A DNA stretch of 64,000 nt from Candidatus Uhrbacteria bacterium (GTDB lineage Bacteria; Patescibacteriota; Patescibacteriia; UBA9934; GWF2-40-263). Numbering within the stretch: position 1 is the first letter of the stretch; each line of letters starts with the position of its first letter. Under the pieces are notes generated by a model. That model was not told where the DNA came from, ran no database searches, and was given only the letters and a program-made list of their open reading frames with translations. Location: positions 130,936-194,935 of the forward strand of contig JAERTI010000038.1 of assembly GCA_016844925.1 (NCBI GenBank). The letters are read 5' to 3'. Shown one piece after another: positions 1-64,000 of this stretch. The position numbers were made by a program, and so were the translations under genes.

Positions 1-494
1 CCTCTAGTCCTCAGGATCCGTTTGCTAAAGAGCTTTCAGATTTTGAAAAAGGATGGGCAACGCATTTGCTTTACGATCGATTGGGGCATCCTTACTACTT
101 CGCTTTGGATTCGTATGAGGAAAGTGAGGTTGCTCAGGGAAATCATGTTTGGCAATTTATTTCTGCGGCGAAGGTGGTTGAAGATATGTTGAGTTATAAG
201 AAGGTGGGGGAGCTTGCGAAAGTCATGTTCTCGATCACGTTCCCCGTTCATCCAAATGACGAAGACTTAGCTGTCATGAAAAGGTATTCAGCGATACAAA
301 AGGATCTCTATCAGCAAGAGCCGGGTTTGAATGAGTACCGAAACTTTTGGTTGGAGCTCAGTGATGACGAAACTGTTATCAATCCAGTTATAAATCACAC
401 CAAAAGGCTGTTTGACGACGAGGAAATGAGAGAGAAGATTGATGCGATTTATCCGAGTGTTTTGCAGGAGGTAATGGAGATGGTGAATCGGTAA
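1..494 (+). CDS. hypothetical protein. The reading frame is open to the window start with no in-frame ATG before a TTG at 66, so it is probably 5'-partial.
   Basis: ORF track 66..494 (TTG start). The frame is open upstream to position 3. There is no motif I recognise. Confidence 0.4.
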   Translation, partial: SSPQDPFAKELSDFEKGWATHLLYDRLGHPYYFALDSYEESEVAQGNHVWQFISAAKVVEDMLSYKKVGELAKVMFSITFPVHPNDEDLAVMKRYSAIQKDLYQQEPGLNEYRNFWLELSDDETVINPVINHTKRLFDDEEMREKIDAIYPSVLQEVMEMVNR

Positions 495-688
495 GGTTAT
501 CCACAAATAAAAACTGTATTCATATGAGTCCCGGTTTAAGGGGCTTTTTTAGTGGTCGACAGTGGGGGAGTTTGATTGACCTGTGTCATATGGTGGGGTA
601 TGATGGGTGTGAGTGGAGGAAAGTGGGGATCGATCGGGTAACCGATTGGTGCTCGCTTTTATTTAACTCCCACTCCAACGACCCTCAT

Positions 689-1120
689 GTGTTTATAGGC
701 GAGTATAAACATTCTGTCGACGAAAAAGGACGTCTTGCGATACCAAAAAAGTTTCGCAAGGATCTTGCTAAGGGGGCCGTTGTTACGCGAGGTCTAGATA
801 CGTCCCTGTTCCTGTTTCCCAAGGAGGAGTGGGGTAAGCTTGCGCAAAAGCTTGCCGGTTTGCCCCTGGGACAGTCCAATTCACGTGCGTTCGCCCGACT
901 CATGCTTGCGGGTGCCATGGACGTGACCCTGGATAAGCAGGGCAGGGTCGTACTTCCGGAATATCTCCGGAAGTACGCCTCGCTCAAGAAGTCTGTCGTT
1001 GTTGCAGGTCTTTGGGGACGCATCGAAATTTGGGATGAAGACACTTGGAATGCGTACAAAAAGAAGCTGGAGGGCGATGCAGAGGCAGTTGCTGAGCAGC
1101 TCGGTGAGCTCGGCGTTTAA
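689..1120 (+). CDS. mraZ: transcriptional regulator MraZ
   Basis: Translation from the GTG at 689 starts VFIGEYKHSVDEKGRLAIPKKFR, the typical MraZ N-terminus. There are duplicated SpoVT/AbrB-like halves. The gene is followed by rsmH, which is the canonical dcw head. The upstream extension of the ORF track (from 524) has no conservation. Confidence 0.85.
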   Translation: MFIGEYKHSVDEKGRLAIPKKFRKDLAKGAVVTRGLDTSLFLFPKEEWGKLAQKLAGLPLGQSNSRAFARLMLAGAMDVTLDKQGRVVLPEYLRKYASLKKSVVVAGLWGRIEIWDEDTWNAYKKKLEGDAEAVAEQLGELGV

Positions 1121-1227
1121 TTCACCTATGGTTTCGAAGTCGAGGTTTGGAGTTCTTTTCTGGGTTTACTGAACCTTTTCCCTGAAAAGTGACTCCAGTC
1201 CTCGGCTATAGAGGAGGAAGTGCTCTT

Positions 1228-2094
1228 ATGGAACACAAACCCGTCCTTCTCAATGAGGTGAGCGAATACCTCAAACCGGAGCCGAACCATCTTTTTATAG
1301 ACGGCACTGTGGGGCTGGGAGGTCACGCGCAGGTTCTCTTGCAGCGTGTCCTTCCTGGCGGCCGTCTCTTAGGCATCGACCGGGATGCCGACAATCTTGA
1401 GACAGCGCGTAAGCGTCTTTCGGGATTTGGCGATCATGTAGTGCTTGTCCGTGATACATACGCCAACATAAAGACCCACGCCTATGATCATCAATTTAAT
1501 CCTGTTGATTCGATCCTCCTTGACCTCGGGTTTTCGTCTGTTCATGTTGACGATGCCGAGCGGGGATTCTCCTTTCGAAAAGCAGGACCGCTAGATATGC
1601 GGTATGACCGCTCGCAACCCCTCACGGCACAGCAGATCGTGAATGAGTGGTCAGAAGATGATCTTGCGCGGATTTTCCGGCAATACGGCGAAGAACGCTT
1701 CGCACGACAGATCGCTGAAGCGATCGTCACAGCTCGGGCTCAAACACCTTTTACTAGCACGACAGAACTTGCTGCTCTGGTCGCACGTATTCTGCGACAC
1801 CGCGGCAAGACCCATCCTGCTACAAAAATTTTTCAAGCCCTCCGCATAGCTGTGAACGACGAATTTGGCGAATTGGAACGTGCACTTCCAGAGTGTGTGA
1901 ACCTGCTGCGTAGCGGCGGTCGTCTTGCCATCATTAGCTTCCACTCCCTTGAGGATCGGATTATTAAGCAGTTTTTCAAAACGCATCCGGCCCTCAAGGT
2001 GGTGACGAAGCGCCCGGTAACAGCTTCCCAAGAAGAAGTGAAAGAAAACCCCCGCGCGCGGAGCGCTAAGCTCCGCGTCGCGGAGAAAATCTAA
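1228..2094 (+). CDS. rsmH: 16S rRNA (cytosine1402-N4)-methyltransferase RsmH (MraW)
   Basis: MEHKPVLLNEVSEYL...IDGTVGLGGHAQ...LLGIDRD is the RsmH signature. An AGGAGG SD lies 8 nt before the ATG at 1228. The ORF-track start at 1189 lacks an SD. Confidence 0.9.
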   Translation: MEHKPVLLNEVSEYLKPEPNHLFIDGTVGLGGHAQVLLQRVLPGGRLLGIDRDADNLETARKRLSGFGDHVVLVRDTYANIKTHAYDHQFNPVDSILLDLGFSSVHVDDAERGFSFRKAGPLDMRYDRSQPLTAQQIVNEWSEDDLARIFRQYGEERFARQIAEAIVTARAQTPFTSTTELAALVARILRHRGKTHPATKIFQALRIAVNDEFGELERALPECVNLLRSGGRLAIISFHSLEDRIIKQFFKTHPALKVVTKRPVTASQEEVKENPRARSAKLRVAEKI

Positions 2095-2122
2095 CTATTG
2101 TAGACAACCCCACTGTCTCGTT

Positions 2123-2491
2123 ATGTCGACCTCAGTCGCACAATCTGTTGTTTCTGTCGCTCCAGATCGTTTTTCTCGAAAGGTATCTGTTAAGCAGTTT
2201 CTCTCAAAAAACATCGTTGCGTTGAATATTGGATCATTAGCTCTCGTAGGGATACTCATGTTCTCGTATATCGTTCAGGTGAACGTTACGATGACCAAGG
2301 GATATCAGATGCGAGATTTGGAAACTCAACTGCATGAACTTGCACTGGAGAATCAGCAGCTGGAACTCGCTGCACGTGAAGCGCAATCTCTTGAGCATGT
2401 TTCTCATGCGATAAAAATGCTCGGGTTTGAAAAAGCAGAAATGCCAACGTACATTGGGGCCAGCGCTCCAAGCTACGCATTGGCTGAGTAA
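2123..2491 (+). CDS. ftsL: cell division protein FtsL-like (single N-terminal TM helix plus coiled coil)
   Basis: The position immediately after rsmH fits ftsL. The protein has a hydrophobic helix (IGSLALVGILMFSYIV) followed by a leucine-rich coiled coil (LETQLHELALENQQLELAARE), which is the FtsL architecture. Confidence 0.65.
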   Translation: MSTSVAQSVVSVAPDRFSRKVSVKQFLSKNIVALNIGSLALVGILMFSYIVQVNVTMTKGYQMRDLETQLHELALENQQLELAAREAQSLEHVSHAIKMLGFEKAEMPTYIGASAPSYALAE

Positions 2492-2552
2492 TTCCAAAAC
2501 GGCAGATGCCGTTTTTTGGTTTGGGTGATATACTGAGGCTATACAAGGAGGT

Positions 2553-3113
2553 ATGTTGCAAACTGCAGTCTTTGACAAAGAAGTCGCCGTTGAGGCACTG
2601 ACGAATGTAAATTGGCTTCAGCCGAGCTGGGACCTATTCATCGTCCTGTTTTTTATTGTCGCCTCACTCATTTATGGAATCTCTCTTGGGCGTGACAGAA
2701 TCATTGTTATTCTCGTGGCGATTTACATGTCGCTCGCCATCGTGAATTACATTCCGTTCCTTTCTAGTTTCAATGCAAACATTTCAGTGAACGACGCGTT
2801 TGCGTTGAGAGTGTCGGTATTCCTTGGAGTATTCATTGTCTTATTTTTCTTTCTGGCACATTCGGCTCTTATACGGACACTCGGTCACGGGTCGACACAG
2901 GGAAAACTTTGGCAGGTCATGATTTTTTCATTCTTACATGTTGGACTCTTGATCTCTGTCACGCTCTCATTTTTTCCATCAGAACTGGCTGGGGTACTGT
3001 CTCCTTTTACAAGAATGTTTTTCGTGAGTGATATTGCACGTGCTATCTGGGTTCTTTTGCCCGTGGTTGTGATGGCTATATTCGGTGGGCACAATGATGA
3101 TGGATATCGCTAG
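2553..3113 (+). CDS. polytopic membrane protein, unknown function
   Basis: There are 5-6 predicted hydrophobic helices. It sits where ftsI would be expected. No recognisable motif. Confidence 0.5.
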   Translation: MLQTAVFDKEVAVEALTNVNWLQPSWDLFIVLFFIVASLIYGISLGRDRIIVILVAIYMSLAIVNYIPFLSSFNANISVNDAFALRVSVFLGVFIVLFFFLAHSALIRTLGHGSTQGKLWQVMIFSFLHVGLLISVTLSFFPSELAGVLSPFTRMFFVSDIARAIWVLLPVVVMAIFGGHNDDGYR

Positions 3114-3142
3114 CGTTACAGATTAAGTGACACTGTGTATAG

Positions 3143-3655
3143 TTGGCGCGACAGACATCCAAATACATGGAAAAACGCGCATTTGAACAATTTTATAAGG
3201 ATAATATTGATCGTATCTACAGATACGTCTTTTTTCGTGTTGGGCATAACGAGGACGTTACGCAGGATTTGGTGTCAGAGATTTTCATGAAGGCTCTTCG
3301 GAACTTTCATAAGTATGATCCGGAGATATCGAAGTCTGCTTGGATTTATCGTATTGCCCATAACCACTTAGCAAACTACTTCCGAGATAAGAAGCCACAA
3401 GTTGATGTCGATGACGTGAAGTACTCTCTGGTGGGTGAGGATGGACGTGAGACGCTTGTTCAGACCGAAGAGCAGCTTCAATTGGAAGAAGCTCTGGATC
3501 AGTTAGACCAAGATGATCGACAGCTCGTAACGCTTAAATACATTCAGGGGTACTCGTATAAGGAGATGGCGGAGATGATTGATAAAACGTCGGATGCGCT
3601 GAAAGTTGCCACTCATAGGGCCGTAAAAAAACTCAGGGGGATCATGAAGGATTAA
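3143..3655 (+). CDS. RNA polymerase sigma-70 family ECF sigma factor
   Basis: Region 2 (RIYRYVFFRVGHNEDVTQDLVSEIFMKALRNFHKYDP...WIYRIAHNHLANYFR) and region 4 (LVTLKYIQGYSYKEMAEMIDKTSDALKVATHRAVKKLR) are the classic ECF sigma layout. Confidence 0.85.
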   Translation: MARQTSKYMEKRAFEQFYKDNIDRIYRYVFFRVGHNEDVTQDLVSEIFMKALRNFHKYDPEISKSAWIYRIAHNHLANYFRDKKPQVDVDDVKYSLVGEDGRETLVQTEEQLQLEEALDQLDQDDRQLVTLKYIQGYSYKEMAEMIDKTSDALKVATHRAVKKLRGIMKD

Positions 3656-3657
3656 CT

Positions 3658-4323
3658 ATGTTTTCACTTAAGCGACAATTAAAGAAGTTCGCTGGGCGCT
3701 CGCGAGCGCCGAAGGATTTTCGATCACAGCTCTGGTCCAAGCTTTCTGATGCGATGGATGAGGAATTTGCAGAGGTGCCCTTATGTTCGCATCGATTTAG
3801 GTTTGCCTCGGCTGGATTGCTCGCAATCGTTCTCATGACAACAATGGGAACAGGTGTTTATGCGTATGAGAGTCCAGAGGTTGTTGAAGGACATGTTTTA
3901 CATCCTGTGAAATCTGGAATCGAAAATGTTCAGCAAGTGTTTGCTCGATCACCAGAGGCCCGAGCAAGGTTTCACTCTGAAATGATGTCTCGACGTCTTG
4001 GTGAGGGAGAGCGTCACCTTCTCGGAAAACCGGAACATGTAGAGACTGTGCTGGAAAAGGCAGCGACACATCTTGAACTGAGTGTGTCAGAGCTTGAAGG
4101 AGCTTTAAGTGATGAAAACGTTCGTGCAGAATTGATCGAACAGCTTTCGCTGCACAATGCGCGTTACGCTGAGCTAGCTGCGCGTGTATTGGATGATGAG
4201 AGAGAGGTCGGGGACCTGCCGCCACTTCGTATGCGCATCGAAGGAGGGGGGCTCTCTGAAGAAGAACACACACGACTGTTCGAGATCATGCGCCGCGGTC
4301 GCGGGATGGAGAACAGTCAATAA
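3658..4323 (+). CDS. putative anti-sigma factor (short cytoplasmic N-terminus, one TM helix, extracytoplasmic domain)
   Basis: It starts 3 nt after the ECF sigma stop. The N-terminal ~50 aa are cytoplasmic, followed by a TM helix (ASAGLLAIVLMTTMGTGVYAY), which is the typical anti-sigma topology. The assignment is by context only. Confidence 0.5.
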   Translation: MFSLKRQLKKFAGRSRAPKDFRSQLWSKLSDAMDEEFAEVPLCSHRFRFASAGLLAIVLMTTMGTGVYAYESPEVVEGHVLHPVKSGIENVQQVFARSPEARARFHSEMMSRRLGEGERHLLGKPEHVETVLEKAATHLELSVSELEGALSDENVRAELIEQLSLHNARYAELAARVLDDEREVGDLPPLRMRIEGGGLSEEEHTRLFEIMRRGRGMENSQ

Positions 4324-4338
4324 TCCATCAAATCCATT

Positions 4339-5064
4339 ATGTCTAAAACAATTTCAGTACGATCAATTCTTTCCGTAGCTGTTGTGGCACTTATTGCTGC
4401 AGTAGTTATGCCGGCACTTAGCGTTTCTGCTTCTGATGGTGGAACGGGATTCGGCGAGGACAGAGAGAGGCCACGACATCGTCCAGGTGTTCCTGTAGAA
4501 GTCGTTTCAGTGGGAGAGGACGTTATCGAGGTAACGTTAGCAGCGGTTCCTGGAAAAATTGCCGACGAGCATGACATTCAGGCTGGTGCAGAGATTACGG
4601 TAAACGTAAGTGAAGAAACGGTTTACAAGCTCGACGGTGGAGAGGGAAGTCTGACAGATCTTGAGGCAGGAGAGAAGATTTATGTGATCGGACGTATCGA
4701 CTTTGAAACATTAAGCGTTGATGCACGATTGATTACAGACAAGCAAAAGAAACCATTCCGCGTCGGTGAAGTTGTGGAGGTTGATACCGATGCCAACACA
4801 ATCTTGGTAACGGGACCAAATCTGGAGGAAGGTGAATACATTCTCATTACGTACGATGATGAGACTCAGGTCAATCAGGATGGTGAAGCAGCCGACGAAG
4901 GTGCAATCAGTGTTGGTGACAAGATCCATGTTCGAGGAGAGGTGAATCTTGAGTCTGAGGATTATAAGGTAGAGATTTCTGCCGATGGGATCCAGCTCTG
5001 GGAAGAGACGATGCCAAAACCGCATCCAAACCACTTCCGTGGAGGTATGCACAACGAAGCATAA
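4339..5064 (+). CDS. secreted hypothetical protein (signal peptide)
   Basis: N-terminal signal-like segment SILSVAVVALIAAVVMPALSVSASDGG. It is cotranscribed with the sigma/anti-sigma pair. No known motif. Confidence 0.55.
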   Translation: MSKTISVRSILSVAVVALIAAVVMPALSVSASDGGTGFGEDRERPRHRPGVPVEVVSVGEDVIEVTLAAVPGKIADEHDIQAGAEITVNVSEETVYKLDGGEGSLTDLEAGEKIYVIGRIDFETLSVDARLITDKQKKPFRVGEVVEVDTDANTILVTGPNLEEGEYILITYDDETQVNQDGEAADEGAISVGDKIHVRGEVNLESEDYKVEISADGIQLWEETMPKPHPNHFRGGMHNEA

Positions 5065-5071
5065 GAGAAAA

Positions 5072-5098
5072 ACAGCCCGATAGGGCTGTTTTTGTTTG
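5072..5098 (+). terminator. rho-independent terminator
   Basis: Hairpin cagcccgatagggctg followed by the T-run tttttgttt. Confidence 0.7.
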
Positions 5099-5156
5099 AG
5101 AGGAAAAGAAAACCGACCAGCGTAAAGGTCGGGGTGTGTCGGGGGTCCGACGGTTA

Positions 5157-5327
5157 CTAGAAACCGTTGATGAGCGGGAGCGGCGGCTCGGTGACGTCTC
5201 CCGTGGGGAGGATTCCTGCGCAGACAAGGGCGCTCCACAGGATGAAGCCCAGCATGAGCAGGATGCTCACGCGCATGACCCATTCCCAGGCGGACGGTGG
5301 TTCGTCGTTTTGTCGATGTCGTTCCAT
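5157..5327 (-). CDS. candidate small membrane protein (~56 aa)
   Basis: Minus-strand ORF with an ATG at 5325-5327. A GGAGG sequence sits 3-4 nt upstream on the minus strand. There is one hydrophobic helix (VSILLMLGFILWSALVCAGIL). It lies in a GC-rich patch upstream of cysS, which appears leaderless. Confidence 0.25.
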   Translation of the reverse strand: MERHRQNDEPPSAWEWVMRVSILLMLGFILWSALVCAGILPTGDVTEPPLPLINGF

Positions 5328-5433
5328 TCGACCTCCAGGCAATGAGACTATGGGGATTTCTTCGAGGTGTCAACAGTTCCCAAGTACTTTGCGTCGACCT
5401 GAGGGTCGATTGTTTGTTATACTCACACTCGAT

Positions 5434-6807
5434 ATGAACATTCGACTCTACAACACGCTTACGCGTCAGAAGGAGGATTTTAAGCCTATTCATGAGGGGA
5501 AAGCGGGGATCTATGCCTGTGGGCCGACAGTGTATTGGTTTGCTCATGTTGGTAATTTCCGATCGTTTATTTTTTCAGACATCCTTCGTCGAACGCTTGT
5601 TCACTGCGGGTTGGACGTGACGTTTGTTATGAACATCACAGATGTAGGTCATCTCACAGACGATGCGAGTGATGGGGAAGACAAGATGATTGTTGCCATG
5701 AAGCGAGAAGGGAAGACGGCGTATGAGATTGCTGAGTTCTATACGCAGGAATTTTTGAAAGATGTCGAGCGGTTGAATATTTTGTCTGCTGATGTGTACC
5801 CACGTGCGACGGAACATATTCAGGAGCAGATCGATATGGTCGTAGCGTTGGAGAAGAATGGTTACACGTACAAGACGAGTGATGGCATTTATTTCGACAC
5901 GTCGAAACTAAACGACTACGGACGCCTTAGCGGGCAGAGTGCTGAGGAAAAGATGGCGGGTGCTCGGATCGACATGGGGGAGAAAAAGAATCCAACAGAC
6001 TTCGCACTCTGGAAGTTTTCACCGACGGATGCGCAGCGGGATATGGAGTGGGAGTCGCCATGGGGGAAGGGTTTTCCTGGTTGGCACATCGAGTGTTCAG
6101 CGATGTCGGCGAAGTATCTCGATGTTCCGTTTGATATTCATACCGGCGGTATTGATCACATTGCTGTTCATCATGAAAATGAACTTGCTCAGACAAAAGG
6201 GGCTGCCAATGAGCTTCAGGCAAATATTTGGATGCATGGGGAGTTTCTCGCGGTAGACGGCGGGAAAATGAGTAAGTCGCTTGGGAATCTGTATACGGTC
6301 GATGATCTGATCGAGAAGGGCTATGACCCATTGGCTCTACGGTATCTGATGTTAGGAGCACATTATCGAACAAAGCTTAACTTCACATTTGAAGCGCTCA
6401 CAGCGGCTCAGAATGCCCTACATCGGTTGCGAGAGACGGTGCGGAGTTGGGAGAAGCCGGAGGGGCGTTGTGTGGAGCTTGAAGAGCGTTTTAGTGAAGC
6501 GTTAGCGGATGATTTAAACACCCCTCAGGCCCTAGCGGTTCTGTGGGAGCTGATTGATGGGGATCATCAATCTGGAGCAAAAGCACAGACGCTTCTGAGC
6601 TTTGATGAGGTTCTTGGGTTGGGGTTACAGGAGTATGTAGGTGTCCCTCTCGACATTCCTGCACAAGTGCAGGCTCTGGTGGATCAGCGCAAGACGGCTC
6701 GAGCGGAAAAAGACTGGGCGCTCTCGGATGAATTGCGCGATAAGGTGATTGAACTTGGCTATGTCGTTGAAGATACGGAGCAGGGTCAGGTTGTGAAAAA
6801 AGGATAG
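5434..6807 (+). CDS. cysS: cysteine--tRNA ligase
   Basis: The translation starts MNIRLYNTLTRQKEDF...YACGPTVYWFAHVGN (HIGH-type motif), continues ...FDIHTGGIDH, and contains KMSKSLGN. The ORF-track N-extension from 5167 is not conserved. The motif TGtTATACT lies 7 nt before the ATG (extended -10). Confidence 0.92.
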   Translation: MNIRLYNTLTRQKEDFKPIHEGKAGIYACGPTVYWFAHVGNFRSFIFSDILRRTLVHCGLDVTFVMNITDVGHLTDDASDGEDKMIVAMKREGKTAYEIAEFYTQEFLKDVERLNILSADVYPRATEHIQEQIDMVVALEKNGYTYKTSDGIYFDTSKLNDYGRLSGQSAEEKMAGARIDMGEKKNPTDFALWKFSPTDAQRDMEWESPWGKGFPGWHIECSAMSAKYLDVPFDIHTGGIDHIAVHHENELAQTKGAANELQANIWMHGEFLAVDGGKMSKSLGNLYTVDDLIEKGYDPLALRYLMLGAHYRTKLNFTFEALTAAQNALHRLRETVRSWEKPEGRCVELEERFSEALADDLNTPQALAVLWELIDGDHQSGAKAQTLLSFDEVLGLGLQEYVGVPLDIPAQVQALVDQRKTARAEKDWALSDELRDKVIELGYVVEDTEQGQVVKKG

Positions 6808-6869
6808 AAACAAGACCGCAGGTTTATCCCCTGTGGTCTTTTGTTTTTGTGGTAAAATTGCTTTGGAAT

Positions 6870-7439
6870 ATGCCTGACCCAAACCGCGCAGAAGAAAAAG
6901 AAGCTCCGATAAAAACGGAGCAGATTTCGGCACCTGAACAAGTACGAGAAGTTCCGGCAGCACCTGAGGTTACCCCTGAGGCAGTTTCGGCTATTGAAGC
7001 TGAACCGACTGTAGAGGCGGCACCAGAACGTGAGCCTGAGCCAGAAGAGAAGGCGGTCGAAAAAGTGACCGAAGCACCTGTTGTTCAAGAGCCTGTCACC
7101 ACACCCGTTGTGGCTCCGGCACCTGCACCTCAGAAAGATCGTCTAGAAAAAGAAATCGAGGCGATTATGGAAGAGGATCTGATGGATCTCTATCTAAAGC
7201 TTCCGCCAGATAAGCAGCAGGCGTTCAAGCTCAAGGGTGAAGAAACGCTCGGAAAGATTCGGCAGCTTGTGACAGCTTCAAAGATTAACGCGAAGAAGAT
7301 TTTCTCTTTGATTCGCGATTGGTTGAAGATGGTTCCTGGAGTGAACAAGTTTTTTCTTGCTCAGGAAGCCAAGATCAAAACAGATAAGATTCTCCTTGTG
7401 ACGGAGGAAGAAAAGAAACGCGCACAAGACGAACTGTGA
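6870..7439 (+). CDS. Pro/Glu/Ala-rich hypothetical protein with a conserved-looking C-terminal domain
   Basis: The N-terminal half is low-complexity PE/A-rich (APEVTPEAVSAIEAEPTVEAAPEREPEPEE). The C-terminal ~90 aa are non-repetitive. Its stop overlaps the start of the next gene (ATGA). The start is uncertain (ATG at 6870, or TTG at 6849). Confidence 0.5.
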   Translation: MPDPNRAEEKEAPIKTEQISAPEQVREVPAAPEVTPEAVSAIEAEPTVEAAPEREPEPEEKAVEKVTEAPVVQEPVTTPVVAPAPAPQKDRLEKEIEAIMEEDLMDLYLKLPPDKQQAFKLKGEETLGKIRQLVTASKINAKKIFSLIRDWLKMVPGVNKFFLAQEAKIKTDKILLVTEEEKKRAQDEL

Positions 7440-9994
7440 TGTATCTCTTTCAATTCGGTCTAACACCAGAGCCCGAGCCAGTACGTGTGGTGGCCCAGGG
7501 GGATCTTTTTATTCCTACGTTGATTTTGGCCGGTGTAGCAGCGTTGCTGATACTCATCGCACTGTTGTTCGTCGCGCGATTCTTTATTCGACGCATGTCA
7601 ATTGCCAAGCAAGGAACATTTCGTCGAGTGACACTGCTTATTACGTTGCCGAAGTTTAAGCGAGTTGAGGAAAGTGAACGTGGTCCATCGAAAGATGCGG
7701 TGCAGGAAGCAATTGCTGCCGCTGAGACCTTTTATTCTGCCATTGGTGGTTTGAAGGCTGAACGTGGACTTAAGGCTTGGCTCTACGGACGTCGTGACGA
7801 AATTTCTTTTGAGATTGTTGCCGAGGATAAGCTCGTGAAGTTTTATATTACGGTGCCTGTTGAAATGAGGGAGTTTATTGAGCAGCAACTTTCAGCGGCT
7901 TACTCAGACGCTTACACAGAAGAGGTTGAGGATTACAATTTGTTCCAGCCAGATGGTGTAATTCTCGGAAGCCATTTGATTTTGAAGCGTCAGCACGCAT
8001 TTCCCATTAAGACGTACAAGCAGCTCGACAAAGACCCCCTTAACGCTATTACAAACGTTCTTTCTCAAGTTCCAGATGGTGAAGGGGCGGCGTTTCAGTT
8101 TATTGTTCGATCAAGTTATGCCAAGTGGCGAAAAAAAGGAGTGACTATTGCGAGCAATATGCAACAGGGCATGAAGCTTGAGGATGCTATCCGCGGAAAG
8201 AAAGGAAAGAAAACGAACTGGTGGGAATTAGCAGGTTTTGGGAGTGGGTCGCAGCCTGAGCCAGAGAAGGACCACAGGCTCTCTCCACAAGAAGAACAGA
8301 TTGTAAAAGGAATCGAGGAAAAGGCGAGTAAGGCTGGTATGGATGTCTGTATTCGTCTTGTGGTTGCATCTAAACGTGCCAGTAGTGCTGAGACACTCAT
8401 GCGCAACATGCTTAACGCGTTTGCGCAGTTCAATATTTATCAGTACGGAAACTCGTTCGACAAAGTTGTTCCACGATCGAAGAAAAAAATCATCACGAAC
8501 TTTATCTATCGTTCTTTTGATGAGAGTCGCCGTTTGGTCTTGAACACGGAGGAGATGGCGAGTTTGTGGCACTTGCCGCTTCCGTGGACCGAGACGCCGA
8601 ATATTAAGTGGCTTGGTGCACGTAAGGGGCCTGCACCAGCGGAAGTTCCTGGGCCGGAGCCAGGAGCCTTGCACATGGGTTACAACAACTATCGTGGCGT
8701 GAAGACGGATATTTACATGAAGGGCAAGGACCGTTCCCGTCATATGTACCTTATTGGTAAGTCTGGTTCTGGTAAGTCGCAAACCATGGCGAAGTACATC
8801 ATTGATGATATTAAAAACGGACATGGTGTTGCTCTTGTAGAACCTCATGGGGACCTTGTTGAGCAGGTGCTTGGAAATATTCCAAAGGAGCGCATTGATG
8901 ATGTGATCGTGTTTAATCCGTCTGATTTGGAGCGACCGATGGGATTGAACATGCTTGAGGCACCAAATGCCGACATGCGTGACTTTGCGGTGCAGGAAAT
9001 GATCTCGATCTTCTATAAGCTGTTCCCACCAGAAATGATCGGTCCGATGTTTGAGCACCAGATGCGTAACTTCATGCTCACACTGATGGCTGATTTGGAT
9101 AACCCTGGAACTATTGCGGAGATTCCTCGCATGGTGACAGACCAAAAGTTCCAAGATAAGTGGCGCGCAAAGCTGACGGATCCTGTGGTGAAAAGTTTCT
9201 GGGAGGATGAAATCGATAACACCAGCGATTATCACAAGTCAGAGATGATGGGGTACCTGGTGTCTAAGGTAGGTCGCTTTGTGGAGAACGAGATGATGCG
9301 AAACATCATTGGTCAGTCCAAGAGTAGTTTCGATTTCCGTGAGATCATGGACAACAAGAAGATTCTTTTGGTGAACTTGTCCAAAGGTAAGACGGGTGAT
9401 GTGAACGCTGAGCTTCTTGGTTTGGTGATTGTGTCGAAACTCCAGATGGCGGCACTTACTCGAGCGGACATTCCTGAGGAAGATCGTCATGACTTCTTCC
9501 TGTATATTGATGAGTTCCAAAACTTTATTACCGATTCCATTGCCGTGATTCTTTCTGAGGCACGTAAGTACCGACTAAACCTGGTTATTGCCCACCAGTA
9601 CATCGGACAATTGGTGAAGAATGGCGATGCCACCATTAAGGAGGCGGTATTTGGTAACGTTGGTACAACATTTGTGGCGCGTATTGGTCCTGAGGATGTG
9701 GAGACGCTTGAGAGGATTTATACGCCAAACTTTACAGGGTACGATTTGATCAACTCGGACAAATACACCTGGTACGTTAAAATGATCGCAGACAACTCTC
9801 AGCTCAAGCCGTTTACCATGAACCTGACTCCGGCTGGTGATGGCGATCCTGAGCTTGCTGACGCGATTAAGCAGTTATCACGTCTCAAATACGGACGTGA
9901 CCGCGCGATTGTGTCTGAGGAGATCATTGAAAGAACACAAGTAAGTAAGACAGGCGCTAAAGAAGCGGCTCCTATGGGGGGCTTGAACAAATAA
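7436..9994 (+). CDS. conjugation/type IV secretion-type P-loop ATPase (VirD4/TraG-TraD- or VirB4-like, DUF87-like) with N-terminal TM helix
   Basis: N-terminal TM helix (LILAGVAALLILIALLFVARFF). Walker A motif YLIGKSGSGKSQT. Walker B motif FFLYIDEFQNF. The downstream motif RKYRLNLVIAHQYIGQL is typical of T4SS coupling/VirB4-type ATPases. The protein is 852 aa. Confidence 0.7.
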   Translation: MMYLFQFGLTPEPEPVRVVAQGDLFIPTLILAGVAALLILIALLFVARFFIRRMSIAKQGTFRRVTLLITLPKFKRVEESERGPSKDAVQEAIAAAETFYSAIGGLKAERGLKAWLYGRRDEISFEIVAEDKLVKFYITVPVEMREFIEQQLSAAYSDAYTEEVEDYNLFQPDGVILGSHLILKRQHAFPIKTYKQLDKDPLNAITNVLSQVPDGEGAAFQFIVRSSYAKWRKKGVTIASNMQQGMKLEDAIRGKKGKKTNWWELAGFGSGSQPEPEKDHRLSPQEEQIVKGIEEKASKAGMDVCIRLVVASKRASSAETLMRNMLNAFAQFNIYQYGNSFDKVVPRSKKKIITNFIYRSFDESRRLVLNTEEMASLWHLPLPWTETPNIKWLGARKGPAPAEVPGPEPGALHMGYNNYRGVKTDIYMKGKDRSRHMYLIGKSGSGKSQTMAKYIIDDIKNGHGVALVEPHGDLVEQVLGNIPKERIDDVIVFNPSDLERPMGLNMLEAPNADMRDFAVQEMISIFYKLFPPEMIGPMFEHQMRNFMLTLMADLDNPGTIAEIPRMVTDQKFQDKWRAKLTDPVVKSFWEDEIDNTSDYHKSEMMGYLVSKVGRFVENEMMRNIIGQSKSSFDFREIMDNKKILLVNLSKGKTGDVNAELLGLVIVSKLQMAALTRADIPEEDRHDFFLYIDEFQNFITDSIAVILSEARKYRLNLVIAHQYIGQLVKNGDATIKEAVFGNVGTTFVARIGPEDVETLERIYTPNFTGYDLINSDKYTWYVKMIADNSQLKPFTMNLTPAGDGDPELADAIKQLSRLKYGRDRAIVSEEIIERTQVSKTGAKEAAPMGGLNK

Positions 9995-9996
9995 TT

Positions 9997-10611
9997 ATGG
10001 AACTGTTTGTTGAAGAAGAACAATTTGAGCTCGAGCCAGATGTTGAGGAGCACGCCAACGTCATGGAGGTTGGTAATGAGCGAGATCGACTTGCTGTGCA
10101 GATGCTTAAGCAGGTGAGAGATTCTATTACGCACGTCATTCACTTACTCGAAGAAGGAGATACGGCAAGGGCCACTCGCCACATGGTTGATTTTGTCTCG
10201 AGGCGTAAGGCGGTTGAAGGAGAGTTGGAGATGACGACGGGATCGCGTGTGCTTGAAGGAGTCTTCGATGGACAGTCGATGGTTGGTGGTGATGGAGCAC
10301 GCTATGCGGTGCCGGAGAACTACGCTTCCAAGTCGAAGTTGGTTGAAGGGGACATGCTCAAGCTGCTAATCAAGCCCGATGGAGGTTATTTGTACAAGCA
10401 GATTGGGCCTGTGGAGCGTACGCGTATCGCAGGGAAACTTTCGATTGATTCATCCACACAAGAGCCAGTTGTTGTCTGTGGTGATGACGTGTATAAAGTG
10501 CTTGCAGCAAGCGTCTCTTACTTTAAGGGGATCCCTGGCGATGAGGTGGTTGTGGTTGTGCCAGCGGGTGGAAAATGTGTTTGGGCTGCCGTTGAAAAAG
10601 TACATAATTAG
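9997..10611 (+). CDS. hypothetical protein
   Basis: It starts 3 nt after the ATPase stop. It is acidic and has no known motif. Confidence 0.5.
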   Translation: MELFVEEEQFELEPDVEEHANVMEVGNERDRLAVQMLKQVRDSITHVIHLLEEGDTARATRHMVDFVSRRKAVEGELEMTTGSRVLEGVFDGQSMVGGDGARYAVPENYASKSKLVEGDMLKLLIKPDGGYLYKQIGPVERTRIAGKLSIDSSTQEPVVVCGDDVYKVLAASVSYFKGIPGDEVVVVVPAGGKCVWAAVEKVHN

Positions 10612-10635
10612 CATGGGGGAATAGATGAAGGCATT

Positions 10636-12186
10636 ATGAGCAAAGCGATCTATCGCACCTACAGACCATCGACATTTAAGGAGGTGAGCGGGCAAGAGCA
10701 TGTGGTTCGGACGATTCAGAACCAACATGCCAGTGAGTCCTTGGCTCACGCTTATTTGTTTACTGGGCCACGTGGGGTAGGGAAGACTACTACCGCTCGT
10801 TTGATTGCCAAGTTGGTGAACTGTGAGAAACCAGAGGGCAATGAGCCTTGCAACAGCTGTGGTCCTTGTGAGCAAGTGAATGCAGGTCAGGCCTTGGACG
10901 TCTATGAGATCGATGCAGCGTCTCATACCGGTGTCGATAATGTTCGTGAGACGATTATTGATTCTGTGCGATTTGCGCCGAACCAGTTGAAGCGAAAGGT
11001 GTATATCATCGACGAGGTGCACATGCTCTCCACGTCTGCTTTCAATGCGCTTTTGAAGACACTTGAAGAGCCGCCGGCTCATGCCATGTTTATTTTGGCG
11101 ACAACAGAGATTCACAAAGTGCCTGAGACAATCATTAGTCGCTGCCAGCGTTTCGATTTCAAGCGTATCCCTCAAGGAGAGCTGATCGAACGCATGGAGA
11201 AGATTTTAAAAGAGGAGAAGGTAAAGGTGGCAACGGACGTCCTTGAAGAGATTGCCCGTCATAGCGGTGGATGTGCGCGTGATGCAGAGAGCTTGCTTGG
11301 TCAGGTATTGGCGCTCGGTGAGAAGAACATTGGTATGGAGGAAGCGTCGCTGGTATTGCCAGCTACGCAAAAGGTGCTCATTGAAGAATTTGTCTCAGCC
11401 CTTACTGACCGTGAGGCAAAGAAGGCCATCGAACTATTGAACACATATCTTGAACAGGGAGTAGACCTCCGTCACTTCGTTCAGGATGTGATTCGATATC
11501 TTCGCGATCAGCTCTTGGAAGACATTTCTGCTGGGAATGTCCAGAGTGCGGGTGCGCTACAGGAGACTATCGTGGCGCTTCTTGAAGCACAGCGATCTAT
11601 ACGAGGAGAGCATATCCCGCAGCTTCCGATTGAATTAGCCATTGTGCGTCTGTGTGGTGCGGCAGTGAAACCAGTTGTCACTCAGCAGGTTAAAGAGGTG
11701 GTTTCTCCGCCTACACCGACGGCAACTACGCCTCCGCCGCCAGCACCAGCTCCAGCTCCAGAACCAAAACCTGAGCCAAAGGATGTAGATAAACCCGCGC
11801 CAGCGGATTTTGAGAAGCAGGAGGTTGCTTCGGTGCGTTCCGATGAAACCGTGTTCGATACAGTTCCAGTGATCAGTTTAGATGACGTGAAAAACAAGTG
11901 GCCTCAAGTGTACGATCAAATCAAGTCGTGTAACGCCTCACTGCCGCTGATGATGAAAGAATGTGAGGTTAGTGGAATTGACGGAGAGCGACTGGAGCTT
12001 GGTTTTGAGTACGATCTGTATGTACAGACAGTAAATCAAGAAAAGAATCGAACGATGATTGAGGGGATCCTCGAACAGGTGCTTGGAAAGCGTATGAAGA
12101 TTAAGGCGGTGTCATCTAAGGGGGGCGCCAATCAGGATGACACGGTGAACACGTTACTTCAGGAGTTTGGTGGAAGTGTTGTTTAA
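10636..12186 (+). CDS. dnaX: DNA polymerase III subunit gamma/tau
   Basis: YRTYRPSTFKEVSGQEHV...LFTGPRGVGKTTTARLIAKLVNCE...CNSCGPCE (zinc module)...IIDEVHMLS...SRCQRFDFKRI. This is the canonical clamp-loader AAA+ signature. Confidence 0.92.
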   Translation: MSKAIYRTYRPSTFKEVSGQEHVVRTIQNQHASESLAHAYLFTGPRGVGKTTTARLIAKLVNCEKPEGNEPCNSCGPCEQVNAGQALDVYEIDAASHTGVDNVRETIIDSVRFAPNQLKRKVYIIDEVHMLSTSAFNALLKTLEEPPAHAMFILATTEIHKVPETIISRCQRFDFKRIPQGELIERMEKILKEEKVKVATDVLEEIARHSGGCARDAESLLGQVLALGEKNIGMEEASLVLPATQKVLIEEFVSALTDREAKKAIELLNTYLEQGVDLRHFVQDVIRYLRDQLLEDISAGNVQSAGALQETIVALLEAQRSIRGEHIPQLPIELAIVRLCGAAVKPVVTQQVKEVVSPPTPTATTPPPPAPAPAPEPKPEPKDVDKPAPADFEKQEVASVRSDETVFDTVPVISLDDVKNKWPQVYDQIKSCNASLPLMMKECEVSGIDGERLELGFEYDLYVQTVNQEKNRTMIEGILEQVLGKRMKIKAVSSKGGANQDDTVNTLLQEFGGSVV

Positions 12187-12393
12187 AAAAAGGCGCCCGC
12201 AAGGATCCGTTGACGCTCGAATTCGCTCATGTTATCCTGCTGGCGCAACGATTCGAATAGCCTATTGTGTCTGGTCGTTTTGTGCACATTCCCGGAAGTG
12301 ACAGCTGACGATACAGTCACATCCGGTCGTTCCGTTCGGCAGTGAAGAAAGAGCTGGCACCATGACAGCTTTTTCTTCACTGCCTCACTACAC

Positions 12394-12467
12394 TCCCGGA
12401 TCGTCTAATGGCAGGACGAGTGGTTCTGGTCCACTAAATCGGGGTTCGAATCCCTGTCCGGGAACCA
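12394..12467 (+). tRNA. tRNA-Gln (anticodon CUG)
   Basis: Manual fold of a 74-nt sequence. Acceptor TCCCGGA/TCCGGGA. D-stem GTCT/GGAC with GG in the loop. Anticodon stem AGTGG/CCACT with loop TTCTGGT, giving anticodon CTG. T-arm CGGGG-TTCGAAT-CCCTG. Discriminator A plus an encoded CCA. Confidence 0.8.
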
Positions 12468-12509
12468 AGAAAGAACTGATGTAGTAGCATCGGTTTTTTC
12501 TTTTGCCCT
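12442..12509 (+). repeat. attL-type direct repeat: tRNA-Gln 3' end (T-arm to CCA) plus the downstream terminator-like hairpin
   Basis: gggttcgaatccctgtccgggaaccaagaaa matches 21787-21817 perfectly (31 nt). The following ~35 nt (hairpin catcggttttttctttt) are near-identical to 21818-21849. Confidence 0.75.
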
Positions 12510-12518
12510 AGTCATAAA

Positions 12519-13667
12519 CTAGGCTTCGAACGCATTATCTGAACCAGAACGTGGAGCATAGACATTTTGTGATGTGTCCGTATTGTGTCCAAAGGTGACC
12601 CATTCGCACTCTAATGTCATCACGGCTTGTCGCGCTGTTTCGTCTGCCACATGAGCATATCGTTCCGTCATTTTAATGGAACTGTGACCCATGAGCTTCT
12701 GCACCACACGCGTCGGAATCCCTTTTGCTGTTAGATCGGTCCCAAAGGTGTGGCGCAGTGTGTGCCAGCCAATTTTTCGCAACCCAACACGCTTGCAAGT
12801 ACGTGCCAATGCCTCTGACGACGCAGATCGACTCAAGGCCCCGCCATTTGCAGGACTTGTAAACACGAGCGACCCGTTATTAACGAGTTGCCACGTCGTT
12901 AGCGCTTGGTGTAGCGACGGTGTCATGTGGGCATATCGCACCTGATTGGTTTTAGTAGACTCAATCTTCTTGCCGGCTTTGTTTCGCCGAATACAGATAT
13001 GACCAGTTTCCAAATCAACGTCTTCCCAATGCAGAGCTAGTAGCTCCCCAATGCGCATTCCTGTGCGTACTGCCATAAGAGCCATGAGATTCCACCTCGG
13101 TTCTTTCTCGTCTGAAAGCAGCTTCTTGATCTCACTCTCTTTGAGGAAGTCAATCTTCGGCGCCTGCGATTTCAACCATTGCACGCTGGGAAGTTTCTTA
13201 ATATAGCCCCACTCATGTGCGCATTTAAGAACCTTGTTTAGAACGCTCAAATGATTATTGATCGTCTTGGCACCAATAGGCTTGCCGCGGAACGTCTTAC
13301 TTTTCTGACCACCCTTGAATCGCTCGATGGTTTGCGTAGTAACATCTCCTAACTTCAATTTCCCGAAGAATGGCACAAGGTGATTGTTTAGGATTGCCGC
13401 CTTACGCTTCACCTCTGATGACTTGTTATTCGTCCGTACATACGTTTCTGTCCACTCAGTCGCAAAGTCAACAAAGAGCGTGTCGCTTTTGTCTTCTTCT
13501 GGTTTCTTCGCGTAGGGCGACCCTGTGCGTAGATAGTTTTCCGTCATGATGCGCTCGATCGCTAGCGCACCCTTCTTGGTTCCATCCGGCGAAACTTTAC
13601 GAAACCTATCGCGTCCAAGACGTATGTCGGCATGCCATTTTCCTCGAATGATATTTGCCATACTCAT
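12519..13667 (-). CDS. int: tyrosine-type site-specific integrase
   Basis: The C-terminal catalytic region has R...HTLRHTFGTDL...MGHSSIKMTERYAHV (the R-H-R-Y tetrad). It is adjacent to a tRNA. Confidence 0.9.
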   Translation of the reverse strand: MSMANIIRGKWHADIRLGRDRFRKVSPDGTKKGALAIERIMTENYLRTGSPYAKKPEEDKSDTLFVDFATEWTETYVRTNNKSSEVKRKAAILNNHLVPFFGKLKLGDVTTQTIERFKGGQKSKTFRGKPIGAKTINNHLSVLNKVLKCAHEWGYIKKLPSVQWLKSQAPKIDFLKESEIKKLLSDEKEPRWNLMALMAVRTGMRIGELLALHWEDVDLETGHICIRRNKAGKKIESTKTNQVRYAHMTPSLHQALTTWQLVNNGSLVFTSPANGGALSRSASSEALARTCKRVGLRKIGWHTLRHTFGTDLTAKGIPTRVVQKLMGHSSIKMTERYAHVADETARQAVMTLECEWVTFGHNTDTSQNVYAPRSGSDNAFEA

Positions 13668-13879
13668 ACTTCTGTTATCGCTTCAAAGCTCGATTCATCC
13701 AAGAATCGTGCCACGTCCGATTCACGGATCCTCAAAAGGCCACGGATCTTGCAGAACCGAATCTGTCTGTCATCTATCATCCGGTAGACAGTCTGCCGTG
13801 AAACCCCTAGAAGTTTTGCCACAGCTATCGGATCCAGTAATCGTTCGATGACGCTAGATTGTTGCCTTGAAGCGTCCAT
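13664..13879 (-). CDS. xis: excisionase/AlpA-family helix-turn-helix DNA-binding protein
   Basis: LLDPIAVAKLLGVSRQTVYRMIDDRQIRFCKIRGLLRIRESDV is an excisionase-family HTH. Its stop overlaps the integrase start. The internal ATG at 13879 was chosen (72 aa); the ORF track gives 13948. Confidence 0.7.
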   Translation of the reverse strand: MDASRQQSSVIERLLDPIAVAKLLGVSRQTVYRMIDDRQIRFCKIRGLLRIRESDVARFLDESSFEAITEV

Positions 13880-13964
13880 ATTTAATTGTGAATGAGCAGG
13901 TCCGAGTGAAAGTATGTTGGTATGCCATACCTTCATTGGGCTACTCAATTATGCGGTCAGTTTG

Positions 13965-14507
13965 CTAATTTTCAAAATGATTTAGGTTTCTGAAGTTGGG
14001 AGCTAGTCGCTGTTGTCGTTGTAGGAGTCTCCGATAGCGTTTCGTTGGTCGCCCGTGCCAGTATTTGATCCTCAGACTTTCAATGATGTGCAACACACGG
14101 TCATAAGTACAAAATCCTTCAAAGGCTCCGACCAGTCCGCTGCGTGGTAGACGCTGTGAGCGATATGCAAGGCCGTAACACTCTCTGCATCCAAAGTACT
14201 CTCCTACGAGATACAGAACGGCACAGCGGCGCTTACACGGCCTTCCTCTAATGACAAGTGGGCAAATGAACCAGTAGCGCTGGCCGCCAAAGAAACAAGG
14301 GGTTGATGTGAGTTTAACTGGATAGTTCTGTGGTCCATGCCGAAACCTTGCATGTCCGTTGTTTGCATCAACAGATACTTTTGCCTCCAGTCCCTGTGAC
14401 CATCGGATACCACCACTCTTTGCTACTGGTTCGAAGTATCCATACTCACGTAGGTCAAATACACTCAGGTTTTCATGTCTTTCGCAGTCTGGTCGGTGCA
14501 TACTCAT
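13965..14507 (-). CDS. Cys-rich hypothetical protein (island-encoded)
   Basis: ORF of 180 aa with several Cys pairs (CPLVIRGRPCKRRC...CRECYGLAYR). No known family recognised. Confidence 0.45.
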   Translation of the reverse strand: MSMHRPDCERHENLSVFDLREYGYFEPVAKSGGIRWSQGLEAKVSVDANNGHARFRHGPQNYPVKLTSTPCFFGGQRYWFICPLVIRGRPCKRRCAVLYLVGEYFGCRECYGLAYRSQRLPRSGLVGAFEGFCTYDRVLHIIESLRIKYWHGRPTKRYRRLLQRQQRLAPNFRNLNHFEN

Positions 14508-14527
14508 TTGCCGAAATCAATAGGAGT

Positions 14528-14845
14528 TCATCTTGTCCTGTGATAATGCTTACATCGCTCTTCATAGCTGAAACATTCTTTTGGAATCCATGCGCGATAG
14601 CCACATTCATGGATACAAGACTCACGAATCGCCTTCTTTCGAATTGTTAAAAACAATCCTTCCTTGTAGCACCATGGACATCGTTGCTTAGTTGATTTAT
14701 TGCGTTTGAAACGAGATTTCTTTTCAAAAGACTTGTTTATCCCTCCTGTGTTGGGGGATTTGTTACTGAGTTGCTTTGTAGAGTTGTTTGTAGACATAGA
14801 ATTAAACCCGAAGTATAGAAAAGCGGTTGCAACAGGATGTCTCAC
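14528..14845 (-). CDS. small zinc-ribbon-like protein (island-encoded)
   Basis: CPWC...CIHEC...C.....C pattern in a basic protein. The start may be the internal Met of MSTNNSTK (14797). Confidence 0.4.
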   Translation of the reverse strand: MRHPVATAFLYFGFNSMSTNNSTKQLSNKSPNTGGINKSFEKKSRFKRNKSTKQRCPWCYKEGLFLTIRKKAIRESCIHECGYRAWIPKECFSYEERCKHYHRTR

Positions 14846-15101
14846 CTATAATCGGATGTTGGGCTATGGCTGCAAGCTCAACTCGTTGTAGAAGATGTCC
14901 CCAAAAGGGGTATCGAGCAGTTTTGCGACATAACGAATACTTGGTCGAACAAAAATCTCCACACCTATTTCGTAGCCCTGTGCCAAGCCACAAAAGAGAT
15001 GCAGAGATCTTTGGCACAGACCCTATTGAAACAAAAAACTATCGTACTGAAACGATAGCATCGCTTTCGGGGGTTTAGTGACAACAGGATTGATCCTGCT
15101 G

Positions 15102-15788
15102 TCACTCAGTCCTTTGGGCTTTCTTAACTTCTTTTTGAAATCGATAGATCATTCTTTTAATCCGTAGTGTCTCTCGTATGAATTCTTCATCTGTTGCATC
15201 ACTAGACACTTCCACCAACTGTGAAAACATGGGTTTCACTTCGTTGCCATCTGCATCAATCATCGTTTTTAACGATTTCCACTTGCAGTAGTAGCGATAA
15301 GCCTCCCCTAAATCTTCCTTGCTAGTAATAGGTTCCATCCAGTCCGAATCAGAGAGTTTTGACATGATCCTGCCAACAACTAGGTATGTATCATTCCAAT
15401 TCTTTTTTGAAACAGGTCCATGAAGTTTAACCGTAACGGTATCGGGTTCTTTAGGTTTTTGAATCACGCGAATGTTACTTGGTGCCGCAATGATTTGATC
15501 ACCAAATTTTACAATCTCCTCTACTGCGCCCCTGAATTGTTCTCCCAACATGTTTTTCTTCATAAAAGACCCAATAGCATCTTTCCAGCCATTAAGACGG
15601 TCAGAAGATTCGCATAGCCAAGTAGTCCATGATTCGATGGCTTCAAGGTCTCGTCTGAGCAGATCACTTGGTATACCAAATTTACGACGCAGCCTATTCA
15701 GGTCCTCGATAGCCCGGTCAGAAGCAAGTAAAATATAAAGTTTATTCCTGTTAATCCGTTTGTCCGCTGGCACAGATTTTTTAGTCAT
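15102..15788 (-). CDS. hypothetical protein (island-encoded)
   Basis: ORF of 228 aa. It is the first gene of the minus-strand int-proximal block, and a divergent promoter region lies upstream (15789-16042). Confidence 0.5.
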   Translation of the reverse strand: MTKKSVPADKRINRNKLYILLASDRAIEDLNRLRRKFGIPSDLLRRDLEAIESWTTWLCESSDRLNGWKDAIGSFMKKNMLGEQFRGAVEEIVKFGDQIIAAPSNIRVIQKPKEPDTVTVKLHGPVSKKNWNDTYLVVGRIMSKLSDSDWMEPITSKEDLGEAYRYYCKWKSLKTMIDADGNEVKPMFSQLVEVSSDATDEEFIRETLRIKRMIYRFQKEVKKAQRTE

Positions 15789-16042
15789 ACTTGTGACAAC
15801 TTAACACAAAGAGATTGATTTTTCAGCAAAATACGGTAGACTGAGTTCACAATTGCCTAAACTCACATTCGTGAGCATGGCACTTAAATCACACGCAAAC
15901 AGAGACGGTCTCGTGGCCGGCACTCATTTGCGTGTGTCCATTCCCGAAAGGGTCTGGGGCGAGCTTCCGAAAGGTTGCCGTCGTCGGTTCACGGGACCTT
16001 TTGTGTTACGTGAATCTCTAATTCAAAAACACACACAAAACT

Positions 16043-16555
16043 ATGTCTGATACAAAAAAGTCCATTTACAAAAAATGGTGGTTCTGGCTTCTAACCGTTT
16101 TCATCTTCTTCATGTTTATCGGAGCGTTTGGCTCTGGACCGGTGGAAACCATCGATACACCGGCAACGGATACGGTACAAGATGATGAGTCGGTAGCGAT
16201 TATCGACACACCACGCATTCTTAGTATGACGATCGACGAGGTCCGCGATGAGCTAGGTATGCCATTGGAAGACTCCTTCATTGACCCGACCTCCGAACAA
16301 ATCTATGACGAATCCATGACATGGATGAATGAATATGAGATTAGCGATTATATGTTCGTCATTGAATGGAATGCGACCTCTAGGAACGTCACAGGCGTGT
16401 TTGTCGCAACAGATGATCCAAGTGGTGCAACCAAGGATTGGGAGGTACTCGTACCGCTTCTAGGACTCCCAGAGGACACATCTGACTACCTTATTGATGC
16501 GGTTGAGGTTATATCCGATCCGAGTCAGTATACGGGAGTAAATGTGAGTCGGTAA
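16043..16555 (+). CDS. membrane-anchored acidic hypothetical protein (island cargo)
   Basis: N-terminal TM helix (WWFWLLTVFIFFMFIGAF) followed by a D/E-rich soluble domain. Confidence 0.5.
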   Translation: MSDTKKSIYKKWWFWLLTVFIFFMFIGAFGSGPVETIDTPATDTVQDDESVAIIDTPRILSMTIDEVRDELGMPLEDSFIDPTSEQIYDESMTWMNEYEISDYMFVIEWNATSRNVTGVFVATDDPSGATKDWEVLVPLLGLPEDTSDYLIDAVEVISDPSQYTGVNVSR

Positions 16556-16612
16556 GCAACACAAAAAACACCTTTATTTTTAGGTGTTTTTTGATTAAAA
16601 TGGACAACGAGA

Positions 16613-17158
16613 TTGTTGATCGGCATGTCATTAGATAAAGATCCAATTTTAGCGGGGCAGCCAAGTATTTCGACCGGTGGTGCGGAGTACGATTTTGTGA
16701 ACCTCTCAGAATCCGTAATCGAAGTTGTGAGTATAAATGTTCAATTGGTATGGGTTATGGGAAGATTTAACAAAAGTACAACCCCAATAAGAGTTATAAA
16801 AAATGCTCAAAACATGTTCCTTAGTGAGGAAATAAAATCACGTGATGAATTTTGGAAGGAGCATTGCGCGGCTTCAATGCGAGAGCTGATGGACAAGCAC
16901 TTTCATCAAAACTGCGCAAGATTTCTCGCCTCCGTACCTAAGAGACAGCACTCGGATGATGCGAGGAAGTTGCATGAAAGATTGAACAAACATAAGGATT
17001 TTCTAAACGATTTTTCTCACTTTAAACATTCTGCGATTGAGCATGCTAAGGTTCTTCTTGGCCGTAACGTAGCGTCATTAGGTGAAGAAGATTTCGATAA
17101 ATTGTGTACCAGCTTCTTGATTGACTTAAGTGACTACTTTAGCTTCAAGAAAAGATAA
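16613..17158 (+). CDS. hypothetical protein (island cargo)
   Basis: ORF of 181 aa (the start may be later). AT-rich. It is 2 nt upstream of the 1013-aa ORF. Confidence 0.45.
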   Translation: MLIGMSLDKDPILAGQPSISTGGAEYDFVNLSESVIEVVSINVQLVWVMGRFNKSTTPIRVIKNAQNMFLSEEIKSRDEFWKEHCAASMRELMDKHFHQNCARFLASVPKRQHSDDARKLHERLNKHKDFLNDFSHFKHSAIEHAKVLLGRNVASLGEEDFDKLCTSFLIDLSDYFSFKKR

Positions 17159-17160
17159 AT

Positions 17161-20100
17161 ATGGATCAGATTGAGTTGCATAAATTGATAGACTTGATAG
17201 TAAGCAAGCCACCTAGTGATTCTTTAAAAGAAGAATTGACGGCTTTGCTGCAGATTAACGCTGATGCGCGTGTATATTTCTTCGAGAACGTGGATGACCG
17301 ATGGCTGGATTGGCTTTGGAGAAATAATTTTCTCGATGTGCTGAAGGCTGGTGTTGAAAATTCAATTCGATACAGATACAAAACCCCGGAATTATTTTAT
17401 CTATCACGAATTTCTCAAACGTCCCCAGCGCCAGTTGTAGACACCATGCTCCAAGTCGAAATCTCTAAAGAGAATTTTAACCCGGAAGTTGTCGATCAAT
17501 TTTTGCGAATCGCTAGTGAACTTCCAGCGACTGAAATTGCGAGACTTGTCTTGAAAATAAAAGAAGAAAATTGGGTTGAGTTAATGAGTGCATTCAATGA
17601 CTGGGGCTTTGAATACAAAAAGATGTTTGAAGCCTTATCTGATGCGGGAGATCATGAGTCTTTGCTGACATTAGCTGAAGCTGTATTGTCCATTAAAGAC
17701 CAAAAGGCTTATAAAGAAAATTCGGGAGATTATTTTGGCGGAAACCCATTCTACTTCAAGGACTTATCATACTCATCAGTTTTTGCGTGTCTCACCGAAG
17801 TGGCGCACGACAATGTAGAGAAGGCATTGAGTATTGCTTGCAGCGCCCTATCTGCGATAGTCCAACTTGGTGACAGGGCTGGAGAGGATAGTTACTTTGA
17901 ATACAAGGATGGGTTCTATCTGTACGATACGGATTTCTTCAAGCTTGATTTGGTTAAAGAAACGAATAACTCAGATCGTGAGAATGTAAAGTCGTTGGCA
18001 GCGAGTATAAAAAAACTCGTTCAACGTGTATTTGAAAATCGTAATAAAGAGACCTCATCGAACATATTTGAAAAATATATTGAAGCGCTCCCATCCAGCC
18101 CTGCGATGTGGAGGTTGAAACTGTATGTCCTTAGTTTGCACCCAGAGTCCTTAAAAGAAGTTGCCAAAAAATACTTCTCCGCACTTTTTGACTCAATAAA
18201 ATCAAACAAGGGCTACTATGAAATTGCATCGGGCGCAGAATACAAGAAATCTCTCAAGAAGTGTTTTAGGATTTTTGATTCAGAATATCAACGCGACTAT
18301 GTTGCCAATGTCTTTAAATGCTTCTCTAGTAAACGAGATGATGAAAGAGAGGAAGGGTTGTACCAACGTACTGGTTGGGAAATCCTTTCTTCGATTTGTG
18401 ATAGCTTGAATAAAAAAGAACAAGAAGAGTGTGAAAAGGTTTTTGGTAAAAAATGTAATGCCGAGTATGAGCCACAACCGCTCATAGGAAAGATGCGCGG
18501 CGGCATGATTTCGCCACGCGGCCTTATCTCACAAGAAGAATTCGATGCCATTGACGTTGTGGACATTGTTGAAAAATTGAAAGATGAATGGACGCCTGAA
18601 CGTCTTAAGGAATCGAATCATTTTGACAATTTTACAAATCCAGTAAATGCAGAGGGTGTCGGGTCACAAATTCAATCCAGCATAAAAAATCGTCTAACTG
18701 ACTTCGCTCCTCATGCAAGTCTCTTCTTTGAAAGAGGTATCTTAGATGAACATTACACCCAATCTTTTTATAGAGGTATCTGGGAAGCTATTCGTGCAAA
18801 TAAAGAAGAGGCTCGCAGAGTTGACTGGGGTAGCCTAGTGAATGCAATTTTTGACATCGTCCGGTCAGGGGCAGAAAAGCCCTTTGATTTCAGTAAGCGA
18901 GAACGTGAAAGATTTGGCGGGTGGCTTGCTAGTTGGGAGGGTGTCCACAGCATCATTGCAGACGTATTGCAGGAGTTGTTAAGTGAAGTAGATGGTGAAC
19001 CTTTGGTGAACTTTGCTGAAGACAGGAATGAAATTTTCAAAATTCTCTCGTACCTTTTGCAGAATTCCGATCCGAAACCAGAGGATGAAGAATTGGAGAC
19101 GGCGGTGTCTAAGACACGATTGCCGGGCGGGAAGGATGAATACCTTGTTAGTGACCCGTTTAGTATTGCAATAAATTCAGTTCGAGGACGAGCCTATCAA
19201 GCATTGGCTCTGTTTGTGTATCAGGACGGAAAGGGTTTCCTGAAAGATGCTGCCGTAAAAATTGCTGATGATGTGAAAGGTGTGTATGAGCGGCTGTTAA
19301 AAGGAGAGAATACACGAGCTATTATGTTCTTGTTTGGGCATTATCTGCCATCTTTCTATTTTAGAGATAAGGAATGGATTCGTAGCCTCTTGCCATCAAT
19401 CTTTACAACGAATACAGAGAGGTTGTATTTGTACATCGCTGCATGGGAGGGTTATCTTGCGAACAATTTATACGAAGAAATCTTCTTTGAAACAGAATTT
19501 CAAAAACTCTATATGCGAGGGCTTGGAGTGGCCGGAAGTCAAGATCCAAATCGTAAGTATTTCAAAGAACCGGATGAAGGACTAGCAGTTCACCTTGCAC
19601 TAGCTTTCATGGTCTATCATCAGAAATTTGGTTTTGACGATGAGTTGTTTAAAAAGTTTTGGCAGCAAGATGTTGAACAGCAAGTAAAATTTGTCAATTT
19701 CATTGGACGAATGTTTGTATCCGGTGATAACAAACAGGCAAACAAACTCTTAGAAAATGAGCCGCTTGTGAAGCAGCGATTGATCGAATTTTGGGATTGG
19801 GCTATTGCGAACAAAGAAGAGAAGAAATTATTCTCAGGGTTCGGTTATTGGATGAGTCTTGACAAAAATATCTTTGAACCAAAGTGGCTAGCAGAACGGA
19901 TTGCGCAAACTTTGGAAAAAACAAGTGGTGCATTGGATTGGGAATATGGTCTAAGTAAAACCATCATCAAATTAGCCGAGGAAGCACCGGAAGAAACATT
20001 AGCGATAATTAGATTGTATTTATTGGAGGGCGGAGTGCGTAATAAACAACTGAAAATGCCATTTATGCGGTCTGATGAATGGTTTGAGGCGATTGGCATT

Positions 20101-20202
20101 CTATACAAAAAAGCAGAAACAAAAGATGGTACATATAGGCTTATCAATGACCTAATCGCTGAAGGGGGAAATCTCTTTTGGAAATTAAAAGAAGTTCTGT
20201 AA
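17161..20202 (+). CDS. large (1013 aa) predicted all-helical hypothetical protein (island cargo)
   Basis: A long uninterrupted ORF in an AT-rich context. It has no Walker A/B, no nuclease, no LanC/CHG motif and no TM helix. Confidence 0.6.
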   Translation: MDQIELHKLIDLIVSKPPSDSLKEELTALLQINADARVYFFENVDDRWLDWLWRNNFLDVLKAGVENSIRYRYKTPELFYLSRISQTSPAPVVDTMLQVEISKENFNPEVVDQFLRIASELPATEIARLVLKIKEENWVELMSAFNDWGFEYKKMFEALSDAGDHESLLTLAEAVLSIKDQKAYKENSGDYFGGNPFYFKDLSYSSVFACLTEVAHDNVEKALSIACSALSAIVQLGDRAGEDSYFEYKDGFYLYDTDFFKLDLVKETNNSDRENVKSLAASIKKLVQRVFENRNKETSSNIFEKYIEALPSSPAMWRLKLYVLSLHPESLKEVAKKYFSALFDSIKSNKGYYEIASGAEYKKSLKKCFRIFDSEYQRDYVANVFKCFSSKRDDEREEGLYQRTGWEILSSICDSLNKKEQEECEKVFGKKCNAEYEPQPLIGKMRGGMISPRGLISQEEFDAIDVVDIVEKLKDEWTPERLKESNHFDNFTNPVNAEGVGSQIQSSIKNRLTDFAPHASLFFERGILDEHYTQSFYRGIWEAIRANKEEARRVDWGSLVNAIFDIVRSGAEKPFDFSKRERERFGGWLASWEGVHSIIADVLQELLSEVDGEPLVNFAEDRNEIFKILSYLLQNSDPKPEDEELETAVSKTRLPGGKDEYLVSDPFSIAINSVRGRAYQALALFVYQDGKGFLKDAAVKIADDVKGVYERLLKGENTRAIMFLFGHYLPSFYFRDKEWIRSLLPSIFTTNTERLYLYIAAWEGYLANNLYEEIFFETEFQKLYMRGLGVAGSQDPNRKYFKEPDEGLAVHLALAFMVYHQKFGFDDELFKKFWQQDVEQQVKFVNFIGRMFVSGDNKQANKLLENEPLVKQRLIEFWDWAIANKEEKKLFSGFGYWMSLDKNIFEPKWLAERIAQTLEKTSGALDWEYGLSKTIIKLAEEAPEETLAIIRLYLLEGGVRNKQLKMPFMRSDEWFEAIGILYKKAETKDGTYRLINDLIAEGGNLFWKLKEVL

Positions 20203-20282
20203 ACAAATCAACTATGACTCATTTTACTAAACTGGATATAAATAAGATGAACGTTTTGCGGGTAGGTTAACAGCGGAGTTGT

Positions 20283-20891
20283 ATGTCTAACGAATGGAAC
20301 GATTTAATTTCTCATCCAAACCACACCTTGCGTATTGGTGGAATTGAGATTGAGGTACATGATCAAGTATTTACACCAAATCCGAGTATTACATTTTCTA
20401 GCTCCATGATCCTCGATCATTTACCAGATGTGAATGGTAAACGCATACTAGATGTTGGCTGCGGGACAGGAGTTGTTGCCGTTCATTGCGCACTCGCTGG
20501 CGCAGGGCATGTTACGGCGGTCGACATTTCTAATAAGGCCATCAATAATACTCGTATCAATGTTGCGAAGCATGGCGTGGAGAAAGTTGTCACGGTGAAA
20601 AAATCAGACCTTTTTAGTAAAGTAACTGGACAATTTGATTATATTTTTGCAAACCTACCTATCTTAGAGGAGGTTTGGTCAGCGGATACGAACGTGGACA
20701 ATCTGATCGAACGTTTTGTCACAAAATATCCTGAATATCTCAATAGGGACGGATCAGCATTCTTTGTGTGGGGTTCTTTTGCTGACATCGCACCTGTGCT
20801 GGCGTTATTAGATCGGTGTAGAATTATTTTCACCCAAACGTCAGTAGAAAAACTGGGATACACGTGGACGTTGTTTGAATTGAAAAAATGA
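20283..20891 (+). CDS. class I SAM-dependent methyltransferase (PrmA/MTS small-domain-like)
   Basis: Motif I ILDVGCGTGVVAV. The acidic residue VTAVDIS. FDYIFANLP resembles the PrmA/MTS (D/N)-x-P-type motif. The assignment as a protein or RNA MTase rather than a DNA MTase is tentative. Confidence 0.7.
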   Translation: MSNEWNDLISHPNHTLRIGGIEIEVHDQVFTPNPSITFSSSMILDHLPDVNGKRILDVGCGTGVVAVHCALAGAGHVTAVDISNKAINNTRINVAKHGVEKVVTVKKSDLFSKVTGQFDYIFANLPILEEVWSADTNVDNLIERFVTKYPEYLNRDGSAFFVWGSFADIAPVLALLDRCRIIFTQTSVEKLGYTWTLFELKK

Positions 20892-20892
20892 T

Positions 20893-21594
20893 ATGCCATT
20901 AGATAAAGTTACCTTTCAGAAGGATTGGTATGACCGCCTTGTATCCAAAACCAATGAAAAGACCGTTTTGCCTGACGCCATTAAATCACTTGTTTCAGAT
21001 CAGAGTGGTCATTGCTTGGAGATTGGCCTTGGAACATCGCCATTCTTTGCACAAAAGCTCGCCGATCAATTCGACAAGTACACCATTTTGGAAAAAGAGA
21101 CGGGAGAATATGAACTCCCAACTAACGCAGAGTTTATTGTTGGCGACTGGGAGTCGTATGGGTCACCAGACTTGTATGATGTCATTCTTGCATCTCATGT
21201 CGTCTACTACTTTGACGACAAACGTGCTGCTATCGACAAGATGGTTAACAAGCTCACAGAGAATGGCAAGCTACTCATTGTTGTGAATGGGTGTGATGGT
21301 GATTACGGACCGCTCAAATTAGCGTTTTCCGCTATGGTCAATCATCCGTATACGTTCACATACGATGTGGTTAAAGCTGTCTTGGACAGATACACATATA
21401 CCGAGCATAGCTTTCCGACAACGATTCCATTTAGTTCAGGTACCGATTTATTCGAAACACTCCGACTTTCCTTTGATCAGTACCCTGATGAGTATGAGGC
21501 GCACAAAGACGAGTTAATCACTTACTACGAAAATCAGACAAAAGACAATCTGTTTGTTATCAACCAGAAGGTGTTCGTTATTCAATCAAAATAA
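20893..21594 (+). CDS. class I SAM-dependent methyltransferase (Methyltransf_11/25-like)
   Basis: GHCLEIGLGTSP (motif I), an acidic loop, and DLYDVILASHVVYYFD (motif II/III). It starts 2 nt after the preceding MTase. Confidence 0.65.
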   Translation: MPLDKVTFQKDWYDRLVSKTNEKTVLPDAIKSLVSDQSGHCLEIGLGTSPFFAQKLADQFDKYTILEKETGEYELPTNAEFIVGDWESYGSPDLYDVILASHVVYYFDDKRAAIDKMVNKLTENGKLLIVVNGCDGDYGPLKLAFSAMVNHPYTFTYDVVKAVLDRYTYTEHSFPTTIPFSSGTDLFETLRLSFDQYPDEYEAHKDELITYYENQTKDNLFVINQKVFVIQSK

Positions 21595-21596
21595 TA

Positions 21597-21680
21597 AAAC
21601 ACCCCTCTCACATTCCCCGAACCTGCGTGTGTCCGCAATGTGTCCGTTTTGCGCCCAAAAATGTGAGTGAGGGTGTTTTA
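21597..21680. repeat. long imperfect inverted repeat (arms ~19 nt, spacer ~45 nt containing a gtgtccg x2 direct repeat)
   Basis: aaaacacccctctcacatt ... aatgtgagtgagggtgtttt. It lies immediately after the last cargo gene and before attR, and is followed by a T-rich run. Confidence 0.5.
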
Positions 21681-21786
21681 TTGTGTGTAAGCGTGAGAAT
21701 CGTGAGAAAGCAACTTTGACCAATGTTTACGGCCTCATTAGAATCTTTTCCGTAATCCTAGCCACGTCCTGAATCCTTGCATGGGA

Positions 21787-21849
21787 GGGTTCGAATCCCT
21801 GTCCGGGAACCAAGAAAAAACCGATGCAAGCGCATCGGTTTTTTCTTTT
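21787..21849 (+). repeat. attR-type direct repeat (partial copy of the tRNA-Gln 3' end plus terminator hairpin)
   Basis: The 31-nt sequence gggttcgaatccctgtccgggaaccaagaaa is identical to 12442-12472. It is followed by the hairpin accgatgcaagcgcatcggt plus TTTTTTCTTTT. No 5' acceptor half is present upstream. Confidence 0.75.
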
Positions 21850-21918
21850 TATGATGAATAATCTACTTGTCATGCTTGGGGTTGGGTTGGTAATTGAAGG
21901 GTTTGCTACAATGCTTCC

Positions 21919-23079
21919 ATGTTATATCGACTGTTCACAAAGGTGGGTCTTGAGCATTTTGCTTTGGGTCTCCAATTACCAATTCTTGTAGCACTTCCAT
22001 TATCTCGAGGGTTGTCACTTGCTCAAATTGGAATCCTTGAAGCCATCTTAGCTATCGTCCTTTTTTGTTTTGAGGTGCCTAGTGGTTATGTGGCTGACAA
22101 ACTTGGTCGTAAGTACGCTATGGCGGCCAGTAGCCTAGCGTTCGCTGTAAGTTTCGGTTTGATTGCCGTTGCGCAGGATTTCACGGCATTCATTCTGCCG
22201 TTCATGTTTATGGGGGCAGGGTTTGCCATGCTCTCTGGTGCCGATGAAGCGTACTTGTTTGATGCGCTGAAAGACGAAAATAAAGAAAAAGAATACAAGC
22301 GTTGGTTTGGTCGTCTGACAATTATTGATGAGCTCGTTACCATCGTTGGTCTTGGTGTTTCGACACTCGTCGCTTATTTCATGACTCCTTCGGCGGTATT
22401 TGGTTTTGCCGCATTGGCAATGGTTGTTACGGCGATCTACACACTCATTTTTTTAAAAGAAACTCGCGCCCACTCAACAGAACCAAAAAGTCTTGTGCAA
22501 GCCTTTGAGCAAGAACCAGTCTCTGTCTCAAAACGGGCGATTCTTTTCCTAAAAACGCATGCCTCATTTGCGATCATCCTGCTTGCCTTTGCGCTACTCG
22601 ACGAGTCGGGACGTCTTCTTTGGCAGCCACGGATGCTTGATCTTGGATTCACTATCTCTGCCCTTGGAATGATCTATGCTGGCCTTAAGGTCTTTTCCAT
22701 TATTGGCGCGTGGCTTTCAGGGAATCTCAACGGAAACGTTGGTCGCATACATTTTTTTGTTGTGGGAACATTAGCGGCCTTGGCGTTTGTTCTTGTCGGG
22801 TTTGGAAATGTGTATGTGGCGATTGGGGGATTGGGGATGTACTTCCTGATCGAAAATGCCTTTCGTGTGTTTCGTTCTGAATACCTCAACCAGCGTGTTG
22901 AATCGAAGTATCGTGCCACGTTTCTTTCGTTGAACAGTTTTAGCACCTCAACATTTGCCGCGCTGTTTGTTGTTGGATTGGGGGCTGTTGCGGACCAAAG
23001 ATTGTTCTATGGATTCATGTTGCTCGTTGGGATAAAGCTTCTCGCCTCATTCGTTTCGCTGGCACTTCCGAAATCATAA
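21919..23079 (+). CDS. MFS transporter
   Basis: 12-TM pattern. EVPSGYVADKLGRKYAM is an MFS motif-A-like loop (G-x-x-x-D-[RK]-x-G-R-[RK]). Confidence 0.8.
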   Translation: MLYRLFTKVGLEHFALGLQLPILVALPLSRGLSLAQIGILEAILAIVLFCFEVPSGYVADKLGRKYAMAASSLAFAVSFGLIAVAQDFTAFILPFMFMGAGFAMLSGADEAYLFDALKDENKEKEYKRWFGRLTIIDELVTIVGLGVSTLVAYFMTPSAVFGFAALAMVVTAIYTLIFLKETRAHSTEPKSLVQAFEQEPVSVSKRAILFLKTHASFAIILLAFALLDESGRLLWQPRMLDLGFTISALGMIYAGLKVFSIIGAWLSGNLNGNVGRIHFFVVGTLAALAFVLVGFGNVYVAIGGLGMYFLIENAFRVFRSEYLNQRVESKYRATFLSLNSFSTSTFAALFVVGLGAVADQRLFYGFMLLVGIKLLASFVSLALPKS

Positions 23080-23569
23080 AAGTGAAAGAATGATTACGGT
23101 GCAATCTTGACAACGATGGAGAGAACGTTTATTCTTCCAACCTCCTTACAGAACTGAATTGTTCAGTCGGCGACTTCCTGAGCCGTAAATCCAGGAGAAA
23201 CAAAGGTAATCCCTTGTTCCTGCTCAAACACTTGAGCGGTTTTGAACAAGGGATTTTCTTTATTCCCAATGGTCACGAAGTCGTCTTTTCTTTGTTGCTC
23301 TTCAGCGGCAGAGATAAGACGACTTACTTTCCTGGTCTTGCGACTCATCAGGAAAGGTGACCGACGACTAGAAGCTTCCAGACGTGGGTGTAGGGGCAGC
23401 TTCTAGAAAAGACACCAAGCGAACGTATGTGCCTATTGTGCAGTGAGTCAGCGTTCGAACCAATTCCCAATTACGTCTTTTGCCCAGTCTGGTGTCCTGG
23501 GCAAGGTCTTAGGCCCGAGAACTCGTTTGTCGTGCCTAAGACCTTCAACGATCACCTGGAGGAGGTTAC

Positions 23570-23920
23570 ATGGCTCTTGAGGGTATCTGGTTCAGCACTT
23601 TTGTTGTGGTGGCAGTGATCCTGTACATGCAGGGGAAGGTACTTTTCACCGTCTGTGGGTTCGCGGTAGTTCATCGCGTTCACATGCTGGAGTGTGCCTA
23701 CTCGCTTCACCGGATCTTCCCCAAGGCGGAGGAGTTGCGTGAAACGCTGGACAGGATTCACGACCGTCTCAGCGCTGACGAACCTCTGTCGGTCCAGCAC
23801 AGGAAGGATCTTCATGCCATGATGATGATGCTTGTGCTGACGCAGAGGGCACAGGAGATGGAGCTTCAGAAGATTCAGCCCATGAGAGAGGAGTTCATGA
23901 GTTCCATGAACGGCAAGTAG
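23570..23920 (+). CDS. hypothetical small membrane protein
   Basis: One N-terminal hydrophobic helix. 116 aa. No motif. Confidence 0.35.
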   Translation: MALEGIWFSTFVVVAVILYMQGKVLFTVCGFAVVHRVHMLECAYSLHRIFPKAEELRETLDRIHDRLSADEPLSVQHRKDLHAMMMMLVLTQRAQEMELQKIQPMREEFMSSMNGK

Positions 23921-24069
23921 GCTTGAGCTGAGATGCTCATGGTTGTCAGGCATAAAACCATCACAGGAAGATGTGTGATGGAGGGCATCAACGCGCCCGT
24001 CACGGCCCAGATACGTCTGGGCAGCTCGACAGAGCATATCACTTAGTAAGTGACATATTCAGAGAGCAT

Positions 24070-24099
24070 AAAACACACCCGTATGGGTGTGTTTTATGT
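24070..24099. terminator. bidirectional rho-independent terminator
   Basis: aaaacacacccgtatgggtgtgtttt, flanked by A/T runs. It lies just downstream of the stop of the minus-strand gene 24115..25017. Confidence 0.6.
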
Positions 24100-24114
24100 T
24101 GCTGGCAGCGATGT

Positions 24115-25017
24115 CTACGGTGCCAGTAAGTTTTCGATGGTCTGTGTTTGAATGCCTTCTACGACGAAGAGTTGATAGACCTGTTCAAGATCCGCGAGGG
24201 TCTCTTCGTTAAAGGTTTTGTCTGTCAGGGTCAGGCCAAGGTATTCGTCGTCACGCATATCTTCGAGAGCTTCTGCGATGTGCTCGTAGGTGGCGTTGCG
24301 TGATGCGCTGATCATTCCTACACCAAACGGCGCCTTTGTCAGGAATGTGACTTCAGTCTCTCCCATGGTTTCTTGGAACGGTGGACCAACGAGATCCTCG
24401 TAACTTGGTGGCGATCCGCCGGCGCTTCCGTAGATCACTCCTTCTGGCCACTCCTCGGCGTCTTTTGTTCCGCTGCCCACGAGGATCTCACCGTCAGCTG
24501 TGATGGCTGTCACGATTTCCATGAGCTCATCGACCGTTCCTTCGTAACCGCGTGTTCCGATGAGTGATGCGTCATTTGTGTATCCGTCCCATTCAGCATG
24601 GCTGGGGTCGTGGTGATGTGCGGCAATCTCATGGCCGCTCTCTTCCCAGTCCCTTACTAACTCGAGAGCTTCTGCATTTGACGTGACGAACTCGGCGACA
24701 GATGGGGAGAAGTGTAACGAGAGTTTCATCTCGTACTCATCAGAGAGCTCTACGATAGATTGGACGGTCTGCCAGTGGTCAAGCGTGTCTCTTTGATTAG
24801 ATGTTGGTTCGATGTGAACATTGATGACAGCGCCAATGGTCTGCTCATCGATTTCATTCCCGTCGACCGCTTCGTCTTCAACGATCTTTTCCTCGATGGT
24901 GACAAACGGTTCTTCAACAAATTCAGGTGGTTGATTGAGGGACCAGAGGGCCCAGCCAAGTCCTGCTGTCATGACAACAAGGACGGCAATAATCCCATAA
25001 AGATAGTTATTTTCCAT
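24115..25017 (-). CDS. secreted polysaccharide-deacetylase-like (divergent NodB-type) protein
   Basis: Signal/TM segment IIAVLVVMTAGLGWALW. GHEIAAHHHDPSH resembles NodB motif 2 (GHEIGNHxxxH). It is a distant paralogue of the lipoprotein at 29297..30382. Confidence 0.45.
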   Translation of the reverse strand: MENNYLYGIIAVLVVMTAGLGWALWSLNQPPEFVEEPFVTIEEKIVEDEAVDGNEIDEQTIGAVINVHIEPTSNQRDTLDHWQTVQSIVELSDEYEMKLSLHFSPSVAEFVTSNAEALELVRDWEESGHEIAAHHHDPSHAEWDGYTNDASLIGTRGYEGTVDELMEIVTAITADGEILVGSGTKDAEEWPEGVIYGSAGGSPPSYEDLVGPPFQETMGETEVTFLTKAPFGVGMISASRNATYEHIAEALEDMRDDEYLGLTLTDKTFNEETLADLEQVYQLFVVEGIQTQTIENLLAP

Positions 25018-25028
25018 ACCGACCCATT

Positions 25029-25679
25029 ATGACACCCTTGACGAGCCTCAGGCAAGTTGCTAGCGTGCGCGGTCGCTTGCAAGGGGGTTTTCCAATGCAC
25101 GACACCTCGAGAACCTTTGTTGTCCCTTCGTCTGAGCTGAGCTTGCTCGCACAGATGTCCGGCCCGATCTGGGCCTGGGAGCGCCGACGTGCTCTCGCCA
25201 TCGCGCGGTGGGTCACCCTGCCGCTGGCTGCGCTTGTGACGGTTGCTATCGTCGCGATGTTCTGGACGGCGCCGCCGTACTGGCTGTACTGGTGGAGCTG
25301 GCAGGAAATGCTTCAGCTGGTCGGAACCCTCATTGGGGGTTGGGCCATGCTCAAGACGGCCTCACTCACGCGCAAGCTTCGGTGGGCGAACGATCCGATC
25401 GTGGAGCGCGCCGCCAAGCTGGCACAGAGGATCCGGAACTACAACGCCGTCGCCTACCAGTACGACGTCTGCCTGCGAGGTTCTGCGCTCGCCGCAGAGA
25501 TGTTGAAGGAAGATCGGCTCAACATGCACGTGCGCCGCACGCACCTGGTGGCCTGCTACGAGCGCCTCGTGCCCGAGCTGCGCCCGTGGCTGCGCGCCAA
25601 CACCGGCTTCTGGCCGCGTCTCCCTCGGCTGCCTTCGCTGCGCCCTACGCTCATGCCGGTGCCGCTGGAGAACAAGTAG
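25029..25679 (+). CDS. hypothetical membrane protein (GC-rich gene)
   Basis: Two hydrophobic helices (VTLPLAALVTVAIVAMFW; LVGTLIGGWAMLKTA). GC is markedly higher than in neighbouring genes. The true start is possibly MHDTSRTF at 25095. Confidence 0.45.
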   Translation: MTPLTSLRQVASVRGRLQGGFPMHDTSRTFVVPSSELSLLAQMSGPIWAWERRRALAIARWVTLPLAALVTVAIVAMFWTAPPYWLYWWSWQEMLQLVGTLIGGWAMLKTASLTRKLRWANDPIVERAAKLAQRIRNYNAVAYQYDVCLRGSALAAEMLKEDRLNMHVRRTHLVACYERLVPELRPWLRANTGFWPRLPRLPSLRPTLMPVPLENK

Positions 25680-25702
25680 CAGGTACGCCACCTGCCACGA
25701 TC

Positions 25703-25729
25703 GCGAGACTTGCTCTCGCGTTTTATTTT
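25703..25729 (+). terminator. rho-independent terminator
   Basis: cgcgagacttgctctcgcg followed by ttttatttt. Confidence 0.7.
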
Positions 25730-25752
25730 AGAGTGGTGGCAGGGCTTACCTA

Positions 25753-25781
25753 TTGACAAAACGGCATTTTTGAGCTATAGT
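25753..25781 (+). promoter_or_regulatory. sigma-70-type promoter (TTGACA - 17 nt - TATAGT)
   Basis: Consensus -35 TTGACA, a 17-nt spacer, and -10 TATAGT. A ~160-nt leader follows before the next CDS. Confidence 0.55.
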
Positions 25782-25942
25782 CGGTCGTAAAATTCAAGTG
25801 ATTTCCGTGTATGGCCTGATAGTCTAATCACTAAAAAAGCAACTTCCCGACGGAAAGGGGCGTGCATATTTGATCGAGCTTTCGATTCAATATGTACGCC
25901 TCTTTTGCTTTAACGCGCTTCGTCTACGTATCCGTAACTTCT

Positions 25943-27298
25943 ATGAACACACGTATTTTTTCAAAATCACTTTTCATCTCAGTTCTTGTGATTGCTGCGC
26001 TAGCGTCTGCTTCTCCCACTTTGGCTCGTGGGATGAATCACGGCGATCGGCCACTATTGAGTTGTGATGAATCAAAGGCGGTCTATGAGCTTCAGGACGA
26101 TGGTTCAATTCGGTCGTTTGCCACGGAGAAACTTTTCTATTCGTACTACAAGAGTTTCGATGCTCTTAAGAGTGTCTCTTGTGAAGAACTTCGTGCTTAC
26201 CAGATGGGCCCACAGATTAGATACACAGAACTGGCTGGGTTGTTTAAACATGAGTCTCGTCCTGATGTGTACGCCATTGATCTGGATTACATGACACTGA
26301 GAGGGAATCGAATTGAGCATCTTCAAGATGAGCAATCGGCTCGGGTTCATTTTGGTCCCGAGTGGCAGAAGAAGATAGTTGTGTATTCAAATGAGAAGTG
26401 GAAGCGTGAGATGACAGGCATCTATGTTGATGCGGGGTATGCAAAGGAGATCATGCTCGTGAAGTCAAAACGTTCTCCTGATGTCTTTGTCTTGAATGGA
26501 ACGCAGAAGGATACCTATGTACTGGAGAACGAAAAGCAGGCAGAAGAACGCTTCGGGAAAGATTGGAATCAATTGGTTGCCGAGATTGGTGACGAGCACC
26601 TCGAGAGCCTTCGTGCAATGCTCGTGCCTCTTGAGGAGACTGAGGATCCCAAGACGTCAGAGCAGAGCGTAAATCGTTCTACGCCAGAGCGGGTGCCCAC
26701 AACACAAGCACCTGTCGCGGTACATTCCGTGGCGAGAGAGGTGAAAGGGCGTGTTATTGATGCTGTGAGTGGGCTTCCGGTTGTAGGGGTTACGGCTGCG
26801 GTTTCAGGTTCAAGTATTCATGCTGTTACTGATACAAATGGAGAGTTCGTACTTACGTATTCAAGTGGGGTGGAGTATCGACAGGTCTCTATTGCCACTA
26901 GCAGATGGTATAAGCCTTCTCAGGTGAAAACGATGTTTGTGGGAGACTCTGTCGTGTTTAGTCTTGAGCCAGCGCGAGCTGATCGGAACTATGGTTTGGA
27001 GCACCCTGTGGTTAGCTACCAACCTTCCTCAAACGGAGGTGTTCAGTTGTCAGGGTATGTGTACGATGCCGTAACAGGCGAGTCGGTACCGAACGCATCT
27101 GTTGTTGCATCTCATGGTTCAATTTCTGGTCGAACAGATGCAAGTGGCTACTTTGTTACTAGGGCAACACGGGGCACGCATAGACTGTATGTGATGTATC
27201 GCGACGCTCAACAGAGACAGAAGATCGTTCCTGTGTACTATCAGGTGAATCTCGCACAGGGATCTCGGGCAGAAGTGATACTTACCATCGAGAGGTAA
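25943..27298 (+). CDS. secreted protein with C-terminal carboxypeptidase-regulatory-like (CarboxypepD_reg/Ig-like) repeats
   Basis: Signal peptide MNTRIFSKSLFISVLVIAALASA. Repeated GRVIDAVSGLPVVGVTAAV...TDTNGEFVL and GYVYDAVTGESVPNASV...TDASGYF beta-sandwich-like modules. The ORF-track N-extension from 25892 is not needed. Confidence 0.6.
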   Translation: MNTRIFSKSLFISVLVIAALASASPTLARGMNHGDRPLLSCDESKAVYELQDDGSIRSFATEKLFYSYYKSFDALKSVSCEELRAYQMGPQIRYTELAGLFKHESRPDVYAIDLDYMTLRGNRIEHLQDEQSARVHFGPEWQKKIVVYSNEKWKREMTGIYVDAGYAKEIMLVKSKRSPDVFVLNGTQKDTYVLENEKQAEERFGKDWNQLVAEIGDEHLESLRAMLVPLEETEDPKTSEQSVNRSTPERVPTTQAPVAVHSVAREVKGRVIDAVSGLPVVGVTAAVSGSSIHAVTDTNGEFVLTYSSGVEYRQVSIATSRWYKPSQVKTMFVGDSVVFSLEPARADRNYGLEHPVVSYQPSSNGGVQLSGYVYDAVTGESVPNASVVASHGSISGRTDASGYFVTRATRGTHRLYVMYRDAQQRQKIVPVYYQVNLAQGSRAEVILTIER

Positions 27299-27357
27299 TG
27301 ATTGAAAAAAAGTGGCCATAGGGCCACTTTTTGGTTTATGGAACGTGTGGAGTTCCG

Positions 27358-28236
27358 TTATTTCGATTGTTTCGCAGCGTACTCGATCATGGTTTTTGCT
27401 ACGTCGACGCCGGTGACTCTCTCCAGCTCTTTGAAGCCGGGGTTTGAGTTTACTTCTAGGACCAGAGGGCCACGTTTGGATCGGATGATGTCGACGCCGG
27501 CGATTTCTAGGTTAAAGACCTTTGCGCATTCTTTTGCCAGGGCGATCTCTTCAAGGGTGAGGTCAACTTGGTGACCGGTCCCACCGTTTGATGTATTTGC
27601 ACGAATGTCTCCAATGGGAGCCTGGCGTTCCATGGCCGCGATGACTTCGCCCCCTACGACGAGCACGCGCAGGTCCTTTCGTTTGGCTTCTTCGACGAAT
27701 TCTTCAACGATGAGAGGGTTGCGGTCTCGAATCACGAGATATTCTGCAATGGGGCGGAGCGTTTCAGGGTTCTCTGCGTAGAAGATGCCCTTACCATGCG
27801 TGCCGAAGGCGACCTTGAGAACGACGGGGAAGTTGATCTGACTCGCGAGCTCCAAAGCCTGCGTAGGGTCACGCGTGATGCCCCACTTAGGGCAGGGAAG
27901 ATTGTGCTCATCAAACACCATGTGCTGGATGAGCTTATTTTTTGTCCACGTAAATGTTGGTGTGCCGTTGATGATGCGCTGACCGCTGGCAAGGAGCTTG
28001 CGGACGGCGTAGGTGCGCAGGCTAGGTTCCTCAATGAAGTTTGGTCGAGAAATAATGACGTCGACATTCGGCAGAGCTTCACCTTGGTGTCGGATATCGC
28101 CGTTGAGAAATGAAAGACGGGGTTCGTAGATTTTGACCACGGTGTGGCCCATTGACTCGCCAGCTTCAATCAACCGGTCCACTCCTGTATGAACTTCGAG
28201 CTTGGGTTCAGAGAAGATGAGAATGCCAATGGTCAT
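27358..28236 (-). CDS. rimK: RimK-family ATP-grasp ligase (alpha-L-glutamate ligase-like)
   Basis: ATP-grasp fold with the RimK pattern (KVAFGTHGKGI...VVEEFVE...RVLVVGGEV...ANTSNGG...LEIAGVDI). The start at MTIGILIF (28236) lies 1 nt after the dus stop. Confidence 0.8.
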   Translation of the reverse strand: MTIGILIFSEPKLEVHTGVDRLIEAGESMGHTVVKIYEPRLSFLNGDIRHQGEALPNVDVIISRPNFIEEPSLRTYAVRKLLASGQRIINGTPTFTWTKNKLIQHMVFDEHNLPCPKWGITRDPTQALELASQINFPVVLKVAFGTHGKGIFYAENPETLRPIAEYLVIRDRNPLIVEEFVEEAKRKDLRVLVVGGEVIAAMERQAPIGDIRANTSNGGTGHQVDLTLEEIALAKECAKVFNLEIAGVDIIRSKRGPLVLEVNSNPGFKELERVTGVDVAKTMIEYAAKQSK

Positions 28237-28237
28237 A

Positions 28238-29275
28238 CTATTTTTTGATAAACAATCGGTTGGCAGCGAGTGGGTGCGATGCATCTCGGCGTGCAACGGC
28301 ACCACCTTTAAGACCGTCCTCGAGAACTTCATCGAGTACCGCATCGAGCTCTTCGATCGTGTCGACTGTGTGAAGCCGTGCCTTAAATGGCTTGGCGCCT
28401 GCGATGGCGCGGAAGTACCAGCTCAGGTGCTTACGGAAGGTTCGAACTGTGCCAGCATCGAATTGTTCAATGTGCCAGCGGGCGTGTTGTTTAATGACCT
28501 CGACACGCTCTTGCAGGGTAATCGGTTCGAATTCTTTACCGGCGAGTTGGTCCAAGATTTGTTTAAAGATCCATGGATTGCCGAGTGCGCCGCGTGCGAT
28601 AAGAACCCCCTCGGCACCAGAGGTCTCTAAGGCCTCTGTCATGAGCTGTGGGGTGTAGATGTCACCGTTGGCGAGAACAGGAATAGAGACGGTCTTAGCG
28701 AACTCACCAATGAGATCCCAGTCGCTCTGTCCTGTATAACCTTGCTTCTTTGTGCGTCCGTGAATGGTGATGAGGTCTGCACCTGCTTCTTCCAGGGCGA
28801 TACCAAAGGTGAGGCACTCTTTTGGATCTTCCCATCCAGCACGAATCTTCACACTGACGGGTTTGTCTGTTGCCTCCTTCATAGCTCGTACGATCGCTGT
28901 AGCACGATCAGCGTCTCTCATGAGCGATGCGCCGTTGAATGAGTGAACAACTTTGTAGACAGGGCAGCCCATGTTGATGTCAAAGCCCTCGGGGTTGTGA
29001 TCGCGGTCGATGATGCGTGTAGCCTCAGCCATCTTCTCGGGCTCGCTTCCAAAGATCTGTTGGACAATCGGGCGTTCATCAGGATGGATCTCTGTCATGC
29101 CGAGCGTTTTGTCGTTTCCGCGAATGATGGCCTCGGAAGAGACCATCTCACGGAACACAATCACGTCAGGTCCAGAGATCTTGCGCACGACACGACAAAA
29201 CGCACTGTCCGTCATGTCGGCCATGGGGGACAGGGCAATAATGGGTCGTTGAATTGTGGCCCAGTCGAGTTTCAT
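28238..29275 (-). CDS. dus: tRNA-dihydrouridine synthase
   Basis: LSPMADMTDSAFR...INMGCP...KIRAGW...ITIHGRT...ANGDI. This is the Dus FMN-binding TIM barrel with the catalytic Cys. Confidence 0.9.
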   Translation of the reverse strand: MKLDWATIQRPIIALSPMADMTDSAFCRVVRKISGPDVIVFREMVSSEAIIRGNDKTLGMTEIHPDERPIVQQIFGSEPEKMAEATRIIDRDHNPEGFDINMGCPVYKVVHSFNGASLMRDADRATAIVRAMKEATDKPVSVKIRAGWEDPKECLTFGIALEEAGADLITIHGRTKKQGYTGQSDWDLIGEFAKTVSIPVLANGDIYTPQLMTEALETSGAEGVLIARGALGNPWIFKQILDQLAGKEFEPITLQERVEVIKQHARWHIEQFDAGTVRTFRKHLSWYFRAIAGAKPFKARLHTVDTIEELDAVLDEVLEDGLKGGAVARRDASHPLAANRLFIKK

Positions 29276-29296
29276 ATCGGGCCGAGAATAGCTGAT

Positions 29297-30382
29297 TTAT
29301 TGGATCGTTTCAAGCATCTGCTCCAGATCAACGGAGTTGATGGCTGTGAGCCAGTCTGAGTTTTGGTCTACGTATTCAAGAGCTTCCGTGTAGAGGGCCC
29401 AGTGTGCCTCCTGGTGATCCTCTGGGCGAATGCGGATATGGTCGTAGGAGGCGGTGGTGTCGTAGGGTGGCTCGAATGCGACCTGACGGCCATTGTTCCA
29501 GTCCTCCCAGTAGATAGGAGCGAAGGGGGTGTTGGTGAGATAAAAATTGTTCTCGTGGTACTTGAGGTTTACAAACCAGTCGCGCGTGCCGTCAAAGCCG
29601 TCGGTCCAGTCGGCGAACTCGCTTTCAGGATCAAATCGTTCTGGGACGCGGAACTCATAGAGCTTTACTTCCTGATCTTCAGGGCGCTTGTTGAGGCCGT
29701 GGATCATCTCGCTGATGTCGGAACCGCCCTGTTCATGCAGGACGGTAAAGAGTGCTCCAAGCTCCTCGAACACTTGAGAGTACTCAGCACCATTTCTGCC
29801 GTTTGTCTGGCCGACGATGCGAGGGGCGTAGCCAAGTTGGTCTTTGAGGAATTGGAAACCGCCAGGTTCGTCACTGAGATACCTTCCTGTCTCCATGTCT
29901 AGACGATGCGTTTCAAATCCCATGAAGGTTTCATAGCGCTCTTGTGAGCTCATGCCCATGAGACCAACCTGATCGAATCCAGAGACGATTGGATGTGGTG
30001 GACGTACGTGATACGAGACAGCGACATACGCAGAGCTGCGGATGCGCTCCATGAGTTCCGGTGACTGTTCAACGTAGATTTGTGTGACGGTATCCGTGAG
30101 ATGAAACTCAACAGGGATCTCATACTGCTCATGAAGGTCCATGAGGCGGTTCAGTGTCTCGATGCTTTTTTCTGGGAAGAGCCAGTCATGAACATTGGTG
30201 ACAAACTGGACGTAGATTTGTGGTTCCGTTGATCGTGTTGTTGTTTCGGTTTCAACAGGTTCACTCTCTGGAGACTCTACGACGATTTCGTTTGTTGGTT
30301 CTTCGGGAGGTGTGAGCGGCTCGGGTGCACATCCAATGCCCATAAGTACGAGGATGGCGATGAGGAGAAGTAATCGATGCAT
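29297..30382 (-). CDS. putative lipoprotein, distantly related to the 24115..25017 deacetylase-like protein
   Basis: MHRLLLLIAILVLMGIGC resembles a lipobox. The central region aligns with the 24115 protein (EYE-x-x-[LV]-x-[LF]-H...H..PPH). It is acidic. Confidence 0.5.
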   Translation of the reverse strand: MHRLLLLIAILVLMGIGCAPEPLTPPEEPTNEIVVESPESEPVETETTTRSTEPQIYVQFVTNVHDWLFPEKSIETLNRLMDLHEQYEIPVEFHLTDTVTQIYVEQSPELMERIRSSAYVAVSYHVRPPHPIVSGFDQVGLMGMSSQERYETFMGFETHRLDMETGRYLSDEPGGFQFLKDQLGYAPRIVGQTNGRNGAEYSQVFEELGALFTVLHEQGGSDISEMIHGLNKRPEDQEVKLYEFRVPERFDPESEFADWTDGFDGTRDWFVNLKYHENNFYLTNTPFAPIYWEDWNNGRQVAFEPPYDTTASYDHIRIRPEDHQEAHWALYTEALEYVDQNSDWLTAINSVDLEQMLETIQ

Positions 30383-30423
30383 AGTCTCGATAAAAAATGA
30401 TGACTCCAGTATACTGCTGTCAT

Positions 30424-30825
30424 ATGGCAAAGTCGAAACAATCATCAACCTATCTTTACGGCGCGGCGGCTCTTATAGCTGTTGGGCTGATTATTTTCGC
30501 AGCGACGAATGTGTCCTCAACAAGTGGGCCATCCATTTACGACGAGTTCGCTCAGTGCGTTACGGAGTCAGAAACGACCATGTACGGCGCTTGGTGGTGT
30601 CCGCACTGTTCAGATCAGAAGGAAGCGTTTGGGAGCTCATTCGATTACATTAATTACATCGAGTGTTCGAATGCCACACGTGGCATGACGCAGGAGTGTC
30701 AGGATGCTGGCATTGAGGGATACCCAACATGGGAGTTTCCTGATGGATCGCGAATCGCTGGGTTTGTGCCGCTCAACACCATTGCAGAGCAGTCAGGGTG
30801 TGAGCTCCCAGATGAAGAGCTATGA
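30424..30825 (+). CDS. thioredoxin-fold protein (CPHC active site), partner of VKOR
   Basis: N-terminal TM anchor, then the WCPHC thioredoxin motif. It is immediately followed by, and overlaps, the VKOR gene. Confidence 0.7.
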   Translation: MAKSKQSSTYLYGAAALIAVGLIIFAATNVSSTSGPSIYDEFAQCVTESETTMYGAWWCPHCSDQKEAFGSSFDYINYIECSNATRGMTQECQDAGIEGYPTWEFPDGSRIAGFVPLNTIAEQSGCELPDEEL

Positions 30826-31253
30826 ATCGCGCCAACGTCCTAAAGGTCATTATTGTTCTGGGACTTCTCGGTGTAGCGTTGTCGGCGTACACGCTTGCGT
30901 ATAAGTACGGCGCTGCTACGGCGGAGTTTTGTTCCATTAACGATACGTTCGATTGTGATCTGGTGAATCAGAGCACGTACTCAATGATCTTTGGCATCCC
31001 CGTTTCCGCCTTGGGAGTTCTTGGGTACGGATTCATTGCTCTGACAGCATTCATGAAGCTGCGCAATCCTTCAGATAAGAGCCTGACGAATTTCTTAACA
31101 CTACTTACGCTCGGTGCGCTGGGATTCAGTTTTTATCTCTCAGGTATCGAGGCATTTGTGTTGCGAGCCTGGTGTCTGCTGTGTCTGGCGAGTCAGGCGA
31201 TCATCTTAGTCACAACAGGGTTCGTCTTTAAACTCAGGTCCTATGACAAATGA
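30822..31253 (+). CDS. vitamin K epoxide reductase (VKOR) family protein
   Basis: 4-TM protein with the loop Cys pair (CSINDTFDCD) and a CLLC active-site motif in the last helix. Confidence 0.8.
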   Translation: MNRANVLKVIIVLGLLGVALSAYTLAYKYGAATAEFCSINDTFDCDLVNQSTYSMIFGIPVSALGVLGYGFIALTAFMKLRNPSDKSLTNFLTLLTLGALGFSFYLSGIEAFVLRAWCLLCLASQAIILVTTGFVFKLRSYDK

Positions 31254-31467
31254 ACAAATGCATTACACACCAGAGAATCTCTTCAATGAAGTTTCTGCCC
31301 GTGCGCAAGAGCAGGGGGTGACAGAGCAGGCGGCTTGGGATGACCTGGTTGAGCAGACCATTGAACAGCATCGCCAAGTGGGGGAGATGCATACCGATGA
31401 CCCAACAGAAGATTTAGGGGCGCATGTGAAAGGACGTTGGGCTGACTATAAAGCAACACTTGTATGA
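31243..31467 (+). CDS. small acidic hypothetical protein
   Basis: 74 aa. It overlaps the VKOR stop and its own stop overlaps the next start (ATGA). Confidence 0.4.
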   Translation: MTNEQMHYTPENLFNEVSARAQEQGVTEQAAWDDLVEQTIEQHRQVGEMHTDDPTEDLGAHVKGRWADYKATLV

Positions 31468-32831
31468 AGCTTTCATTTCACGGGGCGGTTCGCGGGGTAA
31501 CGGGGTCTTGTCACAGGCTCCAAGTTCAAGATGCTGACGGCAAAGACCATCAGCTTCTTTTTGATTGCGGGATGTTTCAGGGGGAGCACATGTGTGGCAG
31601 CAAAAACTTTGAGGAGTTTGGGTTTCGTGCTTCTGAGATCGAAGCGGTCTTTATTACGCACCCCCATGCGGATCACACAGGGCGTCTGCCTAAGCTTATG
31701 AAGGAGGGGTTCAAGGGAAAGATCTATATGATTGAACCTTGTGTTGGGCTGTCCCGTCTTGTACTTGAAGATGCGCACCACATCATGACGGAGAACGCGA
31801 ACAAGTGTGGAAGTCCCGTGTTATATGAATTGGAGGATCTCAATGAAGCGTTCGATAGTGTTGAGGCAGTCAGTTACCACGAGCAGATCGACATTGCTCC
31901 GGGAGTGAGTGTGATGTTCCACGAGGCGGGACATGTGCTGGGCTCGGCGTATATTTCCGTTGATGCTGAGGGGAAGCGCGTGGTGTTCTCTGGGGACATT
32001 GGAAACGATGATGTGCCGATTCTTCCTGATACAGAGCAACTCTCCCGCGCTGATGTGGTTGTGTGTGAGTCGACGTACGGGCATCGCAAACATGAGGGTG
32101 TTGAGGAACGTGGAATCAAATTGAAGGCAGCGATTGAGGAGGTGATTCATAATCGAGGTGTGCTCATGATCCCGTCGTTCTCTATCGAGCGAACGCAGGA
32201 GTTGCTCTATGAGATTGATCGTCTGCTTCTCAATGAGTTGAACACAAAAATTCCAATTTACTTGGATAGCCCCATGGCGATTAAGGCGACGGCTATTTAT
32301 CGTCAGTATAAAAACTACCTACGGTTCGATGTGCCGATTACGAGCGAGCCAGACCAGGACTTCTTTAGTTTCCCAAATCTTCGAGAGACCCTATCGGCCG
32401 GTGAGAGCAAGGTGATTAATAATGTGGTGCCACCAAAGATTATTATTGCTGGTTCGGGGATGATGTCCGGTGGGCGGATCTTGCACCATCTGATTCGTTA
32501 TCTCTCAGATAGCAAGAACAGGTTGCTGATCATTGGTTACCAGGCGAGAGGCACGCTTGGACGAAAGCTCTATGAGGGGGCAAAGAAGGTGCACATCTTT
32601 GGTGAGGAAGTGATGGTCAGAGCGAAGATCTCTGCCATCGGATCGTTCAGTGCTCACGGGGACATGGATAAGATCACGCGTTGGCTGACTCCGGAGGAAG
32701 CGAAGCCACCAGGAAAAATTTTCTTGGTGCATGGCGATCCGGAATCAAAAGAAGTATTTGGTACACACTTGAGGCATCATCTTGGGAGCGACGTTATTAT
32801 TCCTGGTTGGCAGAGTGAGTACGAACTATGA
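31464..32831 (+). CDS. MBL-fold beta-CASP family ribonuclease/hydrolase
   Basis: HxHxDH (ITHPHADHTG). Downstream beta-CASP motifs (FHEAGHVLGSA; SGDIG; CESTYG; SAHGD). 455 aa. Confidence 0.85.
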   Translation: MKLSFHGAVRGVTGSCHRLQVQDADGKDHQLLFDCGMFQGEHMCGSKNFEEFGFRASEIEAVFITHPHADHTGRLPKLMKEGFKGKIYMIEPCVGLSRLVLEDAHHIMTENANKCGSPVLYELEDLNEAFDSVEAVSYHEQIDIAPGVSVMFHEAGHVLGSAYISVDAEGKRVVFSGDIGNDDVPILPDTEQLSRADVVVCESTYGHRKHEGVEERGIKLKAAIEEVIHNRGVLMIPSFSIERTQELLYEIDRLLLNELNTKIPIYLDSPMAIKATAIYRQYKNYLRFDVPITSEPDQDFFSFPNLRETLSAGESKVINNVVPPKIIIAGSGMMSGGRILHHLIRYLSDSKNRLLIIGYQARGTLGRKLYEGAKKVHIFGEEVMVRAKISAIGSFSAHGDMDKITRWLTPEEAKPPGKIFLVHGDPESKEVFGTHLRHHLGSDVIIPGWQSEYEL

Positions 32832-34054
32832 ACATGTTTTCACCTGGGCGCAGGGAGCGTAGGGAGGAACCAGCATTTCATTACGAGCTATTAGAGAATC
32901 CGAAAACACGAGAAGATCTTTTAAGGGGCATGGATAATCTCATGGAGACTATTCAGGACCGAGATGTTGATACGGTGGTCTTCCTTGATCGCTCAGCACG
33001 ACCACTCTCCTGGCTTATGCGGGAGCGATGGCGATTATCTGATAGCGACAAGCCCATGCCGGAGATGAAGTTTGTGAATATTGGCCTAGCCACTTCGGTT
33101 CATCCTGGATCGAGAGATCTCACGATTCCAGGAGGAGGGGCGTATTATCCATATCCCTCATCTAGTTCCCGACAGGATTTTGTGAGGAAGAAGATGATGA
33201 GCAATCAATGGTTATCACCTGAGGATGTTCCCACCCGATGGTCGGAGGGGTTGTTGGATCATGAAGATGAGGTACAGGAACTTGAAGATGTGTTTGGGTC
33301 GAACTTAGATGGAAAGCGTGTTTTGGTGGTTGATGAAATGGTAAACACGGGAAAGAATCTTTTAACGGCGGTCTCCCTTTTTTCTTTGATGTTTCCAAAA
33401 TTGAAGGAGGTTCAGGGAACAGCGTTCAAACTTTCTAAGGGGATGGGGTATGACGAAGACCGGAAAGCAATTCCTTGGTTAAAGATGCCTGGCATGACTG
33501 GCGTACTGGAGCTGCCAGACAGGTTATTCCAGTCGGGAGCGATTACCGCGGAAAATTTGGAGAGTATTCGTGATGCACTTAGGCAAGAAAGGAAACGTGA
33601 GGTGAAGACATTGGGTGAGTCGCTTTTACCCGCGATGAATGTGTTGGATAAAGTCGTGGATCAGTGGGATGAGATTAAGGCTCATAAGGGGTTTGATCAG
33701 CGGTACATTACGGTGATTGAAAGAGATCTGGAATCCGCTCGTAAAACGATGAGAGCCTTTCTCGATACGGGTGAGCATGGTTTTACACCTGAATACGAAA
33801 AACAGATGTACGATTTGTCTATCGCGTTCGGAGGGTTAAGTAATGATGTGGGAGATGCGCCATTTGCACAGATGTTGCATGAGGCCGCGCATCTGACTGA
33901 TAAGGTTGATTATGAGAAGGGGCACAAAACGCTTCAGGAGATCGATCAATACCTGGATGCCGATTATGCTGACTTGGAGGCGTTGAGAGCGCGTGCCACG
34001 ACTCTACGAAAGGAGATTAAGGAGCTTGCAAAAGAGACGTACGAAGTCTTTTAA
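32828..34054 (+). CDS. phosphoribosyltransferase-domain protein with long C-terminal extension of unknown function
   Basis: Type I PRTase PRPP-binding motif VLVVDEMVNTGKNLLTAV. The C-terminal ~200 aa are unassigned. Its start overlaps the stop of the beta-CASP gene. Confidence 0.6.
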   Translation: MNMFSPGRRERREEPAFHYELLENPKTREDLLRGMDNLMETIQDRDVDTVVFLDRSARPLSWLMRERWRLSDSDKPMPEMKFVNIGLATSVHPGSRDLTIPGGGAYYPYPSSSSRQDFVRKKMMSNQWLSPEDVPTRWSEGLLDHEDEVQELEDVFGSNLDGKRVLVVDEMVNTGKNLLTAVSLFSLMFPKLKEVQGTAFKLSKGMGYDEDRKAIPWLKMPGMTGVLELPDRLFQSGAITAENLESIRDALRQERKREVKTLGESLLPAMNVLDKVVDQWDEIKAHKGFDQRYITVIERDLESARKTMRAFLDTGEHGFTPEYEKQMYDLSIAFGGLSNDVGDAPFAQMLHEAAHLTDKVDYEKGHKTLQEIDQYLDADYADLEALRARATTLRKEIKELAKETYEVF

Positions 34055-34120
34055 AAAAGAACCATTGCACCCTGGTCATGCCAGGGTGTTTTTGTTACTG
34101 TCGCGGCGAAGGAGGACAAC

Positions 34121-35362
34121 ATGTCCAACAAGCTGCCCGATGACGTCTCTCCTGAGACGTTCGCACTGCACGGAGGGTACGACCCCGCTCGATCCGAGGG
34201 GGCGCTCAAGCCGCCCGTGTTTCAGACCTCCACGTTCGTGGCAACCACGGCCGAGGAGATGGCACGATGCTTCGAGCAGGCCTATGGCCTTGATGGTCAG
34301 CCTCCACGTGCGCCCGATGAGCTCATCTATTCGCGCGTGGTGAACCCGAACCTGCAGATCACCGAAGAGCGGTGGGCGCGGTTCGAGGGAGCTGAGGCGG
34401 CCGCCCTGTTCGCCAGTGGCATGGCCGCTATCTCCACCACGCTGCTCACCCTGCTACGGCCGGGAGATACGGTGATGTACTCCACCCCGGTGTACGGTGG
34501 GACGGACTACTTCATGGAGCACGTGCTCCCGGCCTTCAAGATCAAGACGGTTTCGTTCCCGGTGACGCTCTCTGCCGAGCGGATCTACGCCAAGTGGATC
34601 AACATGGATCCCAGACCCAAGGTCATCTATCTCGAGAGTCCTGCCAACCCCACACTGGAGCTGGCGGACCTCGGTGGAATGGCCGGGGCATTCCAGGGAC
34701 CGGAAGGCCGTCCGCTCATCGTGGTGGATGGGACCGTGCTCGGCCCGGTGTTCATGAAGCCGCTGGCGCTGGGGGCAGACCTGGTGCTGCACTCGGCCAC
34801 CAAGTCCATCGGCGGTCATAGCGATCTGATTGCCGGCATCGTCGCCGGCCCCGCGTACCTCGTGGGACAGATCAAGGCGATGCGAACCATCATGGGCCCC
34901 ATCTGCGACCCGCAGACGGCGTGGCTCATCGCCCGCAGCCTCGAGGACTACAAGGTCCGCGTGGAAGCAGCGCAGCACAAGGCCCTCAAGGTCGCGCGCT
35001 TCCTGCAGGAGCACGATGCTGTGCACCGGCTCTACTACCCGGGCATGCATCCTAGTCGCGATCAGGGGGAGCGCTTTCAGCAGATGTGCAGCGGTCACGG
35101 CTCGCTCATGAGCTTCCGTGTCCGAGGTGGCCAGGAGGCGGCCTACCGCGTGCTCAACGCCCTGCGCGTGATCAAGCTCGCGGTCTCTCTCGGGGGCACC
35201 GAGTCGCTCGCTGAGCATCCGCGGACGCACACCCACAGCGACATTCCGCTGGCGGCCCAGGACAAGATGGGCATCACGCCCGACCTGATCCGTCTCTCTG
35301 TCGGTCTGGAGGATGCCGACGACTTGATCGACGATCTGGATCAGGCGCTGGAGCTGATCTAG
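34121..35362 (+). CDS. Cys/Met-metabolism PLP-dependent enzyme (cystathionine gamma-synthase / methionine gamma-lyase / O-acetylhomoserine sulfhydrylase family)
   Basis: The SATKSIGGHSDLIAG PLP-lysine region and the overall family pattern. Good SD (AAGGAGG). The gene is conspicuously GC-rich. Confidence 0.85.
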   Translation: MSNKLPDDVSPETFALHGGYDPARSEGALKPPVFQTSTFVATTAEEMARCFEQAYGLDGQPPRAPDELIYSRVVNPNLQITEERWARFEGAEAAALFASGMAAISTTLLTLLRPGDTVMYSTPVYGGTDYFMEHVLPAFKIKTVSFPVTLSAERIYAKWINMDPRPKVIYLESPANPTLELADLGGMAGAFQGPEGRPLIVVDGTVLGPVFMKPLALGADLVLHSATKSIGGHSDLIAGIVAGPAYLVGQIKAMRTIMGPICDPQTAWLIARSLEDYKVRVEAAQHKALKVARFLQEHDAVHRLYYPGMHPSRDQGERFQQMCSGHGSLMSFRVRGGQEAAYRVLNALRVIKLAVSLGGTESLAEHPRTHTHSDIPLAAQDKMGITPDLIRLSVGLEDADDLIDDLDQALELI

Positions 35363-35479
35363 AACACACGCCGACCCTCATGTGAGGGTCTTTTTTCTTT
35401 TAACAAACAATCATGCCGCCATTGACATCTGTACAAAAACGGACTAGGTTACGGCGTCGCATACGGCGGCAGAAAGGGG

Positions 35480-35989
35480 ATGAGGCGCATGGGCGCCTTT
35501 GGTAACGTTGAGCAAAAAGCCGAAAGTCTTTGGAGAGCGGGTCTGCGTGAGCAGCTCGATGGCAACCTCTCTGAGGCCATGGACTTGTACGAGCAGAGCA
35601 TCGCTCTGCACCCAACAGCCGAAGCGTTTTCCTACAAGGGGTGGGCGTTCTCGCATATGGGGAAGTTGGATGACGCGGTGGACGCGTGTCTGGAAGCTAT
35701 TCAGCTCGATGCTGGTTTGGGCACCCCCTACAACGACATCGGTGCCTACCTGGTGGAGATGGATCGTGAAGACGAGGCGGTTCTCTGGTTTCAGCGCGCG
35801 AAGGAGGCACAGCGGTACGACACTCCTCAGTTTCCGTATCTGAACCTCGCTCGTCTCTACATCCATCGTGGGTATCTGGCCGGAGCGCTCCTCGAGCTAC
35901 AAACGGCAGAACTCCTCGCCCCCGAGGATCCGCGAGTCGGCCAGTTGGTCGCTCAAATTGGAGAACGGATGGAGGAACAGGATTCTTAG
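35480..35989 (+). CDS. tetratricopeptide-repeat protein
   Basis: Three or four TPR-like helices (AMDLYEQSIALHP...YKGWAFSHMGKLDDAVDACLEAIQLD...). Confidence 0.65.
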   Translation: MRRMGAFGNVEQKAESLWRAGLREQLDGNLSEAMDLYEQSIALHPTAEAFSYKGWAFSHMGKLDDAVDACLEAIQLDAGLGTPYNDIGAYLVEMDREDEAVLWFQRAKEAQRYDTPQFPYLNLARLYIHRGYLAGALLELQTAELLAPEDPRVGQLVAQIGERMEEQDS

Positions 35990-36077
35990 CAAGAATCCAC
36001 AACGCAATCTACAGACCTCACTGAGGTCTTTTTCTTTTCAATCACCCCTTTATCCGCTACCATGCGCGCATACAACT

Positions 36078-37868
36078 ATGGATCAATCAAACATACGAAA
36101 TTTCTGCATCATTGCGCATATTGATCACGGGAAGTCGACCCTTTCGGATCGACTTTTGCAATCTACGGGCGCGGTGGATGAGCGGAAGATGAAGGAGCAG
36201 ATTTTGGATTCGATGGAGCTCGAGCGCGAGAAGGGGATTACGATTAAACTCGCGCCGGCGCGCATGGAGCACAAAGGGCATACGCTGAACCTGATCGACA
36301 CGCCGGGGCACGTGGACTTCACCTATGAAGTGTCTCGTTCGCTCGCGGCTGTTGAAGGAGCGATTCTTCTCGTTGACGCATCTCAGGGGGTGCAGGCACA
36401 GACGATCGGAAACTTGTACCTGGCGCTGGGAGAGGATTTGGAGATTATTCCTGTGCTCAACAAGATCGACCTACCGGCGGCGGATGTGCCTACGCGTACA
36501 GAAGAGCTCGTGCAGCTTATTGGGTGTAAGCCGGAGGATATTTTGGCAGTGAGTGGGAAGACAGGTGAGGGAGTGCCGGCATTGCTCGACGCGATCGTTG
36601 AGAGGATCCCTGCGCCAACGGGCGACAAGGATGGTGCGGCACGTTCGTTGATTTTCGATTCGTTCTACGATGACTACCGTGGAGTGATGGCGTACATTCG
36701 CGTCGTCGACGGAGAGATTAAGAAGCGCGATAAGGTGCACATGATGGCTACAGGGTTTGATGCGGAGGCTCTGGAGATTGGTGCTGTGACCCCGGGGGGG
36801 CTCGTGCCAGCGGATGTGTTGGAGACCGGGCAGATTGGCTACATCGTTACGGGATTGAAGGAGATCGGTGGGTGTCGCGTTGGTGATACGATTACGAGTG
36901 TTTCGGGTGGATCGACGGACTCGCTTGGTGGCTATAAAGAAGTGAAGCCAATGGTGTTCGCGGGAGTATTCCCCCAAGAGGGTGACGACTTTCATCGTCT
37001 GCGCGAAGCCATCGAACGTTTGAAGCTCAATGACGCCTCTCTTATTTTTGAGAGCGAGCACTCGCCAGCGCTCGGATACGGATTCCGCTGTGGGCTTCTG
37101 GGAATGCTGCACTTGGAGATTTTAAAAGAACGTTTGGAGCGTGAGTTCGGATTGCAGCTTGTGGTAACCGTACCGTCGGTGGCCTACGAGGTGTACAAGC
37201 GCGATAGCTCTCACATGACCATTAAGAGCCCACTTGAGTTGCCGGATCCGTCTCACATAGAGAAGATCGAGGAGCCGTGGGTAAAGATTGATATCGTGAC
37301 ACCGTCTGCGTACATCGGATCGATCATGCAGCTCTTGCAGGAGCGCCGCGGGATGTATGAGACCACGGAGTATCTTTCCGGGGATCGTGCCATCTTGCAT
37401 TACCAGATTCCACTGTCGATGATCATCGTGGACTTCTACGACAAGTTGAAGAGCATCTCTGCGGGGTATGCGTCACTGAATTACGAACTGATCGATTATC
37501 GCGAGGCCAACGTCGTGCGCATGGACATGTCTGTGGCAGACGAGCCAGTGGATGCCTTTTCTACACTTGTGTATCGAGATGAGGCAGAGAAAGCGGGGCG
37601 CCGCATTGCCAAGGTGCTTAAGGAGTCCATCCCTCGGCAAAACTTTGTGATAAAATTGCAGGCGACGATTGGGGGAAAGATTATCGCCTCCGAGAGGATC
37701 AGTGCGATGCGTAAAGATGTGACCGCTAAGCTCTATGGAGGAGACGTCACCCGAAAGCGCAAGCTGCTTGATAAGCAGAAGAAGGGGAAGGCGCGCATGG
37801 CACAGTACGGAAAGGGAAAGGTCAATATTCCGACAGATGCGTATTTGAAAGTACTTAAGCGAGAGTAA
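36078..37868 (+). CDS. lepA: translation elongation factor 4
   Basis: IRNFCIIAHIDHGKSTL...DTPGHVDF...NKID, plus the LepA-specific C-terminus. The start MDQSNIRNF is at 36078. The ORF-track extension from 35868 overlaps the TPR gene and is not conserved. Confidence 0.92.
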   Translation: MDQSNIRNFCIIAHIDHGKSTLSDRLLQSTGAVDERKMKEQILDSMELEREKGITIKLAPARMEHKGHTLNLIDTPGHVDFTYEVSRSLAAVEGAILLVDASQGVQAQTIGNLYLALGEDLEIIPVLNKIDLPAADVPTRTEELVQLIGCKPEDILAVSGKTGEGVPALLDAIVERIPAPTGDKDGAARSLIFDSFYDDYRGVMAYIRVVDGEIKKRDKVHMMATGFDAEALEIGAVTPGGLVPADVLETGQIGYIVTGLKEIGGCRVGDTITSVSGGSTDSLGGYKEVKPMVFAGVFPQEGDDFHRLREAIERLKLNDASLIFESEHSPALGYGFRCGLLGMLHLEILKERLEREFGLQLVVTVPSVAYEVYKRDSSHMTIKSPLELPDPSHIEKIEEPWVKIDIVTPSAYIGSIMQLLQERRGMYETTEYLSGDRAILHYQIPLSMIIVDFYDKLKSISAGYASLNYELIDYREANVVRMDMSVADEPVDAFSTLVYRDEAEKAGRRIAKVLKESIPRQNFVIKLQATIGGKIIASERISAMRKDVTAKLYGGDVTRKRKLLDKQKKGKARMAQYGKGKVNIPTDAYLKVLKRE

Positions 37869-37869
37869 T

Positions 37870-37968
37870 ATGAAAAAGAAAACGATGCGGATTTTTTGGG
37901 GCATTGTTGGTGGGATGATTATCGTCTCCATGGTGATGTTCAGTTTCTTCGTTGGGTTCAGCCTGTAG
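37870..37968 (+). CDS. candidate 32-aa hydrophobic micro-protein
   Basis: MKKKTMRIFWGIVGGMIIVSMVMFSFFVGFSL. The ATG overlaps the lepA stop context (TAAtATG). It is below the ORF-track size cutoff. Confidence 0.25.
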   Translation: MKKKTMRIFWGIVGGMIIVSMVMFSFFVGFSL

Positions 37969-38035
37969 ACCGTTGGGCGTGAGAATGTAGAGGGAGGGGA
38001 TCTCCTTCTTACTTCTTAATTTCAAAGGTAGGAAC

Positions 38036-39766
38036 ATGGACAAACGTTGGGTCATCGCTGAGCCTATTTCAGACGATGTAAAAAAACAGTTCCCGGAGAT
38101 CGCTCCGGCGGTTTTGCAATTACTTTGGACTCGAGGTCTGAGGACGCAAGAGGAGATTGATGTGTTCTTGGGACCAGACTGGAGTCGGGACGTGTACTCG
38201 CACGACTTGTTTAATCACATGGTCGCTGCGGTGACGCGCGTCTTTGAGTCGTTGGAGGCCGGAGAGGTTATTTCCATTCATGGAGACTACGATGCTGACG
38301 GTGTTTGTGGCACGGCGGTACTCGTGAGCGCTCTGCGTGATATATGTCGGGCACTCGGTTTTGATGAGAAGAAGATTACGACGTATATCCCACATCGAGA
38401 GAAGGAGGGGTATGGCATGTCCGTTTCGACCATGGAGCATCTTCATGAGCATGATAAAACAAAGCTGGTGATTACGGTTGATTGTGGAATTTCAAACAAG
38501 CCAGCGGTGGATCGTGGAAAAGAACTTGGGGTCGACACGGTGATTTGTGACCACCACACCATGCCAGAGGAGTTGCCGGACCAGGCAATTTTGATTCACC
38601 CGTTGGTTCCTGGTGAAGCGTTTCCGAATAAACATCTGTGTGGCACGGGTGTGGCGTACAAACTCGCGTGTGGTTTGATCGACGAAGCGCGACGGCGCGG
38701 CGCGGATCTCCCTGACGGGTACAGCAAGTGGCTTCTTGATTTGGTGGCGATTGCTACCGTGACGGATGTGATGCCGCTCTCTGGGGAGAATCGTGTGCTG
38801 GAGAAGTATGGATTGTTGGTGTTGAACAAGACGCGGCGTACAGGGATTCAGAAGTTGCTTGACGTTGCCGGGTCGAAGATAGGAGAGCTTGATACGGTAT
38901 CGATTGGATTTCAGATCGGGCCTCGACTGAACGCGGCAGGGCGCATGACTCATGCCCAGGAGGCGCTTGAGCTTCTTATCGAGGAAGATGAGCTGCGTGC
39001 GACAGAATTGGCAATGCGATTGCAGGAGATTAACAAGGAGCGACAGAAGGCGTCGCAGGCGATGTATGTGCAAGCGGAGAGTCAGCTCAAGACCATGGGA
39101 GACGATAAGCTTCTTGTGGTGTGGCAAGAAGGATGGGGAGCAGGACTTGTTGGACTTGTGGCTGGGAAGGTTGTTTCAAAATATGGAAAGCCGACGTTTG
39201 TTGTTGGTCGAGATGGAGACAAGTTTGTTGGCTCAGGACGTTCTCCAGAAGGGTTCGACATCACACAGGCGATGCGGCATGCCTCAGATCATCTGGATAA
39301 GTTTGGTGGGCACCCTCAGGCCTGTGGGTTCTCTGTTCATGGTGAGGAGAAGTTTCTGCGCGCCGTTGAGAGTATGCGCGCGTACGCCGAGGAGCAGATT
39401 ACGCTGGAGGATCTTGGACCGAGAGTGAATATTGATGCCCAAGTTGATCTCGATGAGGTCGACTGGCCGCTCTACGATGCGCTCCAACCGTTTAGGCCGT
39501 TTGGTACAGGGAATCCGCGGCCGTTGTTTTTAAGCAAGGGCGCGAAGGTGATCTCGTTTTCTGCCGTAGGAAAAGAGGGATCGCACTTGAAGCTGCGTCT
39601 GCAAGGGCAGGGTGGTAAAATACTTCCCGCGATTGGATTCCGCTTGGGAGATTGGGTTGATCGATTAACCATTGGCGCAGAGGTGGATGTGGTGTTTGAG
39701 GTGCAGGTAAACGAATGGAATGGCAATCGTGAGTTGCAGATAAGAGTTGAAGATTTGAAACAATAG
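38036..39766 (+). CDS. recJ: single-stranded-DNA-specific exonuclease RecJ
   Basis: DHH motifs (GDYDADGVCGTAV; VICDHH) and the DHHA1 region. Confidence 0.9.
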   Translation: MDKRWVIAEPISDDVKKQFPEIAPAVLQLLWTRGLRTQEEIDVFLGPDWSRDVYSHDLFNHMVAAVTRVFESLEAGEVISIHGDYDADGVCGTAVLVSALRDICRALGFDEKKITTYIPHREKEGYGMSVSTMEHLHEHDKTKLVITVDCGISNKPAVDRGKELGVDTVICDHHTMPEELPDQAILIHPLVPGEAFPNKHLCGTGVAYKLACGLIDEARRRGADLPDGYSKWLLDLVAIATVTDVMPLSGENRVLEKYGLLVLNKTRRTGIQKLLDVAGSKIGELDTVSIGFQIGPRLNAAGRMTHAQEALELLIEEDELRATELAMRLQEINKERQKASQAMYVQAESQLKTMGDDKLLVVWQEGWGAGLVGLVAGKVVSKYGKPTFVVGRDGDKFVGSGRSPEGFDITQAMRHASDHLDKFGGHPQACGFSVHGEEKFLRAVESMRAYAEEQITLEDLGPRVNIDAQVDLDEVDWPLYDALQPFRPFGTGNPRPLFLSKGAKVISFSAVGKEGSHLKLRLQGQGGKILPAIGFRLGDWVDRLTIGAEVDVVFEVQVNEWNGNRELQIRVEDLKQ

Positions 39767-39768
39767 CT

Positions 39769-40173
39769 ATGAACGTACATCTTTATACAGATGGTGGATC
39801 ACGAGGAAATCCGGGGCCAGCTGCTTCTGGAGCCGTCGTTAAGACGCCTGAGGGAGAGGTTCTTGCCGAGGCAATGAAGTACCTTGGGGAGACAACAAAT
39901 AATCAGGCGGAGTACACAGCGATCATCATTGGTCTTGAGAAGGCTCGTGAGCTAGGGGCAAAGCGCGTTGATGTGTTTTTGGACTCCGAGCTCGCCACCA
40001 AGCAGCTTAATGGGGAATACAAGGTGAAGAATCCAGGGATTGCGCAGCGGTTTCTTGAGGTGAAAAATCTCATTCATGCGTTTGATCGTGTCACGTTTAC
40101 ACACGTCTATCGAGAGAACAATAAAGAGGCTGATGCGCTTGTGAACAAGTGTCTCGATGAGCAGCAGTGTTAA
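39769..40173 (+). CDS. rnhA: ribonuclease HI
   Basis: LYTDGGSRGNPGPAASG...AEYTAIIIGLE...VFLDSEL. These are the RNase H catalytic D-E-D residues in context. Confidence 0.85.
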   Translation: MNVHLYTDGGSRGNPGPAASGAVVKTPEGEVLAEAMKYLGETTNNQAEYTAIIIGLEKARELGAKRVDVFLDSELATKQLNGEYKVKNPGIAQRFLEVKNLIHAFDRVTFTHVYRENNKEADALVNKCLDEQQC

Positions 40174-40194
40174 GTGGTATACTTTTAGTAATCT

Positions 40195-41289
40195 ATGGGC
40201 TTGTTCGGAAAGAAAAAGCCAAAAAGTTTTTTGGGGGTCGACATTGGTGCGAGCTCTATTAAGATTGTCGAATTTGAAAGCAAGAAAGGACGCGCGACGC
40301 TCCTGACCTATGGGTATGCAGAGCTTCCATCCATGGAGGCGGGTGATACGATGTTTGAGGATCCCAAGGCGACTGGAGCGTTAGTCGCGCGTGTTTGGAA
40401 AGAGGCGGGGTGTAAATCAACGTCTGCTATGGCGGCGCTCCCAACGTCGAATGTGTTTTCGACCATTCTTTCCATTCCAGAAGTGAAGGATAAGAAGTTG
40501 CGTCAGGCTGCCGTGGATGCAGAGGTTGAGAAGCTCACGCCGCTCCCGCTTAGCGAGATGATCACGCAGACGACGTTTTTGGATGGAAAGAAAGAAAAGA
40601 AAGGGAAAAAGGGTGAACCGAAGACAAAGCAGAAAACATTCCGAGCGCTCGTGACGGGTTCTGCCAAGACGTTCATTCAGAAATACATTGAGATTTTTAA
40701 AGTCGCGAAGTTGAGTCTGCAAGCGATCGACACAGAATCTCTGGCCCTTATCCGTGCGTTGATTGGGAAAGACAAGGGAGCCATCATGATTCTGGATATT
40801 GGTTCCAAGCGAACGAATATCATGATCGTTGAAAAGGGGGTGCCGTTTGTTTCTCGATCGATTAATATTGGAGGGAACACAGTGACGCAGCAGTTGGTGC
40901 AGGCCATGAAGGTGCCAGAGGCGGAGGCAGAGCGGATTAAGCGCGATCTTGGTATGGCCGCAAGCACGGCATCCGGATTGGCTGGTGGTCTCCCTAAGGT
41001 TCTTGAACCGATCATGCAACCGCTGGTCAACGAGATTCGTTACGCGTTTCAGTTGTATGCAGGCATGGAGTTGGCTGAGGTAAAGGAGGTAGAGAAGATT
41101 ATCGTGACAGGAGGCTCGTCGCACTTACCACGTGTGCCTGAATATCTGGCCGAGACGCTGAACATGAATGTGTATCGCGGTGATCCGTGGGCGCGCGTTG
41201 TGTATCCAGCAGAGCTGGCGGCTGTGCTGGAGGAGATTGGGCCACGTATGTCTGTTGCCATTGGGCTTGCCATGCGCGAAATGGAATAA
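40195..41289 (+). CDS. pilM: type IV pilus assembly protein PilM
   Basis: FLGVDIGASSIKIVEF... is an actin-like ATPase fold typical of PilM. It is followed by a pilin gene. Confidence 0.85.
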   Translation: MGLFGKKKPKSFLGVDIGASSIKIVEFESKKGRATLLTYGYAELPSMEAGDTMFEDPKATGALVARVWKEAGCKSTSAMAALPTSNVFSTILSIPEVKDKKLRQAAVDAEVEKLTPLPLSEMITQTTFLDGKKEKKGKKGEPKTKQKTFRALVTGSAKTFIQKYIEIFKVAKLSLQAIDTESLALIRALIGKDKGAIMILDIGSKRTNIMIVEKGVPFVSRSINIGGNTVTQQLVQAMKVPEAEAERIKRDLGMAASTASGLAGGLPKVLEPIMQPLVNEIRYAFQLYAGMELAEVKEVEKIIVTGGSSHLPRVPEYLAETLNMNVYRGDPWARVVYPAELAAVLEEIGPRMSVAIGLAMREME

Positions 41290-41291
41290 TT

Positions 41292-41801
41292 ATGTCTATG
41301 AAGAATCAAAAAGGATTTACACTTGTGGAGCTGCTGGTGGTGATCGCGATCATTGCGCTCATCATTGTGTTCGCCGCTGTGGCTGTGAATAGCGCACGCT
41401 CTAAGACGCGTGATGCAACACGACTTTCAACCGTGCGACAAATGCAGTCTGCGCTTGAGGATTACTTTAACGAGTTTAATACGTACCCTGACGGGGACCT
41501 GCTGCCATTGGGCGATGCTTCAGAGAGTGCCTGTCTTGGCTCAACGGGATTTGCCGCAAGTTGTTCTGGAGACAGCTCGACATTCTTGCAGATTGTCCAA
41601 TCAACACACGAGGATGGTCTTGAGGGGATCGTCACCTGTGGTGAGCCGTCCAGAAAAGCCTTCTGTTACACCCAGCTTGAGGGAGGTGATGAGTACGTGA
41701 TACATTTTGAACTAGAAAACATGCTTGGATCTGTTGGTCTTCAGGCGGGTGTGAACTGCGCCACTCCTGAAGGTATGGAGGCGGGGATCTGCGCTGATTA
41801 A
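41292..41801 (+). CDS. type IV pilin / pseudopilin (prepilin-type N-terminal cleavage/methylation domain)
   Basis: KGFTLVELLVVIAIIALI is the class III signal with G(-1) F(+1) E(+5). The ORF-track N-extension from 41187 overlaps pilM and is rejected. Confidence 0.85.
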   Translation: MSMKNQKGFTLVELLVVIAIIALIIVFAAVAVNSARSKTRDATRLSTVRQMQSALEDYFNEFNTYPDGDLLPLGDASESACLGSTGFAASCSGDSSTFLQIVQSTHEDGLEGIVTCGEPSRKAFCYTQLEGGDEYVIHFELENMLGSVGLQAGVNCATPEGMEAGICAD

Positions 41802-41820
41802 TCATTAACTTATTACTTTT

Positions 41821-42417
41821 ATGGAAAAAGGACGACGGCGAGAGATGATTTCTGCAGAGATGCAGGATGTGGCAGGTCGACTAGATGTTGCTGATAGTGA
41901 ATTTAAGGCAGCAGAGGGTTTGCTCGAGGAAGCGATTAAGAATCAAGGGGATGTTCAGGAAGCGTCAGAGCTTTACGATAAAGCCGCTGAAGCTTTTGAG
42001 AGGGCTGCCGTTACGTATGAGGCACTTATTGTGGCTGCTGGCCGAGAGGATGAGCGACTTCGTGCGCTTGAGAGCAAGATGGAGGCAGAGCAAGGTTCTT
42101 TGAAGGCGGCGATGGAATCAGGTGACGTTGAGACGGTTCAGGCAGCTGCTACCGCTTTGGCTGAAACTGCTGGGCGTGTAAAAGAGTCTGTGGAGGCGAT
42201 GCCTGGATTGAGTGAAGATGAGCAAGAAGAGCTTGAGGGCTTGCTTGAAGAGTTGGGCATCACTGATGATAAGACTGCTGAGAGAATGAAGAATCGCATG
42301 AAAGTATTGCTTTCTGGTATGGAGACTCGTGATCCTGAGAAAGCCATTGAATCGATTAAGGCAGAGCCACAGACGGTTAAGCCTCGATTTACCAAACGAA
42401 CTTGGGCTGGAAGCTAG
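41821..42417 (+). CDS. acidic coiled-coil hypothetical protein
   Basis: 198 aa and E/A-rich. It is followed by a strong terminator. Confidence 0.5.
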   Translation: MEKGRRREMISAEMQDVAGRLDVADSEFKAAEGLLEEAIKNQGDVQEASELYDKAAEAFERAAVTYEALIVAAGREDERLRALESKMEAEQGSLKAAMESGDVETVQAAATALAETAGRVKESVEAMPGLSEDEQEELEGLLEELGITDDKTAERMKNRMKVLLSGMETRDPEKAIESIKAEPQTVKPRFTKRTWAGS

Positions 42418-42450
42418 AAAGAGAACGTTCGATAAACAATCGACAGGTTA

Positions 42451-42477
42451 CACCCCCTTGACAGGGGGTGTTTGTTT
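42451..42477 (+). terminator. rho-independent terminator
   Basis: cacccccttgacagggggtg followed by tttgttt. Confidence 0.75.
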
Positions 42478-42514
42478 TGGCAATGTCGACTGCCGTGTAG
42501 AAGAGGAGTCGATC

Positions 42515-42973
42515 ATGATCGAACCCATGCCCCGTCCGGGAGGTTCGCCCATGACGGCGATTCTCCTCAGGCGGCTCATGTACCCCTATGTCAGGCCCGT
42601 CGCCCGCATCGTCCACGAGTGGTACGAACATGCGGTCGCACGCGCCGGACCATCGCTTGTGAACACCGACGCTGCTTGCGTCGTGATGTTTTGCAAGATC
42701 TTGCCAACGGTCCAGGGTTCTCTCGGGGACCTTGCGGACGATCTCGATCAAGCCACCCTCAGCGAGCTGGTAGCTTGCTGTCTGGAGGCAGAACGAGAAC
42801 GTCCGGTCTGGGACACGCTTCCGGCGCGAGAGCAGGATCGTCTGCTCGCAAGCGCTGGAATCGATCGGCAAGAAGGGGAACTCACTCCTACGGCAAACCT
42901 GACCCTCTGGCACCTGCGCACACAGCTCGCGGTACCAAGGTGGTATGCCCACACGCAACGGTCGGACGCGTAG
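42515..42973 (+). CDS. hypothetical protein (GC-rich insertion between the pilin module and pilD)
   Basis: ATG with an AGGAG SD. 152 aa. GC is much higher than in the flanking pilus genes. Confidence 0.45.
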   Translation: MIEPMPRPGGSPMTAILLRRLMYPYVRPVARIVHEWYEHAVARAGPSLVNTDAACVVMFCKILPTVQGSLGDLADDLDQATLSELVACCLEAERERPVWDTLPAREQDRLLASAGIDRQEGELTPTANLTLWHLRTQLAVPRWYAHTQRSDA

Positions 42974-43020
42974 TCACGCGGTCCGATTTTTTTGTTGTGC
43001 AAGTGGTACACTGGGTCCAT

Positions 43021-43779
43021 ATGGAGATACTTTTTTTCGCAGGGATCTTTTTACTTGGCCTGTGTGTCGGCAGTTTTTTAAACGTGGCGATCTTTCGGGT
43101 TCATGAGGGAGAGCAAATCGTCCGTGGGCGATCTAAGTGCATGAAGTGTGAAGAGCCGCTTGGTCCTCGTGACCTGGTGCCCGTGCTGAGTTACCTGGCG
43201 CTCAAGGGACGTTGTCGTCGGTGCAAGGCGGTGGTGTCATGGCAGTATCCGCTGATCGAGCTCGTAACAGGAGTGTTGTTCGTGGGGCTGTATCTGCTGC
43301 ACGGTTGGGACCTGGTGTTTGTGCGCGACGCGGTGTTCGTCTCGTATCTGATCATTATCTTTGTCTATGACCTGCGGCACATGCTGATTCTGGACAAGTT
43401 TACGATCCCCGCCATGATCTTCGCGGTACTCGTAAACCTGTGGCTTGGTTTGGTGCCAGCCTGGTCGATTCTCGCGGGAGGGGTTGTGCTTGCGTCATTC
43501 TTCTGGATTCAGTTGCTCATCTCACAAGGAAAGTGGGTTGGTGGTGGCGATATCCGTATGGGGGCGCTCATGGGGTTCATGCTCGGGCTCACACACGGTG
43601 CGGTCGCGTTGTTCCTTGCGTATGTTCTCGGCGGGTTAGTCGGTGCGTATCTTCTTGTCACGGGGAAGGTCGATCGCAAAACGCCGATCCCGTTTGGAAC
43701 GTTCATGGCCGTGGGAACGTTGGCGATGCTGCTTGCGGGTAAGTCGATCGTTGGGTGGTATCTAGGTCTCTTCGCGTAA
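43021..43779 (+). CDS. pilD: prepilin peptidase (A24 family)
   Basis: N-terminal Cys tetrad (CVGSFLNV...CMKC...CRRC) and a polytopic membrane domain with the catalytic Asp (DLRHMLI...GGGDI). The ORF-track extension from 42472 is a GC-rich no-stop artefact. Confidence 0.85.
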
Positions 43780-43838
43780 GATTGACCCGGTACTCTGCCG
43801 GTGTTACGGTTCGACCAGCCACCAACAAGGAGAGTGAG

Positions 43839-46526
<2,688 letters not shown>

Positions 46527-46528
46527 GT

Positions 46529-47977
46529 ATGGATGTATCAACAATGACGATTAGAGAGGCGCGAGAAAAGATGGAAGCTGGTGAGCTAACATCTGAGGCG
46601 CTAGTGAAGAGTTGTCTTGAACGAATCAAGGCTGATAACGATGATTTGCATATCATGCTGTCAGTTGATGAGCAGGCTCTTGAGCAAGCCAGGAAAATTG
46701 ATGAGCGTCGCGCTGCCGGTGAGTCGCTTGGTCCTCTTGCAGGTATTCCTGTGGCTTTGAAAGATAATTTGCTGGTTGAAGGTTGGGAAGTGACAGCGGC
46801 GGCGCAGGTTCTTGAGGGGCATATAAGCTCTTATGATGCGACGGTGGTTTCTCGTTTGAAGAAGGCAGGTGCCATTTTGATTGGGAGAACAAACATGGAT
46901 GATGCCGCCATGGGGTCATCGACAGAGACATCTCATTACGGGCCAACAAAAAACCCTTGGGATCGCACCAAGGTTCCTGGTGGGTCCAGTGGCGGTTCAG
47001 CTGCGGCTGTGGCTGCGGGGTTTGTTCCTGTTGCACTGGGGTCTGATACAGGTGGATCTGTTCGTCAGCCCGCAAGTTTGTGTGGCGTGGTTGGGTTAAA
47101 ACCCACCTATGGTCGCGTGTCTCGATATGGGCTCATTGCCCTTGCGTCGAGTCTGGATCAAATCGGTCCGCTCACACGAACCGTGGAAGACGCTGCAACG
47201 GTACTGGAAGTTATTGAAGGCCGTGATGAGCACGATGCCACATCTGTGGAACTTTCAAACACAACGGTTCCTGAGTTGCTTGAGAAAGACCTCACGGGCA
47301 TGACCCTCGGTCTTCCAAAGGAATACTTTATCGAGGGGATGGACCCAGAGGTAAAGAAGGCTGTGATGGAGGCAGTGGCAGAACTCGAGCACGCTGGGGC
47401 CAAGATTGTGGACGTGTCACTCCCGCATGCGGAGTATGCGCTCGCTGCGTACTACATCATCATGCCAGCTGAGGCGAGTTCCAACTTGGGACGCTTCGAC
47501 GGGTTGCGTTACGGCTACCACTCAAGCGGTAAAGACCTTCAGGACACGTACTCTCGCTCTCGTGGTGAAGGGTTTGGGACAGAGGTGAAGCGCCGTATTA
47601 TGCTCGGAAGCTACACGCTGAGTGCTGGGTATTATGATGCGTACTATCGAAAGGCCTTGAAGGTACGGTCACTTATCAAGAAAGACTTCGATGAAGCACT
47701 GAAGACCGTCGATGCCATCGTGACACCAACAAGTCCTTCGGTGGCCTGGGGAATAGGGGAGAAATTCAACGATCCTCTGACCATGTATCTCTCTGATATT
47801 TATACGATTAGCGCAAACCTTGCGACGGTTCCAGCCCTGTCGATTCCGTGTGGATTCTCCGATGGGTTGCCGATAGGATTACAGATTATGGGCAAGCCGT
47901 TTGATGAGCACACACTGCTGCGCATCGGAGCGGTGTATCAGCAGAAGACTGACTGGCATACAAAGACACCTGCATGA
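46529..47977 (+). CDS. gatA: Asp-tRNA(Asn)/Glu-tRNA(Gln) amidotransferase subunit A
   Basis: Amidase signature [14 protein letters not shown]...[12 protein letters not shown]. Confidence 0.92.
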
Positions 47978-48729
47978 TTCCGTATTTCAACGTTACAACG
48001 ATCGCATTAGGCCCCATCACCATTCAGGTGTGGGGTCTTATGGTTGCGCTAGGGATGTTGGTTGGTGCGTGGGCTGCAGCAAAGATGGCGAAGCATCGAG
48101 GGCAGGATGAGAAGATTATTTGGGACCTGAGCGTCTGGGTGATCATCGCCGCGATGATTGGTGCGCGCATCATTCATGTGGTCTATGAGCCCGCGACCTA
48201 TCTTGCGGACCCCATGGAGTTCTTCCGTGTGTGGCATGGCGGGTTCTCTGTCATGGGAGGGTTTCTTGGAGCCCTTATCGCTGGTGTGTGGTTTCTACGT
48301 CGCAAACATGTCGACGTCTGGGCTTACAGTGATACAGCGCTCTTTGGTTTGCCTCTAGGGCTCTTCATCGGTCGTATTGGCTGTTTCCTGATTCACGACC
48401 ATCCAGGCACGCTCACAGATTTTGTTGGTGGCGTGCAGTTTCCTGATGGGACTCGGCATGACCATGGGCTTTACTTGTCGATCAACGGCCTCCTGCTTTT
48501 CCTTACGTTCCTTTTGCTCGCCAGGCGCGGAGCAAGGACGGGGACGTACGCGGTCGTGTTCTTGCTCTGGTATGGCACCATTCGATTTTTCCTTGACTTC
48601 CTGCGTGCTACCGACGGAGCCATCGTCGATACGCGATATTTGGGCCTCACACCTGCACAATACTTCTCTTTGATGATGGTGGCGGGGGGAGCGTGGCTTT
48701 TCCACAAAAAATTGTCGAGAAAACATTGA
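47974..48729 (+). CDS. lgt: prolipoprotein diacylglyceryl transferase
   Basis: Lgt signature region (FGLPLGLFIGRIGCFL.HDHPG) in a polytopic membrane protein. Confidence 0.88.
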   Translation: MIPYFNVTTIALGPITIQVWGLMVALGMLVGAWAAAKMAKHRGQDEKIIWDLSVWVIIAAMIGARIIHVVYEPATYLADPMEFFRVWHGGFSVMGGFLGALIAGVWFLRRKHVDVWAYSDTALFGLPLGLFIGRIGCFLIHDHPGTLTDFVGGVQFPDGTRHDHGLYLSINGLLLFLTFLLLARRGARTGTYAVVFLLWYGTIRFFLDFLRATDGAIVDTRYLGLTPAQYFSLMMVAGGAWLFHKKLSRKH

Positions 48730-48800
48730 CAGATATGATGTAAGAAAATAGCCTTAAAGAAAGGTTATTTTTAATTATCCACAAAAAGCTGCCGTAATCT

Positions 48801-49565
48801 TTGTCTTGTATGCCACGCATCCCTAAACTACCTGATGACACACTCGAACTGCTTGGGGTTCGCCCCAAAGATATGGGTGTGTACACAGCCCTTTTGACCC
48901 TTGGCACCGCACCGCTCCGCCGGATTGCAGAAGAGTCTGGCCTCAACCGTGGAACGACCTACGACGCGCTCAAGCGTCTGATCGACATTGGTTTGGTGAG
49001 CTATATGGACGCCAAGAGTCATCGGTACTTCACCGCAGAGGACCCGCAAAAACTTACCGGCCTTGCGACACGTCGTGAGGTGGCGATCCAGGAAGCACAG
49101 ATCAAGATCAAAGATGTCGTGCCAAAACTGCAGGAGCTTCTTGGTCGCAGCGCGCATCGCCCATCCGTTCGTTATTACGAGGGCGATGGGGGTGTGCGAG
49201 AGATTCTCGAGGATGTCCTCAAGGTGTGTGAAAAATCGAAAGACAAAGTATTCCGCGTCTACTCCTCAGAGGGAATCCGCGATCTCATCGCCCACGCCTG
49301 GCCCGCGTTCAAAAAGACACGTGTGCGCAAGCGTGTGAAGGTAAGAGCGATCTCTATTGGAAAAGGTGGTCACACTTACGGTCTGGATGAGCGTAAGTGG
49401 CTTACAAAGGATGATAAAGCACCGAGTTATACGTTCCTGTATCCAGGTAAGTGTGCCTTTGTCTCCGTAGATGAGCGCCGACAGCTGTTCGGTGTCATCA
49501 TCGAAGATGACGCCATTAGCGCTACGCAGGAGATGATCTTTGATGCGATGTGGGGGAAGTTATAG
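48801..49565 (+). CDS. TrmB-family winged-HTH transcriptional regulator
   Basis: The N-terminal wHTH (LGVRPKDMGVYTALLTLGTAPLRRIAEESGLNRGTTYDALKRLIDIGLV) plus a C-terminal effector-like domain is typical TrmB architecture. Confidence 0.7.
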   Translation: MSCMPRIPKLPDDTLELLGVRPKDMGVYTALLTLGTAPLRRIAEESGLNRGTTYDALKRLIDIGLVSYMDAKSHRYFTAEDPQKLTGLATRREVAIQEAQIKIKDVVPKLQELLGRSAHRPSVRYYEGDGGVREILEDVLKVCEKSKDKVFRVYSSEGIRDLIAHAWPAFKKTRVRKRVKVRAISIGKGGHTYGLDERKWLTKDDKAPSYTFLYPGKCAFVSVDERRQLFGVIIEDDAISATQEMIFDAMWGKL

Positions 49566-49572
49566 GAAAAGC

Positions 49573-49636
49573 GATGAACTGTTCGTTGTCAGTCTAACTT
49601 GCTAGACGAGTTGGGCTTATCACGAACAGTTCATGT
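49573..49636. promoter_or_regulatory. perfect 13-nt inverted repeat (ATGAACTGTTCGT ... ACGAACAGTTCAT) with a 35-nt spacer carrying a nested GTCTA/TAGAC repeat
   Basis: It lies in the 80-nt gap between the TrmB-like regulator and the next gene. No T-run follows, so it is not a simple terminator. Confidence 0.45.
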
Positions 49637-49646
49637 CTAACCTGGG

Positions 49647-50213
49647 GTGCTGAAGATGAAGAACGCTGTTGTGGCGATGTTCTGTGGACCACACAACGAA
49701 GGGACCGAGTTCCCGTACGTACGCATCGATCGCTCCATCGCCGTCGCGTTGGAGCGGGGCCTGCCGCTGCTCATCGCGGGGGACGCTCACCGAGGTCGTG
49801 ACCTCGAGTACTTCCGCGACTACGCACAAGGCGCTGGTGTGATCGAAGTGGTCATCGAGCCGCTATACGATCCCCGCGCCTCAACGCTCGCTGACGCTCA
49901 GATGGTTGCCGAGTGGCTCAGGGGTCACCACGCCGAGCGTGGGATCCAGCACGTGCTGCTGGTCACCGACCTCTGGCACATGTTCCGTGCCATGATCATG
50001 CTGCAAGGTGAGATCAACAAGCGTCTGCCCGTCGGGACGGTTCAGTCCATTCCGGCGGCGGCGTTCGGTGGCCCTCGTCCGCCCGAAGATGTCATCCTCG
50101 GTGAGATCAAGGGAGCGCGAGACTACCTCGACGGCACGTACGGTCCGGACAACAGGGCCTACGACTCCTATGGCAAGCCTGCCAACGGCTCAGACCGCCT
50201 CGCGCGCGCCTGA
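49647..50213 (+). CDS. hypothetical protein (possibly DUF218/YdcF-like); GC-rich
   Basis: 188 aa. LLIAGDAHRG...LLVTDLWHMFRA loosely resembles the DUF218 core. Low confidence. Confidence 0.4.
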   Translation: MLKMKNAVVAMFCGPHNEGTEFPYVRIDRSIAVALERGLPLLIAGDAHRGRDLEYFRDYAQGAGVIEVVIEPLYDPRASTLADAQMVAEWLRGHHAERGIQHVLLVTDLWHMFRAMIMLQGEINKRLPVGTVQSIPAAAFGGPRPPEDVILGEIKGARDYLDGTYGPDNRAYDSYGKPANGSDRLARA

Positions 50214-50324
50214 CGCTACCTCGACTACGGTCGGGGTTTTTACTTAGTGACGTTTTTACGTCATACGACGCTTAAGTGTTACATCGTTAGAAGCAAAACA
50301 GACCCCTATGGGTCTGTTATTCGT

Positions 50325-50705
50325 TTACCAATATTTGCTTCCTGAACTACTTGGGGTCGTTGGTGCGGCTTTTGGCTTGGGTTGCTCGGCTGGTTGCTGC
50401 TGGGCCGCGCCTCCGCCGATGCTCGCGGCGATCCGCGCCATCTCTGCCTCCACGAGCGGTCCTTCATACTCACCACCATGGGCAGACGTTCCCTCATAGC
50501 TTGCTGCCTTCTGATCGACATGGAGGTTCACCTGCAGCCCACCGTCGCGGTCCTCGACGTACGCATGGTACCGAGGAAATCTCTCTGGCCCTACACGCCG
50601 CACGTAACTGATCTGTCCGGAGCGCGTTCTTTGTTCGCCGTAGCCGGCTGAGCGCATGATGTTTCTTGCATGATCGGGGAGCGGGGCAGGGAAGAAGTGT
50701 TTCAT
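50325..50705 (-). CDS. hypothetical protein, paralogue A of a tandem pair (conserved RFPR[YF]H and LH[VI]DQ motifs)
   Basis: Aligns with the adjacent ORF (AGY...RFPRYHAYV...V.LH.DQ...S.HG.E). The C-terminal tail is low-complexity and Pro/Ala-rich. Confidence 0.5.
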   Translation of the reverse strand: MKHFFPAPLPDHARNIMRSAGYGEQRTRSGQISYVRRVGPERFPRYHAYVEDRDGGLQVNLHVDQKAASYEGTSAHGGEYEGPLVEAEMARIAASIGGGAAQQQPAEQPKPKAAPTTPSSSGSKYW

Positions 50706-50712
50706 AGGGGAG

Positions 50713-51138
50713 CTACTTGAAAAGGATTTCGTAGATCGATCGTTTCCGCTTTGGTTTCGGTGCGCGCTTTTTGAACGATGGGTCGTTGGCCTGATTTACC
50801 TGCTTCATTTTTGGGGGGATCTTGATCGCGTTAACAAGTCGATTCAGCTCGCTGTTTACACGTCCACCGCTGTAAGCCCATTCATGACCATGACTGCTCT
50901 CACCCTGGAGGTCATGCTGGTCGATGTGTAGATCGACATCCATGCCGGCGCCGTTAATCGTGACAAAGGCGTGGAAGCGGGGGAAGCGGTGAGGGGCGTG
51001 CAGGCGTCTATGGTAGCAGGTCTTACCAGCCTCGACACAATGGCGAACATAACCTGCACGAGCCATGAGGTCGTCTGGAGATTCCTTGGGCCTTTGTGTG
51101 AAGCTGTAACGCATACACCATAGGTATACGTCCATCAA
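50713..51138 (-). CDS. hypothetical protein, paralogue B of a tandem pair
   Basis: Same core as paralogue A (ARAGYVRH...RFPRFHAFV...VDLHIDQ...SSHGHEW). The C-terminal tail is Lys/Arg-rich. Confidence 0.5.
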   Translation of the reverse strand: MMDVYLWCMRYSFTQRPKESPDDLMARAGYVRHCVEAGKTCYHRRLHAPHRFPRFHAFVTINGAGMDVDLHIDQHDLQGESSHGHEWAYSGGRVNSELNRLVNAIKIPPKMKQVNQANDPSFKKRAPKPKRKRSIYEILFK

Positions 51139-51164
51139 AGCCAGACATTGCCCTAATCGTCAAG

Positions 51165-51920
51165 TCATTTATCGAGAACGCGGCGTGCGATATTGGTCGC
51201 CGTGGTGCGAGGCATGAGGCGAACTAGAAAGACCATGAAGCGATTAAGTCTTCCTTCAATGGCCACAACACGACGCTTGTTCAGACTTTCGATGGTGAAT
51301 CGAGCAACATCCTGAGCGGTTGGAAGTGATTTTTCTTTCTTGAAAAGTGCGTGGTTCCCTGCACGATCCGCAAACTCTGTGCGTGTGGCACCTGGGCAAA
51401 GTGTCATCACGTGGACGCCGTGAGCAGCGAGTTCGTTGTGGAGCGCCTCGGAGAAAGAGAGAACGTAGGCTTTTGTTGCAAAGTAGACGGCCATGAGAGG
51501 CCCTGGCATAAAGGCGGCTGTCGAGGCGACGTTTACAATCGCTCCTGAGCCTTGCTTGACCATCAGTGGCGCCACGGCGCGGCACAGACGTGTGAGTGCG
51601 CGGATGTTGAGTTCGATCATGCTGTCGAGCTTCTCCCAGTTACTCTCGATAAACAATGCTTGGTCGCCGAATCCGGCGTTGTTCACAAACAGATCGATGG
51701 GTTTTGCTGAGAGTGTTTCGATCCAGGAATCAAGAGCGTTTCGATCAGTGAGGTCCAATGAAACAACCTCGGTCTGAGTTGAGAGGGTCTTGGCAAGTTC
51801 TTCAAGCTGCTCTTTGCGTCGCGCGACAAGTACGAGGTCCCATCCTTCTTGGGAGAGCTCGATAGCGAGCGCGCGGCCGATGCCGCTTGAGGCGCCTGTG
51901 ATGATTGCACGTTTAGCCAT
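51165..51920 (-). CDS. SDR-family oxidoreductase
   Basis: TGASSGIGRA (cofactor-binding motif TGxxxGIG), NNAG, and the catalytic YxxxK (YFATKAYV). Confidence 0.88.
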   Translation of the reverse strand: MAKRAIITGASSGIGRALAIELSQEGWDLVLVARRKEQLEELAKTLSTQTEVVSLDLTDRNALDSWIETLSAKPIDLFVNNAGFGDQALFIESNWEKLDSMIELNIRALTRLCRAVAPLMVKQGSGAIVNVASTAAFMPGPLMAVYFATKAYVLSFSEALHNELAAHGVHVMTLCPGATRTEFADRAGNHALFKKEKSLPTAQDVARFTIESLNKRRVVAIEGRLNRFMVFLVRLMPRTTATNIARRVLDK

Positions 51921-52227
51921 AGAGAAGAGAGCCGATGATAATAGCTGGGTTCATAATGAGCCACAGCAGGTTACTAAAAATGATTGAACGTTCTTTGTGT
52001 GCAATGCCATAGATCATCCAGATGACAGAGACGAGTAGATACGTTACCCAGGTGATGACAGAGATGCCACTGGCATTTTGCTCAACCCAAATTTTCAAGA
52101 CCTGTGGAATGGTCATGGCGGGGCTGATGATGGCTGCGAGGTAGACAAGTTTGTCGATGATTGGATGCACGTCTTTTGTGCGTTTGCGTTTGTGCTGATG
52201 ATGAATGGCCGGGGTTCGTGACGGCAT
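51913..52227 (-). CDS. SemiSWEET/PQ-loop family small transporter
   Basis: A ~100-aa protein with 3 TM helices and the PQ motif (MTIPQVLKIW) in TM1. Confidence 0.55.
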   Translation of the reverse strand: MPSRTPAIHHQHKRKRTKDVHPIIDKLVYLAAIISPAMTIPQVLKIWVEQNASGISVITWVTYLLVSVIWMIYGIAHKERSIIFSNLLWLIMNPAIIIGSLLYG

Positions 52228-52229
52228 AG

Positions 52230-52967
52230 CTAGATAATGGCTACGAGTGATCGAATGAGAATGATAAGACTGGCAACAAAGACAACTCCGAGTACAACGT
52301 GATCAAACAGTTTTCGGTTCATCTTGTGTTCAATGCGGTCTCCTAGCCAGGTGCCAGTGAGTGCGACGGGGGTAAGGATAGCGACGGTGAGCAGGAGGTC
52401 TGGGGTATAGAGACCGCGGTACGTGTGAAGCAAAACCGCCAGAATGGTCATGAGGGTGGTGTAGAGGATCAGGTTGGCTCGGAACACTTTTCGTCTCGTG
52501 TGTTCTGCCTCGAGCAGGAGCACGACAAAGGGGCTGCCGATGGTGGCGATTCCGTGCATGAGCCCACCAATAAATCCCACGGCCGCTCGTGTGGCCGGGG
52601 ATGTTTTTTTCAGGGAGTGTCCACGCCACAAAGAGATCGTGATGAGGATAAGGACCACGGCCATCACCGAGGGGACAAGATGTCCTTCAAAAGAAAAAAC
52701 TAGGACGCCGAGAGGAACACCTAGTAGAGCGGAAAGGAGTATGGGGCCCATGTGCTTGAGGTGGATATCGCGCCTGAGGGTGATGAGCAGAGCGATTTCG
52801 TTTAGAAGGACCAGTAGGGCAATGAGCGGAATGGCGGTTTCTGGGGGAAGGAGCAGTAGGAGAATGGGGCTTACCATCAGGGCGAAACCAAAGCCGGTCA
52901 CGCCTTTCATAAATGATCCAATCGCGATCGCGATAACGATTGGGACGAGGTTAACAGCGGTAAGCAT
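52230..52967 (-). CDS. TauE/SafE (DUF81) family sulfite/anion exporter
   Basis: Two repeated 4-TM halves, each with a GxGxG-like motif (FMKGVTGFGFALMVSP; GGLMHGIATIGSPF). Confidence 0.8.
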   Translation of the reverse strand: MLTAVNLVPIVIAIAIGSFMKGVTGFGFALMVSPILLLLLPPETAIPLIALLVLLNEIALLITLRRDIHLKHMGPILLSALLGVPLGVLVFSFEGHLVPSVMAVVLILITISLWRGHSLKKTSPATRAAVGFIGGLMHGIATIGSPFVVLLLEAEHTRRKVFRANLILYTTLMTILAVLLHTYRGLYTPDLLLTVAILTPVALTGTWLGDRIEHKMNRKLFDHVVLGVVFVASLIILIRSLVAII

Positions 52968-53078
52968 AGTGCTCAGAAGTATACCAGAAAATGGGGGTGT
53001 ATCGATTGACAGAGCGCGTTATCTATGGTGGACTTGCCTCGTCCACACATTTGTTCACATGGATACAAGGAGACCACC

Positions 53079-53828
53079 ATGTCCTGGACACTGCGAGTTC
53101 TTTTCACCCTGCTGGGCGCACTGCTGCTGATGCCGAGCGACGCTCAGGCGAGCCGGGAGAACCCCGAGTGCGAGTGCGAGTCGTCCCACTGGGCGACCGT
53201 CGATGCCATCTGGGCCGGCGAGGCCGTCGAGGAGGTGGTCTTCGAGATCGCCGCCTGCGAGGAGTTGCGGGTCTACCGCAACGCCGTCTACGCCCGTCAC
53301 GGGTTCAACTTCACCAACGACTGGGTGAAGGGATGGTTCACCGAGCACGAGCCGCGCTGGACGCCCATCGAGAGCATCTCCAGCGAGACCGTCGGCGACC
53401 AGCTGAGCGAGACCGACCTGGCCACCGTGCAGGCCGTGAAGAAGTGGGAGGAGCAGTACCAGTGCGACGCCTACTGGGAGCAGCGCTCCGAGGCATCGGC
53501 CGAGGTCGTCGAAGAGGAAGCCCCGCCGCCCGAGCCCGAGTACATCCTGGTCCCCATCCAGAGCGTTCCTGTCATCGGTGGTGAAGAAGGGGAGACGGTC
53601 GCCCTCGTGTCTGTCATCGCCGACCCGAGCTTCGTGATCACCCAGGCGTTCAACAACGCGCCCGTCGAGTCCGCGTGGCTCGAGCCGTTCACCTGCCGTG
53701 ACCTCGACATCGTCACCGAGGCCGTGCAGGCGCGCACCAACAAGCCCTCCAGCCGCGACGAGCTCACGCTCCTGCGCGTGCAGCGCGAGCGGCGCGCCAA
53801 GAGCTGCGACAGCGACACCTCCGGCTGA
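53079..53828 (+). CDS. secreted YARHG-domain protein (GC-rich)
   Basis: Signal peptide MSWTLRVLFTLLGALLLMPSDAQA. LRVYRNAVYARHGFNFTNDWVKGWF is the YARHG domain signature. The C-terminal half is acidic. Confidence 0.65.
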   Translation: MSWTLRVLFTLLGALLLMPSDAQASRENPECECESSHWATVDAIWAGEAVEEVVFEIAACEELRVYRNAVYARHGFNFTNDWVKGWFTEHEPRWTPIESISSETVGDQLSETDLATVQAVKKWEEQYQCDAYWEQRSEASAEVVEEEAPPPEPEYILVPIQSVPVIGGEEGETVALVSVIADPSFVITQAFNNAPVESAWLEPFTCRDLDIVTEAVQARTNKPSSRDELTLLRVQRERRAKSCDSDTSG

Positions 53829-53859
53829 GAGCCGGTCTTGACCGAACACGCTTCGGTCC

Positions 53860-53886
53860 GCGTCCCCAGGGACGCGTTTTTTCTTT
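53860..53886 (+). terminator. rho-independent terminator
   Basis: gcgtccccagggacgc followed by gttttttctttcttc. Confidence 0.7.
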
Positions 53887-53991
53887 CTTCAATAAAATCA
53901 AGTCAACGCCTTTGGTGGGTTGACGTTTTGCGATTATTCCGCTAATTTTCGTCCCTCACGTCCGAAGTGAACATCTACAAGGGAGGACTAC

Positions 53992-55815
53992 GTGAGACTG
54001 ATCCTTTTCATGGCTGCCATGTTGGCGGCAGAAGCAGGGGCAACGGTCCCGACCGACGAATCCCTCGCGCCGACGCGAGTGGACATGCTGCAGGTGAAGA
54101 TCGGCAACAACGAGCTGCTGCAGCCCGCGGATGTCGCGGGCCTGGAGTGTGCCGAGGCCTGGATCCTGTCCAACAGCGTTCTGGCCCGCCACGGCTTCAT
54201 GTTCGTGGACGATCGTGCGCTCGAGCAGTTCGACTGGGACCCGATGTACCAGCCCAACCCCGAGGTCACGTACTTCACGTACCACGAGTACCTCACGGAT
54301 TCGGACATCTGGAACCTCGAGCTCCTCATGGCGATCGAGGCGCGTGAGTGCAACGGCACTCGCACGCTCACCATCGAGCCGTCCATGTCCCCAGTCGTTC
54401 CCGACGAGCCGATCGTGATCGGTGCGCTCGCGGACGTGCAGCCGGAGATGTCGCTGGCCTCCCTTCAGGAGGACGACGACCTCCACTGGCTGGACGACGA
54501 CGAAGAGGCGTTCGAGTTCGACGAGCCCGTCGTGATCGAGGAGCCGCCGGCTCTGGAGGTCGAGAACCGAGGGGTGGTGGAGCCCGGAGAAGGGCTCGAG
54601 CTGAAGTCGCCCGAGATGGTGGTCGTGATCACCGACGAAGGACGTGTCGAGCAGCCTCTCGAGCAGCTCGCGCCCAGCAACTGGGACGAGATCGAGGAGC
54701 TCGAGCTGGAGGACGCGGTCGTACAGGCCGATCCCGGTCTCGACTCCGACTCCGACGAGGAGCTCGCCATCATCGACACCGGTGAGAGCCGGGACGATGG
54801 GGAAGAGAAGACCGAGGTGGCTCTCGAGCCGCCCGTTCCGTCCGAGCCGGCTGTGCAGCTGGAGGTGGTGGACGTCGAGATGGAGGCCGATTCGGCACCC
54901 GTCTGCGAGGACCACGAGTCCCAGATCGCCGAGCTCACCGCCGAGCGCGACAAGCTCGCCGGCGACATCGCGATCATGGAGGAGCGCAACGAGAACCTGA
55001 TCGACTCCAACACGGCGCTCGCGCTGGAGGCGGAGGAGGCCAACGCTCGTCTGGGCGAGGCCGCGCTTGCGGCTGAAGAGCCCAAGGAGGCGCCGGCTGC
55101 ACCGGTCCTGGTGCACAGCGCCGACGAGTCGCCGCAGTGTGTCGAGGCCATGAACTCGCTCTACTACGCCGAGCTCATGTCCGACACCTGCCTGGTATCG
55201 CTGGGTGAGCTGACCATGGAGTACGAGGAGGTGGTTCCGCAGATCGAGGCGCTCGAAGCGCAGATCGTGACCCTTCGGGGCGAGATCGAGGTCTACGAGG
55301 CACACCTCGCCGAGGGCGACGAGCAGGCTCAGGCCAAGATCGCCGAGCTGACGCGTGAGCGTGATGAGCTGCTGGTCATGCAGGCCAGCCTGGAGGCCCA
55401 GAACCGTGAGGTGATGGACGCCAACGTGATGCTCACCACGCGCATGTCCCTCATGGAGGAGCAGGCTGGAGAGGTCGTCGCGACCGTTCCGGCTCTGGCC
55501 GCCAACCCGCCGGTCATCATCGAGGAGGACCTCCTGGAGGTTCCCGCGGTGGTCTCGGCGGACGTCACCAAGCCGGTCTTCGACCCCTTCGACGAGCTGC
55601 AGGGACCCATCGCCGTGGGCAAGGTCGCTCCCAAGGAGCTCTTCGGTGAGATGGACTGCGACCAGACCAAGCAGCTCTACTGGATGATCCCGGCCCGCCA
55701 CGGCGTCGGATCGCCCACGCCCGAGCTCTACAACAGCGCCGACCAGCTCAACGAGCTGCGCCTCGAGCGTCAGGCCCGAGAGCAGGGCTGCGAGCTGGCC
55801 CCGGCCAGCTCCTGA
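53992..55815 (+). CDS. secreted YARHG-like-domain protein with long acidic coiled-coil region (GC-rich)
   Basis: GTG start with the SD AAGGGAGGA. Signal peptide. N-terminal AWILSNSVLARHGFMFVDD and C-terminal YWMIPARHGVGSP YARHG-like motifs. The middle ~400 aa are D/E-rich coiled coil. Confidence 0.6.
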   Translation: MRLILFMAAMLAAEAGATVPTDESLAPTRVDMLQVKIGNNELLQPADVAGLECAEAWILSNSVLARHGFMFVDDRALEQFDWDPMYQPNPEVTYFTYHEYLTDSDIWNLELLMAIEARECNGTRTLTIEPSMSPVVPDEPIVIGALADVQPEMSLASLQEDDDLHWLDDDEEAFEFDEPVVIEEPPALEVENRGVVEPGEGLELKSPEMVVVITDEGRVEQPLEQLAPSNWDEIEELELEDAVVQADPGLDSDSDEELAIIDTGESRDDGEEKTEVALEPPVPSEPAVQLEVVDVEMEADSAPVCEDHESQIAELTAERDKLAGDIAIMEERNENLIDSNTALALEAEEANARLGEAALAAEEPKEAPAAPVLVHSADESPQCVEAMNSLYYAELMSDTCLVSLGELTMEYEEVVPQIEALEAQIVTLRGEIEVYEAHLAEGDEQAQAKIAELTRERDELLVMQASLEAQNREVMDANVMLTTRMSLMEEQAGEVVATVPALAANPPVIIEEDLLEVPAVVSADVTKPVFDPFDELQGPIAVGKVAPKELFGEMDCDQTKQLYWMIPARHGVGSPTPELYNSADQLNELRLERQAREQGCELAPASS

Positions 55816-55843
55816 ACGCACGGTTGAGCCCCACGCTCAACAC

Positions 55844-55869
55844 CCGCCTTTGAAAGAAGGCGGTTTTTT
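55844..55869 (+). terminator. rho-independent terminator
   Basis: ccgcctttgaaagaaggcgg followed by tttttt. Confidence 0.75.
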
Positions 55870-56023
55870 CTTTGTGTGAACATCGTTAATGGATTGACAA
55901 AAGAGAATTTTTCGGGCAGTCTGCTCATCTCCCCTGATGGGAGTAAAGTGAGAATGTCATGGTGGTCAATCCCGCCCAACCCGTCAGGCGAAGGTTGCTT
56001 GACAGTAGACACTGGAGACGCAA

Positions 56024-56512
56024 ATGAAGCTGGTTTGGCTCAAGGTAGTGCTTCTGGTGGTTGCTGTCATCAGCATCACCACGACCGCGTGGCTGGCGAG
56101 TGAACACAAGAAGAAGTTCGACTTCATGGCGCAGTTCATCGAGAGCGCGTCTGAGCAGGTTGTTGTCTACCGCTACATCGGGGCACAGAGCCCGGATGAT
56201 CGCGGGATGCGCAACATCGTGTTGGTGGGAAGGACCCCCTTCACGGTTCTGGTTGGTTTCGAGCTCGAGTACCCACTGCTCGGCGGCTCCGGGTTCGACT
56301 ACTACGGCTTCGTGCAGTCCTACGAGATGCACGGCGACCATGTGGCCGTGATTCGCACCTTCCTTGGCACGGGTCTCACGACGTTCCAGTTCCTCGTGAA
56401 CAGGCCGTGTGGAGACGTCGTCGTCAAGACCGGGGGCGACAGCGAGCGCCTGACTCCCGGCGGTACCTACCCGCCTCACTGGTACCAGAAGTACCTCGGC
56501 TTCTACGGCTGA
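56024..56512 (+). CDS. membrane-anchored hypothetical protein (GC-rich)
   Basis: N-terminal TM helix (LVWLKVVLLVVAVISITTTAWLA). 162 aa. Confidence 0.5.
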   Translation: MKLVWLKVVLLVVAVISITTTAWLASEHKKKFDFMAQFIESASEQVVVYRYIGAQSPDDRGMRNIVLVGRTPFTVLVGFELEYPLLGGSGFDYYGFVQSYEMHGDHVAVIRTFLGTGLTTFQFLVNRPCGDVVVKTGGDSERLTPGGTYPPHWYQKYLGFYG

Positions 56513-56630
56513 GGACGAACGAACACCTACTGACCCGCCGTCAGTGAGAAACACCTTTCGTGTACTCGCTGCTCGGCGGGTGTTTCTTTTTGAGAATCAC
56601 AAAACCCCCACGTAATACGTGAGGGCTTTG

Positions 56631-56720
56631 TGGCGGAGAGGACAGGATTCGAACCTGCGAGAGCTTGCGCTCAACACGCTTTCCAGGCGTGCGCCTTAAA
56701 CCGCTCGGCCACCTCTCCTT
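56631..56720 (-). tRNA. tRNA-Ser (anticodon GGA)
   Basis: The reverse complement folds as a type II tRNA. Acceptor GGAGAGG/CCTCTCC. Anticodon stem CACGC/GCGTG with loop CTGGAAA, giving anticodon GGA. Long variable arm (TTGAGCGCAAGCTCTCGC). T-arm GGTTCGAATCC. Discriminator G plus CCA. Confidence 0.8.
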
Positions 56721-56791
56721 GGTGGACGGCGATACTATACAAGACCACACTTCACTTGTCATCCCCAAGAAGAAACAGCCCCTAAGGGCTG

Positions 56792-57598
56792 TTATTGTTT
56801 CTTTGCTTTCTTCTCAACTTTCTCAAAGACCTCATCTACTTTCTCCAGGACTTTCATCTTGGTCTTATCGATCTGCTCTTGAGTGCCATTGGCAGCCTCC
56901 TCCTTCTCTTTTTCCAGTTTCTCATCCTCCTTTTTGATCTCTCGGTCTGCGACAGGTCGCTTCACGTACAGGTTCATGAGGGAGAAGATGATCATGCTGG
57001 CAAAGACGATGGCGATGCCGTTGATGGCGAAGAGGATGAAGCTGTCGGTCATCATAGCCCAGTCAAAGCGGGCCAGGCCGATGCCTGTGACAGCGAGTGG
57101 GGGGATGATGGCGACGGAGATCGCGACTCCTGGGAGCGAGGCGTTTAGGTGCGGCTTGATCAGAGCGAAGCTAGCAGCGGCGCCGGCGACGATCGCGATC
57201 GCGATGTAGATGATGGATGGTTCTGTGCGGGCAATGATCTCTGCGTTGAGCTCGGGGCCTAGTTCTGCTTGGGAGGCAAACAGGAGTGTAGCGATGGCGG
57301 CGGCGGGGACGGTCCAGGCGATGGCTTTTCCAATGGTGAGCAGGGAGCGAGAGATGAGTCTTGTGTCCGCCATGACGACGCCGAGTGAGACACCGAGGAT
57401 TGGGGAGAGCAATGGGGCGATGAGCATCGATCCGATAATCACGGCTACAGAATCGAGGAGGAGTCCGAACACGGCCATGAGGACGGAGAGGACGGCGAGC
57501 AGAAAAAAATCATCCCGCGGGGTGGATTCTTCGATCAGACGTTTGATCGCGCTGTTCTTGTCTTTTTCTGTGAGATTGCGGAAGAGAGTCGTTGCCAT
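56792..57598 (-). CDS. DUF389-family membrane protein with Lys/Glu-rich C-terminal tail
   Basis: Multi-TM core (LLAVLSVLMAVFGLLLDSVAVIIGSMLIAPLLSPILG...) typical of DUF389. The start is taken at MATTLF (57598); the ORF track extends to 57676, which would overlap the divergent antiporter start. Confidence 0.6.
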   Translation of the reverse strand: MATTLFRNLTEKDKNSAIKRLIEESTPRDDFFLLAVLSVLMAVFGLLLDSVAVIIGSMLIAPLLSPILGVSLGVVMADTRLISRSLLTIGKAIAWTVPAAAIATLLFASQAELGPELNAEIIARTEPSIIYIAIAIVAGAAASFALIKPHLNASLPGVAISVAIIPPLAVTGIGLARFDWAMMTDSFILFAINGIAIVFASMIIFSLMNLYVKRPVADREIKKEDEKLEKEKEEAANGTQEQIDKTKMKVLEKVDEVFEKVEKKAKKQ

Positions 57599-57626
57599 AG
57601 TGGGGCTATGATATAATTTCTCCTGT

Positions 57627-58589
57627 ATGTTGACAAACATTTTCATGGTCCTTGGGGGCTTCCTACTTCTGATCAAAGGGTCAGATTATTTTGTTACTGG
57701 TGCGGCTTCGCTCGCGCGGCAACTCGGGATCCCGGCGCTGGTCGTTGGACTCACGATTGTTTCTATCGGAACGTCCGCTCCTGAGCTCTTCGTGAACGTC
57801 ATCGCCGCATTCCGTGGCGCGACAGATCTGTCTATTGGAAACGTTCTTGGATCCAACCTTGCTGACATTTTGCTCGGACTCGGTGTGGCATCAATGTTTG
57901 TCCCGCTCACCCTAAGAGGGTCCACAGTTTGGAAAGAAATTCCGTTCTCGCTGCTGTCGGCGATTTTTATTTTTGTGTTCGGAAGTGATTACTTGCTCGA
58001 CGGCATCCTCCCTAACGCCATCACACGGACCGATGGTGTGGCGCTCTTGGGAATGTTCATCATTTTTATGGTGTACACGCTGGGGGTGAAGAAGCAGGGG
58101 GAGCAGCCGCAGTCCAAGATTGAAATCATCCCAATGAAGACGACATTGTTCCTGATCTTCTCAGGTGTCCTTGGGTTGGCTGTTGGTGGGTACATTACGG
58201 TTGAGGGGGCTGTGGGCATTGCTGGCTTGATGGGACTTTCAGAGAACTTGATTGGTTTGACGGTGGTGGCGGCTGGTACGTCTCTTCCTGAAATCATGAC
58301 GGCTGTTGCGGCCGCCAAGAAGAATCAGGTCGATTTGGTGGTTGGAGGGATTGTTGGAACGATTATTTTCAACGCGCTGTTCGTGCTCGGAACGACAGCC
58401 GTTTTGCATCCGCTGCCATTTGCCCAGGAGAACATCGTTGACGCTCTGGCGGTGATTGCGGCAACCGTATTCCTCTTTTTTGCCTTGTTTACTGGGAAAC
58501 GGGATAGTCGCACGATTAGCAGGGATGAAGGGATTATCTTTATTGTGATGTACGTGGGCTATATCATCTTCGCCATCATGCGTGGATAA
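57627..58589 (+). CDS. Ca2+/cation antiporter (CaCA family, YrbG-like Na+/Ca2+ exchanger)
   Basis: Alpha-1 (GLTIVSIGTSAPELFV) and alpha-2 (GLTVVAAGTSLPEIM) repeats with the G-[ST]-S-x-P-E motif. A TATAAT box lies 10 nt upstream of the ATG, so the mRNA is possibly leaderless. Confidence 0.88.
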   Translation: MLTNIFMVLGGFLLLIKGSDYFVTGAASLARQLGIPALVVGLTIVSIGTSAPELFVNVIAAFRGATDLSIGNVLGSNLADILLGLGVASMFVPLTLRGSTVWKEIPFSLLSAIFIFVFGSDYLLDGILPNAITRTDGVALLGMFIIFMVYTLGVKKQGEQPQSKIEIIPMKTTLFLIFSGVLGLAVGGYITVEGAVGIAGLMGLSENLIGLTVVAAGTSLPEIMTAVAAAKKNQVDLVVGGIVGTIIFNALFVLGTTAVLHPLPFAQENIVDALAVIAATVFLFFALFTGKRDSRTISRDEGIIFIVMYVGYIIFAIMRG

Positions 58590-58637
58590 GTCGGCCTATG
58601 GTATAAAACGGGGGATAGCCCCCGTTTCTTTATTTCT

Positions 58638-60416
58638 ATGGAACCCAAAGACGAGATCAAAGAAAAATGCGACCTCAAGGAGCTCATTGGTGAGTATGTC
58701 CCGCTCAAGCCAGCGGGGAGCGACTCCTATAAGGGTCTGTGTCCGTTTCATGGCGAGAAGACGCCTAGTTTTCATGTTTCGCCGGACAAACAGATTTGGC
58801 ATTGCTTTGGATGTGGGGAAGGGGGAGACTGTTTTAGTTTTGTGATGCGCATGGAGGGCATGACCTTCCCTGAAGCACTGGTGCATCTTGGTGCTAAGAC
58901 GGGCGTGGAGATTCGTCGCATGACATCAACGAAATCGAACCTGCGTCAGCGGATGTTGGAGATTAACGAGCTGACCCAAAAGTTTTTTGCAAAAGTACTG
59001 AGCGACTCCACGGGAGCGGCACCAGCGCGCGCCTATGTAAACAATCGCGGCATCCCACCGGAGCTGGTGCAGAAGTTTGGATTGGGGTTTGCGCCCGATG
59101 AGTGGGATGCGCTTTCGAAGTTTCTTGTTAGTAAGGGGTACAAAGAGAGTGAGCTTGTACAGGCGGGTGTGTCCATGAAGAAAAAGAGCGGGCGTGGTGT
59201 GATTGATCGGTTCCGCAATCGGCTCATGATTCCACTGAGAGATCATCATGGGAACACGGCGGGGTTCACGGGGCGACAGATGCCCGGTGATGATCATGGT
59301 CCTAAGTACATGAACTCACCTGAGACGCCGGTGTATAACAAGTCGGAGATTGTTTACGGATTGGACTTGGCCAAGCGGGCTGCGCGCACGTCGGGCGCGT
59401 TGGTTATTACAGAGGGGAATCTTGATGTGGTCTCGTCGCACAAGGCGGGCGTGGAGAATATTGTGGCAAGTTCAGGAACGGCACTGACATCGGCACAGCT
59501 CTCACTGATGAAGCGTTACTCCGACACAATTATTTTTGCGTTCGATAGCGATGCTGCAGGATTCGAAGCCGCGAAGAAGGGAATGGTGCTCGCGCGAGAG
59601 CTTGGAATGGATTTGCGTGCGGCGATTTTGCCTGATGACGTGAAAGACCCAGACGAGCTTGTGCAGAAAGATCCAGCAAAGTGGAAAGAGCTTGTGCAGA
59701 CCAGTGTGCCTATCATGGAGTTTTTGATTGCCCACGTGACACGAGGGAAAGACCTACGGAAAATTGATGATAAGCGGGCTGTGGCAGGGGAGCTGCTCCC
59801 AGCGATTTCACAGATGCAGACCGTGGTGGAGCGGGAGCACTGGCTACAAGTCGTCGCAGATTTGCTCAGTATAGACATTCATGAGTTGCGAAAGGCTGTC
59901 GATCCGGTAAAGACGGTTGAGGCAAAAAAACCTGAAACAAAGGCGAAGCAAGAGCGGGTGCAAGTCTCTAAGCTTGAGAAGGCGCGGCGGCTGTTGTTTG
60001 GGTGGGCCACGGGCTCAGACGAGGTATTTGCGAAGGCTACCGACCGATTAAAGGCTGTGTTGGGGGAAGAAGATCTGTGGATAACGCTTTACAATTTGGC
60101 GGCTACCACGTATGATTCCACCAGTCAATCAGCACAAAAATCTTATTTTTCGCGGATACGAGAAGCGCTCAATGGCCACCCGCAGCAAGAATCCCTCGAG
60201 GCTCTTCTTGACTCATCAACTCTCATGGCTGAGCAAACTTTTCAAAATCTTCCGCCACAAAAGGTGCTGGAACATGTCGAAACACTCTTCGCCCTCCTGG
60301 AGAGTCACGCGCACAAACAAGGGCGCGATCAGCTTGCACGCGATCTGAGGCTCGCAGAGCAAGCAGGAGATACAGACGCTGTGGCAAGATTGCTACAGCA
60401 ACTTCAAGACCGTTAA
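58638..60416 (+). CDS. dnaG: DNA primase
   Basis: Zinc ribbon (CPFHGEKTPSFHV...WHCFGCGEGGD), a TOPRIM domain (ITEGNLDV...FDSDAAG), and the MMS operon context with rpoD downstream. Confidence 0.92.
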   Translation: MEPKDEIKEKCDLKELIGEYVPLKPAGSDSYKGLCPFHGEKTPSFHVSPDKQIWHCFGCGEGGDCFSFVMRMEGMTFPEALVHLGAKTGVEIRRMTSTKSNLRQRMLEINELTQKFFAKVLSDSTGAAPARAYVNNRGIPPELVQKFGLGFAPDEWDALSKFLVSKGYKESELVQAGVSMKKKSGRGVIDRFRNRLMIPLRDHHGNTAGFTGRQMPGDDHGPKYMNSPETPVYNKSEIVYGLDLAKRAARTSGALVITEGNLDVVSSHKAGVENIVASSGTALTSAQLSLMKRYSDTIIFAFDSDAAGFEAAKKGMVLARELGMDLRAAILPDDVKDPDELVQKDPAKWKELVQTSVPIMEFLIAHVTRGKDLRKIDDKRAVAGELLPAISQMQTVVEREHWLQVVADLLSIDIHELRKAVDPVKTVEAKKPETKAKQERVQVSKLEKARRLLFGWATGSDEVFAKATDRLKAVLGEEDLWITLYNLAATTYDSTSQSAQKSYFSRIREALNGHPQQESLEALLDSSTLMAEQTFQNLPPQKVLEHVETLFALLESHAHKQGRDQLARDLRLAEQAGDTDAVARLLQQLQDR

Positions 60417-60431
60417 TGCATTTTTTTAGTT

Positions 60432-61721
60432 ATGCCCGCAAAGAAAACGACAACGGCCAAAAAGACTGGGGGGAAGAAAGCACCTGCAAAAAAGAAGACA
60501 ACCGTAGCTAAGAAGAAGACGGCTACGAAGAAGGTCGCCAAGCCAAAGGCTGCGGCCAAGAAAGCACCGGCGAAGAAAAAGGCTCCGGCAAAGAAGAAGC
60601 CTGCGGTGAAGAAAGAGCGATACAAACGTTCTGAGGCGCCGTCGCAGGAAGTGCTCGAGCAACTTGTGCGCAAGGGAATGCGTCGCGGGTACATTACCGA
60701 GAATGAGATCCTCTTTACGTTTAAAGAGATTGAGGACTACTTAGACGTCTTTGATAGTTTTCTTGATGAACTTGAGCGTGTGGGAGTTCACTTTGTTGAG
60801 GTGAAGGAAGGAATCCTTGGGCGTACAAAAGAACGTGACGAGGTGTACGACAAGATTCGCGTGAGTGAAGATGCGCGTCGGATCTCTATGCCGGATATCA
60901 CACAAGACTCTATCCAGATGTACTTGCGTGAGATTGGAAAGATTCCGTTGCTTACGGCTGAGCAGGAGGTGGCGCTGGCCAAGCGCAAGGAGCGTCTTGA
61001 GAAAGAGGCTGAGCGCCGACTGATTGAGGCGAACTTGCGACTGGTGGTGTCTATTGCCAAGAAGTTCGTTGGAAAGTCCATGTCGCTTCTGGATTTGATT
61101 CAGGAGGGAAACGTAGGGCTCTTCCGTGCGGTCAAGAAGTTTGAATACCGAAAAGGATATAAGTTCTCTACCTACGCCACGTGGTGGATCCGACAGGCGA
61201 TCACCCGTGCACTCGCTGACCAGTCTCGAACCATTCGTATTCCGGTGCACATGGTTGAGACGATTAACAAGTTCCGACAGATTGAGCGTCAGCTCATTCA
61301 GGACTTGGGTCGTGAGCCTCTTGCTGAAGAGATTGCGGCTGAGATGGGGCAGACGGTAGTAAAGGTGCGCCATATTCGAAAAATTTCTCAGGATACGGTT
61401 TCGATCAACGCGGCCGTTGGTGATGACGATGACGATTCCAAGCTTGAGGACTTCATTGAGGACATCAAGACGATTTCACCAGATCGTACGGCGGCGCGTG
61501 AGCTTCTCAAGGACTATGTGAATGAGTCCATGAAAGATCTGACGCCACGTGAGCAGAAGATTCTGGAGATGCGTTTTGGTCTGACAGACGGTGTGTCCCA
61601 TACCTTGGAGGAAGTTGGACGAGAGTTTGACGTGACGCGTGAGCGTATTCGTCAGATTGAGGCGAAGGCGCTTGAGAAGATTCAGGCGAATCCTTTAATC
61701 GAGAAGTTGCGGGATTACTAA
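60432..61721 (+). CDS. rpoD: RNA polymerase sigma factor RpoD (sigma-70) with Lys/Ala-rich N-terminal extension
   Basis: Regions 2-4 are conserved ([29 protein letters not shown]; [15 protein letters not shown]...[20 protein letters not shown]). The N-terminal ~60 aa are AKK/PAKKK repeats. Confidence 0.92.
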
Positions 61722-61812
61722 GATAGAGGAAAAGCAGGGTCTTAGGGCTCTGCTTTTTTGATAACAAAAAGACCACGTCAGTTGATGTGGTCGGAAGTAT
61801 TGGCTCGGTGCA

Positions 61813-62787
61813 CTACCGAGGTTGACGTGGGGCCCAGTAGTGGGCAACGTCGATGATCTCGGGGACCTGCCAGGGGCGCAGGAACGCGGCTGATCCGACG
61901 AAGATGCTTGTGGCACCAGCCTGGAAGAGGCTGATGGCATCTTCGGCACAGAGAATGCCGCCACCGGCGTTGATGTGGCCGGTGTAGCCCAGGCGTCGCG
62001 CCTCGAGTACCCAGTTGCGGACCAGGGGCAGGAGCGGCGCTCCGGAGAGATCGCCGCCCGTGTAGCCGCGCTTGACCAGCGGGGACTCGGGGTTGCTGCC
62101 GAAGTAGCGGTCCCAGTCGATCTGCTCAGGCAGGGCTCGCCACGGAATCGCGTTGGAGATGCAGATGCCGCTGCAGGCCGGGTGCCCCGCAAACTCGAGT
62201 GCGGTGTGCACTGGGTACAGCACGTTGATCTTCACGAAGATCGGAACTTCGAGCTCCTCCAGTATCTCGAGGATCTCGTTGACCTCGAGGTTGAGTTCGT
62301 GCAGGTCCACGTGGGTGTTCGGGCAGCTGATGTTCACCTGCAGTCCGAACGGTGCCTTGAAGGCGTGCTTGTGCGTGCGCAGAGCCGTCAGCAGCTCAAC
62401 GAACTCGATCAGGCGCAAGGCGTGATCGCCAGCCAAAGACATGAAGCTGATCAGGAACGGCTTGGTGCGCGTCTGCCACTTGCCGTCGGTCAGGTGGGCC
62501 ATGAACCCCTTGTTGGTCAGACCAACGGAGTTGAGGCCAACCGGATCGGCGCGCAGCGGCTTGGCGATGATGCAGTCCGGCAGCAGGCGCTTGTGCCAGG
62601 GGGCGTCCTCGCGAGGCATGTTGCCCTCGCGCGGCTCCCACGTGACCGTCTTGGCCACGAAGGTCATGCCCGAGAAGTTCAAGCCCAGCCATTGGGCAAC
62701 GCTGTGCCAGGAATACCCTTCGCCGTAGAACCCCTGAACGCCAGAGGCGCCCATGACGGGTCCAAAGTTGATGTTTGGTGTGGACAT
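61813..62787 (-). CDS. dihydroorotate dehydrogenase-like FMN TIM-barrel oxidoreductase (DHOD/DHPD family)
   Basis: GLNSVGLTNKGF, NISCPNT (active-site Cys loop) and GGGI motifs, as in class 1 DHOD-like enzymes. The exact substrate is uncertain. The gene is GC-rich. Confidence 0.65.
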   Translation of the reverse strand: MSTPNINFGPVMGASGVQGFYGEGYSWHSVAQWLGLNFSGMTFVAKTVTWEPREGNMPREDAPWHKRLLPDCIIAKPLRADPVGLNSVGLTNKGFMAHLTDGKWQTRTKPFLISFMSLAGDHALRLIEFVELLTALRTHKHAFKAPFGLQVNISCPNTHVDLHELNLEVNEILEILEELEVPIFVKINVLYPVHTALEFAGHPACSGICISNAIPWRALPEQIDWDRYFGSNPESPLVKRGYTGGDLSGAPLLPLVRNWVLEARRLGYTGHINAGGGILCAEDAISLFQAGATSIFVGSAAFLRPWQVPEIIDVAHYWAPRQPR

Positions 62788-62852
62788 CTTTCCTCCTGGC
62801 GCTCATTAAACGTTGGCAGAGCTCCTACGTCAAATGTTATACTTAGGCCGAT

Positions 62853-64000
62853 ATGAAACTCTTTAAACGTTGGTGGTTTTGGCTCATTGTTGTTGTGATT
62901 CTTGCGGTCGCAGCCTTTTTTCTTGTTCCACGCGAAGTGGAGCTTGTTTATGTAACAGAAACGGTCGAGGTGAGTGATCTGATTCAGACCGTTGATGCCA
63001 ATGGAGAAGTTGTCTCCATTGACGAGGTGGAACTTTCGTTTGATCTCTCCGGAACGATCGAGAGTGTCTTGGCGGCTGTGGGTGATGTGGTAGAAGTCGG
63101 CGACGTGCTTTTGCAGCTCGACACCACGGAACTTTCGGCAGACGTGAGTGCCGCGTATCAGGCCGTGCAGGTCGCGCTTTCCAATCTTGACCAGCAGCGC
63201 GCGGGTTCAACGGATGAAGCCATTGAGGTTGCCAGCCTCGCGGCGGATGCGGCGGGTGTGACAAAGACGATGGCCGATGTGGACGTGCTCGATGCAACAG
63301 AGTTACTTACGCTTACACAGGTGCGCTACAACGCTGACTCTGATTATGCCGGGGCAGTTGCGCAGACCGCATTAGATAATTACAACCAGACGGTTTCATC
63401 CAATGCATTGAGTCTTGCTGATGCCTATGATGATTTGTTGAGTGCGGCGTGGGCGGGTGTTGTTGAGGCCAGAGCTGGGCTTGGTCAAGCTGATGAAGTG
63501 CTAGGGGTGAACAACGGAGTGTTTAATGATGCGTATGAGACGGTACTCTCGGCACAGAATACTGGTGTGCTAGAGACGGCCCGCTCGGCGTTTGGAACGG
63601 CTGAGAATGCTCTTATTGACGCTGAGGGTGTCATTTTGTCTGCGGGGTATGCCGCAAGTTCTGGAACAATCGTGAGTGCAGCCGAGGCGGTTGAGGATGC
63701 TCTTGATGCCGTTTCTCGACTTTTGCTTTATACAGATCAGGTTGTACAGGGAACGGTGACAAGTGGATCGTTTACCGCAAGTGAGCTAAGTGCGCTCATT
63801 GACACGGTTGATGCGGCACGTCGTGCGGTTCAGATTGATCAAGCGGCGCTGCAGAATGCGTTCCAAGTGGTTTCAGGTGCGCTCATCGATGCCGATGCCG
63901 CTCTGGAAGATGCGGCGAATGCATTGAGTGAAGCGCAGGCAAATCTGGATGCGAAGGAATCTTTGGAGGCGTATTCTGTGGCCACAGCTGAGCAGGCTCT
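62853..64000 (+). CDS. HlyD/efflux periplasmic adaptor-like protein (3'-partial; runs off the window end)
   Basis: N-terminal TM anchor (WWFWLIVVVILAVAAFFLV), then a biotinyl/lipoyl-like beta segment (VSIDEVELSFDLSGTIESVLAAVGDVVEVGDVLLQLD), then a long alpha-helical hairpin. No stop occurs before 64000. Confidence 0.6.
   Translation, partial: MKLFKRWWFWLIVVVILAVAAFFLVPREVELVYVTETVEVSDLIQTVDANGEVVSIDEVELSFDLSGTIESVLAAVGDVVEVGDVLLQLDTTELSADVSAAYQAVQVALSNLDQQRAGSTDEAIEVASLAADAAGVTKTMADVDVLDATELLTLTQVRYNADSDYAGAVAQTALDNYNQTVSSNALSLADAYDDLLSAAWAGVVEARAGLGQADEVLGVNNGVFNDAYETVLSAQNTGVLETARSAFGTAENALIDAEGVILSAGYAASSGTIVSAAEAVEDALDAVSRLLLYTDQVVQGTVTSGSFTASELSALIDTVDAARRAVQIDQAALQNAFQVVSGALIDADAALEDAANALSEAQANLDAKESLEAYSVATAEQA

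Follow-up and report, generated by a model that had tools for sequence, protein, structure and literature searches.

On the chromosome of Candidatus Uhrbacteria, the gene for a conjugation-type P-loop ATPase (gene B) is packed between two smaller genes (A and C) upstream of dnaX, which raises the question of where such an ATPase came from and what work it now does. The window analysed here is a stretch of 64,000 nucleotides of this chromosome. Orphan coupling-protein homologues of Patescibacteria were already reported in 2025. Such homologues are present in 2918 of 3035 patescibacterial genomes (96%), at about two per genome, but no more than 148 of 5713 are close to virB4, distance from virB4 being the rule; relaxases are rare in the phylum, and a VirB4-type system occurs in 80% of its genomes (PMC12102498). 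What appears to be new in the present analysis, as judged from sequence comparison, is the full-length homology of B to coupling-type ATPases of Gram-positive plasmids. These relaxase-adjacent relatives point to the origin of B, and its conserved operon with A, C, and dnaX makes its present job more testable.

Layout and conservation of the locus

The genes and their upstream boundary are as follows.

6812..6849, + strand: intrinsic terminator 3′ of cysS (11-bp stem and T-run; terminator scan and reading of the sequence)
6870..7439, + strand: gene A, 189 aa from ATG
6870-7154, + strand: N-terminal half of A (aa 1-95), an acidic Pro/Glu/Ala-rich low-complexity segment
7155-7436, + strand: C-terminal half of A (aa 96-189), a conserved small domain
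7439..9994, + strand: gene B, 851 aa from ATG, a membrane-anchored ATPase of the coupling-protein family with an N-terminal DUF8128
9997..10611, + strand: gene C, 204 aa
10636..12186, + strand: dnaX, the clamp-loader tau/gamma subunit

The three open reading frames and dnaX all lie where the original prediction had placed them, and A, B, and C are real genes rather than chance reading frames, judging by the homologues found in searches (matches at E=0 for B, 3992 homologues of C, and 140 of the C-terminal domain of A). The terminator after cysS marks the upstream limit of the A-B-C-dnaX unit. Because C and dnaX are only 24 nt apart, with no strong stem-plus-T-run terminator between them (weak consensus matches occur only within C and dnaX), dnaX is probably cotranscribed with A-B-C as the last gene of the unit.

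The junctions are as tight as predicted but differ in detail. At the A/B junction, CTGTGATGTAT, the stop codon TGA of A (7437-7439) shares a single base with the ATG of B at 7439, so that the genes do overlap, but not literally in the form ATGA; if B started from the GTG at 7436 (852 aa), the overlap would be GTGA, and relatives most often show an overlap of 4 nt. A possible alternative GTG start of A lies at 6849. C follows B closely, after 2 nt (TAA TT ATG) and not 3.

Conservation supports the proposed translational coupling of A and B: of the 28 related loci whose upstream sequence is long enough, 26 have A, the predicted Pro/Glu-rich partner, directly upstream of B, usually spaced at -4 to +6 nt. 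Among 34 closer related loci, B is followed downstream by C in 24 and by dnaX in 27, largely in the same lineages. The A-B-C-dnaX order is kept in the sampled ABY1/Paceibacteria-type lineages and recurs in relatives whose upstream genes differ; it is not found in Microgenomates or in most Saccharibacteria loci, A and C being limited to part of the phylum. The family of B has 5359 cluster representatives at E<=1e-30, and its identity tracks taxonomy (62-85% in Uhrbacteria, 39-42% in other classes). Across 80 related loci it is flanked by housekeeping genes.

With regard to a secretion apparatus, the window ORFs that were scanned include no gene for a relaxase, VirB4, VirB6, or a conjugative pilin, and a second copy of B was not found there; relaxase or mating-pair-formation genes do not recur around B in the 80 related loci. 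The absence of other type IV secretion genes nearby was therefore correctly noted, and the term orphan holds for the window; beyond it, the VirB4-type system of most patescibacterial genomes has to be considered. Nothing backs the suggested relation to the type IV pilus genes (40195-43779): the distance is 30 kb, and in the 80 loci pil genes are not a recurrent neighbour of B.

Family and plasmid relatives of gene B

The product of gene B comprises the following parts.

7520..7588, + strand: transmembrane helix (aa 28-50), the sole hydrophobic helix
7622..8668, + strand: DUF8128 domain (about aa 62-410), alpha/beta, basic, pI 9.1
8669..9943, + strand: TrwB-like nucleotide-binding domain (aa 411-835)
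within the nucleotide-binding domain: all-alpha insert (about aa 505-640)
8756-8779, + strand: Walker A, GKSGSGKS (aa 440-447)
9500-9526, + strand: Walker B, LYIDEFQNF (aa 688-696)
9563-9598, + strand: RKY..AHQ motif, RKYRLNLVIAHQ (aa 709-720)

The single helix and the three motifs agree with the earlier description, and the catalytic residues are invariant in the 54 sequences compared. The segment RRMSIAKQGTFRR directly follows the transmembrane helix, and the positive-inside rule predicts that the N-terminus is outside and the remainder cytoplasmic. In the AF2 model (pLDDT 87.8), the helices of the insert (aa 511-638) lie between Walker A and Walker B.

The evidence supports the assignment of B to the conjugation-type P-loop ATPases of the VirD4/TrwB coupling-protein type, and not to VirB4, FtsK, or HerA. 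In Pfam, T4SS-DNA_transf (PF02534, 39 bits), TrwB_AAD_bind (PF10412, 33.6 bits), and TraG-D_C (23 bits) each exceed their cut-offs. A profile search of the PDB retrieved TrwB (E 7e-8) and DotL (3e-7), and hhalign matched TrwB with a probability of 95.9% over 267 columns, the all-alpha domain included, with TrwB 115-393 aligned through the insert region of B. Foldseek likewise matched TrwB (TM 0.6-0.66), as well as Cagbeta and DotL. As in TrwB, VirD4, TraD, and DotL, an all-alpha domain is inserted into a RecA-like nucleotide-binding domain, and Walker A, Walker B, and the RK...Q motif align with those of TrwB. The gene order also recalls trwA-trwB-trwC of R388, where a small accessory gene lies directly upstream of the coupling gene, as A does before B. 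However, B differs from these canonical proteins in several respects: instead of a two-helix membrane anchor directly before the ATPase it has one helix followed by the 350-aa DUF8128, which they lack; relaxase and channel genes are missing nearby; and it scores far under all NCBIfam equivalog cut-offs (e.g., 42 bits vs. 250 for CD1115-type VirD4).

VirB4, the other family originally considered, is similar to B in size and two-domain layout, and Foldseek alignments with TrwK cover both domains with the best E-values (2e-14). These long alignments only hint that the likeness of layout may include the fold of the N-terminal domain. In sequence, DUF8128 gave no signal when compared with 12 VirB4 N-terminal domains (hhalign probability 0.1%), whereas the C-terminal domains are related (94-98%). 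B has no match to Pfam CagE_TrbE_VirB or AAA_10, TrwB outscores TrwK in a single-sequence template comparison, and on the plasmids an AAA_10 VirB4 is encoded separately, alongside the relatives of B. Identity as FtsK/SpoIIIE was rejected, with no PF01580 match at E<=0.1 and one membrane helix only. The same holds for HerA: DUF87 reaches 22.3 bits against a cut-off of 23.2 and the NCBIfam HerA model 12.7 against 970, and HerA structures rank under TrwB in both the PDB profile search and Foldseek.

The origin of B is shown by coupling-type ATPases of 800-900 aa encoded on plasmids of Bacillus and Streptomycetaceae. Plasmid homologues found by tblastn cover residues about 96-842 of B, and hhalign with a Bacillus plasmid protein extends through both domains (probability 100%, E 4e-55, 671 columns, query 78-793 vs. 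30-733). DUF8128 also occurs in coupling proteins encoded on plasmids of Bacillus, Embleya, and haloarchaea, and precomputed Pfam annotation places it before PF02534/PF10412. The HMM of B matches the two domains in proteins of Bacillus, Embleya, and Priestia, while Halorussus encodes DUF8128 in an adjacent ORF of its own. Among these relatives from Gram-positive and archaeal conjugative plasmids, those of Bacillus are annotated as 'DUF87 domain-containing protein' and those of Embleya as 'type IV secretory system conjugative DNA transfer family protein'. A Replic_Relax relaxase gene lies directly downstream of them, and their clusters contain genes for the AAA_10 (VirB4-like) ATPase, PrgI/TcpE-like proteins, and cell-wall hydrolases. 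The full-length homology to relaxase-adjacent plasmid ATPases argues that B is a domesticated coupling protein of monoderm type. On the other hand, identity to the plasmid relatives is only 22-30%; the Bacillus proteins, unlike B, have no membrane helix and possess acidic C-terminal tails; and B is chromosomal, has no relaxase, and is accompanied by A and C, which are not in the plasmid loci.

The partner proteins A and C

As predicted, A combines a Pro/Glu/Ala-rich N-terminus (pI 4.4, with 17 Pro and 23 Asp+Glu in aa 1-95) with a distinct C-terminal domain. It has zero matches in Pfam, NCBIfam, and PADLOC, and C has none in Pfam or NCBIfam. For C, a model with a pLDDT of 81 gives the following parts.

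aa 1-24 of C: acidic, disordered N-terminus with a conserved F..EP motif
aa 16-81 of C: helical hairpin (predicted model)
aa 84-135 and 141-203 of C: two small OB-like beta-barrels (predicted model)

In Patescibacteria, C occupies the position of the plasmid relaxase gene but is unrelated to relaxases: hhalign against two plasmid Replic_Relax proteins gave a probability of 0.2-0.3%, and its model shows a helical hairpin with two small barrels. Its best structural matches are the N-terminal region of Mpa/ARC and the OB folds of IF1/S1/Rho. Foldseek matched IF1, eIF1A, and the RNA-binding domain of Rho with a probability of about 1.0 (TM about 0.6 on the 72-residue IF1), although no sequence match to OB-fold nucleic-acid-binding proteins was found. 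Residues F90, Y109, K112, K122, K134, R141, and R143 are conserved. Because the barrels have a pI of about 6 and are not basic, their charge gives no sign of nucleic-acid binding by C. Disordered acidic stretches are a recurrent feature, occurring in A, at the termini of C, and in the tails of homologues of B; in some C homologues, a disordered tail with an acidic tip such as DDDKDEFEEI resembles the architecture of SSB.

Possible roles of the A-B-C unit

The observation behind the original prediction is thus confirmed and its interpretation in part supported; a repurposed motor for DNA uptake or secretion, working with dedicated partners, would fit the sequence data. Neither of the two outcomes named in advance as refuting the prediction, a best homology to FtsK and a lack of conservation of the neighbouring genes, was observed. 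We tentatively favor the reading that B is a vertically inherited chromosomal descendant of a coupling protein (T4CP) of monoderm/archaeal type, serving as a relaxase-independent motor or receptor for a chromosomal type IV secretion system. B would form a hexamer tethered to the membrane and may still act as substrate receptor or motor for the patescibacterial system encoded elsewhere. A and C would hold the places and roles of a relaxosome accessory protein and a relaxase, as adaptors or substrate-binding partners, and the most likely substrate would be nucleic acid handled without a relaxase, in export or import.

A comparable case is CedD/TedD of the archaeal Ced/Ted DNA-import systems, which, like B, is a chromosomal membrane-bound VirD4-like ATPase without a relaxase; the machine it works for is domesticated and conjugation-like, with VirB2-like pili, and in Sulfolobus CedD is encoded apart from the other system genes (PMC11823120). 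However, B resembles CedD in sequence only at the P-loop (21 bits with the NCBIfam CedD model), CedD has no described partners resembling A or C, and experiments show CedD to be essential for DNA import.

Several points count against a secretion role. No physical or genetic link of B to a secretion channel is visible in the window, coupling-protein homologues are more widespread than VirB4 across genomes, B has a single membrane helix, the barrels of C are not basic, A and C are clade-restricted, and the linkage to dnaX is left unaccounted for. In Southlakia, moreover, the coupling-protein homologue is dispensable though the type IV secretion system is essential. Pilus biogenesis in Agrobacterium does not need VirD4, which would explain this combination.

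A rather unlikely alternative is that B is an exapted DNA motor independent of any secretion system, a membrane-tethered hexameric translocase engaged in DNA uptake beside ComEC or in the handling, replication, or segregation of the chromosome, with C as its OB-fold DNA-binding partner and A as a regulator. Such a role would suit the operon with dnaX, the XerC/D-like recombinase and FtsB/DivIC-like gene that adjoin B in Microgenomates, the IF1/Rho-like matches of C, and the SSB-like tails of some of its homologues. The wider spread of coupling-protein homologues than of VirB4 and their distance from virB4 also agree with it, and exaptation was left possible by the authors of that work (PMC12102498). 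However, a DNA channel built from six single helices is unlikely, C is acidic to neutral, and the dnaX and Xer adjacencies are clade-limited and may be mere inherited gene order. In addition, ftsK is annotated in TM7x, which makes B no simple FtsK replacement (10.1101/2022.03.25.485537), and Southlakia tolerates the deletion of comEC (reported in PMC12857230).

It is improbable that B is a protein-threading machine, in which a hexameric coiled-coil plus OB ring of C, similar to that of Mpa/ARC/PAN, would sit atop the B hexamer and the complex would unfold or export proteins recognized via acidic disordered segments. DotL-type coupling complexes do recognize Glu-rich signals, and acidic segments recur in this system. 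The top Foldseek matches of C are indeed the coiled-coil plus double-OB structures of Mpa/ARC (7px9, 3fp9, 2wfw; probability 0.9-0.99, 126-143 columns), which share its element order of a helical region and then two small beta-barrels. Their scores are weak, however (E-values only 5e-3, TM 0.3-0.45), the hairpin in the model of C is intramolecular with no intermolecular coiled coil, and C has no sequence relation to Mpa, being a separate 204-aa protein without a fused ATPase.

The view that B is the working coupling protein of an integrative conjugative or mobilizable element, present here by chance, is largely refuted and very improbable. The closest full-length relatives are plasmid-borne beside relaxases, and an integrase-bearing island of 9.3 kb lies 1.8 kb downstream. 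However, this island is placed past dnaX, carries att repeats of its own, and is missing from relatives that keep A-B-C-dnaX; the order A-B-C-dnaX persists beside other upstream genes, the flanks here are cysS and dnaX, GC content is the same as that of the surrounding chromosome, and a relaxase, an oriT-type partner, and channel genes were not found in the window.

Equally remote is an anti-phage defence ATPase, HerA-like or similar to mad8 of MADS, as the PADLOC mad8 model (55 bits on the ATPase part of B) and HerA models (23 bits) match only the generic P-loop domain and no methyltransferase, nuclease, or other defence partner adjoins B. Defence genes are typically patchy in distribution. 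B, on the other hand, is nearly universal, vertically inherited, and held at a conserved core-genome position (PMC12102498 among the sources).

Gene block and domain architecture of the ATPase

The block of three genes recognized in the original prediction is real, and its genes, motifs, and coordinates were confirmed. Gene A (189 aa), gene B (an 851-aa coupling-type ATPase), gene C (204 aa), and dnaX are four genes on one strand following the cysS terminator.

6812-6849, strong intrinsic terminator 3′ of cysS and upstream of A (terminator scan)
6870-7439, + strand, gene A (ORF call)
7439-9994, + strand, gene B, with an alternative GTG start at 7436 (ORF call)
9997-10611, + strand, gene C (ORF call)
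10636-12186, + strand, dnaX (ORF call)

At the A/B junction, CTGTGATGTAT, stop and start overlap by 1 base (4 with the GTG start); C follows B after 2 nt, and dnaX follows C after 24 nt. The predicted overlap is therefore genuine, but it is not a literal ATGA, and the B-C gap is not the 3 nt proposed. Within A-B-C-dnaX, the scan detected no strong terminator (long stem plus T-run), only weak consensus matches. A sequence read by eye as similar to an extended -10 element, TGgTAAAAT (6850-6858), is located about 11 nt 5′ of the ATG of A and was not among the calls of the promoter scan. Because it lies so close to this ATG, the A-B-C-dnaX transcript may be nearly leaderless or may arise by read-through from cysS. 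The window is a piece of an Uhrbacteria chromosome, and the top matches of every gene examined are from Uhrbacteria and related metagenome-assembled genomes.

B contains a single hydrophobic helix (aa 28-50), the one N-terminal transmembrane helix expected, which is directly followed by an Arg/Lys cluster, so that the bulk of the protein should be cytoplasmic. The Walker A, Walker B, and RLNLVIAHQ-type motifs all occur where they had been placed. In the C-terminal half, the Pfam models T4SS-DNA_transf (39 bits), TrwB_AAD_bind (33.6), and TraG-D_C (23) each score above the cut-off and DUF87 slightly under it, while FtsK_SpoIIIE, AAA_10, and CagE_TrbE_VirB gave no match in the Pfam scan; NCBIfam matches to TrbC, CD1115-type VirD4, and TraD are sub-threshold only. 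With a 54-member family profile, the best solved relatives are TrwB (7e-8) and DotL (3e-7), followed by HerA. The hhalign alignment with TrwB (probability 95.9%, 267 columns) runs through the all-alpha domain, and that with TrwK/VirB4 as a single sequence reaches 9.8%. Assignment to the coupling-protein families thus holds.

The AlphaFold2 model of B is confident (pLDDT 87.8, pTM 0.77) and is comprised of a long N-terminal helix, an alpha/beta domain (approximately aa 62-376), and a nucleotide-binding domain with a helical insert (aa 511-638). Foldseek matched the C-terminal half to TrwB, Cagbeta, and DotL (TM 0.55-0.66), whereas TrwK/VirB4 gave slightly better E-values and alignments covering the entire length. 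The N-terminal domain is Pfam DUF8128 (precomputed annotation), for which the literature search returned no papers. An alignment of 12 VirB4 proteins taken from plasmids was compared with B, profile against profile. The ATPase domains proved related (94-98%); at the sequence level, DUF8128 was rejected as a VirB4 N-terminal domain (0.1% against the 12-sequence alignment, nothing against TrwK alone). At the fold level, the TrwK alignments take in both domains of B, DUF8128 included. In a Halorussus limi plasmid (L100, 7866-12009), DUF8128 is encoded by a separate ORF immediately 5′ of the ATPase ORF, and the domain thus behaves as an independent module; genes upstream encode a second "TraM recognition domain" protein and a pilin.

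Plasmid relatives and ancestry

A tblastn search of plasmids with B yielded 364 records. The best matches come from plasmids of Bacillus, Priestia, Embleya (Streptomycetaceae), and haloarchaea and extend over residues about 96-842, taking in the ATPase and most of DUF8128; the 364 records include Sulfolobus plasmids as well. When profiles were compared, a protein from a Bacillus subtilis plasmid matched B with 100% probability (E 4e-55) across 671 columns. Two Bacillus plasmids carry a Replic_Relax relaxase gene directly after the B homologue, then TcpC/TcpD/TcpE-like genes and an AAA_10 (VirB4-like) ATPase gene. The gene order in Embleya is PrgI-like, XF1762, ATPase, B homologue, Replic_Relax, and NlpC/P60 hydrolase. 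In the plasmid loci compared, no A-like or C-like genes were found beside the B homologues.

Given this full-length homology and the relaxase-adjacent contexts, B belongs to a type of coupling protein that is found in monoderm and archaeal conjugation systems and has been little studied. This placement agrees with the published nesting of the patescibacterial VirB4 clade in the monoderm MPF-FATA class (PMC12102498). The B family descends from one specific plasmid coupling-protein type, which is paired with a relaxase. The nearest match outside Patescibacteria (30% identity) is in Priestia megaterium pFDU301A (L098, 7722-11390), an unannotated 1.08-Mb plasmid record; it is broken over three reading frames and probably represents a pseudogene or sequencing frameshifts.

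Conservation and partner proteins in Patescibacteria

Patescibacteria are host-dependent and represent a large part of the diversity of bacteria. The B family includes 20760 cluster representatives at E<=1e-3 and 5359 at E<=1e-30. Scanning one genome per species gave 80 loci from many classes. Identity to B is 62-85% in Uhrbacteria, about 50% in Magasanikbacteria, 44-46% in Falkow- and Komeilibacteria, and 39-42% in Saccharibacteria, Microgenomates, and Peregrinibacteria, a drop with taxonomic distance as predicted for vertical inheritance. The flanks contain housekeeping genes (cysS, ribonucleotide reductase, CorA, tgt, Dus, RmuC, and others), and no secretion or relaxase genes recur in the flanks of the 80 loci; that B is part of an active mobile element is unlikely.

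It was reported that, among 3035 genomes, VirD4-type homologues occur in 2918 (5713 genes, 148 of them near virB4), VirB4 in 2417, and relaxases in 103, and that nearly all Patescibacteria genomes carry one or two coupling-protein homologues far from the secretion system (PMC12102498). The description of B as an orphan is therefore accurate for the window, but it does not extend beyond it, as VirB4 is found in 2417 of those 3035 genomes. Paired full-length paralogues (DUF8128 and ATPase in each) lie on one strand in three loci, directly adjacent in L069 (1128-6163) and L051 (5908-9289), and with C and one further gene between them in L049 (5992-13444). Such pairs fit the published average of about two homologues per genome and possibly reflect redundancy or hetero-oligomers.

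The closer loci (34, with B identity of at least about 43%) and the other 47 were considered separately. In the closer set, A is directly 5′ of B in 26/28 loci for which enough sequence was available, the gap mostly being -4 to +6 nt, and C and dnaX are downstream in 24/34 and 27/34 loci, respectively. Among the other 47, A was never found, and C and dnaX were each found twice, C in a Berkelbacteria locus and a Saccharibacteria-labelled locus. An iterative HMM search over the 80 loci added no further A or C members.

A is composed of an acidic, Pro/Glu-rich half (pI 4.4) and a conserved, mildly basic half. It has no family assignment, and its homologues, 155-180 aa in length, are all annotated as "hypothetical". 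Immediately 5′ of B, 56/75 loci of all clades have an ORF on the same strand; most of these ORFs encode 120-190 aa, of which the N-terminal half is polar and probably disordered. The upstream ORFs of other clades were rejected as relatives of A by hhalign, and the ORF families have no detectable relation to each other; our impression is of a common theme, shared with A, of a polar N-terminal half and sometimes an RWL..W-type motif.

C belongs to a family of 3992 matches without a Pfam domain, with strongly conserved motifs EGVFDG, NYASKSKLVEGD.LKL, and KQIGPVER.R. Its model (pLDDT 81) consists of a helical hairpin followed by two small beta-barrels. Foldseek matches, weak and consistent, are to the Mpa/ARC coiled-coil plus double-OB region and to the OB domains of IF1, eIF1A, and Rho; no solved structure with a sequence relation to C was found. 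A protein-threading machine, with C as an Mpa-like ring, is a possible reading to which this predicted fold lends weak support. DNA binding by C is plausible from the modelled fold; the barrels are not basic, so charge gives no indication of it. C was also rejected as a diverged relaxase, having no relation to Replic_Relax (hhalign). Some C homologues (L008, 6819-7664; L026, 7479-8204) carry a Pro/Glu-rich C-terminal tail with an acidic tip (..DDDKDEFEEI and ..EQPEKLEI), and this layout of OB fold, disordered linker, and acidic tip resembles that of bacterial SSB.

Acidic or Pro/Ala-rich disordered segments occur in A, at the termini of some C homologues, and in the Bacillus plasmid proteins (acidic tails); some B homologues have disordered tails of 400-1200 residues. 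Five long B homologues (P0257, P0263, P0264, P0273, and P0277; 1267-2006 aa) share the same core plus a C-terminal tail that is Pro/Ala-rich, of low complexity, apparently disordered, and without Pfam domains. In the two tails read, those of P0257 and P0264, the ends share a short motif, GE[VI]Y[VI]D..GNV. In eight Microgenomates-type loci (L054, L059, L060, L062, L070, L073, L079, and L083), a convergent XerC/D-like tyrosine recombinase gene lies 3′ of B, in most of them followed by an FtsB/DivIC-like gene. The gene order here may simply be inherited, or it may hint that B is linked to the chromosome or to division.

The gene family of B is already annotated, and the orphan status in Patescibacteria is published. 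In the literature searched, no description was found of the architecture, plasmid ancestry, or partners of the orphan VirD4-type homologues. New here are the full-length tie, by sequence comparison, to relaxase-adjacent plasmid coupling proteins, the A-B-C-dnaX operon conserved in part of the phylum, and the predicted fold of C.

Candidate functions and other elements in the window

The observations comprise an intact, conserved coupling-type ATPase with a membrane anchor, a relaxase-linked plasmid ancestry, relaxase loss, and conserved operon partners, and the proposal that B was repurposed with dedicated partners fits this evidence. In the most likely reading, B would be a membrane-tethered hexamer that may still serve the chromosomal type IV secretion system of most Patescibacteria as its receptor or motor. 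A and C would occupy the accessory-protein and relaxase positions of plasmid operons, an order comparable with trwA-trwB-trwC of R388 (NC_028464). The former relaxase position would thus now hold a conserved OB-like protein; an acidic partner is translationally coupled to B. In Agrobacterium, VirD4 is not required for pilus biogenesis; a coupling protein that can be lost is therefore no contradiction to a secretion system that is essential through its pilus or through adhesion. In Southlakia, the only genetically tractable Patescibacteria species, the secretion system is essential and the VirD4-type homologue is not, so that these homologues may, according to the published survey, have been exapted (PMC12102498).

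The main rival is that B is a DNA motor independent of secretion and tied to replication, segregation, or competence. The linkage to dnaX, the Xer/FtsB neighbours in Microgenomates, and the fact that coupling-protein homologues are more widespread than VirB4 speak for it, whereas the single membrane helix of B and the presence of ftsK in TM7x speak against it; the annotated ftsK there also weakens the idea of B as an FtsK replacement (10.1101/2022.03.25.485537). A role in anti-phage defence is unlikely, the PADLOC mad8 match being limited to the P-loop domain. The suggested tie to the type IV pilus genes (40195-43779) found no support.

Within the repurposing proposal, CedD of Sulfolobus is a precedent for B: this chromosomal VirD4-like ATPase, whose gene lies away from the rest of its system, operates with no relaxase, and DNA import depends on it (PMC11823120). 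By this analogy, B and the chromosomal VirB4/VirB2-pilus system might form a Ced/Ted-like importer of host-cell DNA, feeding organisms unable to make nucleotides, which we regard as a rather improbable suggestion. B would be an inward-facing, CedD-like coupling motor, C would capture or thread the incoming strand, the acidic tail of A would regulate the motor, and co-transcription with dnaX would reflect imported DNA going to replication or repair. If true, bacteria would have an equivalent of the archaeal import system, equipped with two partner proteins not known before. A, C, and DUF8128 are handles for asking whether DNA or protein is exported or imported through a domesticated conjugation machine.

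With regard to other elements, a 9.3-kb integrated island (12394-21849) lies at tRNA-Gln (12394-12467), and 63-nt direct repeats that are 90% identical (12442-12504 and 21787-21849) form its boundaries. Its genes include those for a tyrosine integrase (12519-13667, minus strand), for a 1013-aa protein (17161-20202) that the PADLOC Dsr1 model matches with its C-terminal two thirds (70 bits), and for two methyltransferases (20283-21594) that match mad2, besides low-GC ORFs without Pfam matches; it is probably a defence island. It is missing from two 99%-identical relatives (L001 and L002), in which an MFS gene follows dnaX. In addition, ARAGORN called a 98-nt tRNA-Ala (41550-41647, anticodon at position 38) within the type IV pilus gene block; it overlaps an ORF (41187-41801), and either the call is a false positive or this tRNA contains an intron and is unusually long.

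Follow-up and report, generated by a model that had tools for sequence, protein, structure and literature searches.

The window, a stretch of 64,000 nucleotides from the genome of an uncultivated Candidatus Uhrbacteria-like (Patescibacteria) bacterium, carries an integrative genomic island of about 9.35 kb at positions 12442-21849. The island lies against a tRNA-Gln gene and consists of the following features.

12394-12467, plus strand: intact tRNA-Gln(CUG), the integration target (ARAGORN tRNA-Gln(CTG); Rfam tRNA, 56.7 bits)
12442-12504, plus strand: attL, first copy of a 63-nt direct repeat (repeat search; three-way alignment)
12519-13667, minus strand: tyrosine integrase (int), 382 aa (PF00589, E 2.3e-35; SAM-like N-terminal domains; PHROG 1, E 4e-66)
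12573-12591, plus strand: a pair of TGTGTCCR sites, spaced 11 nt apart within the int 3' end (repeat family D2 and pattern search)
13664-13948, minus strand: excisionase-type HTH protein (xis) (HTH_17, 9.1e-14; TIGR01764 'excise', 1.5e-12; PHROG 66)
13965-14507, minus strand: orf180, a Cys-rich ORF of 180 aa (gene call also in the Logan assembly)
15102-15788, minus strand: orf228, 228 aa (gene call also in the Logan assembly)
15854-15979, plus strand: LOOT RNA, a full-length match to Rfam RF03000 (61.6 bits; gathering score 46.4; model positions 1-121 of 121)
16043-16555, plus strand: 170-aa protein with an N-terminal membrane segment (weak N-terminal PHROG matches)
16562-16593: bidirectional terminator-like hairpin after the 170-aa gene
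16625-17158, plus strand: 177-aa all-helical protein, the detached N-terminal (putative effector) domain of a Dsr1-like family
17161-20202, plus strand: 1013-aa alpha-solenoid protein, SIR2-less and with no NTPase domain (PADLOC Dsr1, E 2.7e-20)
20283-20891, plus strand: 202-aa SAM-dependent methyltransferase, MTS/HemK-like fold (PF05175, 3.4e-23; NF011529, 6.7e-29, below cut-off)
20893-21594, plus strand: 233-aa probable class I methyltransferase, on weak evidence (Methyltransf_11, 1.4e-4, just above the Pfam cut-off; Methyltransf_23, 6.8e-6, just below)
21593-21682, plus strand: long hairpin enclosing the second TGTGTCCG pair (21628, 21639) (folding; pattern search)
21787-21849, plus strand: attR, second copy of the 63-nt direct repeat, with the tRNA 3' part only and a perfect terminator hairpin

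Integration at tRNA-Gln

An initial annotation, made from the sequence alone, had proposed a complete tRNA-Gln at 12394-12467 and an imperfect att duplication of about 60 nt. ARAGORN and Rfam agree on the tRNA, and the repeat search recovered the duplication as one direct repeat, 63 nt long and 90% identical between its copies. The first 31 nt are identical, and this core (12442-12472) takes in the last 26 nt of tRNA-Gln, including CCA, and 5 further nt. When up to 3 mismatches are allowed, a 25-nt core pattern has exactly two sites in the window, whereas 100 shuffles give an expectation of 0. The second copy had been interpreted as an att site and not a tRNA gene, and indeed ARAGORN called no tRNA at 21.7 kb in the window, and alignment showed the DNA 5' of this copy to be unrelated to the tRNA 5' half. 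The terminator-like hairpin reported for both copies is present 3' of each, perfect at 21812-21847 (16 pairs) and imperfect at attL. We infer that the former is the original host terminator, and the distal 32 nt of attL, which form the imperfect hairpin, would be the element-derived P' side. In a relative (L014), too, the tRNA-Gln gene comes after dnaX.

The translated integrase shows the catalytic R...HxxR...H...Y residues, and its gene shares a 4-nt overlap with xis in an operon that abuts tRNA-Gln. The earlier pairing of an integrase with an AlpA/Xis-like winged-helix protein thus stands for the integrase (PF00589, PHROG 1), whereas its neighbor belongs to the HTH_17/excisionase family and is not strictly AlpA. 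The TGTGTCCR pair may be an arm-type integrase-binding site. At the other end, the hairpin at 21593-21682 folds as DNA with -19.4 kcal/mol (z -6.6; 0 of 200 shuffles equally stable); it may act as an operon terminator, as a P-arm region bound by the integrase, or as both.

The AT-richness of the cargo, previously noted by eye, was borne out by calculation. GC content is 0.43 for the island, 0.411 for the cargo (16043-21594) and 0.525 for the rest of the window; the cargo lies at z = -4.0 against 174 windows outside, and the tetranucleotide distance (z = 5.9) is above all 73 outside windows. The nearest available genome, Ca. Uhrbacteria PFEU01000016.1, is distant (DnaX identity 67%). Its synteny with the window runs through dnaX and tRNA-Gln and picks up again at window position 27361, and the interval between holds no integrase and no island genes. 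Since this genome also lacks window positions 21.9-27.3 kb, it does not offer an empty site in the precise sense. The expected comparison of the tRNA-Gln locus in related genomes gave the absence of the island from PFEU01000016.1 but no precise empty site. Searches yielded no empty attB and no excised circle, and the attB junction pattern had no match in JGI metagenomes. Logan contigs break at the att core, but a k = 31 assembler does so at a 31-nt repeat, and these breaks are uninformative. Because no precise empty site was found, we infer rather than observe the mobility of the island, which may be competent for excision. Together int/xis, the att pair, the foreign composition and the absence from the nearest genome confirm the integrative island at tRNA-Gln.

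In the proposed integration, the island tyrosine integrase would have recombined attP with the 3' end of tRNA-Gln(CUG). With an attP resembling the final 26 nt of the tRNA and its terminator, a complete tRNA would be preserved at attL, while attR would keep the original terminator and a 3' piece of the tRNA, and the overlapping xis-int operon would serve to reverse the integration.

The sensor homologue and its small helical partner

The island cargo was initially considered to have no assignable function. This view must be revised, as it includes a member of the Dsr1 sensor family, the detached N-terminal domain of that family, two SAM methyltransferases and a LOOT RNA. The RNA, in a nominally intergenic gap, was overlooked at first; it stands 63 nt upstream of the 170-aa gene, and a 65-aa ORF overlapping it (15853-16050) is probably spurious. 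Conservation alongside the 177-aa and 1013-aa pair does not extend to the two methyltransferases, the membrane protein or the LOOT RNA.

Residues 269-985 of the 1013-aa protein match the PADLOC Dsr1 sensor (PDLC04166, profile positions 556-1197 of 1227) in a single collinear stretch of 717 residues, and Dsr1 is the sole PADLOC family matched. The same model is matched by 26 of 38 relatives, with a best value of 3e-29. Thus, at the level of sequence, the protein is homologous to the Dsr1 sensor region. The AF2 model is all helical (pLDDT 89.4), and the protein has no match to SIR2 in Pfam or NCBIfam, or to STAND NTPase, P-loop or NB-ARC domains in Pfam. An exhaustive search returned 2603 cluster representatives of the family, which is patchily distributed across Patescibacteria, Omnitrophota, Elusimicrobia, Chloroflexi and Spirochaetes.

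The 177-aa gene ends 2 nt before the 1013-aa gene, and the two are probably translationally coupled. In about 40% of relatives the sensor is fused to an N-terminal extension, at the position held by SIR2 in Dsr1, and all of these extensions (87/87) fall in one domain family. The 177-aa protein belongs to this family (E 7.7e-8; hhalign 96.3%), so the window locus is the split form of the fused protein, as judged from profile comparisons. A small ORF lies directly upstream of the large gene in each of the eight unfused contexts examined; it is recognizable as the N-domain in six, and not detectably so in L005 and L101.

Within the small domain A82, R86 and H132 are invariant and E87 nearly so, with the invariant Arg and His about 46 residues apart on different helices. 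The invariance of Arg86 and His132 suggests a putative nuclease or RNase-type effector. The family does not conserve the HEPN motif Rx4-6H, and in structure comparisons unrelated helical bundles scored at least as well as HEPN structures. Among Pfam families only PF18165 (pP_pnuc_1) recurs, matched by 18 of 54 members across both conserved motifs; none of these matches reaches the gathering score (18 bits vs 26.3 for the best, E 0.0019), and the window protein has no match. The resemblances to HEPN and to pP_pnuc_1 are both weak.

The SIR2-less subfamily and its small domain are without a model in Pfam, NCBIfam, PHROG and PADLOC and without a solved relative. To this extent the suggestion of an undescribed accessory system holds; however, a 2026 paper in Nature described the sensor superfamily, whose effectors can be swapped and are sometimes split (PMC13581612).

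A probable defense module

In other phyla the pair is found beside type II, type III, type ISP and MmeI restriction-modification systems, Mrr, a CAP12-type TIR protein, CBASS (CD-NTase and Cap15) and a serine recombinase, placing family members in defense islands. Based on these analyses, the pair is a probable anti-phage defense module. The trigger of both EcDsr1 and SeAvs7 is the phage major capsid protein (PMC13581612). By analogy, the sensor would bind a phage structural protein, binding would release or assemble the small helical domain, and the activated domain would block phage replication; phenotype, trigger and effector chemistry are all putative. We consider the whole reading, a tRNA-Gln island with a Dsr1-like two-gene defense module working as proposed, moderately likely.

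An unlikely alternative is a conflict system that does not work like Dsr1/Avs7, with a non-capsid trigger (another phage protein, a nucleic acid or a host perturbation may serve) and a small domain that may be a non-enzymatic toxin, adaptor or regulator. This would be consistent with a small domain that matched no assignable catalytic fold in sequence and structure comparisons, with Dsr1 homology that leaves residues 1-268 unmatched, with a family profile that reached no sequence at E ≤ 1 in a PDB copy that may not include SeAvs7, and with the narrow protection given by EcDsr1, which covers few phages (PMC13581612). However, a helical bundle with invariant Arg and His residues, situated where other family members bear enzymatic effectors, fits catalysis, and the recurrent joining and splitting of domain and sensor points to a direct relationship between the two as effector and sensor.

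It is more doubtful still that the island is a decayed prophage or phage satellite in which only int/xis, a phage small RNA, moron-type cargo and a few regulatory genes survive. LOOT RNAs occur on IMG/VR viral contigs, adjoining a reverse transcriptase and a weak portal-like ORF in L131/L138 (79.4 bits) and coming after two DNA methyltransferases in L135 (47.1 bits). The best PHROG matches of the integrase are phage integrase families, those of the 170-aa membrane protein include superinfection-exclusion families at weak values (E 1e-3 to 4e-5), and three minus-strand ORFs have no known function, with no match for orf180 in four HMM libraries or for orf228 in the HMM libraries. Yet the annotated lack of phage structural, conjugation and replication genes was upheld in Pfam, PHROGs and NCBIfam, and Pfam and PHROGs revealed no capsid, tail, terminase, portal or primase gene. 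Furthermore, tblastn against the LOOT-bearing viral contigs gave no match to the island proteins, IMG/VR contains no relatives of orf228 and orf180, the large protein has 0 matches in 50,697 phage records, and 9.3 kb is too small for an autonomous tailed phage.

Finally, it is highly improbable that the 1013-aa solenoid is a non-immune scaffold or accessory factor on mobile DNA, acting for example with the adjacent methyltransferases: solenoids serve generally as scaffolds for protein binding, importins, CAND1 and HUWE1 come up in fold searches, and methyltransferase genes adjoin the pair in the window, L005, L007, L011 and L101, but those elsewhere are DNA methyltransferases of complete restriction-modification systems, of different families and none conserved with the pair, the sole specific sequence relative is a validated defense protein, and CBASS and TIR neighbors, patchy phylogenetic spread and island carriage are hallmarks of defense.

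Comparison with known systems

Islands that target tRNA genes with a tyrosine integrase and an excisionase are an established general class. The window island resembles them in an integrase gene beside an intact tRNA, a duplicated tRNA 3' end, a xis-int operon, foreign composition and accessory cargo. It differs in its host, a Patescibacteria (CPR) lineage, in its very small size with no replication or transfer genes, and in an attP whose mimicry, over 63 nt, takes in the terminator hairpin as well as the tRNA 3' end before it.

Dsr1 is reportedly the defense-associated sirtuin 1 of Gao et al. 2020 and Garb et al. 2022, and its usual effector is an NAD-degrading domain; its sensor was characterized in PMC13581612. 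Like Dsr1, the window proteins combine an N-terminal effector position with a long helical sensor and no NTPase, the homology spans the C-terminal ~720 residues, and the genes are located in defense islands. In contrast to Dsr1, an uncharacterized helical domain of ~180 aa occupies the effector position as a separate gene, and since no SIR2 domain occurs anywhere in the pair, NAD+ depletion is not expected. PF18165, a predicted pPIWI-associating nuclease, differs in that no Argonaute gene lies near the window pair.

Dsr1 and Avs7 sensors are homologous and are known without a STAND NTPase; their N-terminal effectors are diverse, a HEPN-like RNase among them, and there is mention of split proteins (PMC13581612). 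In Streptomyces sp. NBC_00271 such an RNase is fused to a Dsr1/Avs7-type sensor (PMC13581612, Extended Data Fig. 2); compared by description, the window family differs in lacking a conserved Rx4-6H. Avs7 itself is a STAND NTPase with a Dsr1-type sensor, studied by cryo-EM of SeAvs7 (PMC13581612). The window protein does not have this NTPase module, so any oligomerization would be ATP-independent. The likeness lies in the Avs7 sensor, a Dsr1 homologue that senses the major capsid protein and is combined with many alternative N-terminal effectors (PMC13581612).

An integrase-type island at tRNA-Gln

The segment at 12442-21849 is almost certainly an integrase-type island inserted at tRNA-Gln(CUG), with the following features.

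Features of the island and its target tRNA
12394-12467: tRNA-Gln(CTG)
12442-12504: attL, left copy of the direct repeat
12519-13667, minus strand: tyrosine integrase, adjoining tRNA-Gln (PF00589, 2.3e-35)
13664-13948, minus strand: excisionase, 4-nt overlap with the integrase gene (HTH_17/TIGR01764)
13965-14507, minus strand: open reading frame orf180
15102-15788, minus strand: open reading frame orf228
15854-15979, plus strand: LOOT RNA (Rfam RF03000), full length, 61.6 bits against a gathering score of 46.4
16625-17158, plus strand: 177-aa helical protein
17161-20202, plus strand: 1013-aa protein, sensor by homology
20283-20891, plus strand: MT202, MTS/HemK-like methyltransferase (3.4e-23)
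20893-21594, plus strand: MT233, class I methyltransferase (weak match)
21787-21849: attR, right copy of the direct repeat

ARAGORN identified one tRNA-Gln(CTG), with which Rfam concurs. A 63-nt direct repeat, 90 % identical between attL and attR, is the sole long one in 12.0-22.5 kb. Its first 31 nt are identical in both copies and consist of the last 26 nt of tRNA-Gln (T-arm to CCA) plus 5 nt, and the copy at 21787-21849 is without the tRNA 5' half. A terminator-like hairpin accompanies each copy, perfect at 21812-21847 and imperfect at attL. Direct repeats thus flank the element, one of them within the intact tRNA 3' end, as in tRNA-targeting islands. A 25-nt core pattern, with up to 3 mismatches allowed, has exactly two occurrences in the 64 kb, where 0 are expected. 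This search found no further att copies in the window, and tandem islands, to which extra copies would have pointed, were rejected.

The catalytic R, HxxR, H and Y of a tyrosine recombinase are readable in the integrase translation (...GMRIGE..., ...WHTLRHT..., ...GHSSIKMTERYAH...). Additionally, pairs of TGTGTCCR with 11 nt spacing lie just within both island ends, at 12573/12584 and 21628/21639, and a strong hairpin (z -6.6) holds the right-hand pair in its loop; these pairs are plausible candidates for arm-type integrase sites. A 39-nt imperfect inverted repeat (12321-12401, 77 % complementary) lies directly 5' of the tRNA-Gln and overlaps its 5' end, and a similar hairpin is visible 5' of the same tRNA in L094, a short JGI contig. 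Assignment to a prophage, phage satellite or ICE/IME was tested by gene content: HMM library scans detected no structural or packaging, replication or primase, or relaxase or T4SS genes within 12.4-21.85 kb. The descriptive claims of the initial annotation, namely an intact tRNA-Gln, a second repeat of only the tRNA 3' portion with the same terminator, a minus-strand tyrosine integrase with an Xis-like gene, and the lack of phage structural, conjugation or replication genes, were all correct.

The island is clearly foreign in composition. Its GC content is 0.43 compared with 0.525 for the remainder of the window, and the cargo, which had been described as visibly AT-rich, deviates with a GC z-score of -4.0. 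The tetranucleotide distance z-score is 5.9, above all 73 outside windows. Regions at 34000-36000 and 53000-56000 deviate in the opposite direction, with GC of 0.59-0.65 against a window mean of 0.51.

A comparison of the tRNA-Gln locus among related genomes had been proposed in the initial annotation as a search for an empty site. The genomes compared for site occupancy are of other species. The closest in the species-level collection, Ca. Uhrbacteria bacterium CG10_big_fil_rev_8_21_14_0_10_48_16 (PFEU01000016.1; DnaX 67 % identical), is collinear with the window through dnaX and tRNA-Gln(CTG), and the order picks up again at window position 27361. Between these points it carries only an FAD-oxidase gene, and the island is absent. 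Window positions 21.9-27.3 kb are likewise absent (window 21900-27360 compared with 11842-14017 of that contig), and the locus is therefore variable and does not amount to a precise empty site. The missing interval holds an MFS transporter and four more genes. In a search for the tRNA pattern only, an identical tRNA-Gln was found on two short JGI contigs from another organism (L094/L095), followed by a different gene, which from its translation reads as nucleotidyltransferase-like. Given the missing flank and the different downstream gene, the flank downstream of tRNA-Gln seems to be a general hotspot for variable genes.

The exact attB junction expected at an empty site (...CCACTAAATCGGGGTTCGAATCCCTGTCCGGGAACCAAGAAAAAACCGATGCAAGC) had no match in JGI metagenomes; the expected circular attP junction is ...CTTGCATGGGAGGGTTCGAATCCCTGTCCGGGAACCAAGAAAGAACTGATGTAGTAG. 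Among the Logan contigs of SRR13374099, those with dnaX, the MFS gene and the island all terminate precisely within the 31-nt core, with the island as its own 9374-nt contig. An empty site read from these contig ends was rejected, because a k = 31 assembly graph is expected to break at a 31-nt repeat; integrated and excised topologies look the same, and the breaks thus say nothing on excision.

Outside the island, two genes 5' of dnaX, 7388-9991 (plus strand) encodes an approximately 850-aa TrwB/T4SS-DNA_transf-like protein with DUF8128. Its counterpart in the Uhrbacteria relative (6773-9343) shares 78 % identity, which makes it a conserved gene of the host rather than island cargo. A 98-nt tRNA-Ala(TGC) called by ARAGORN at 41550-41647 (plus strand), for which Rfam gave none at gathering score, may be intron-containing or a false call.

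A putative 1013-aa sensor and its small helical partner

The 1013-aa protein has no match in Pfam, NCBIfam or PHROGs. In PADLOC it matches Dsr1 with an E-value of 2.7e-20, residues 269-985 aligning to positions 556-1197 of the 1227-position profile, and this matched part is the C-terminal sensor of Dsr1 and not SIR2. Furthermore, 26 of 38 diverse relatives matched Dsr1 (best 3e-29), and none of the 38 matched any other PADLOC family (5027 models). Based on this homology, the 1013-aa protein belongs to the Dsr1-type sensor family. A word-indexed search returned 195 matches at 40-58 % identity, and an exhaustive search returned at least 2603 representatives of clusters at 50 % identity, 548 of them at E <= 1e-30. 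Named members belong to Patescibacteria, Omnitrophota, Elusimicrobia, Chloroflexi and Spirochaetes, and relatives include MBP7796669.1, MBI3589495.1, MBI4117681.1, OGI65977.1 and MCY3899904.1. This SIR2-less subfamily has no annotation in Pfam, NCBIfam or PHROGs and is reached in PADLOC only via the Dsr1 model.

SIR2 was found in neither the 1013-aa nor the 177-aa protein by Pfam, NCBIfam or PADLOC, and no library placed an NTPase domain in the 1013-aa protein. An AF2 model of the sensor is built of helical repeats throughout, and PDB fold searches returned generic solenoids only. Phage records held no match to it. The sole match in the plasmid collection was a 789-aa hypothetical protein (3708-6077) of the conjugative Legionella pneumophila plasmid NZ_CP016871.1, which aligns at 22.6 % identity with the C-terminal 385 sensor residues and is flanked by IS3 and IS256 transposases.

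Relatives of the sensor fall into two size classes, of approximately 1000 aa or approximately 1150-1210 aa. The N-terminal extension of the longer class stops where the window protein starts, and a single domain family accounts for all 87 extensions examined. Fused forms make up approximately 40 % of the relatives listed, and in two of them, P0138 (1313 aa) and P0260 (1293 aa), the small helical domain occurs twice in tandem before the sensor. The window locus consists of two genes with a 2-nt gap. Similarly, in each of the eight unfused contexts examined an ORF of 178-236 aa lies directly 5' of the large gene, and in six of these, the window included, it is recognisably the same N-domain (in locus L098 as an uncalled ORF). 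Since the fused extension matches the separate upstream ORF, the window locus encodes a two-domain protein in split form. The N-domain HMM did not match the small ORFs of the other two contexts, L005 (7387-8004) and L101 (7333-8004), which are too divergent or different; they might represent other kinds of partner or effector used with the same sensor. By eye, the L005 ORF opens with a hydrophobic stretch.

The small domain has 193 detectable homologues, none of them annotated, and its AF2 model is a helical bundle (pLDDT 80). Residues A82, R86 and H132 are invariant and E87 is nearly so. The HEPN Rx4-6H motif is not conserved: the family consensus reads ...SLREILYPF..., with no His 4-6 residues past the Arg, the RELMDKH of the window protein is not kept in the family, and the invariant R86 and H132 are 46 residues apart. 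Weak matches to PF18165 (pP_pnuc_1) occurred in 18 of 54 relatives (best 18 bits, E 0.0019-0.0023, against a gathering score of 26.3 bits). At the gathering threshold none of the 54 relatives matched, and the window protein had no match at all. PADLOC gave nothing consistent. The small domain is not demonstrably a HEPN or a pP_pnuc_1 member.

Genomic neighbourhoods and the LOOT RNA

The homology, the split and fused relationship and the genomic context of the pair are direct observations. Elsewhere, the pair is surrounded by type II and type III restriction-modification, a type ISP enzyme, MmeI, Mrr-type nucleases, a CAP12-type TIR protein, CBASS (CD-NTase + Cap15) and a serine recombinase, which is a classical defence-island signature. 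In an Omnitrophota MAG (JBDRQI010000030.1, 1911-9291) the pair is flanked by a CBASS operon (CD-NTase + Cap15) on one side and by a 539-aa serine recombinase on the other, which suggests a further mobile defence island that uses another type of recombinase. On a 346-kb metagenome contig (L007), a block of HTH_17, DNA methyltransferase, DpnII, the small and large genes of the pair, and Mrr starts directly after a tRNA gene (5255-5327); the locus showed no downstream repeat of the tRNA 3' end and no integrase.

MT202 and MT233 are not conserved partners of the pair. Of the MADS models, mad1 matched the excisionase (2.3e-4) and mad2 matched MT202 (3.2e-24, methyltransferase core only); no other mad matched, and a MADS reading was rejected as domain-level similarity that falls short of the full mad set. 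The orf228 and orf180 proteins have no relatives in IMG/VR, and Pfam at E <= 5 gave nothing for the ORFs of undefined function.

The initial annotation overlooked the LOOT RNA, which lies where orf228 and the plus-strand cargo diverge, 63 nt 5' of a gene for a 170-aa membrane protein. The 65-aa ORF overlapping it is probably spurious. PMC7779021 lists LOOT among metagenome-derived families. As it is absent from seven other loci bearing the pair, it was rejected as part of the defence pair. On IMG/VR viral contigs LOOT has a reverse transcriptase and a weak portal-like ORF nearby (L131/L138) or follows two DNA methyltransferases (L135), always on the same strand as the next ORF and 60-300 nt 5' of it. 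A backbone common to the island and these contigs was ruled out by the lack of any tblastn match between the island proteins and the contigs. LOOT thus seems to belong to mobile elements or phages, and an orphan metagenomic family gains a genomic setting on a mobile island and phage contigs.

Comparison with Dsr1 and Avs7

Defence in Patescibacteria is little characterised, and a compact tRNA-targeting island would here bring a Dsr1-type sensor system into a Patescibacteria genome. Dsr1 and the STAND protein Avs7 have a common bilobed, sharply bent sensor (PMC13581612; preprint PMC12803255; Nature 2026), and when phage ZL19 genes were screened, only the major capsid protein acted as trigger (PMC13581612). 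Sensors of this type also occur without an NTPase and with diverse N-terminal effectors, among them NADases, nucleases, kinases, an HEPN-like RNase and unknowns, and split proteins exist as well (PMC13581612).

From sensor homology and domain position, we infer that the 1013-aa protein is a sensor of phage structural proteins and the 177-aa partner its effector. The 1013-aa protein would sense a phage structural protein and, in doing so, would activate the 177-aa protein. The trigger, effector chemistry, oligomerisation and phenotype of the pair are likewise inferred. A role in defence is probable, and the specific mechanism of a capsid-sensing nuclease is a tentative possibility. It is doubtful that a wider proposal holds in all its parts. 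The approximately 180-aa helical domain, with its invariant Arg and His, would be a new immune-effector class of a large SIR2-less Dsr1 branch, which comprises at least 2,600 clusters at 50 % identity and is common in Patescibacteria as well as in further uncultivated phyla. In CPR bacteria the pair would act as a pattern-recognition receptor that detects phage structural proteins and travels on small tRNA-targeting islands, and LOOT would be a regulatory RNA of mobile elements or phages.

The island itself is an ordinary tRNA-targeting integrase island, unusual in its host phylum. Its mechanism is textbook, and the logic of a sensor with swappable effectors is already published. The C-terminal sensor of the window protein is homologous to that of Dsr1. 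However, the pair is without the N-terminal SIR2 (NADase) of Dsr1, and it is encoded by two genes where Dsr1 is encoded by one; thus it is not a Dsr1. Similarly, Avs7 has a STAND NTPase between effector and sensor, whereas the window protein has none, and the pair is therefore not an Avs. A helical domain at the SIR2 position, fused or split, would add an effector type to the Dsr1/Avs7 sensor superfamily, of which the natural split version is convenient for probing communication between sensor and effector.

Follow-up and report, generated by a model that had tools for sequence, protein, structure and literature searches.

The locus examined here raises the question of what function is encoded by four consecutive genes on a mobile element of a Candidatus Uhrbacteria bacterium, and whether all four genes belong to it. 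The window, i.e. the whole stretch of 64,000 nucleotides of contig JAERTI010000038.1 that was analysed, carries at this position, all on the plus strand, the gene of a small protein (16625–17158 from the ATG placed by gene callers, 177 aa, or 16613–17158 from a TTG, 181 aa), the gene of a large protein of 1013 aa (17161–20202), and the genes of two class I SAM methyltransferases, MT1 (20283–20891, 202 aa) and the weakly recognisable MT2 (20893–21594, 233 aa). An earlier description made from the sequence alone (the sequence-only reading) had reported four plus-strand open reading frames with operon-like spacing, and their coordinates, strand and gaps of 2, 80 and 1 nt were all reproduced by our analysis. 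The four genes are considered real and not chance reading frames because at least 195 homologues with 40–58% identity to the large protein were found.

The Island and Its Integration Site

The element is a tRNA-integrated genomic island: its tyrosine integrase gene adjoins a tRNA gene whose 3' end recurs as a direct repeat at the opposite border. The integration target is a tRNA-Gln(CTG) gene (12394–12467, plus strand; ARAGORN, Rfam tRNA 56.7 bits). A repeat search identified attL at 12442–12504, composed of the last 26 nt of tRNA-Gln and 37 nt downstream, and its partner attR at 21787–21849, which contains a copy of the tRNA-Gln 3' end and a downstream terminator hairpin (terminator-like hairpin at 21812–21847). 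This direct repeat of 63 nt (90% identity, first 31 nt exact, spacing 9345) delimits an island of 9,345 bp, which has a G+C content of 0.40–0.46 compared to about 0.50 in its surroundings. Next to attL, the minus strand encodes the tyrosine integrase (12519–13667, 382 aa; Pfam Phage_integrase 2.3e-35, Phage_int_SAM_3 2.1e-8) and an excisionase-like HTH_17 protein (13664–13936, 90 aa), the latter recognised through a precomputed match to PF12728 (Pfam) at 1222–1494 of the identical Logan contig L001. Coordinates on L001 are converted to window coordinates by an offset of 12442, and the island was also recovered as a separately assembled contig in SRR13374099 (Logan). The tRNA-Gln gene, the integrase, the 63-nt repeat and the lower G+C content together uphold the earlier description of the four genes as cargo of a tRNA-integrated element.

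Upstream of these genes lies separate cargo, a gene for a 170-aa protein with an N-terminal transmembrane (TM) helix in its translation (16043–16555, plus strand), for which only weak PHROG Sie-like matches on the TM segment were obtained and which is followed by a strong hairpin terminator (16562–16593; terminator scan). A LOOT RNA (RF03000; 15854–15979, plus strand; Rfam 61.6 bits compared to a gathering score of 46.4) is located 64 nt upstream of this gene. A LOOT RNA also adjoins the pair of small and large genes at three other loci (L013, L067 and L069). Conceivably, though with low probability, it could be a functional partner of the module, for instance by regulating neighbouring genes of small membrane proteins.

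The Two Methyltransferases

Both downstream enzymes are assigned to the class I SAM methyltransferases by curated models, MT2 marginally so. MT1, which contains the motif 'FDYIFANLP', matches Pfam MTS (3.4e-23, 82.6 bits compared to a cutoff of 23), PrmA (2.8e-13) and, below the cutoff of that model, NCBIfam PRK14968.1-3 (6.7e-29), and with 'NLPI' as motif IV belongs to the MTS/HemK/PrmA-like class. MT2 scores 22.9 bits for Methyltransf_11, marginally above the cutoff of 21.2, and 26.3 bits for Methyltransf_23, for which the cutoff is 27. The earlier assignment of two distinct class I SAM methyltransferases is retained. A restriction-modification DNA N6/N4 methyltransferase was also considered for MT1 and rejected, since its motif IV 'NLPI' does not conform to (D/N/S)PP(Y/F/W); moreover, to judge from its length, a protein of 202 aa would leave no room for the DNA target-recognition domain (TRD) of such enzymes. 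Pfam N6_Mtase matched MT1 with only 5.7e-5, and the match to PADLOC mad2, an N6 DNA methyltransferase, was confined to the SAM-binding core (profile positions 280–398 of 492).

The sequence-only reading had regarded all four genes as one module in which the methyltransferases modify the large scaffold protein or its target. The local arrangement is in line with this view, as the genes share a strand, are separated by the short gaps given above and have a similarly low G+C content, and MT1 is of an amino-group methyltransferase type. No terminator-like site was found between the large gene and MT1 by the terminator scan, so that co-transcription of all four genes in the island is possible, and together with the shared low G+C content this would allow for a local functional link between the pair and the methyltransferases. 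However, homologues of MT1 or MT2 were present near the large gene at none of 79 genome loci, none of four IMG/VR loci and neither of two further contigs (L125 and L126), and the only other non-DNA methyltransferase gene downstream of a large gene, on L125, was a KsgA/RrnaAD housekeeping gene. Likewise, a metagenome scan detected no relatives of MT2, and the best relatives of MT1 in that scan were generic, 25–35% identical, none of them close and none accompanied by an MT2-like neighbour. The proposed unit of a large protein with tandem methyltransferases, or a methylated scaffold, is thus not conserved in any of the 85 other loci, and we consider a four-gene module very unlikely. Nor were MT1 and MT2 found to be rRNA or tRNA methyltransferases conserved in synteny outside islands. 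Instead we conclude, with moderate confidence, that they are translationally coupled orphans, island-specific passengers outside the conserved module, which may nevertheless be co-transcribed with the pair. On balance, the island would then carry two unrelated kinds of cargo, the small and large genes on the one hand and MT1 and MT2 on the other.

The Large Protein and Its Relationship to the Dsr1 Sensor

The large protein had been described as a non-enzymatic, all-helical repeat protein, and this agrees with the lack of any Pfam or NCBIfam match and with an AlphaFold2 model that is an all-alpha solenoid (pLDDT 90). The fold search that had been proposed for such a model returned only generic HEAT/ARM solenoids, with no solved Dsr1 or Avs7 sensor among its matches. 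Conservation is fairly uniform along the solenoid, with no hypervariable patch. The large protein was not found to belong to a housekeeping family. The earlier statement that it has no link to described systems was overturned by the PADLOC run that had likewise been proposed. Residues 269–985, a span of 717 residues, match positions 556–1197 of the 1227 positions of the Dsr1 defence HMM (PDLC04166) with an E value of 2.7e-20. Dsr1 is defence-associated sirtuin 1, reportedly described by Garb et al. in 2022. The same model was matched by 16 of 25 relatives of the large protein (best E value 1e-27) and was the only one among 5,027 PADLOC models to be matched. A Legionella plasmid protein bridges the two families, aligning by tblastn with residues 622–1006 of the large protein (4e-7) and matching the Dsr1 HMM with 8.4e-34. 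By these profile and alignment matches, the C-terminal two-thirds of the large protein is homologous to the C-terminal sensor region of Dsr1.

In a search of 185,579 species genomes, the large protein had only 117 matches, distributed among at least eight phyla. It occurs mainly in Patescibacteria, Chloroflexota and Nitrospirota, and four IMG/VR contigs carry the family as well. This distribution is sporadic and transfer-like.

A Small N-Terminal Domain Encoded Separately or Fused

The homologues of the large protein fall into two length classes, of about 1,000 aa (84 of 120) and of 1,150–1,216 aa (28 of 120). An iterated HMM of the small protein matched at 64 of 80 loci, in 50 of them the adjacent upstream gene and in 14 the fused N-terminus of the large protein, where the small domain occupies residues ~40–190 of a protein of ~1,180 aa. 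The 181-aa gene, previously treated as incidental, is thus a constant partner of the large gene. Of the 50 split pairs, 49 have gaps of −38 to +40 nt, the remaining gap of 143 nt (L027) extending across a run of N. The split occurs at two different points: the small protein terminates with '...RQLDxHxEID' in type A, and the large protein starts with 'M[DNS]QIELHKKID' in type B, to which the pair in the window belongs. In the junction analysis, the helix with which the large protein of the window opens, 'MDQIELHKLID', is the counterpart of the helix that ends the small domain in other members. When the small-domain HMM was compared to 1.84 billion representative proteins (1.84e9), 257 matches were obtained, and in 55 of the 56 matches of at least 300 aa the small domain is followed immediately by the domain of the large family, while the remaining one is an FRG fusion; across this set the small domain occurs only with the large family. 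From these comparisons, the 181-aa gene is the split-off N-terminal domain, a putative effector or adaptor, of a sensor protein, and we lean towards the view that the small and large genes represent one functional protein split into two polypeptides.

At other loci the position upstream of the large gene is occupied by different proteins, including TM-anchored helical proteins in six genome loci, with which the upstream protein of an IMG/VR locus (L081) also aligns, a CHAT-like protein (Pfam 1.5e-4), an LmuA-like protein (PADLOC 5.3e-13), and fusions of the small domain to an FRG domain that matches the PADLOC candidate system PDC-S15 (2.8e-19). As judged from these gene contexts, the upstream slot is modular. 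The commonest families among 132 flanking genes were N6_Mtase, Eco57I, MmeI_Mtase, ResIII, TaqI_C and N6_N4_Mtase, and PDDEXK_1, Mrr_cat and Phage_integrase were also recurrent. In addition, eight loci have a tRNA or tmRNA gene a short distance upstream, and the closest relatives are located on a serine-recombinase element and after an hsdMSR operon. Overall, the neighbours are mainly restriction-modification genes, tRNA genes and recombinases.

These contexts also bear on whether the pair has an immune function at all. A mobile-element maintenance or host-interaction protein, such as a helical scaffold, a chaperone or an addiction module, whose tie to the Dsr1 sensor is one of common ancestry only, would account for the absence of a recognisable enzymatic domain and for the uniform conservation of the solenoid, and would be in keeping with the unusual biology of the many patescibacterial carriers and with the occurrence of the pair on the four IMG/VR contigs. 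We regard this as quite unlikely, however, given the specific homology to a validated defence sensor, the exchange of the upstream slot among effector-type modules (LmuA-like, CHAT-like, FRG/PDC-S15 and TM), the wealth of restriction-modification functions in the flanking genes and the sporadic, transfer-like distribution.

Possible Activity of the Small Domain

The AlphaFold2 model of the small protein is all-helical (pLDDT 81.8), and the protein in the window has no Pfam or NCBIfam match at all. In the alignment, R86, H132 and F164 are invariant, R86 and H132 across 79 diverse sequences, in which an 'AxSLRE' motif is near-invariant. Structure and sequence searches matched the small domain to no known enzyme, and the nearest comparisons are PF18165 pP_pnuc_1, a predicted pPIWI-associating nuclease, and the HEPN RNases RnlA, LsoA and Las1. 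Matches to pP_pnuc_1 at E < 1 were obtained for 21 of 79 relatives, but were weak (best 7e-5) and spanned ~30 of the 133 profile positions (~10–40); one relative (P0308) scored 26.6 bits compared to a gathering cutoff of 26.3. Structure comparison indicated only a weak resemblance to the HEPN fold. In contrast to HEPN RNases, which carry an Rx4-6H dyad where the last core helix begins, the small domain does not conserve the dyad: of 176 sequences that have this helix in the same chain, 151 contain R/KQxxxH and 25 (14%) have R/K replaced, and in type B, the type of the window, the R is absent, the 'QIELH' helix residing in the large protein with no R before it.

Unlike typical shuffled effectors, the small domain is never combined with other sensors and, considering also its fusions to FRG, it could therefore be an adaptor. 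The pair would then be a Dsr1-type sensor with a small R/H domain as adaptor or regulatory cap, and killing would be exerted by a host factor or by an effector acting in trans, or the bound phage protein would simply be sequestered. The exclusive association with this sensor family, the FRG fusions and perhaps the LmuA-like protein, which place a recognisable effector N-terminal to a small-domain-like region, the non-conserved HEPN dyad and the lack of enzyme matches in the searches are all compatible with such a role. On the other hand, the invariant R86 and H132 and the near-invariant 'AxSLRE' resemble an active or ligand site more than a packing interface, most loci, including that in the window, have no other candidate effector adjoining the pair, and an hhalign probability of 18% leaves homology between the small domain and the partner in the TM variant unproven. 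An adaptor thus appears rather unlikely, although it deserves consideration. Slightly less probable, in our estimate, is a new class of immune effector, with R86, E87, H132 and the Q..H helix forming a composite nuclease site or with a non-nucleolytic output; in the nuclease variant, the Q..H helix would be supplied by the second polypeptide in the island. If this were the case, the family would represent a defence system, hitherto without a name, that is typical of Patescibacteria and Chloroflexota.

Proposed Role of the Pair

The reading we favour, with moderate confidence, is that the pair is a split sensor-effector anti-phage candidate. The idea of an anti-phage module, which the sequence-only reading had offered as a fallback, fits the homology to the Dsr1 sensor, the exchange of modules in the upstream slot and the occurrence in mobile and defence-island settings. 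In this proposal, a conserved phage protein would be bound by the solenoid, and a resulting change in conformation or oligomeric state would activate the small R/H helical domain, either as a nuclease of HEPN-like or pP_pnuc_1-like type that needs no metal or as an adaptor for a trans-acting effector. Growth would then be arrested or infection aborted. What triggers the system, what the small domain does and what the response leads to are all inferred.

Comparison With Known Defence Systems

The large helical part is related to the Dsr1 phage-capsid sensor, and the pair is therefore probably an uncharacterised variant among defence systems of an established type. The Dsr1 sensor has been characterised (PMC13581612, Nature 2026), and the sensor shared by Avs7 and Dsr1, which recognises the phage major capsid protein, was found to be bilobed and helical with interchangeable N-terminal effectors, including NADase, nuclease, kinase, HEPN-like, TM and unknown ones, and split proteins with this sensor were noted as well (PMC12803255, PMC13581612). 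Anti-phage protection triggered by the major capsid protein is known only for EcDsr1 (PMC13581612).

Similar to Dsr1, the pair consists of a putative N-terminal output domain followed by a helical sensor of ~900–1,000 aa, has no NTPase and occurs in defence or mobile contexts. However, it differs from Dsr1 in having a helical domain of ~175 aa in place of the SIR2 NADase, in having two separate genes at 50 of 64 loci and in occurring mainly in Patescibacteria, Chloroflexota and Nitrospirota; no SIR2 was found with Pfam or NCBIfam in the 1013-aa protein, in the 177/181-aa protein or in 79 members of the small family. The likeness to Avs7 lies in the sensor, since that of Avs7 is, according to the literature, homologous to the Dsr1 sensor and detects phage major capsid protein, but the pair has no STAND NTPase, P-loop or NACHT match in Pfam, NCBIfam or PADLOC, its AlphaFold2 model consists entirely of helical repeats, and no Avs model in PADLOC was matched directly by the large protein or by 25 relatives. 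The pair also resembles the non-STAND proteins with the Avs7/Dsr1 sensor, in that here too the upstream slot varies (R/H domain, TM, CHAT-like, LmuA-like, FRG). One such non-STAND protein is the 'HEPN-like RNase' of Streptomyces sp. NBC_00271 (PMC12803255, PMC13581612), but equating the small domain with this HEPN-like clade is unproven because it lacks a conserved Rx4-6H dyad and resembles the HEPN fold weakly. Effector chemistry apart, the pair extends the Dsr1/Avs7-type sensor to a form in which SIR2 is absent and an R/H helical domain takes the N-terminal position.

Results

Four ORFs follow one another on the plus strand of the window with intergenic gaps of 2, 80 and 1 nt: a small ORF at 16613-17158 (181 aa from a TTG; 177 aa in public gene calls, which start at the ATG at 16625), a large ORF at 17161-20202 (1013 aa) and two methyltransferase ORFs, MT1 at 20283-20891 (202 aa) and MT2 at 20893-21594 (233 aa). 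The re-derived coordinates and gaps agree exactly with those of the sequence-only reading. Its placement of these genes on a tRNA-integrated element is likewise borne out by a tRNA-Gln gene (12394-12467), a tyrosine integrase gene (12519-13667, minus strand) and a 63-nt direct repeat at the element's borders (12442-12504 and 21787-21849; 90% identity, first 31 nt exact). The repeat copies enclose an element of 9,345 bp whose G+C is lower, and the identical element was assembled as a standalone 9,374-bp contig from a public run. In addition to the integrase gene and the four ORFs, the island carries an HTH_17 excisionase-like gene, two minus-strand genes, a LOOT RNA and a gene for a 170-aa membrane protein, which is followed on its 3' side by a strong terminator (16562-16593). 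The products of the two minus-strand genes, a Cys-rich, zinc-ribbon-like protein of 180 aa (13965-14507) and a protein of 228 aa (15102-15788), had no match in Pfam, NCBIfam, PHROGs or PADLOC, and presumably serve island replication or regulation.

The LOOT RNA (Rfam RF03000) lies at 15854-15979 (plus strand) in the window, and at 9125-9242, 9829-9949 and 4654-4776 in the comparison loci L013, L067 and L069, respectively. In these four independent loci it scores 61.6-91.5 bits (gathering score 46.4) and is located within about 1.5 kb of the small and large genes on the same strand. In three of these loci it precedes a gene for a small membrane protein by 34-64 nt (170 aa in the window, 159 aa in L067, 76 aa in L069), a hint that it is a 5' element with a cis-regulatory role on such islands. 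A scan of IMG/VR with a LOOT-like pattern returned 120 chance matches, none of which was confirmed by nhmmer. Elsewhere in the window, ARAGORN called a 98-nt tRNA-Ala(TGC) at 41550-41647 (plus strand) that falls below the gathering score of the Rfam tRNA model and could be a false positive, a degenerate tRNA or one with an intron, and two blocks with a G+C of 0.59-0.65 relative to a background of about 0.50 (34001-36000 and 53001-56000) may be further horizontally acquired segments.

The 1013-aa protein had no match in Pfam or NCBIfam. An AlphaFold2 model built from an 87-sequence alignment predicts an all-alpha solenoid (pLDDT 90), in agreement with the all-helical architecture proposed earlier. 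The protein has at least 195 homologues (40-58% identity), all unannotated, which fall into two length classes of about 1,000 aa and 1,150-1,216 aa. Among 185,579 GTDB species genomes 117 matches were found, scattered over Patescibacteria, Caldilineaceae, Nitrospirales, Omnitrophota, Verrucomicrobiota, Fibrobacterota and other taxa, while a tblastn search of 50,697 GenBank phage genomes gave no match. Our comparison set comprised 79 loci from GTDB species genomes, two further contigs and four loci from IMG/VR; the latter (L081-L084) are contigs classified as viral, in which the large gene is either fused or accompanied by an upstream partner and which may represent phages, defence genes carried by prophages, or islands that were misclassified.

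The initial impression that the large protein has no described relatives did not hold: the PADLOC run suggested at that stage aligned residues 269-985 with positions 556-1197 of the 1,227-position profile of the defence model Dsr1 (E 2.7e-20). The same model was matched by 16 of 25 relatives (best 1e-27), and none of the other models among the 5,027 defence models was. Moreover, a protein encoded on a Legionella pneumophila plasmid is similar to the large protein over residues 622-1006 (tblastn, 22.6% identity, E 4e-7) and also to the Dsr1 model (8.4e-34), and is an independent bridge from the large family to Dsr1. This 789-aa protein (WP_070322551.1; NZ_CP016871.1, 4708-7077 of locus L124), listed as a 'hypothetical protein' and carried by conjugative plasmids of Legionella, is a sensor of the Dsr1 type that starts at Dsr1 profile position 469. 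Directly 5' of its gene is an IS3 transposase gene, and copies of IS256 lie farther away on either side; an IS insertion has probably truncated what was a Dsr1-like gene. Searches of PDB sequences with the large protein and with its family profile gave no meaningful match. The Foldseek comparison of the model with the PDB, also proposed at the outset, returned generic HEAT/ARM solenoids only (FANCI, karyopherins, CAND1; TM 0.15-0.3); the matches included no structure of DSR2, Dsr1 or Avs.

The small gene encodes the other half of this protein, a relationship visible in profile searches only; when the 181-aa protein was compared with the fused homologues by pairwise BLAST, there was no match. 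An HMM iterated from the 181-aa protein found its domain in 64 of 80 loci, either in the adjacent upstream gene on the same strand (50 loci; gaps of -38 to +40 nt, bar one locus with a run of N) or as residues ~40-190 of the long form (14 loci). When a profile from 79 small proteins was searched against 1.84 billion representative proteins, 257 matches were obtained, and in 55 of the 56 that were at least 300 aa long the small domain was followed directly by the large-family domain, the sole exception being a fusion of an FRG domain to the small domain. The two genes thus specify one protein of ~1,180 aa that was split by fission, and the small gene is the real partner of the large gene. The fission occurred at two different points: in type A a helix '...RQLDxHxEID' ends the small protein, while in type B, to which the window belongs, the large protein opens with that helix ('MDQIELHKLID').

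The two methyltransferases have a different standing. MT1 is a compact MTS/HemK/PrmA-like enzyme (Pfam MTS 3.4e-23, PrmA 2.8e-13) and contains the motif 'FDYIFANLP', both as first described; its motif IV reads 'NLPI', not (D/N)PP(Y/F), and its 202 aa leave no room for a DNA target-recognition domain. In PADLOC it matches mad2, the N6 DNA methyltransferase of MADS, over the SAM-binding core only. The assignment of MT2 as Methyltransf_11/25-like stands for Methyltransf_11, but marginally (22.9 bits, cutoff 21.2). Homologues of MT1 or MT2 were found in none of the 79 GTDB species-genome loci, four IMG/VR loci and two further contigs carrying the large gene. A metagenome scan detected no relatives of MT2 and, for MT1, generic HemK-like methyltransferases only (25-35% identical), none with an MT2-like gene beside it. 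Because of this absence from all other loci and these generic or missing relatives, MT1 and MT2 are orphan passengers of the present island rather than partners of the large protein, and we regard it as very probable that they lie outside the conserved module, so that the four-gene functional unit initially envisaged is not conserved. Both have a low G+C like the rest of the island, and there is no terminator between them and the pair; co-expression is therefore possible in this island. Comparison across loci lends no support to a functional link.

Discussion

In loci where the upstream slot is not occupied by the R/H domain, the ~175-aa helical domain of the small protein, other proteins take its place: a TM-anchored helical protein (L004, L010, L016, L021, L024, L063, L081), a CHAT-like protein (L014; Pfam 1.5e-4) or an LmuA-like protein (L009; PADLOC 5.3e-13). 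The small family and the TM-anchored partners aligned with a probability of only 18% in hhalign. In Caldilineaceae, an FRG domain that matches the PADLOC candidate PDC-S15 (2.8e-19) is fused N-terminally to the small domain. A constant sensor combined with interchangeable output modules is the hallmark of defence sensor-effector proteins.

The neighbourhood agrees with a defence role. Among 132 flanking genes the commonest families were N6_Mtase, Eco57I, MmeI_Mtase, ResIII, TaqI_C and N6_N4_Mtase, with PDDEXK_1, Mrr_cat and Phage_integrase likewise recurrent, and the closest relatives are located on a serine-recombinase element and behind an hsdMSR operon. In about 15 loci, mostly from Patescibacteria (L004, L007-L010, L014, L020, L024, L040, L044, L060, L063, L067, L076, L080), a methylase-endonuclease gene of Eco57I/MmeI/TaqI_C type (type IIG-like, 740-1,185 aa) directly precedes the pair on the same strand, at times with a gap of 0-2 nt, is itself often preceded by a gene for a ~590-aa Helicase_C protein, and may form with the pair a larger co-transferred defence cassette; an Eco57I/MmeI-like type IIG enzyme was scored in this position in 14 loci. 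At 0.2-3 kb upstream of the module, tRNA genes (L003, L005, L010, L013, L016, L022, L044) or a tmRNA (L069, 1800-2189) are present in a total of eight loci, which suggests that the module commonly travels on tRNA/tmRNA-targeting integrative elements, as in the window. In L013, from an uncultured bacterium, a group I intron at 1480-1986 (67.6 bits with Rfam Intron_gpI) splits the 16S rRNA gene (711-2836), which is a few kb from the module.

The small protein is modelled as an eight-helix bundle (pLDDT 81.8), and its family has an invariant R86, H132 and F164 and a nearly invariant 'AxSLRE'. Two observations favour a nuclease: the Pfam family pP_pnuc_1, a predicted pPIWI-associating nuclease, matched 21 of 79 relatives weakly (best 7e-5, one at the gathering score), and an HEPN-like Rx4H motif, R/KQxxxH, occurs in 151 of 176 sequences. 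On the other side, the Pfam matches extend over about 30 of 133 profile positions, and the window protein had none. A comparison of the family profile with PDB sequences gave no meaningful match, Foldseek of the model against the PDB returned nothing (best E 0.34), and PADLOC gave scattered, chance-level matches only. We rejected a canonical HEPN RNase since the R of the Rx4H motif has given way to other residues in 14% of sequences and is missing in type B, the window's type. The small domain may also be an adaptor rather than an effector, given that it was never paired with another sensor among the representatives and that FRG fusions to it exist.

Taken as an effector, the R/H domain would be switched on by a conformational or oligomeric change upon binding of the solenoid to a conserved phage protein, which by analogy would be the major capsid protein. 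Together with the Q..H helix of the large subunit it might build a composite site, and its output would be nucleic-acid cleavage or another toxic effect leading to abortive infection. This scheme is inferred in whole, from trigger to output. That the pair is a defence sensor-effector system belonging to the Dsr1/Avs7-sensor class is the reading we favour, with moderate confidence. As far as could be checked, and supplementary tables of PMC13581612 aside, the family, the R/H domain, the two fission types and the concentration in CPR and Chloroflexota are undescribed.

If the pair is active in defence, the Dsr1/Avs7 capsid-sensor superfamily would gain a lineage without a recognisable enzymatic effector, would show repeated gene fission at two points, and would extend into Patescibacteria (CPR), Caldilineaceae and Nitrospirales, where the family concentrates and whose poorly charted immune repertoires mostly escape current annotation (no Pfam/NCBIfam match, partial PADLOC only). 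The invariant Arg/His helical domain offers a concrete lead toward new effector chemistry. For annotation, tightly spaced same-strand island genes are not necessarily one functional unit; here, cross-locus comparison sets the two orphan methyltransferases apart from a conserved core of two genes.

The Dsr1 sensor is homologous to the Avs7 sensor (PMC12803255; PMC13581612, Nature 2026) and recognises the phage major capsid protein (PMC12803255; PMC13581612). It occurs without a STAND NTPase, with N-terminal effectors that include NADase, nuclease, kinase, HEPN-like RNase, TM and unknown types, and some of the proteins are split (PMC12803255; PMC13581612). The family described here conforms to this pattern. 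In contrast to Dsr1 it lacks the N-terminal SIR2 domain, and in contrast to Avs it lacks the NTPase, while its way of working would be the same as that of the Dsr1/Avs7-sensor proteins with swapped effectors.
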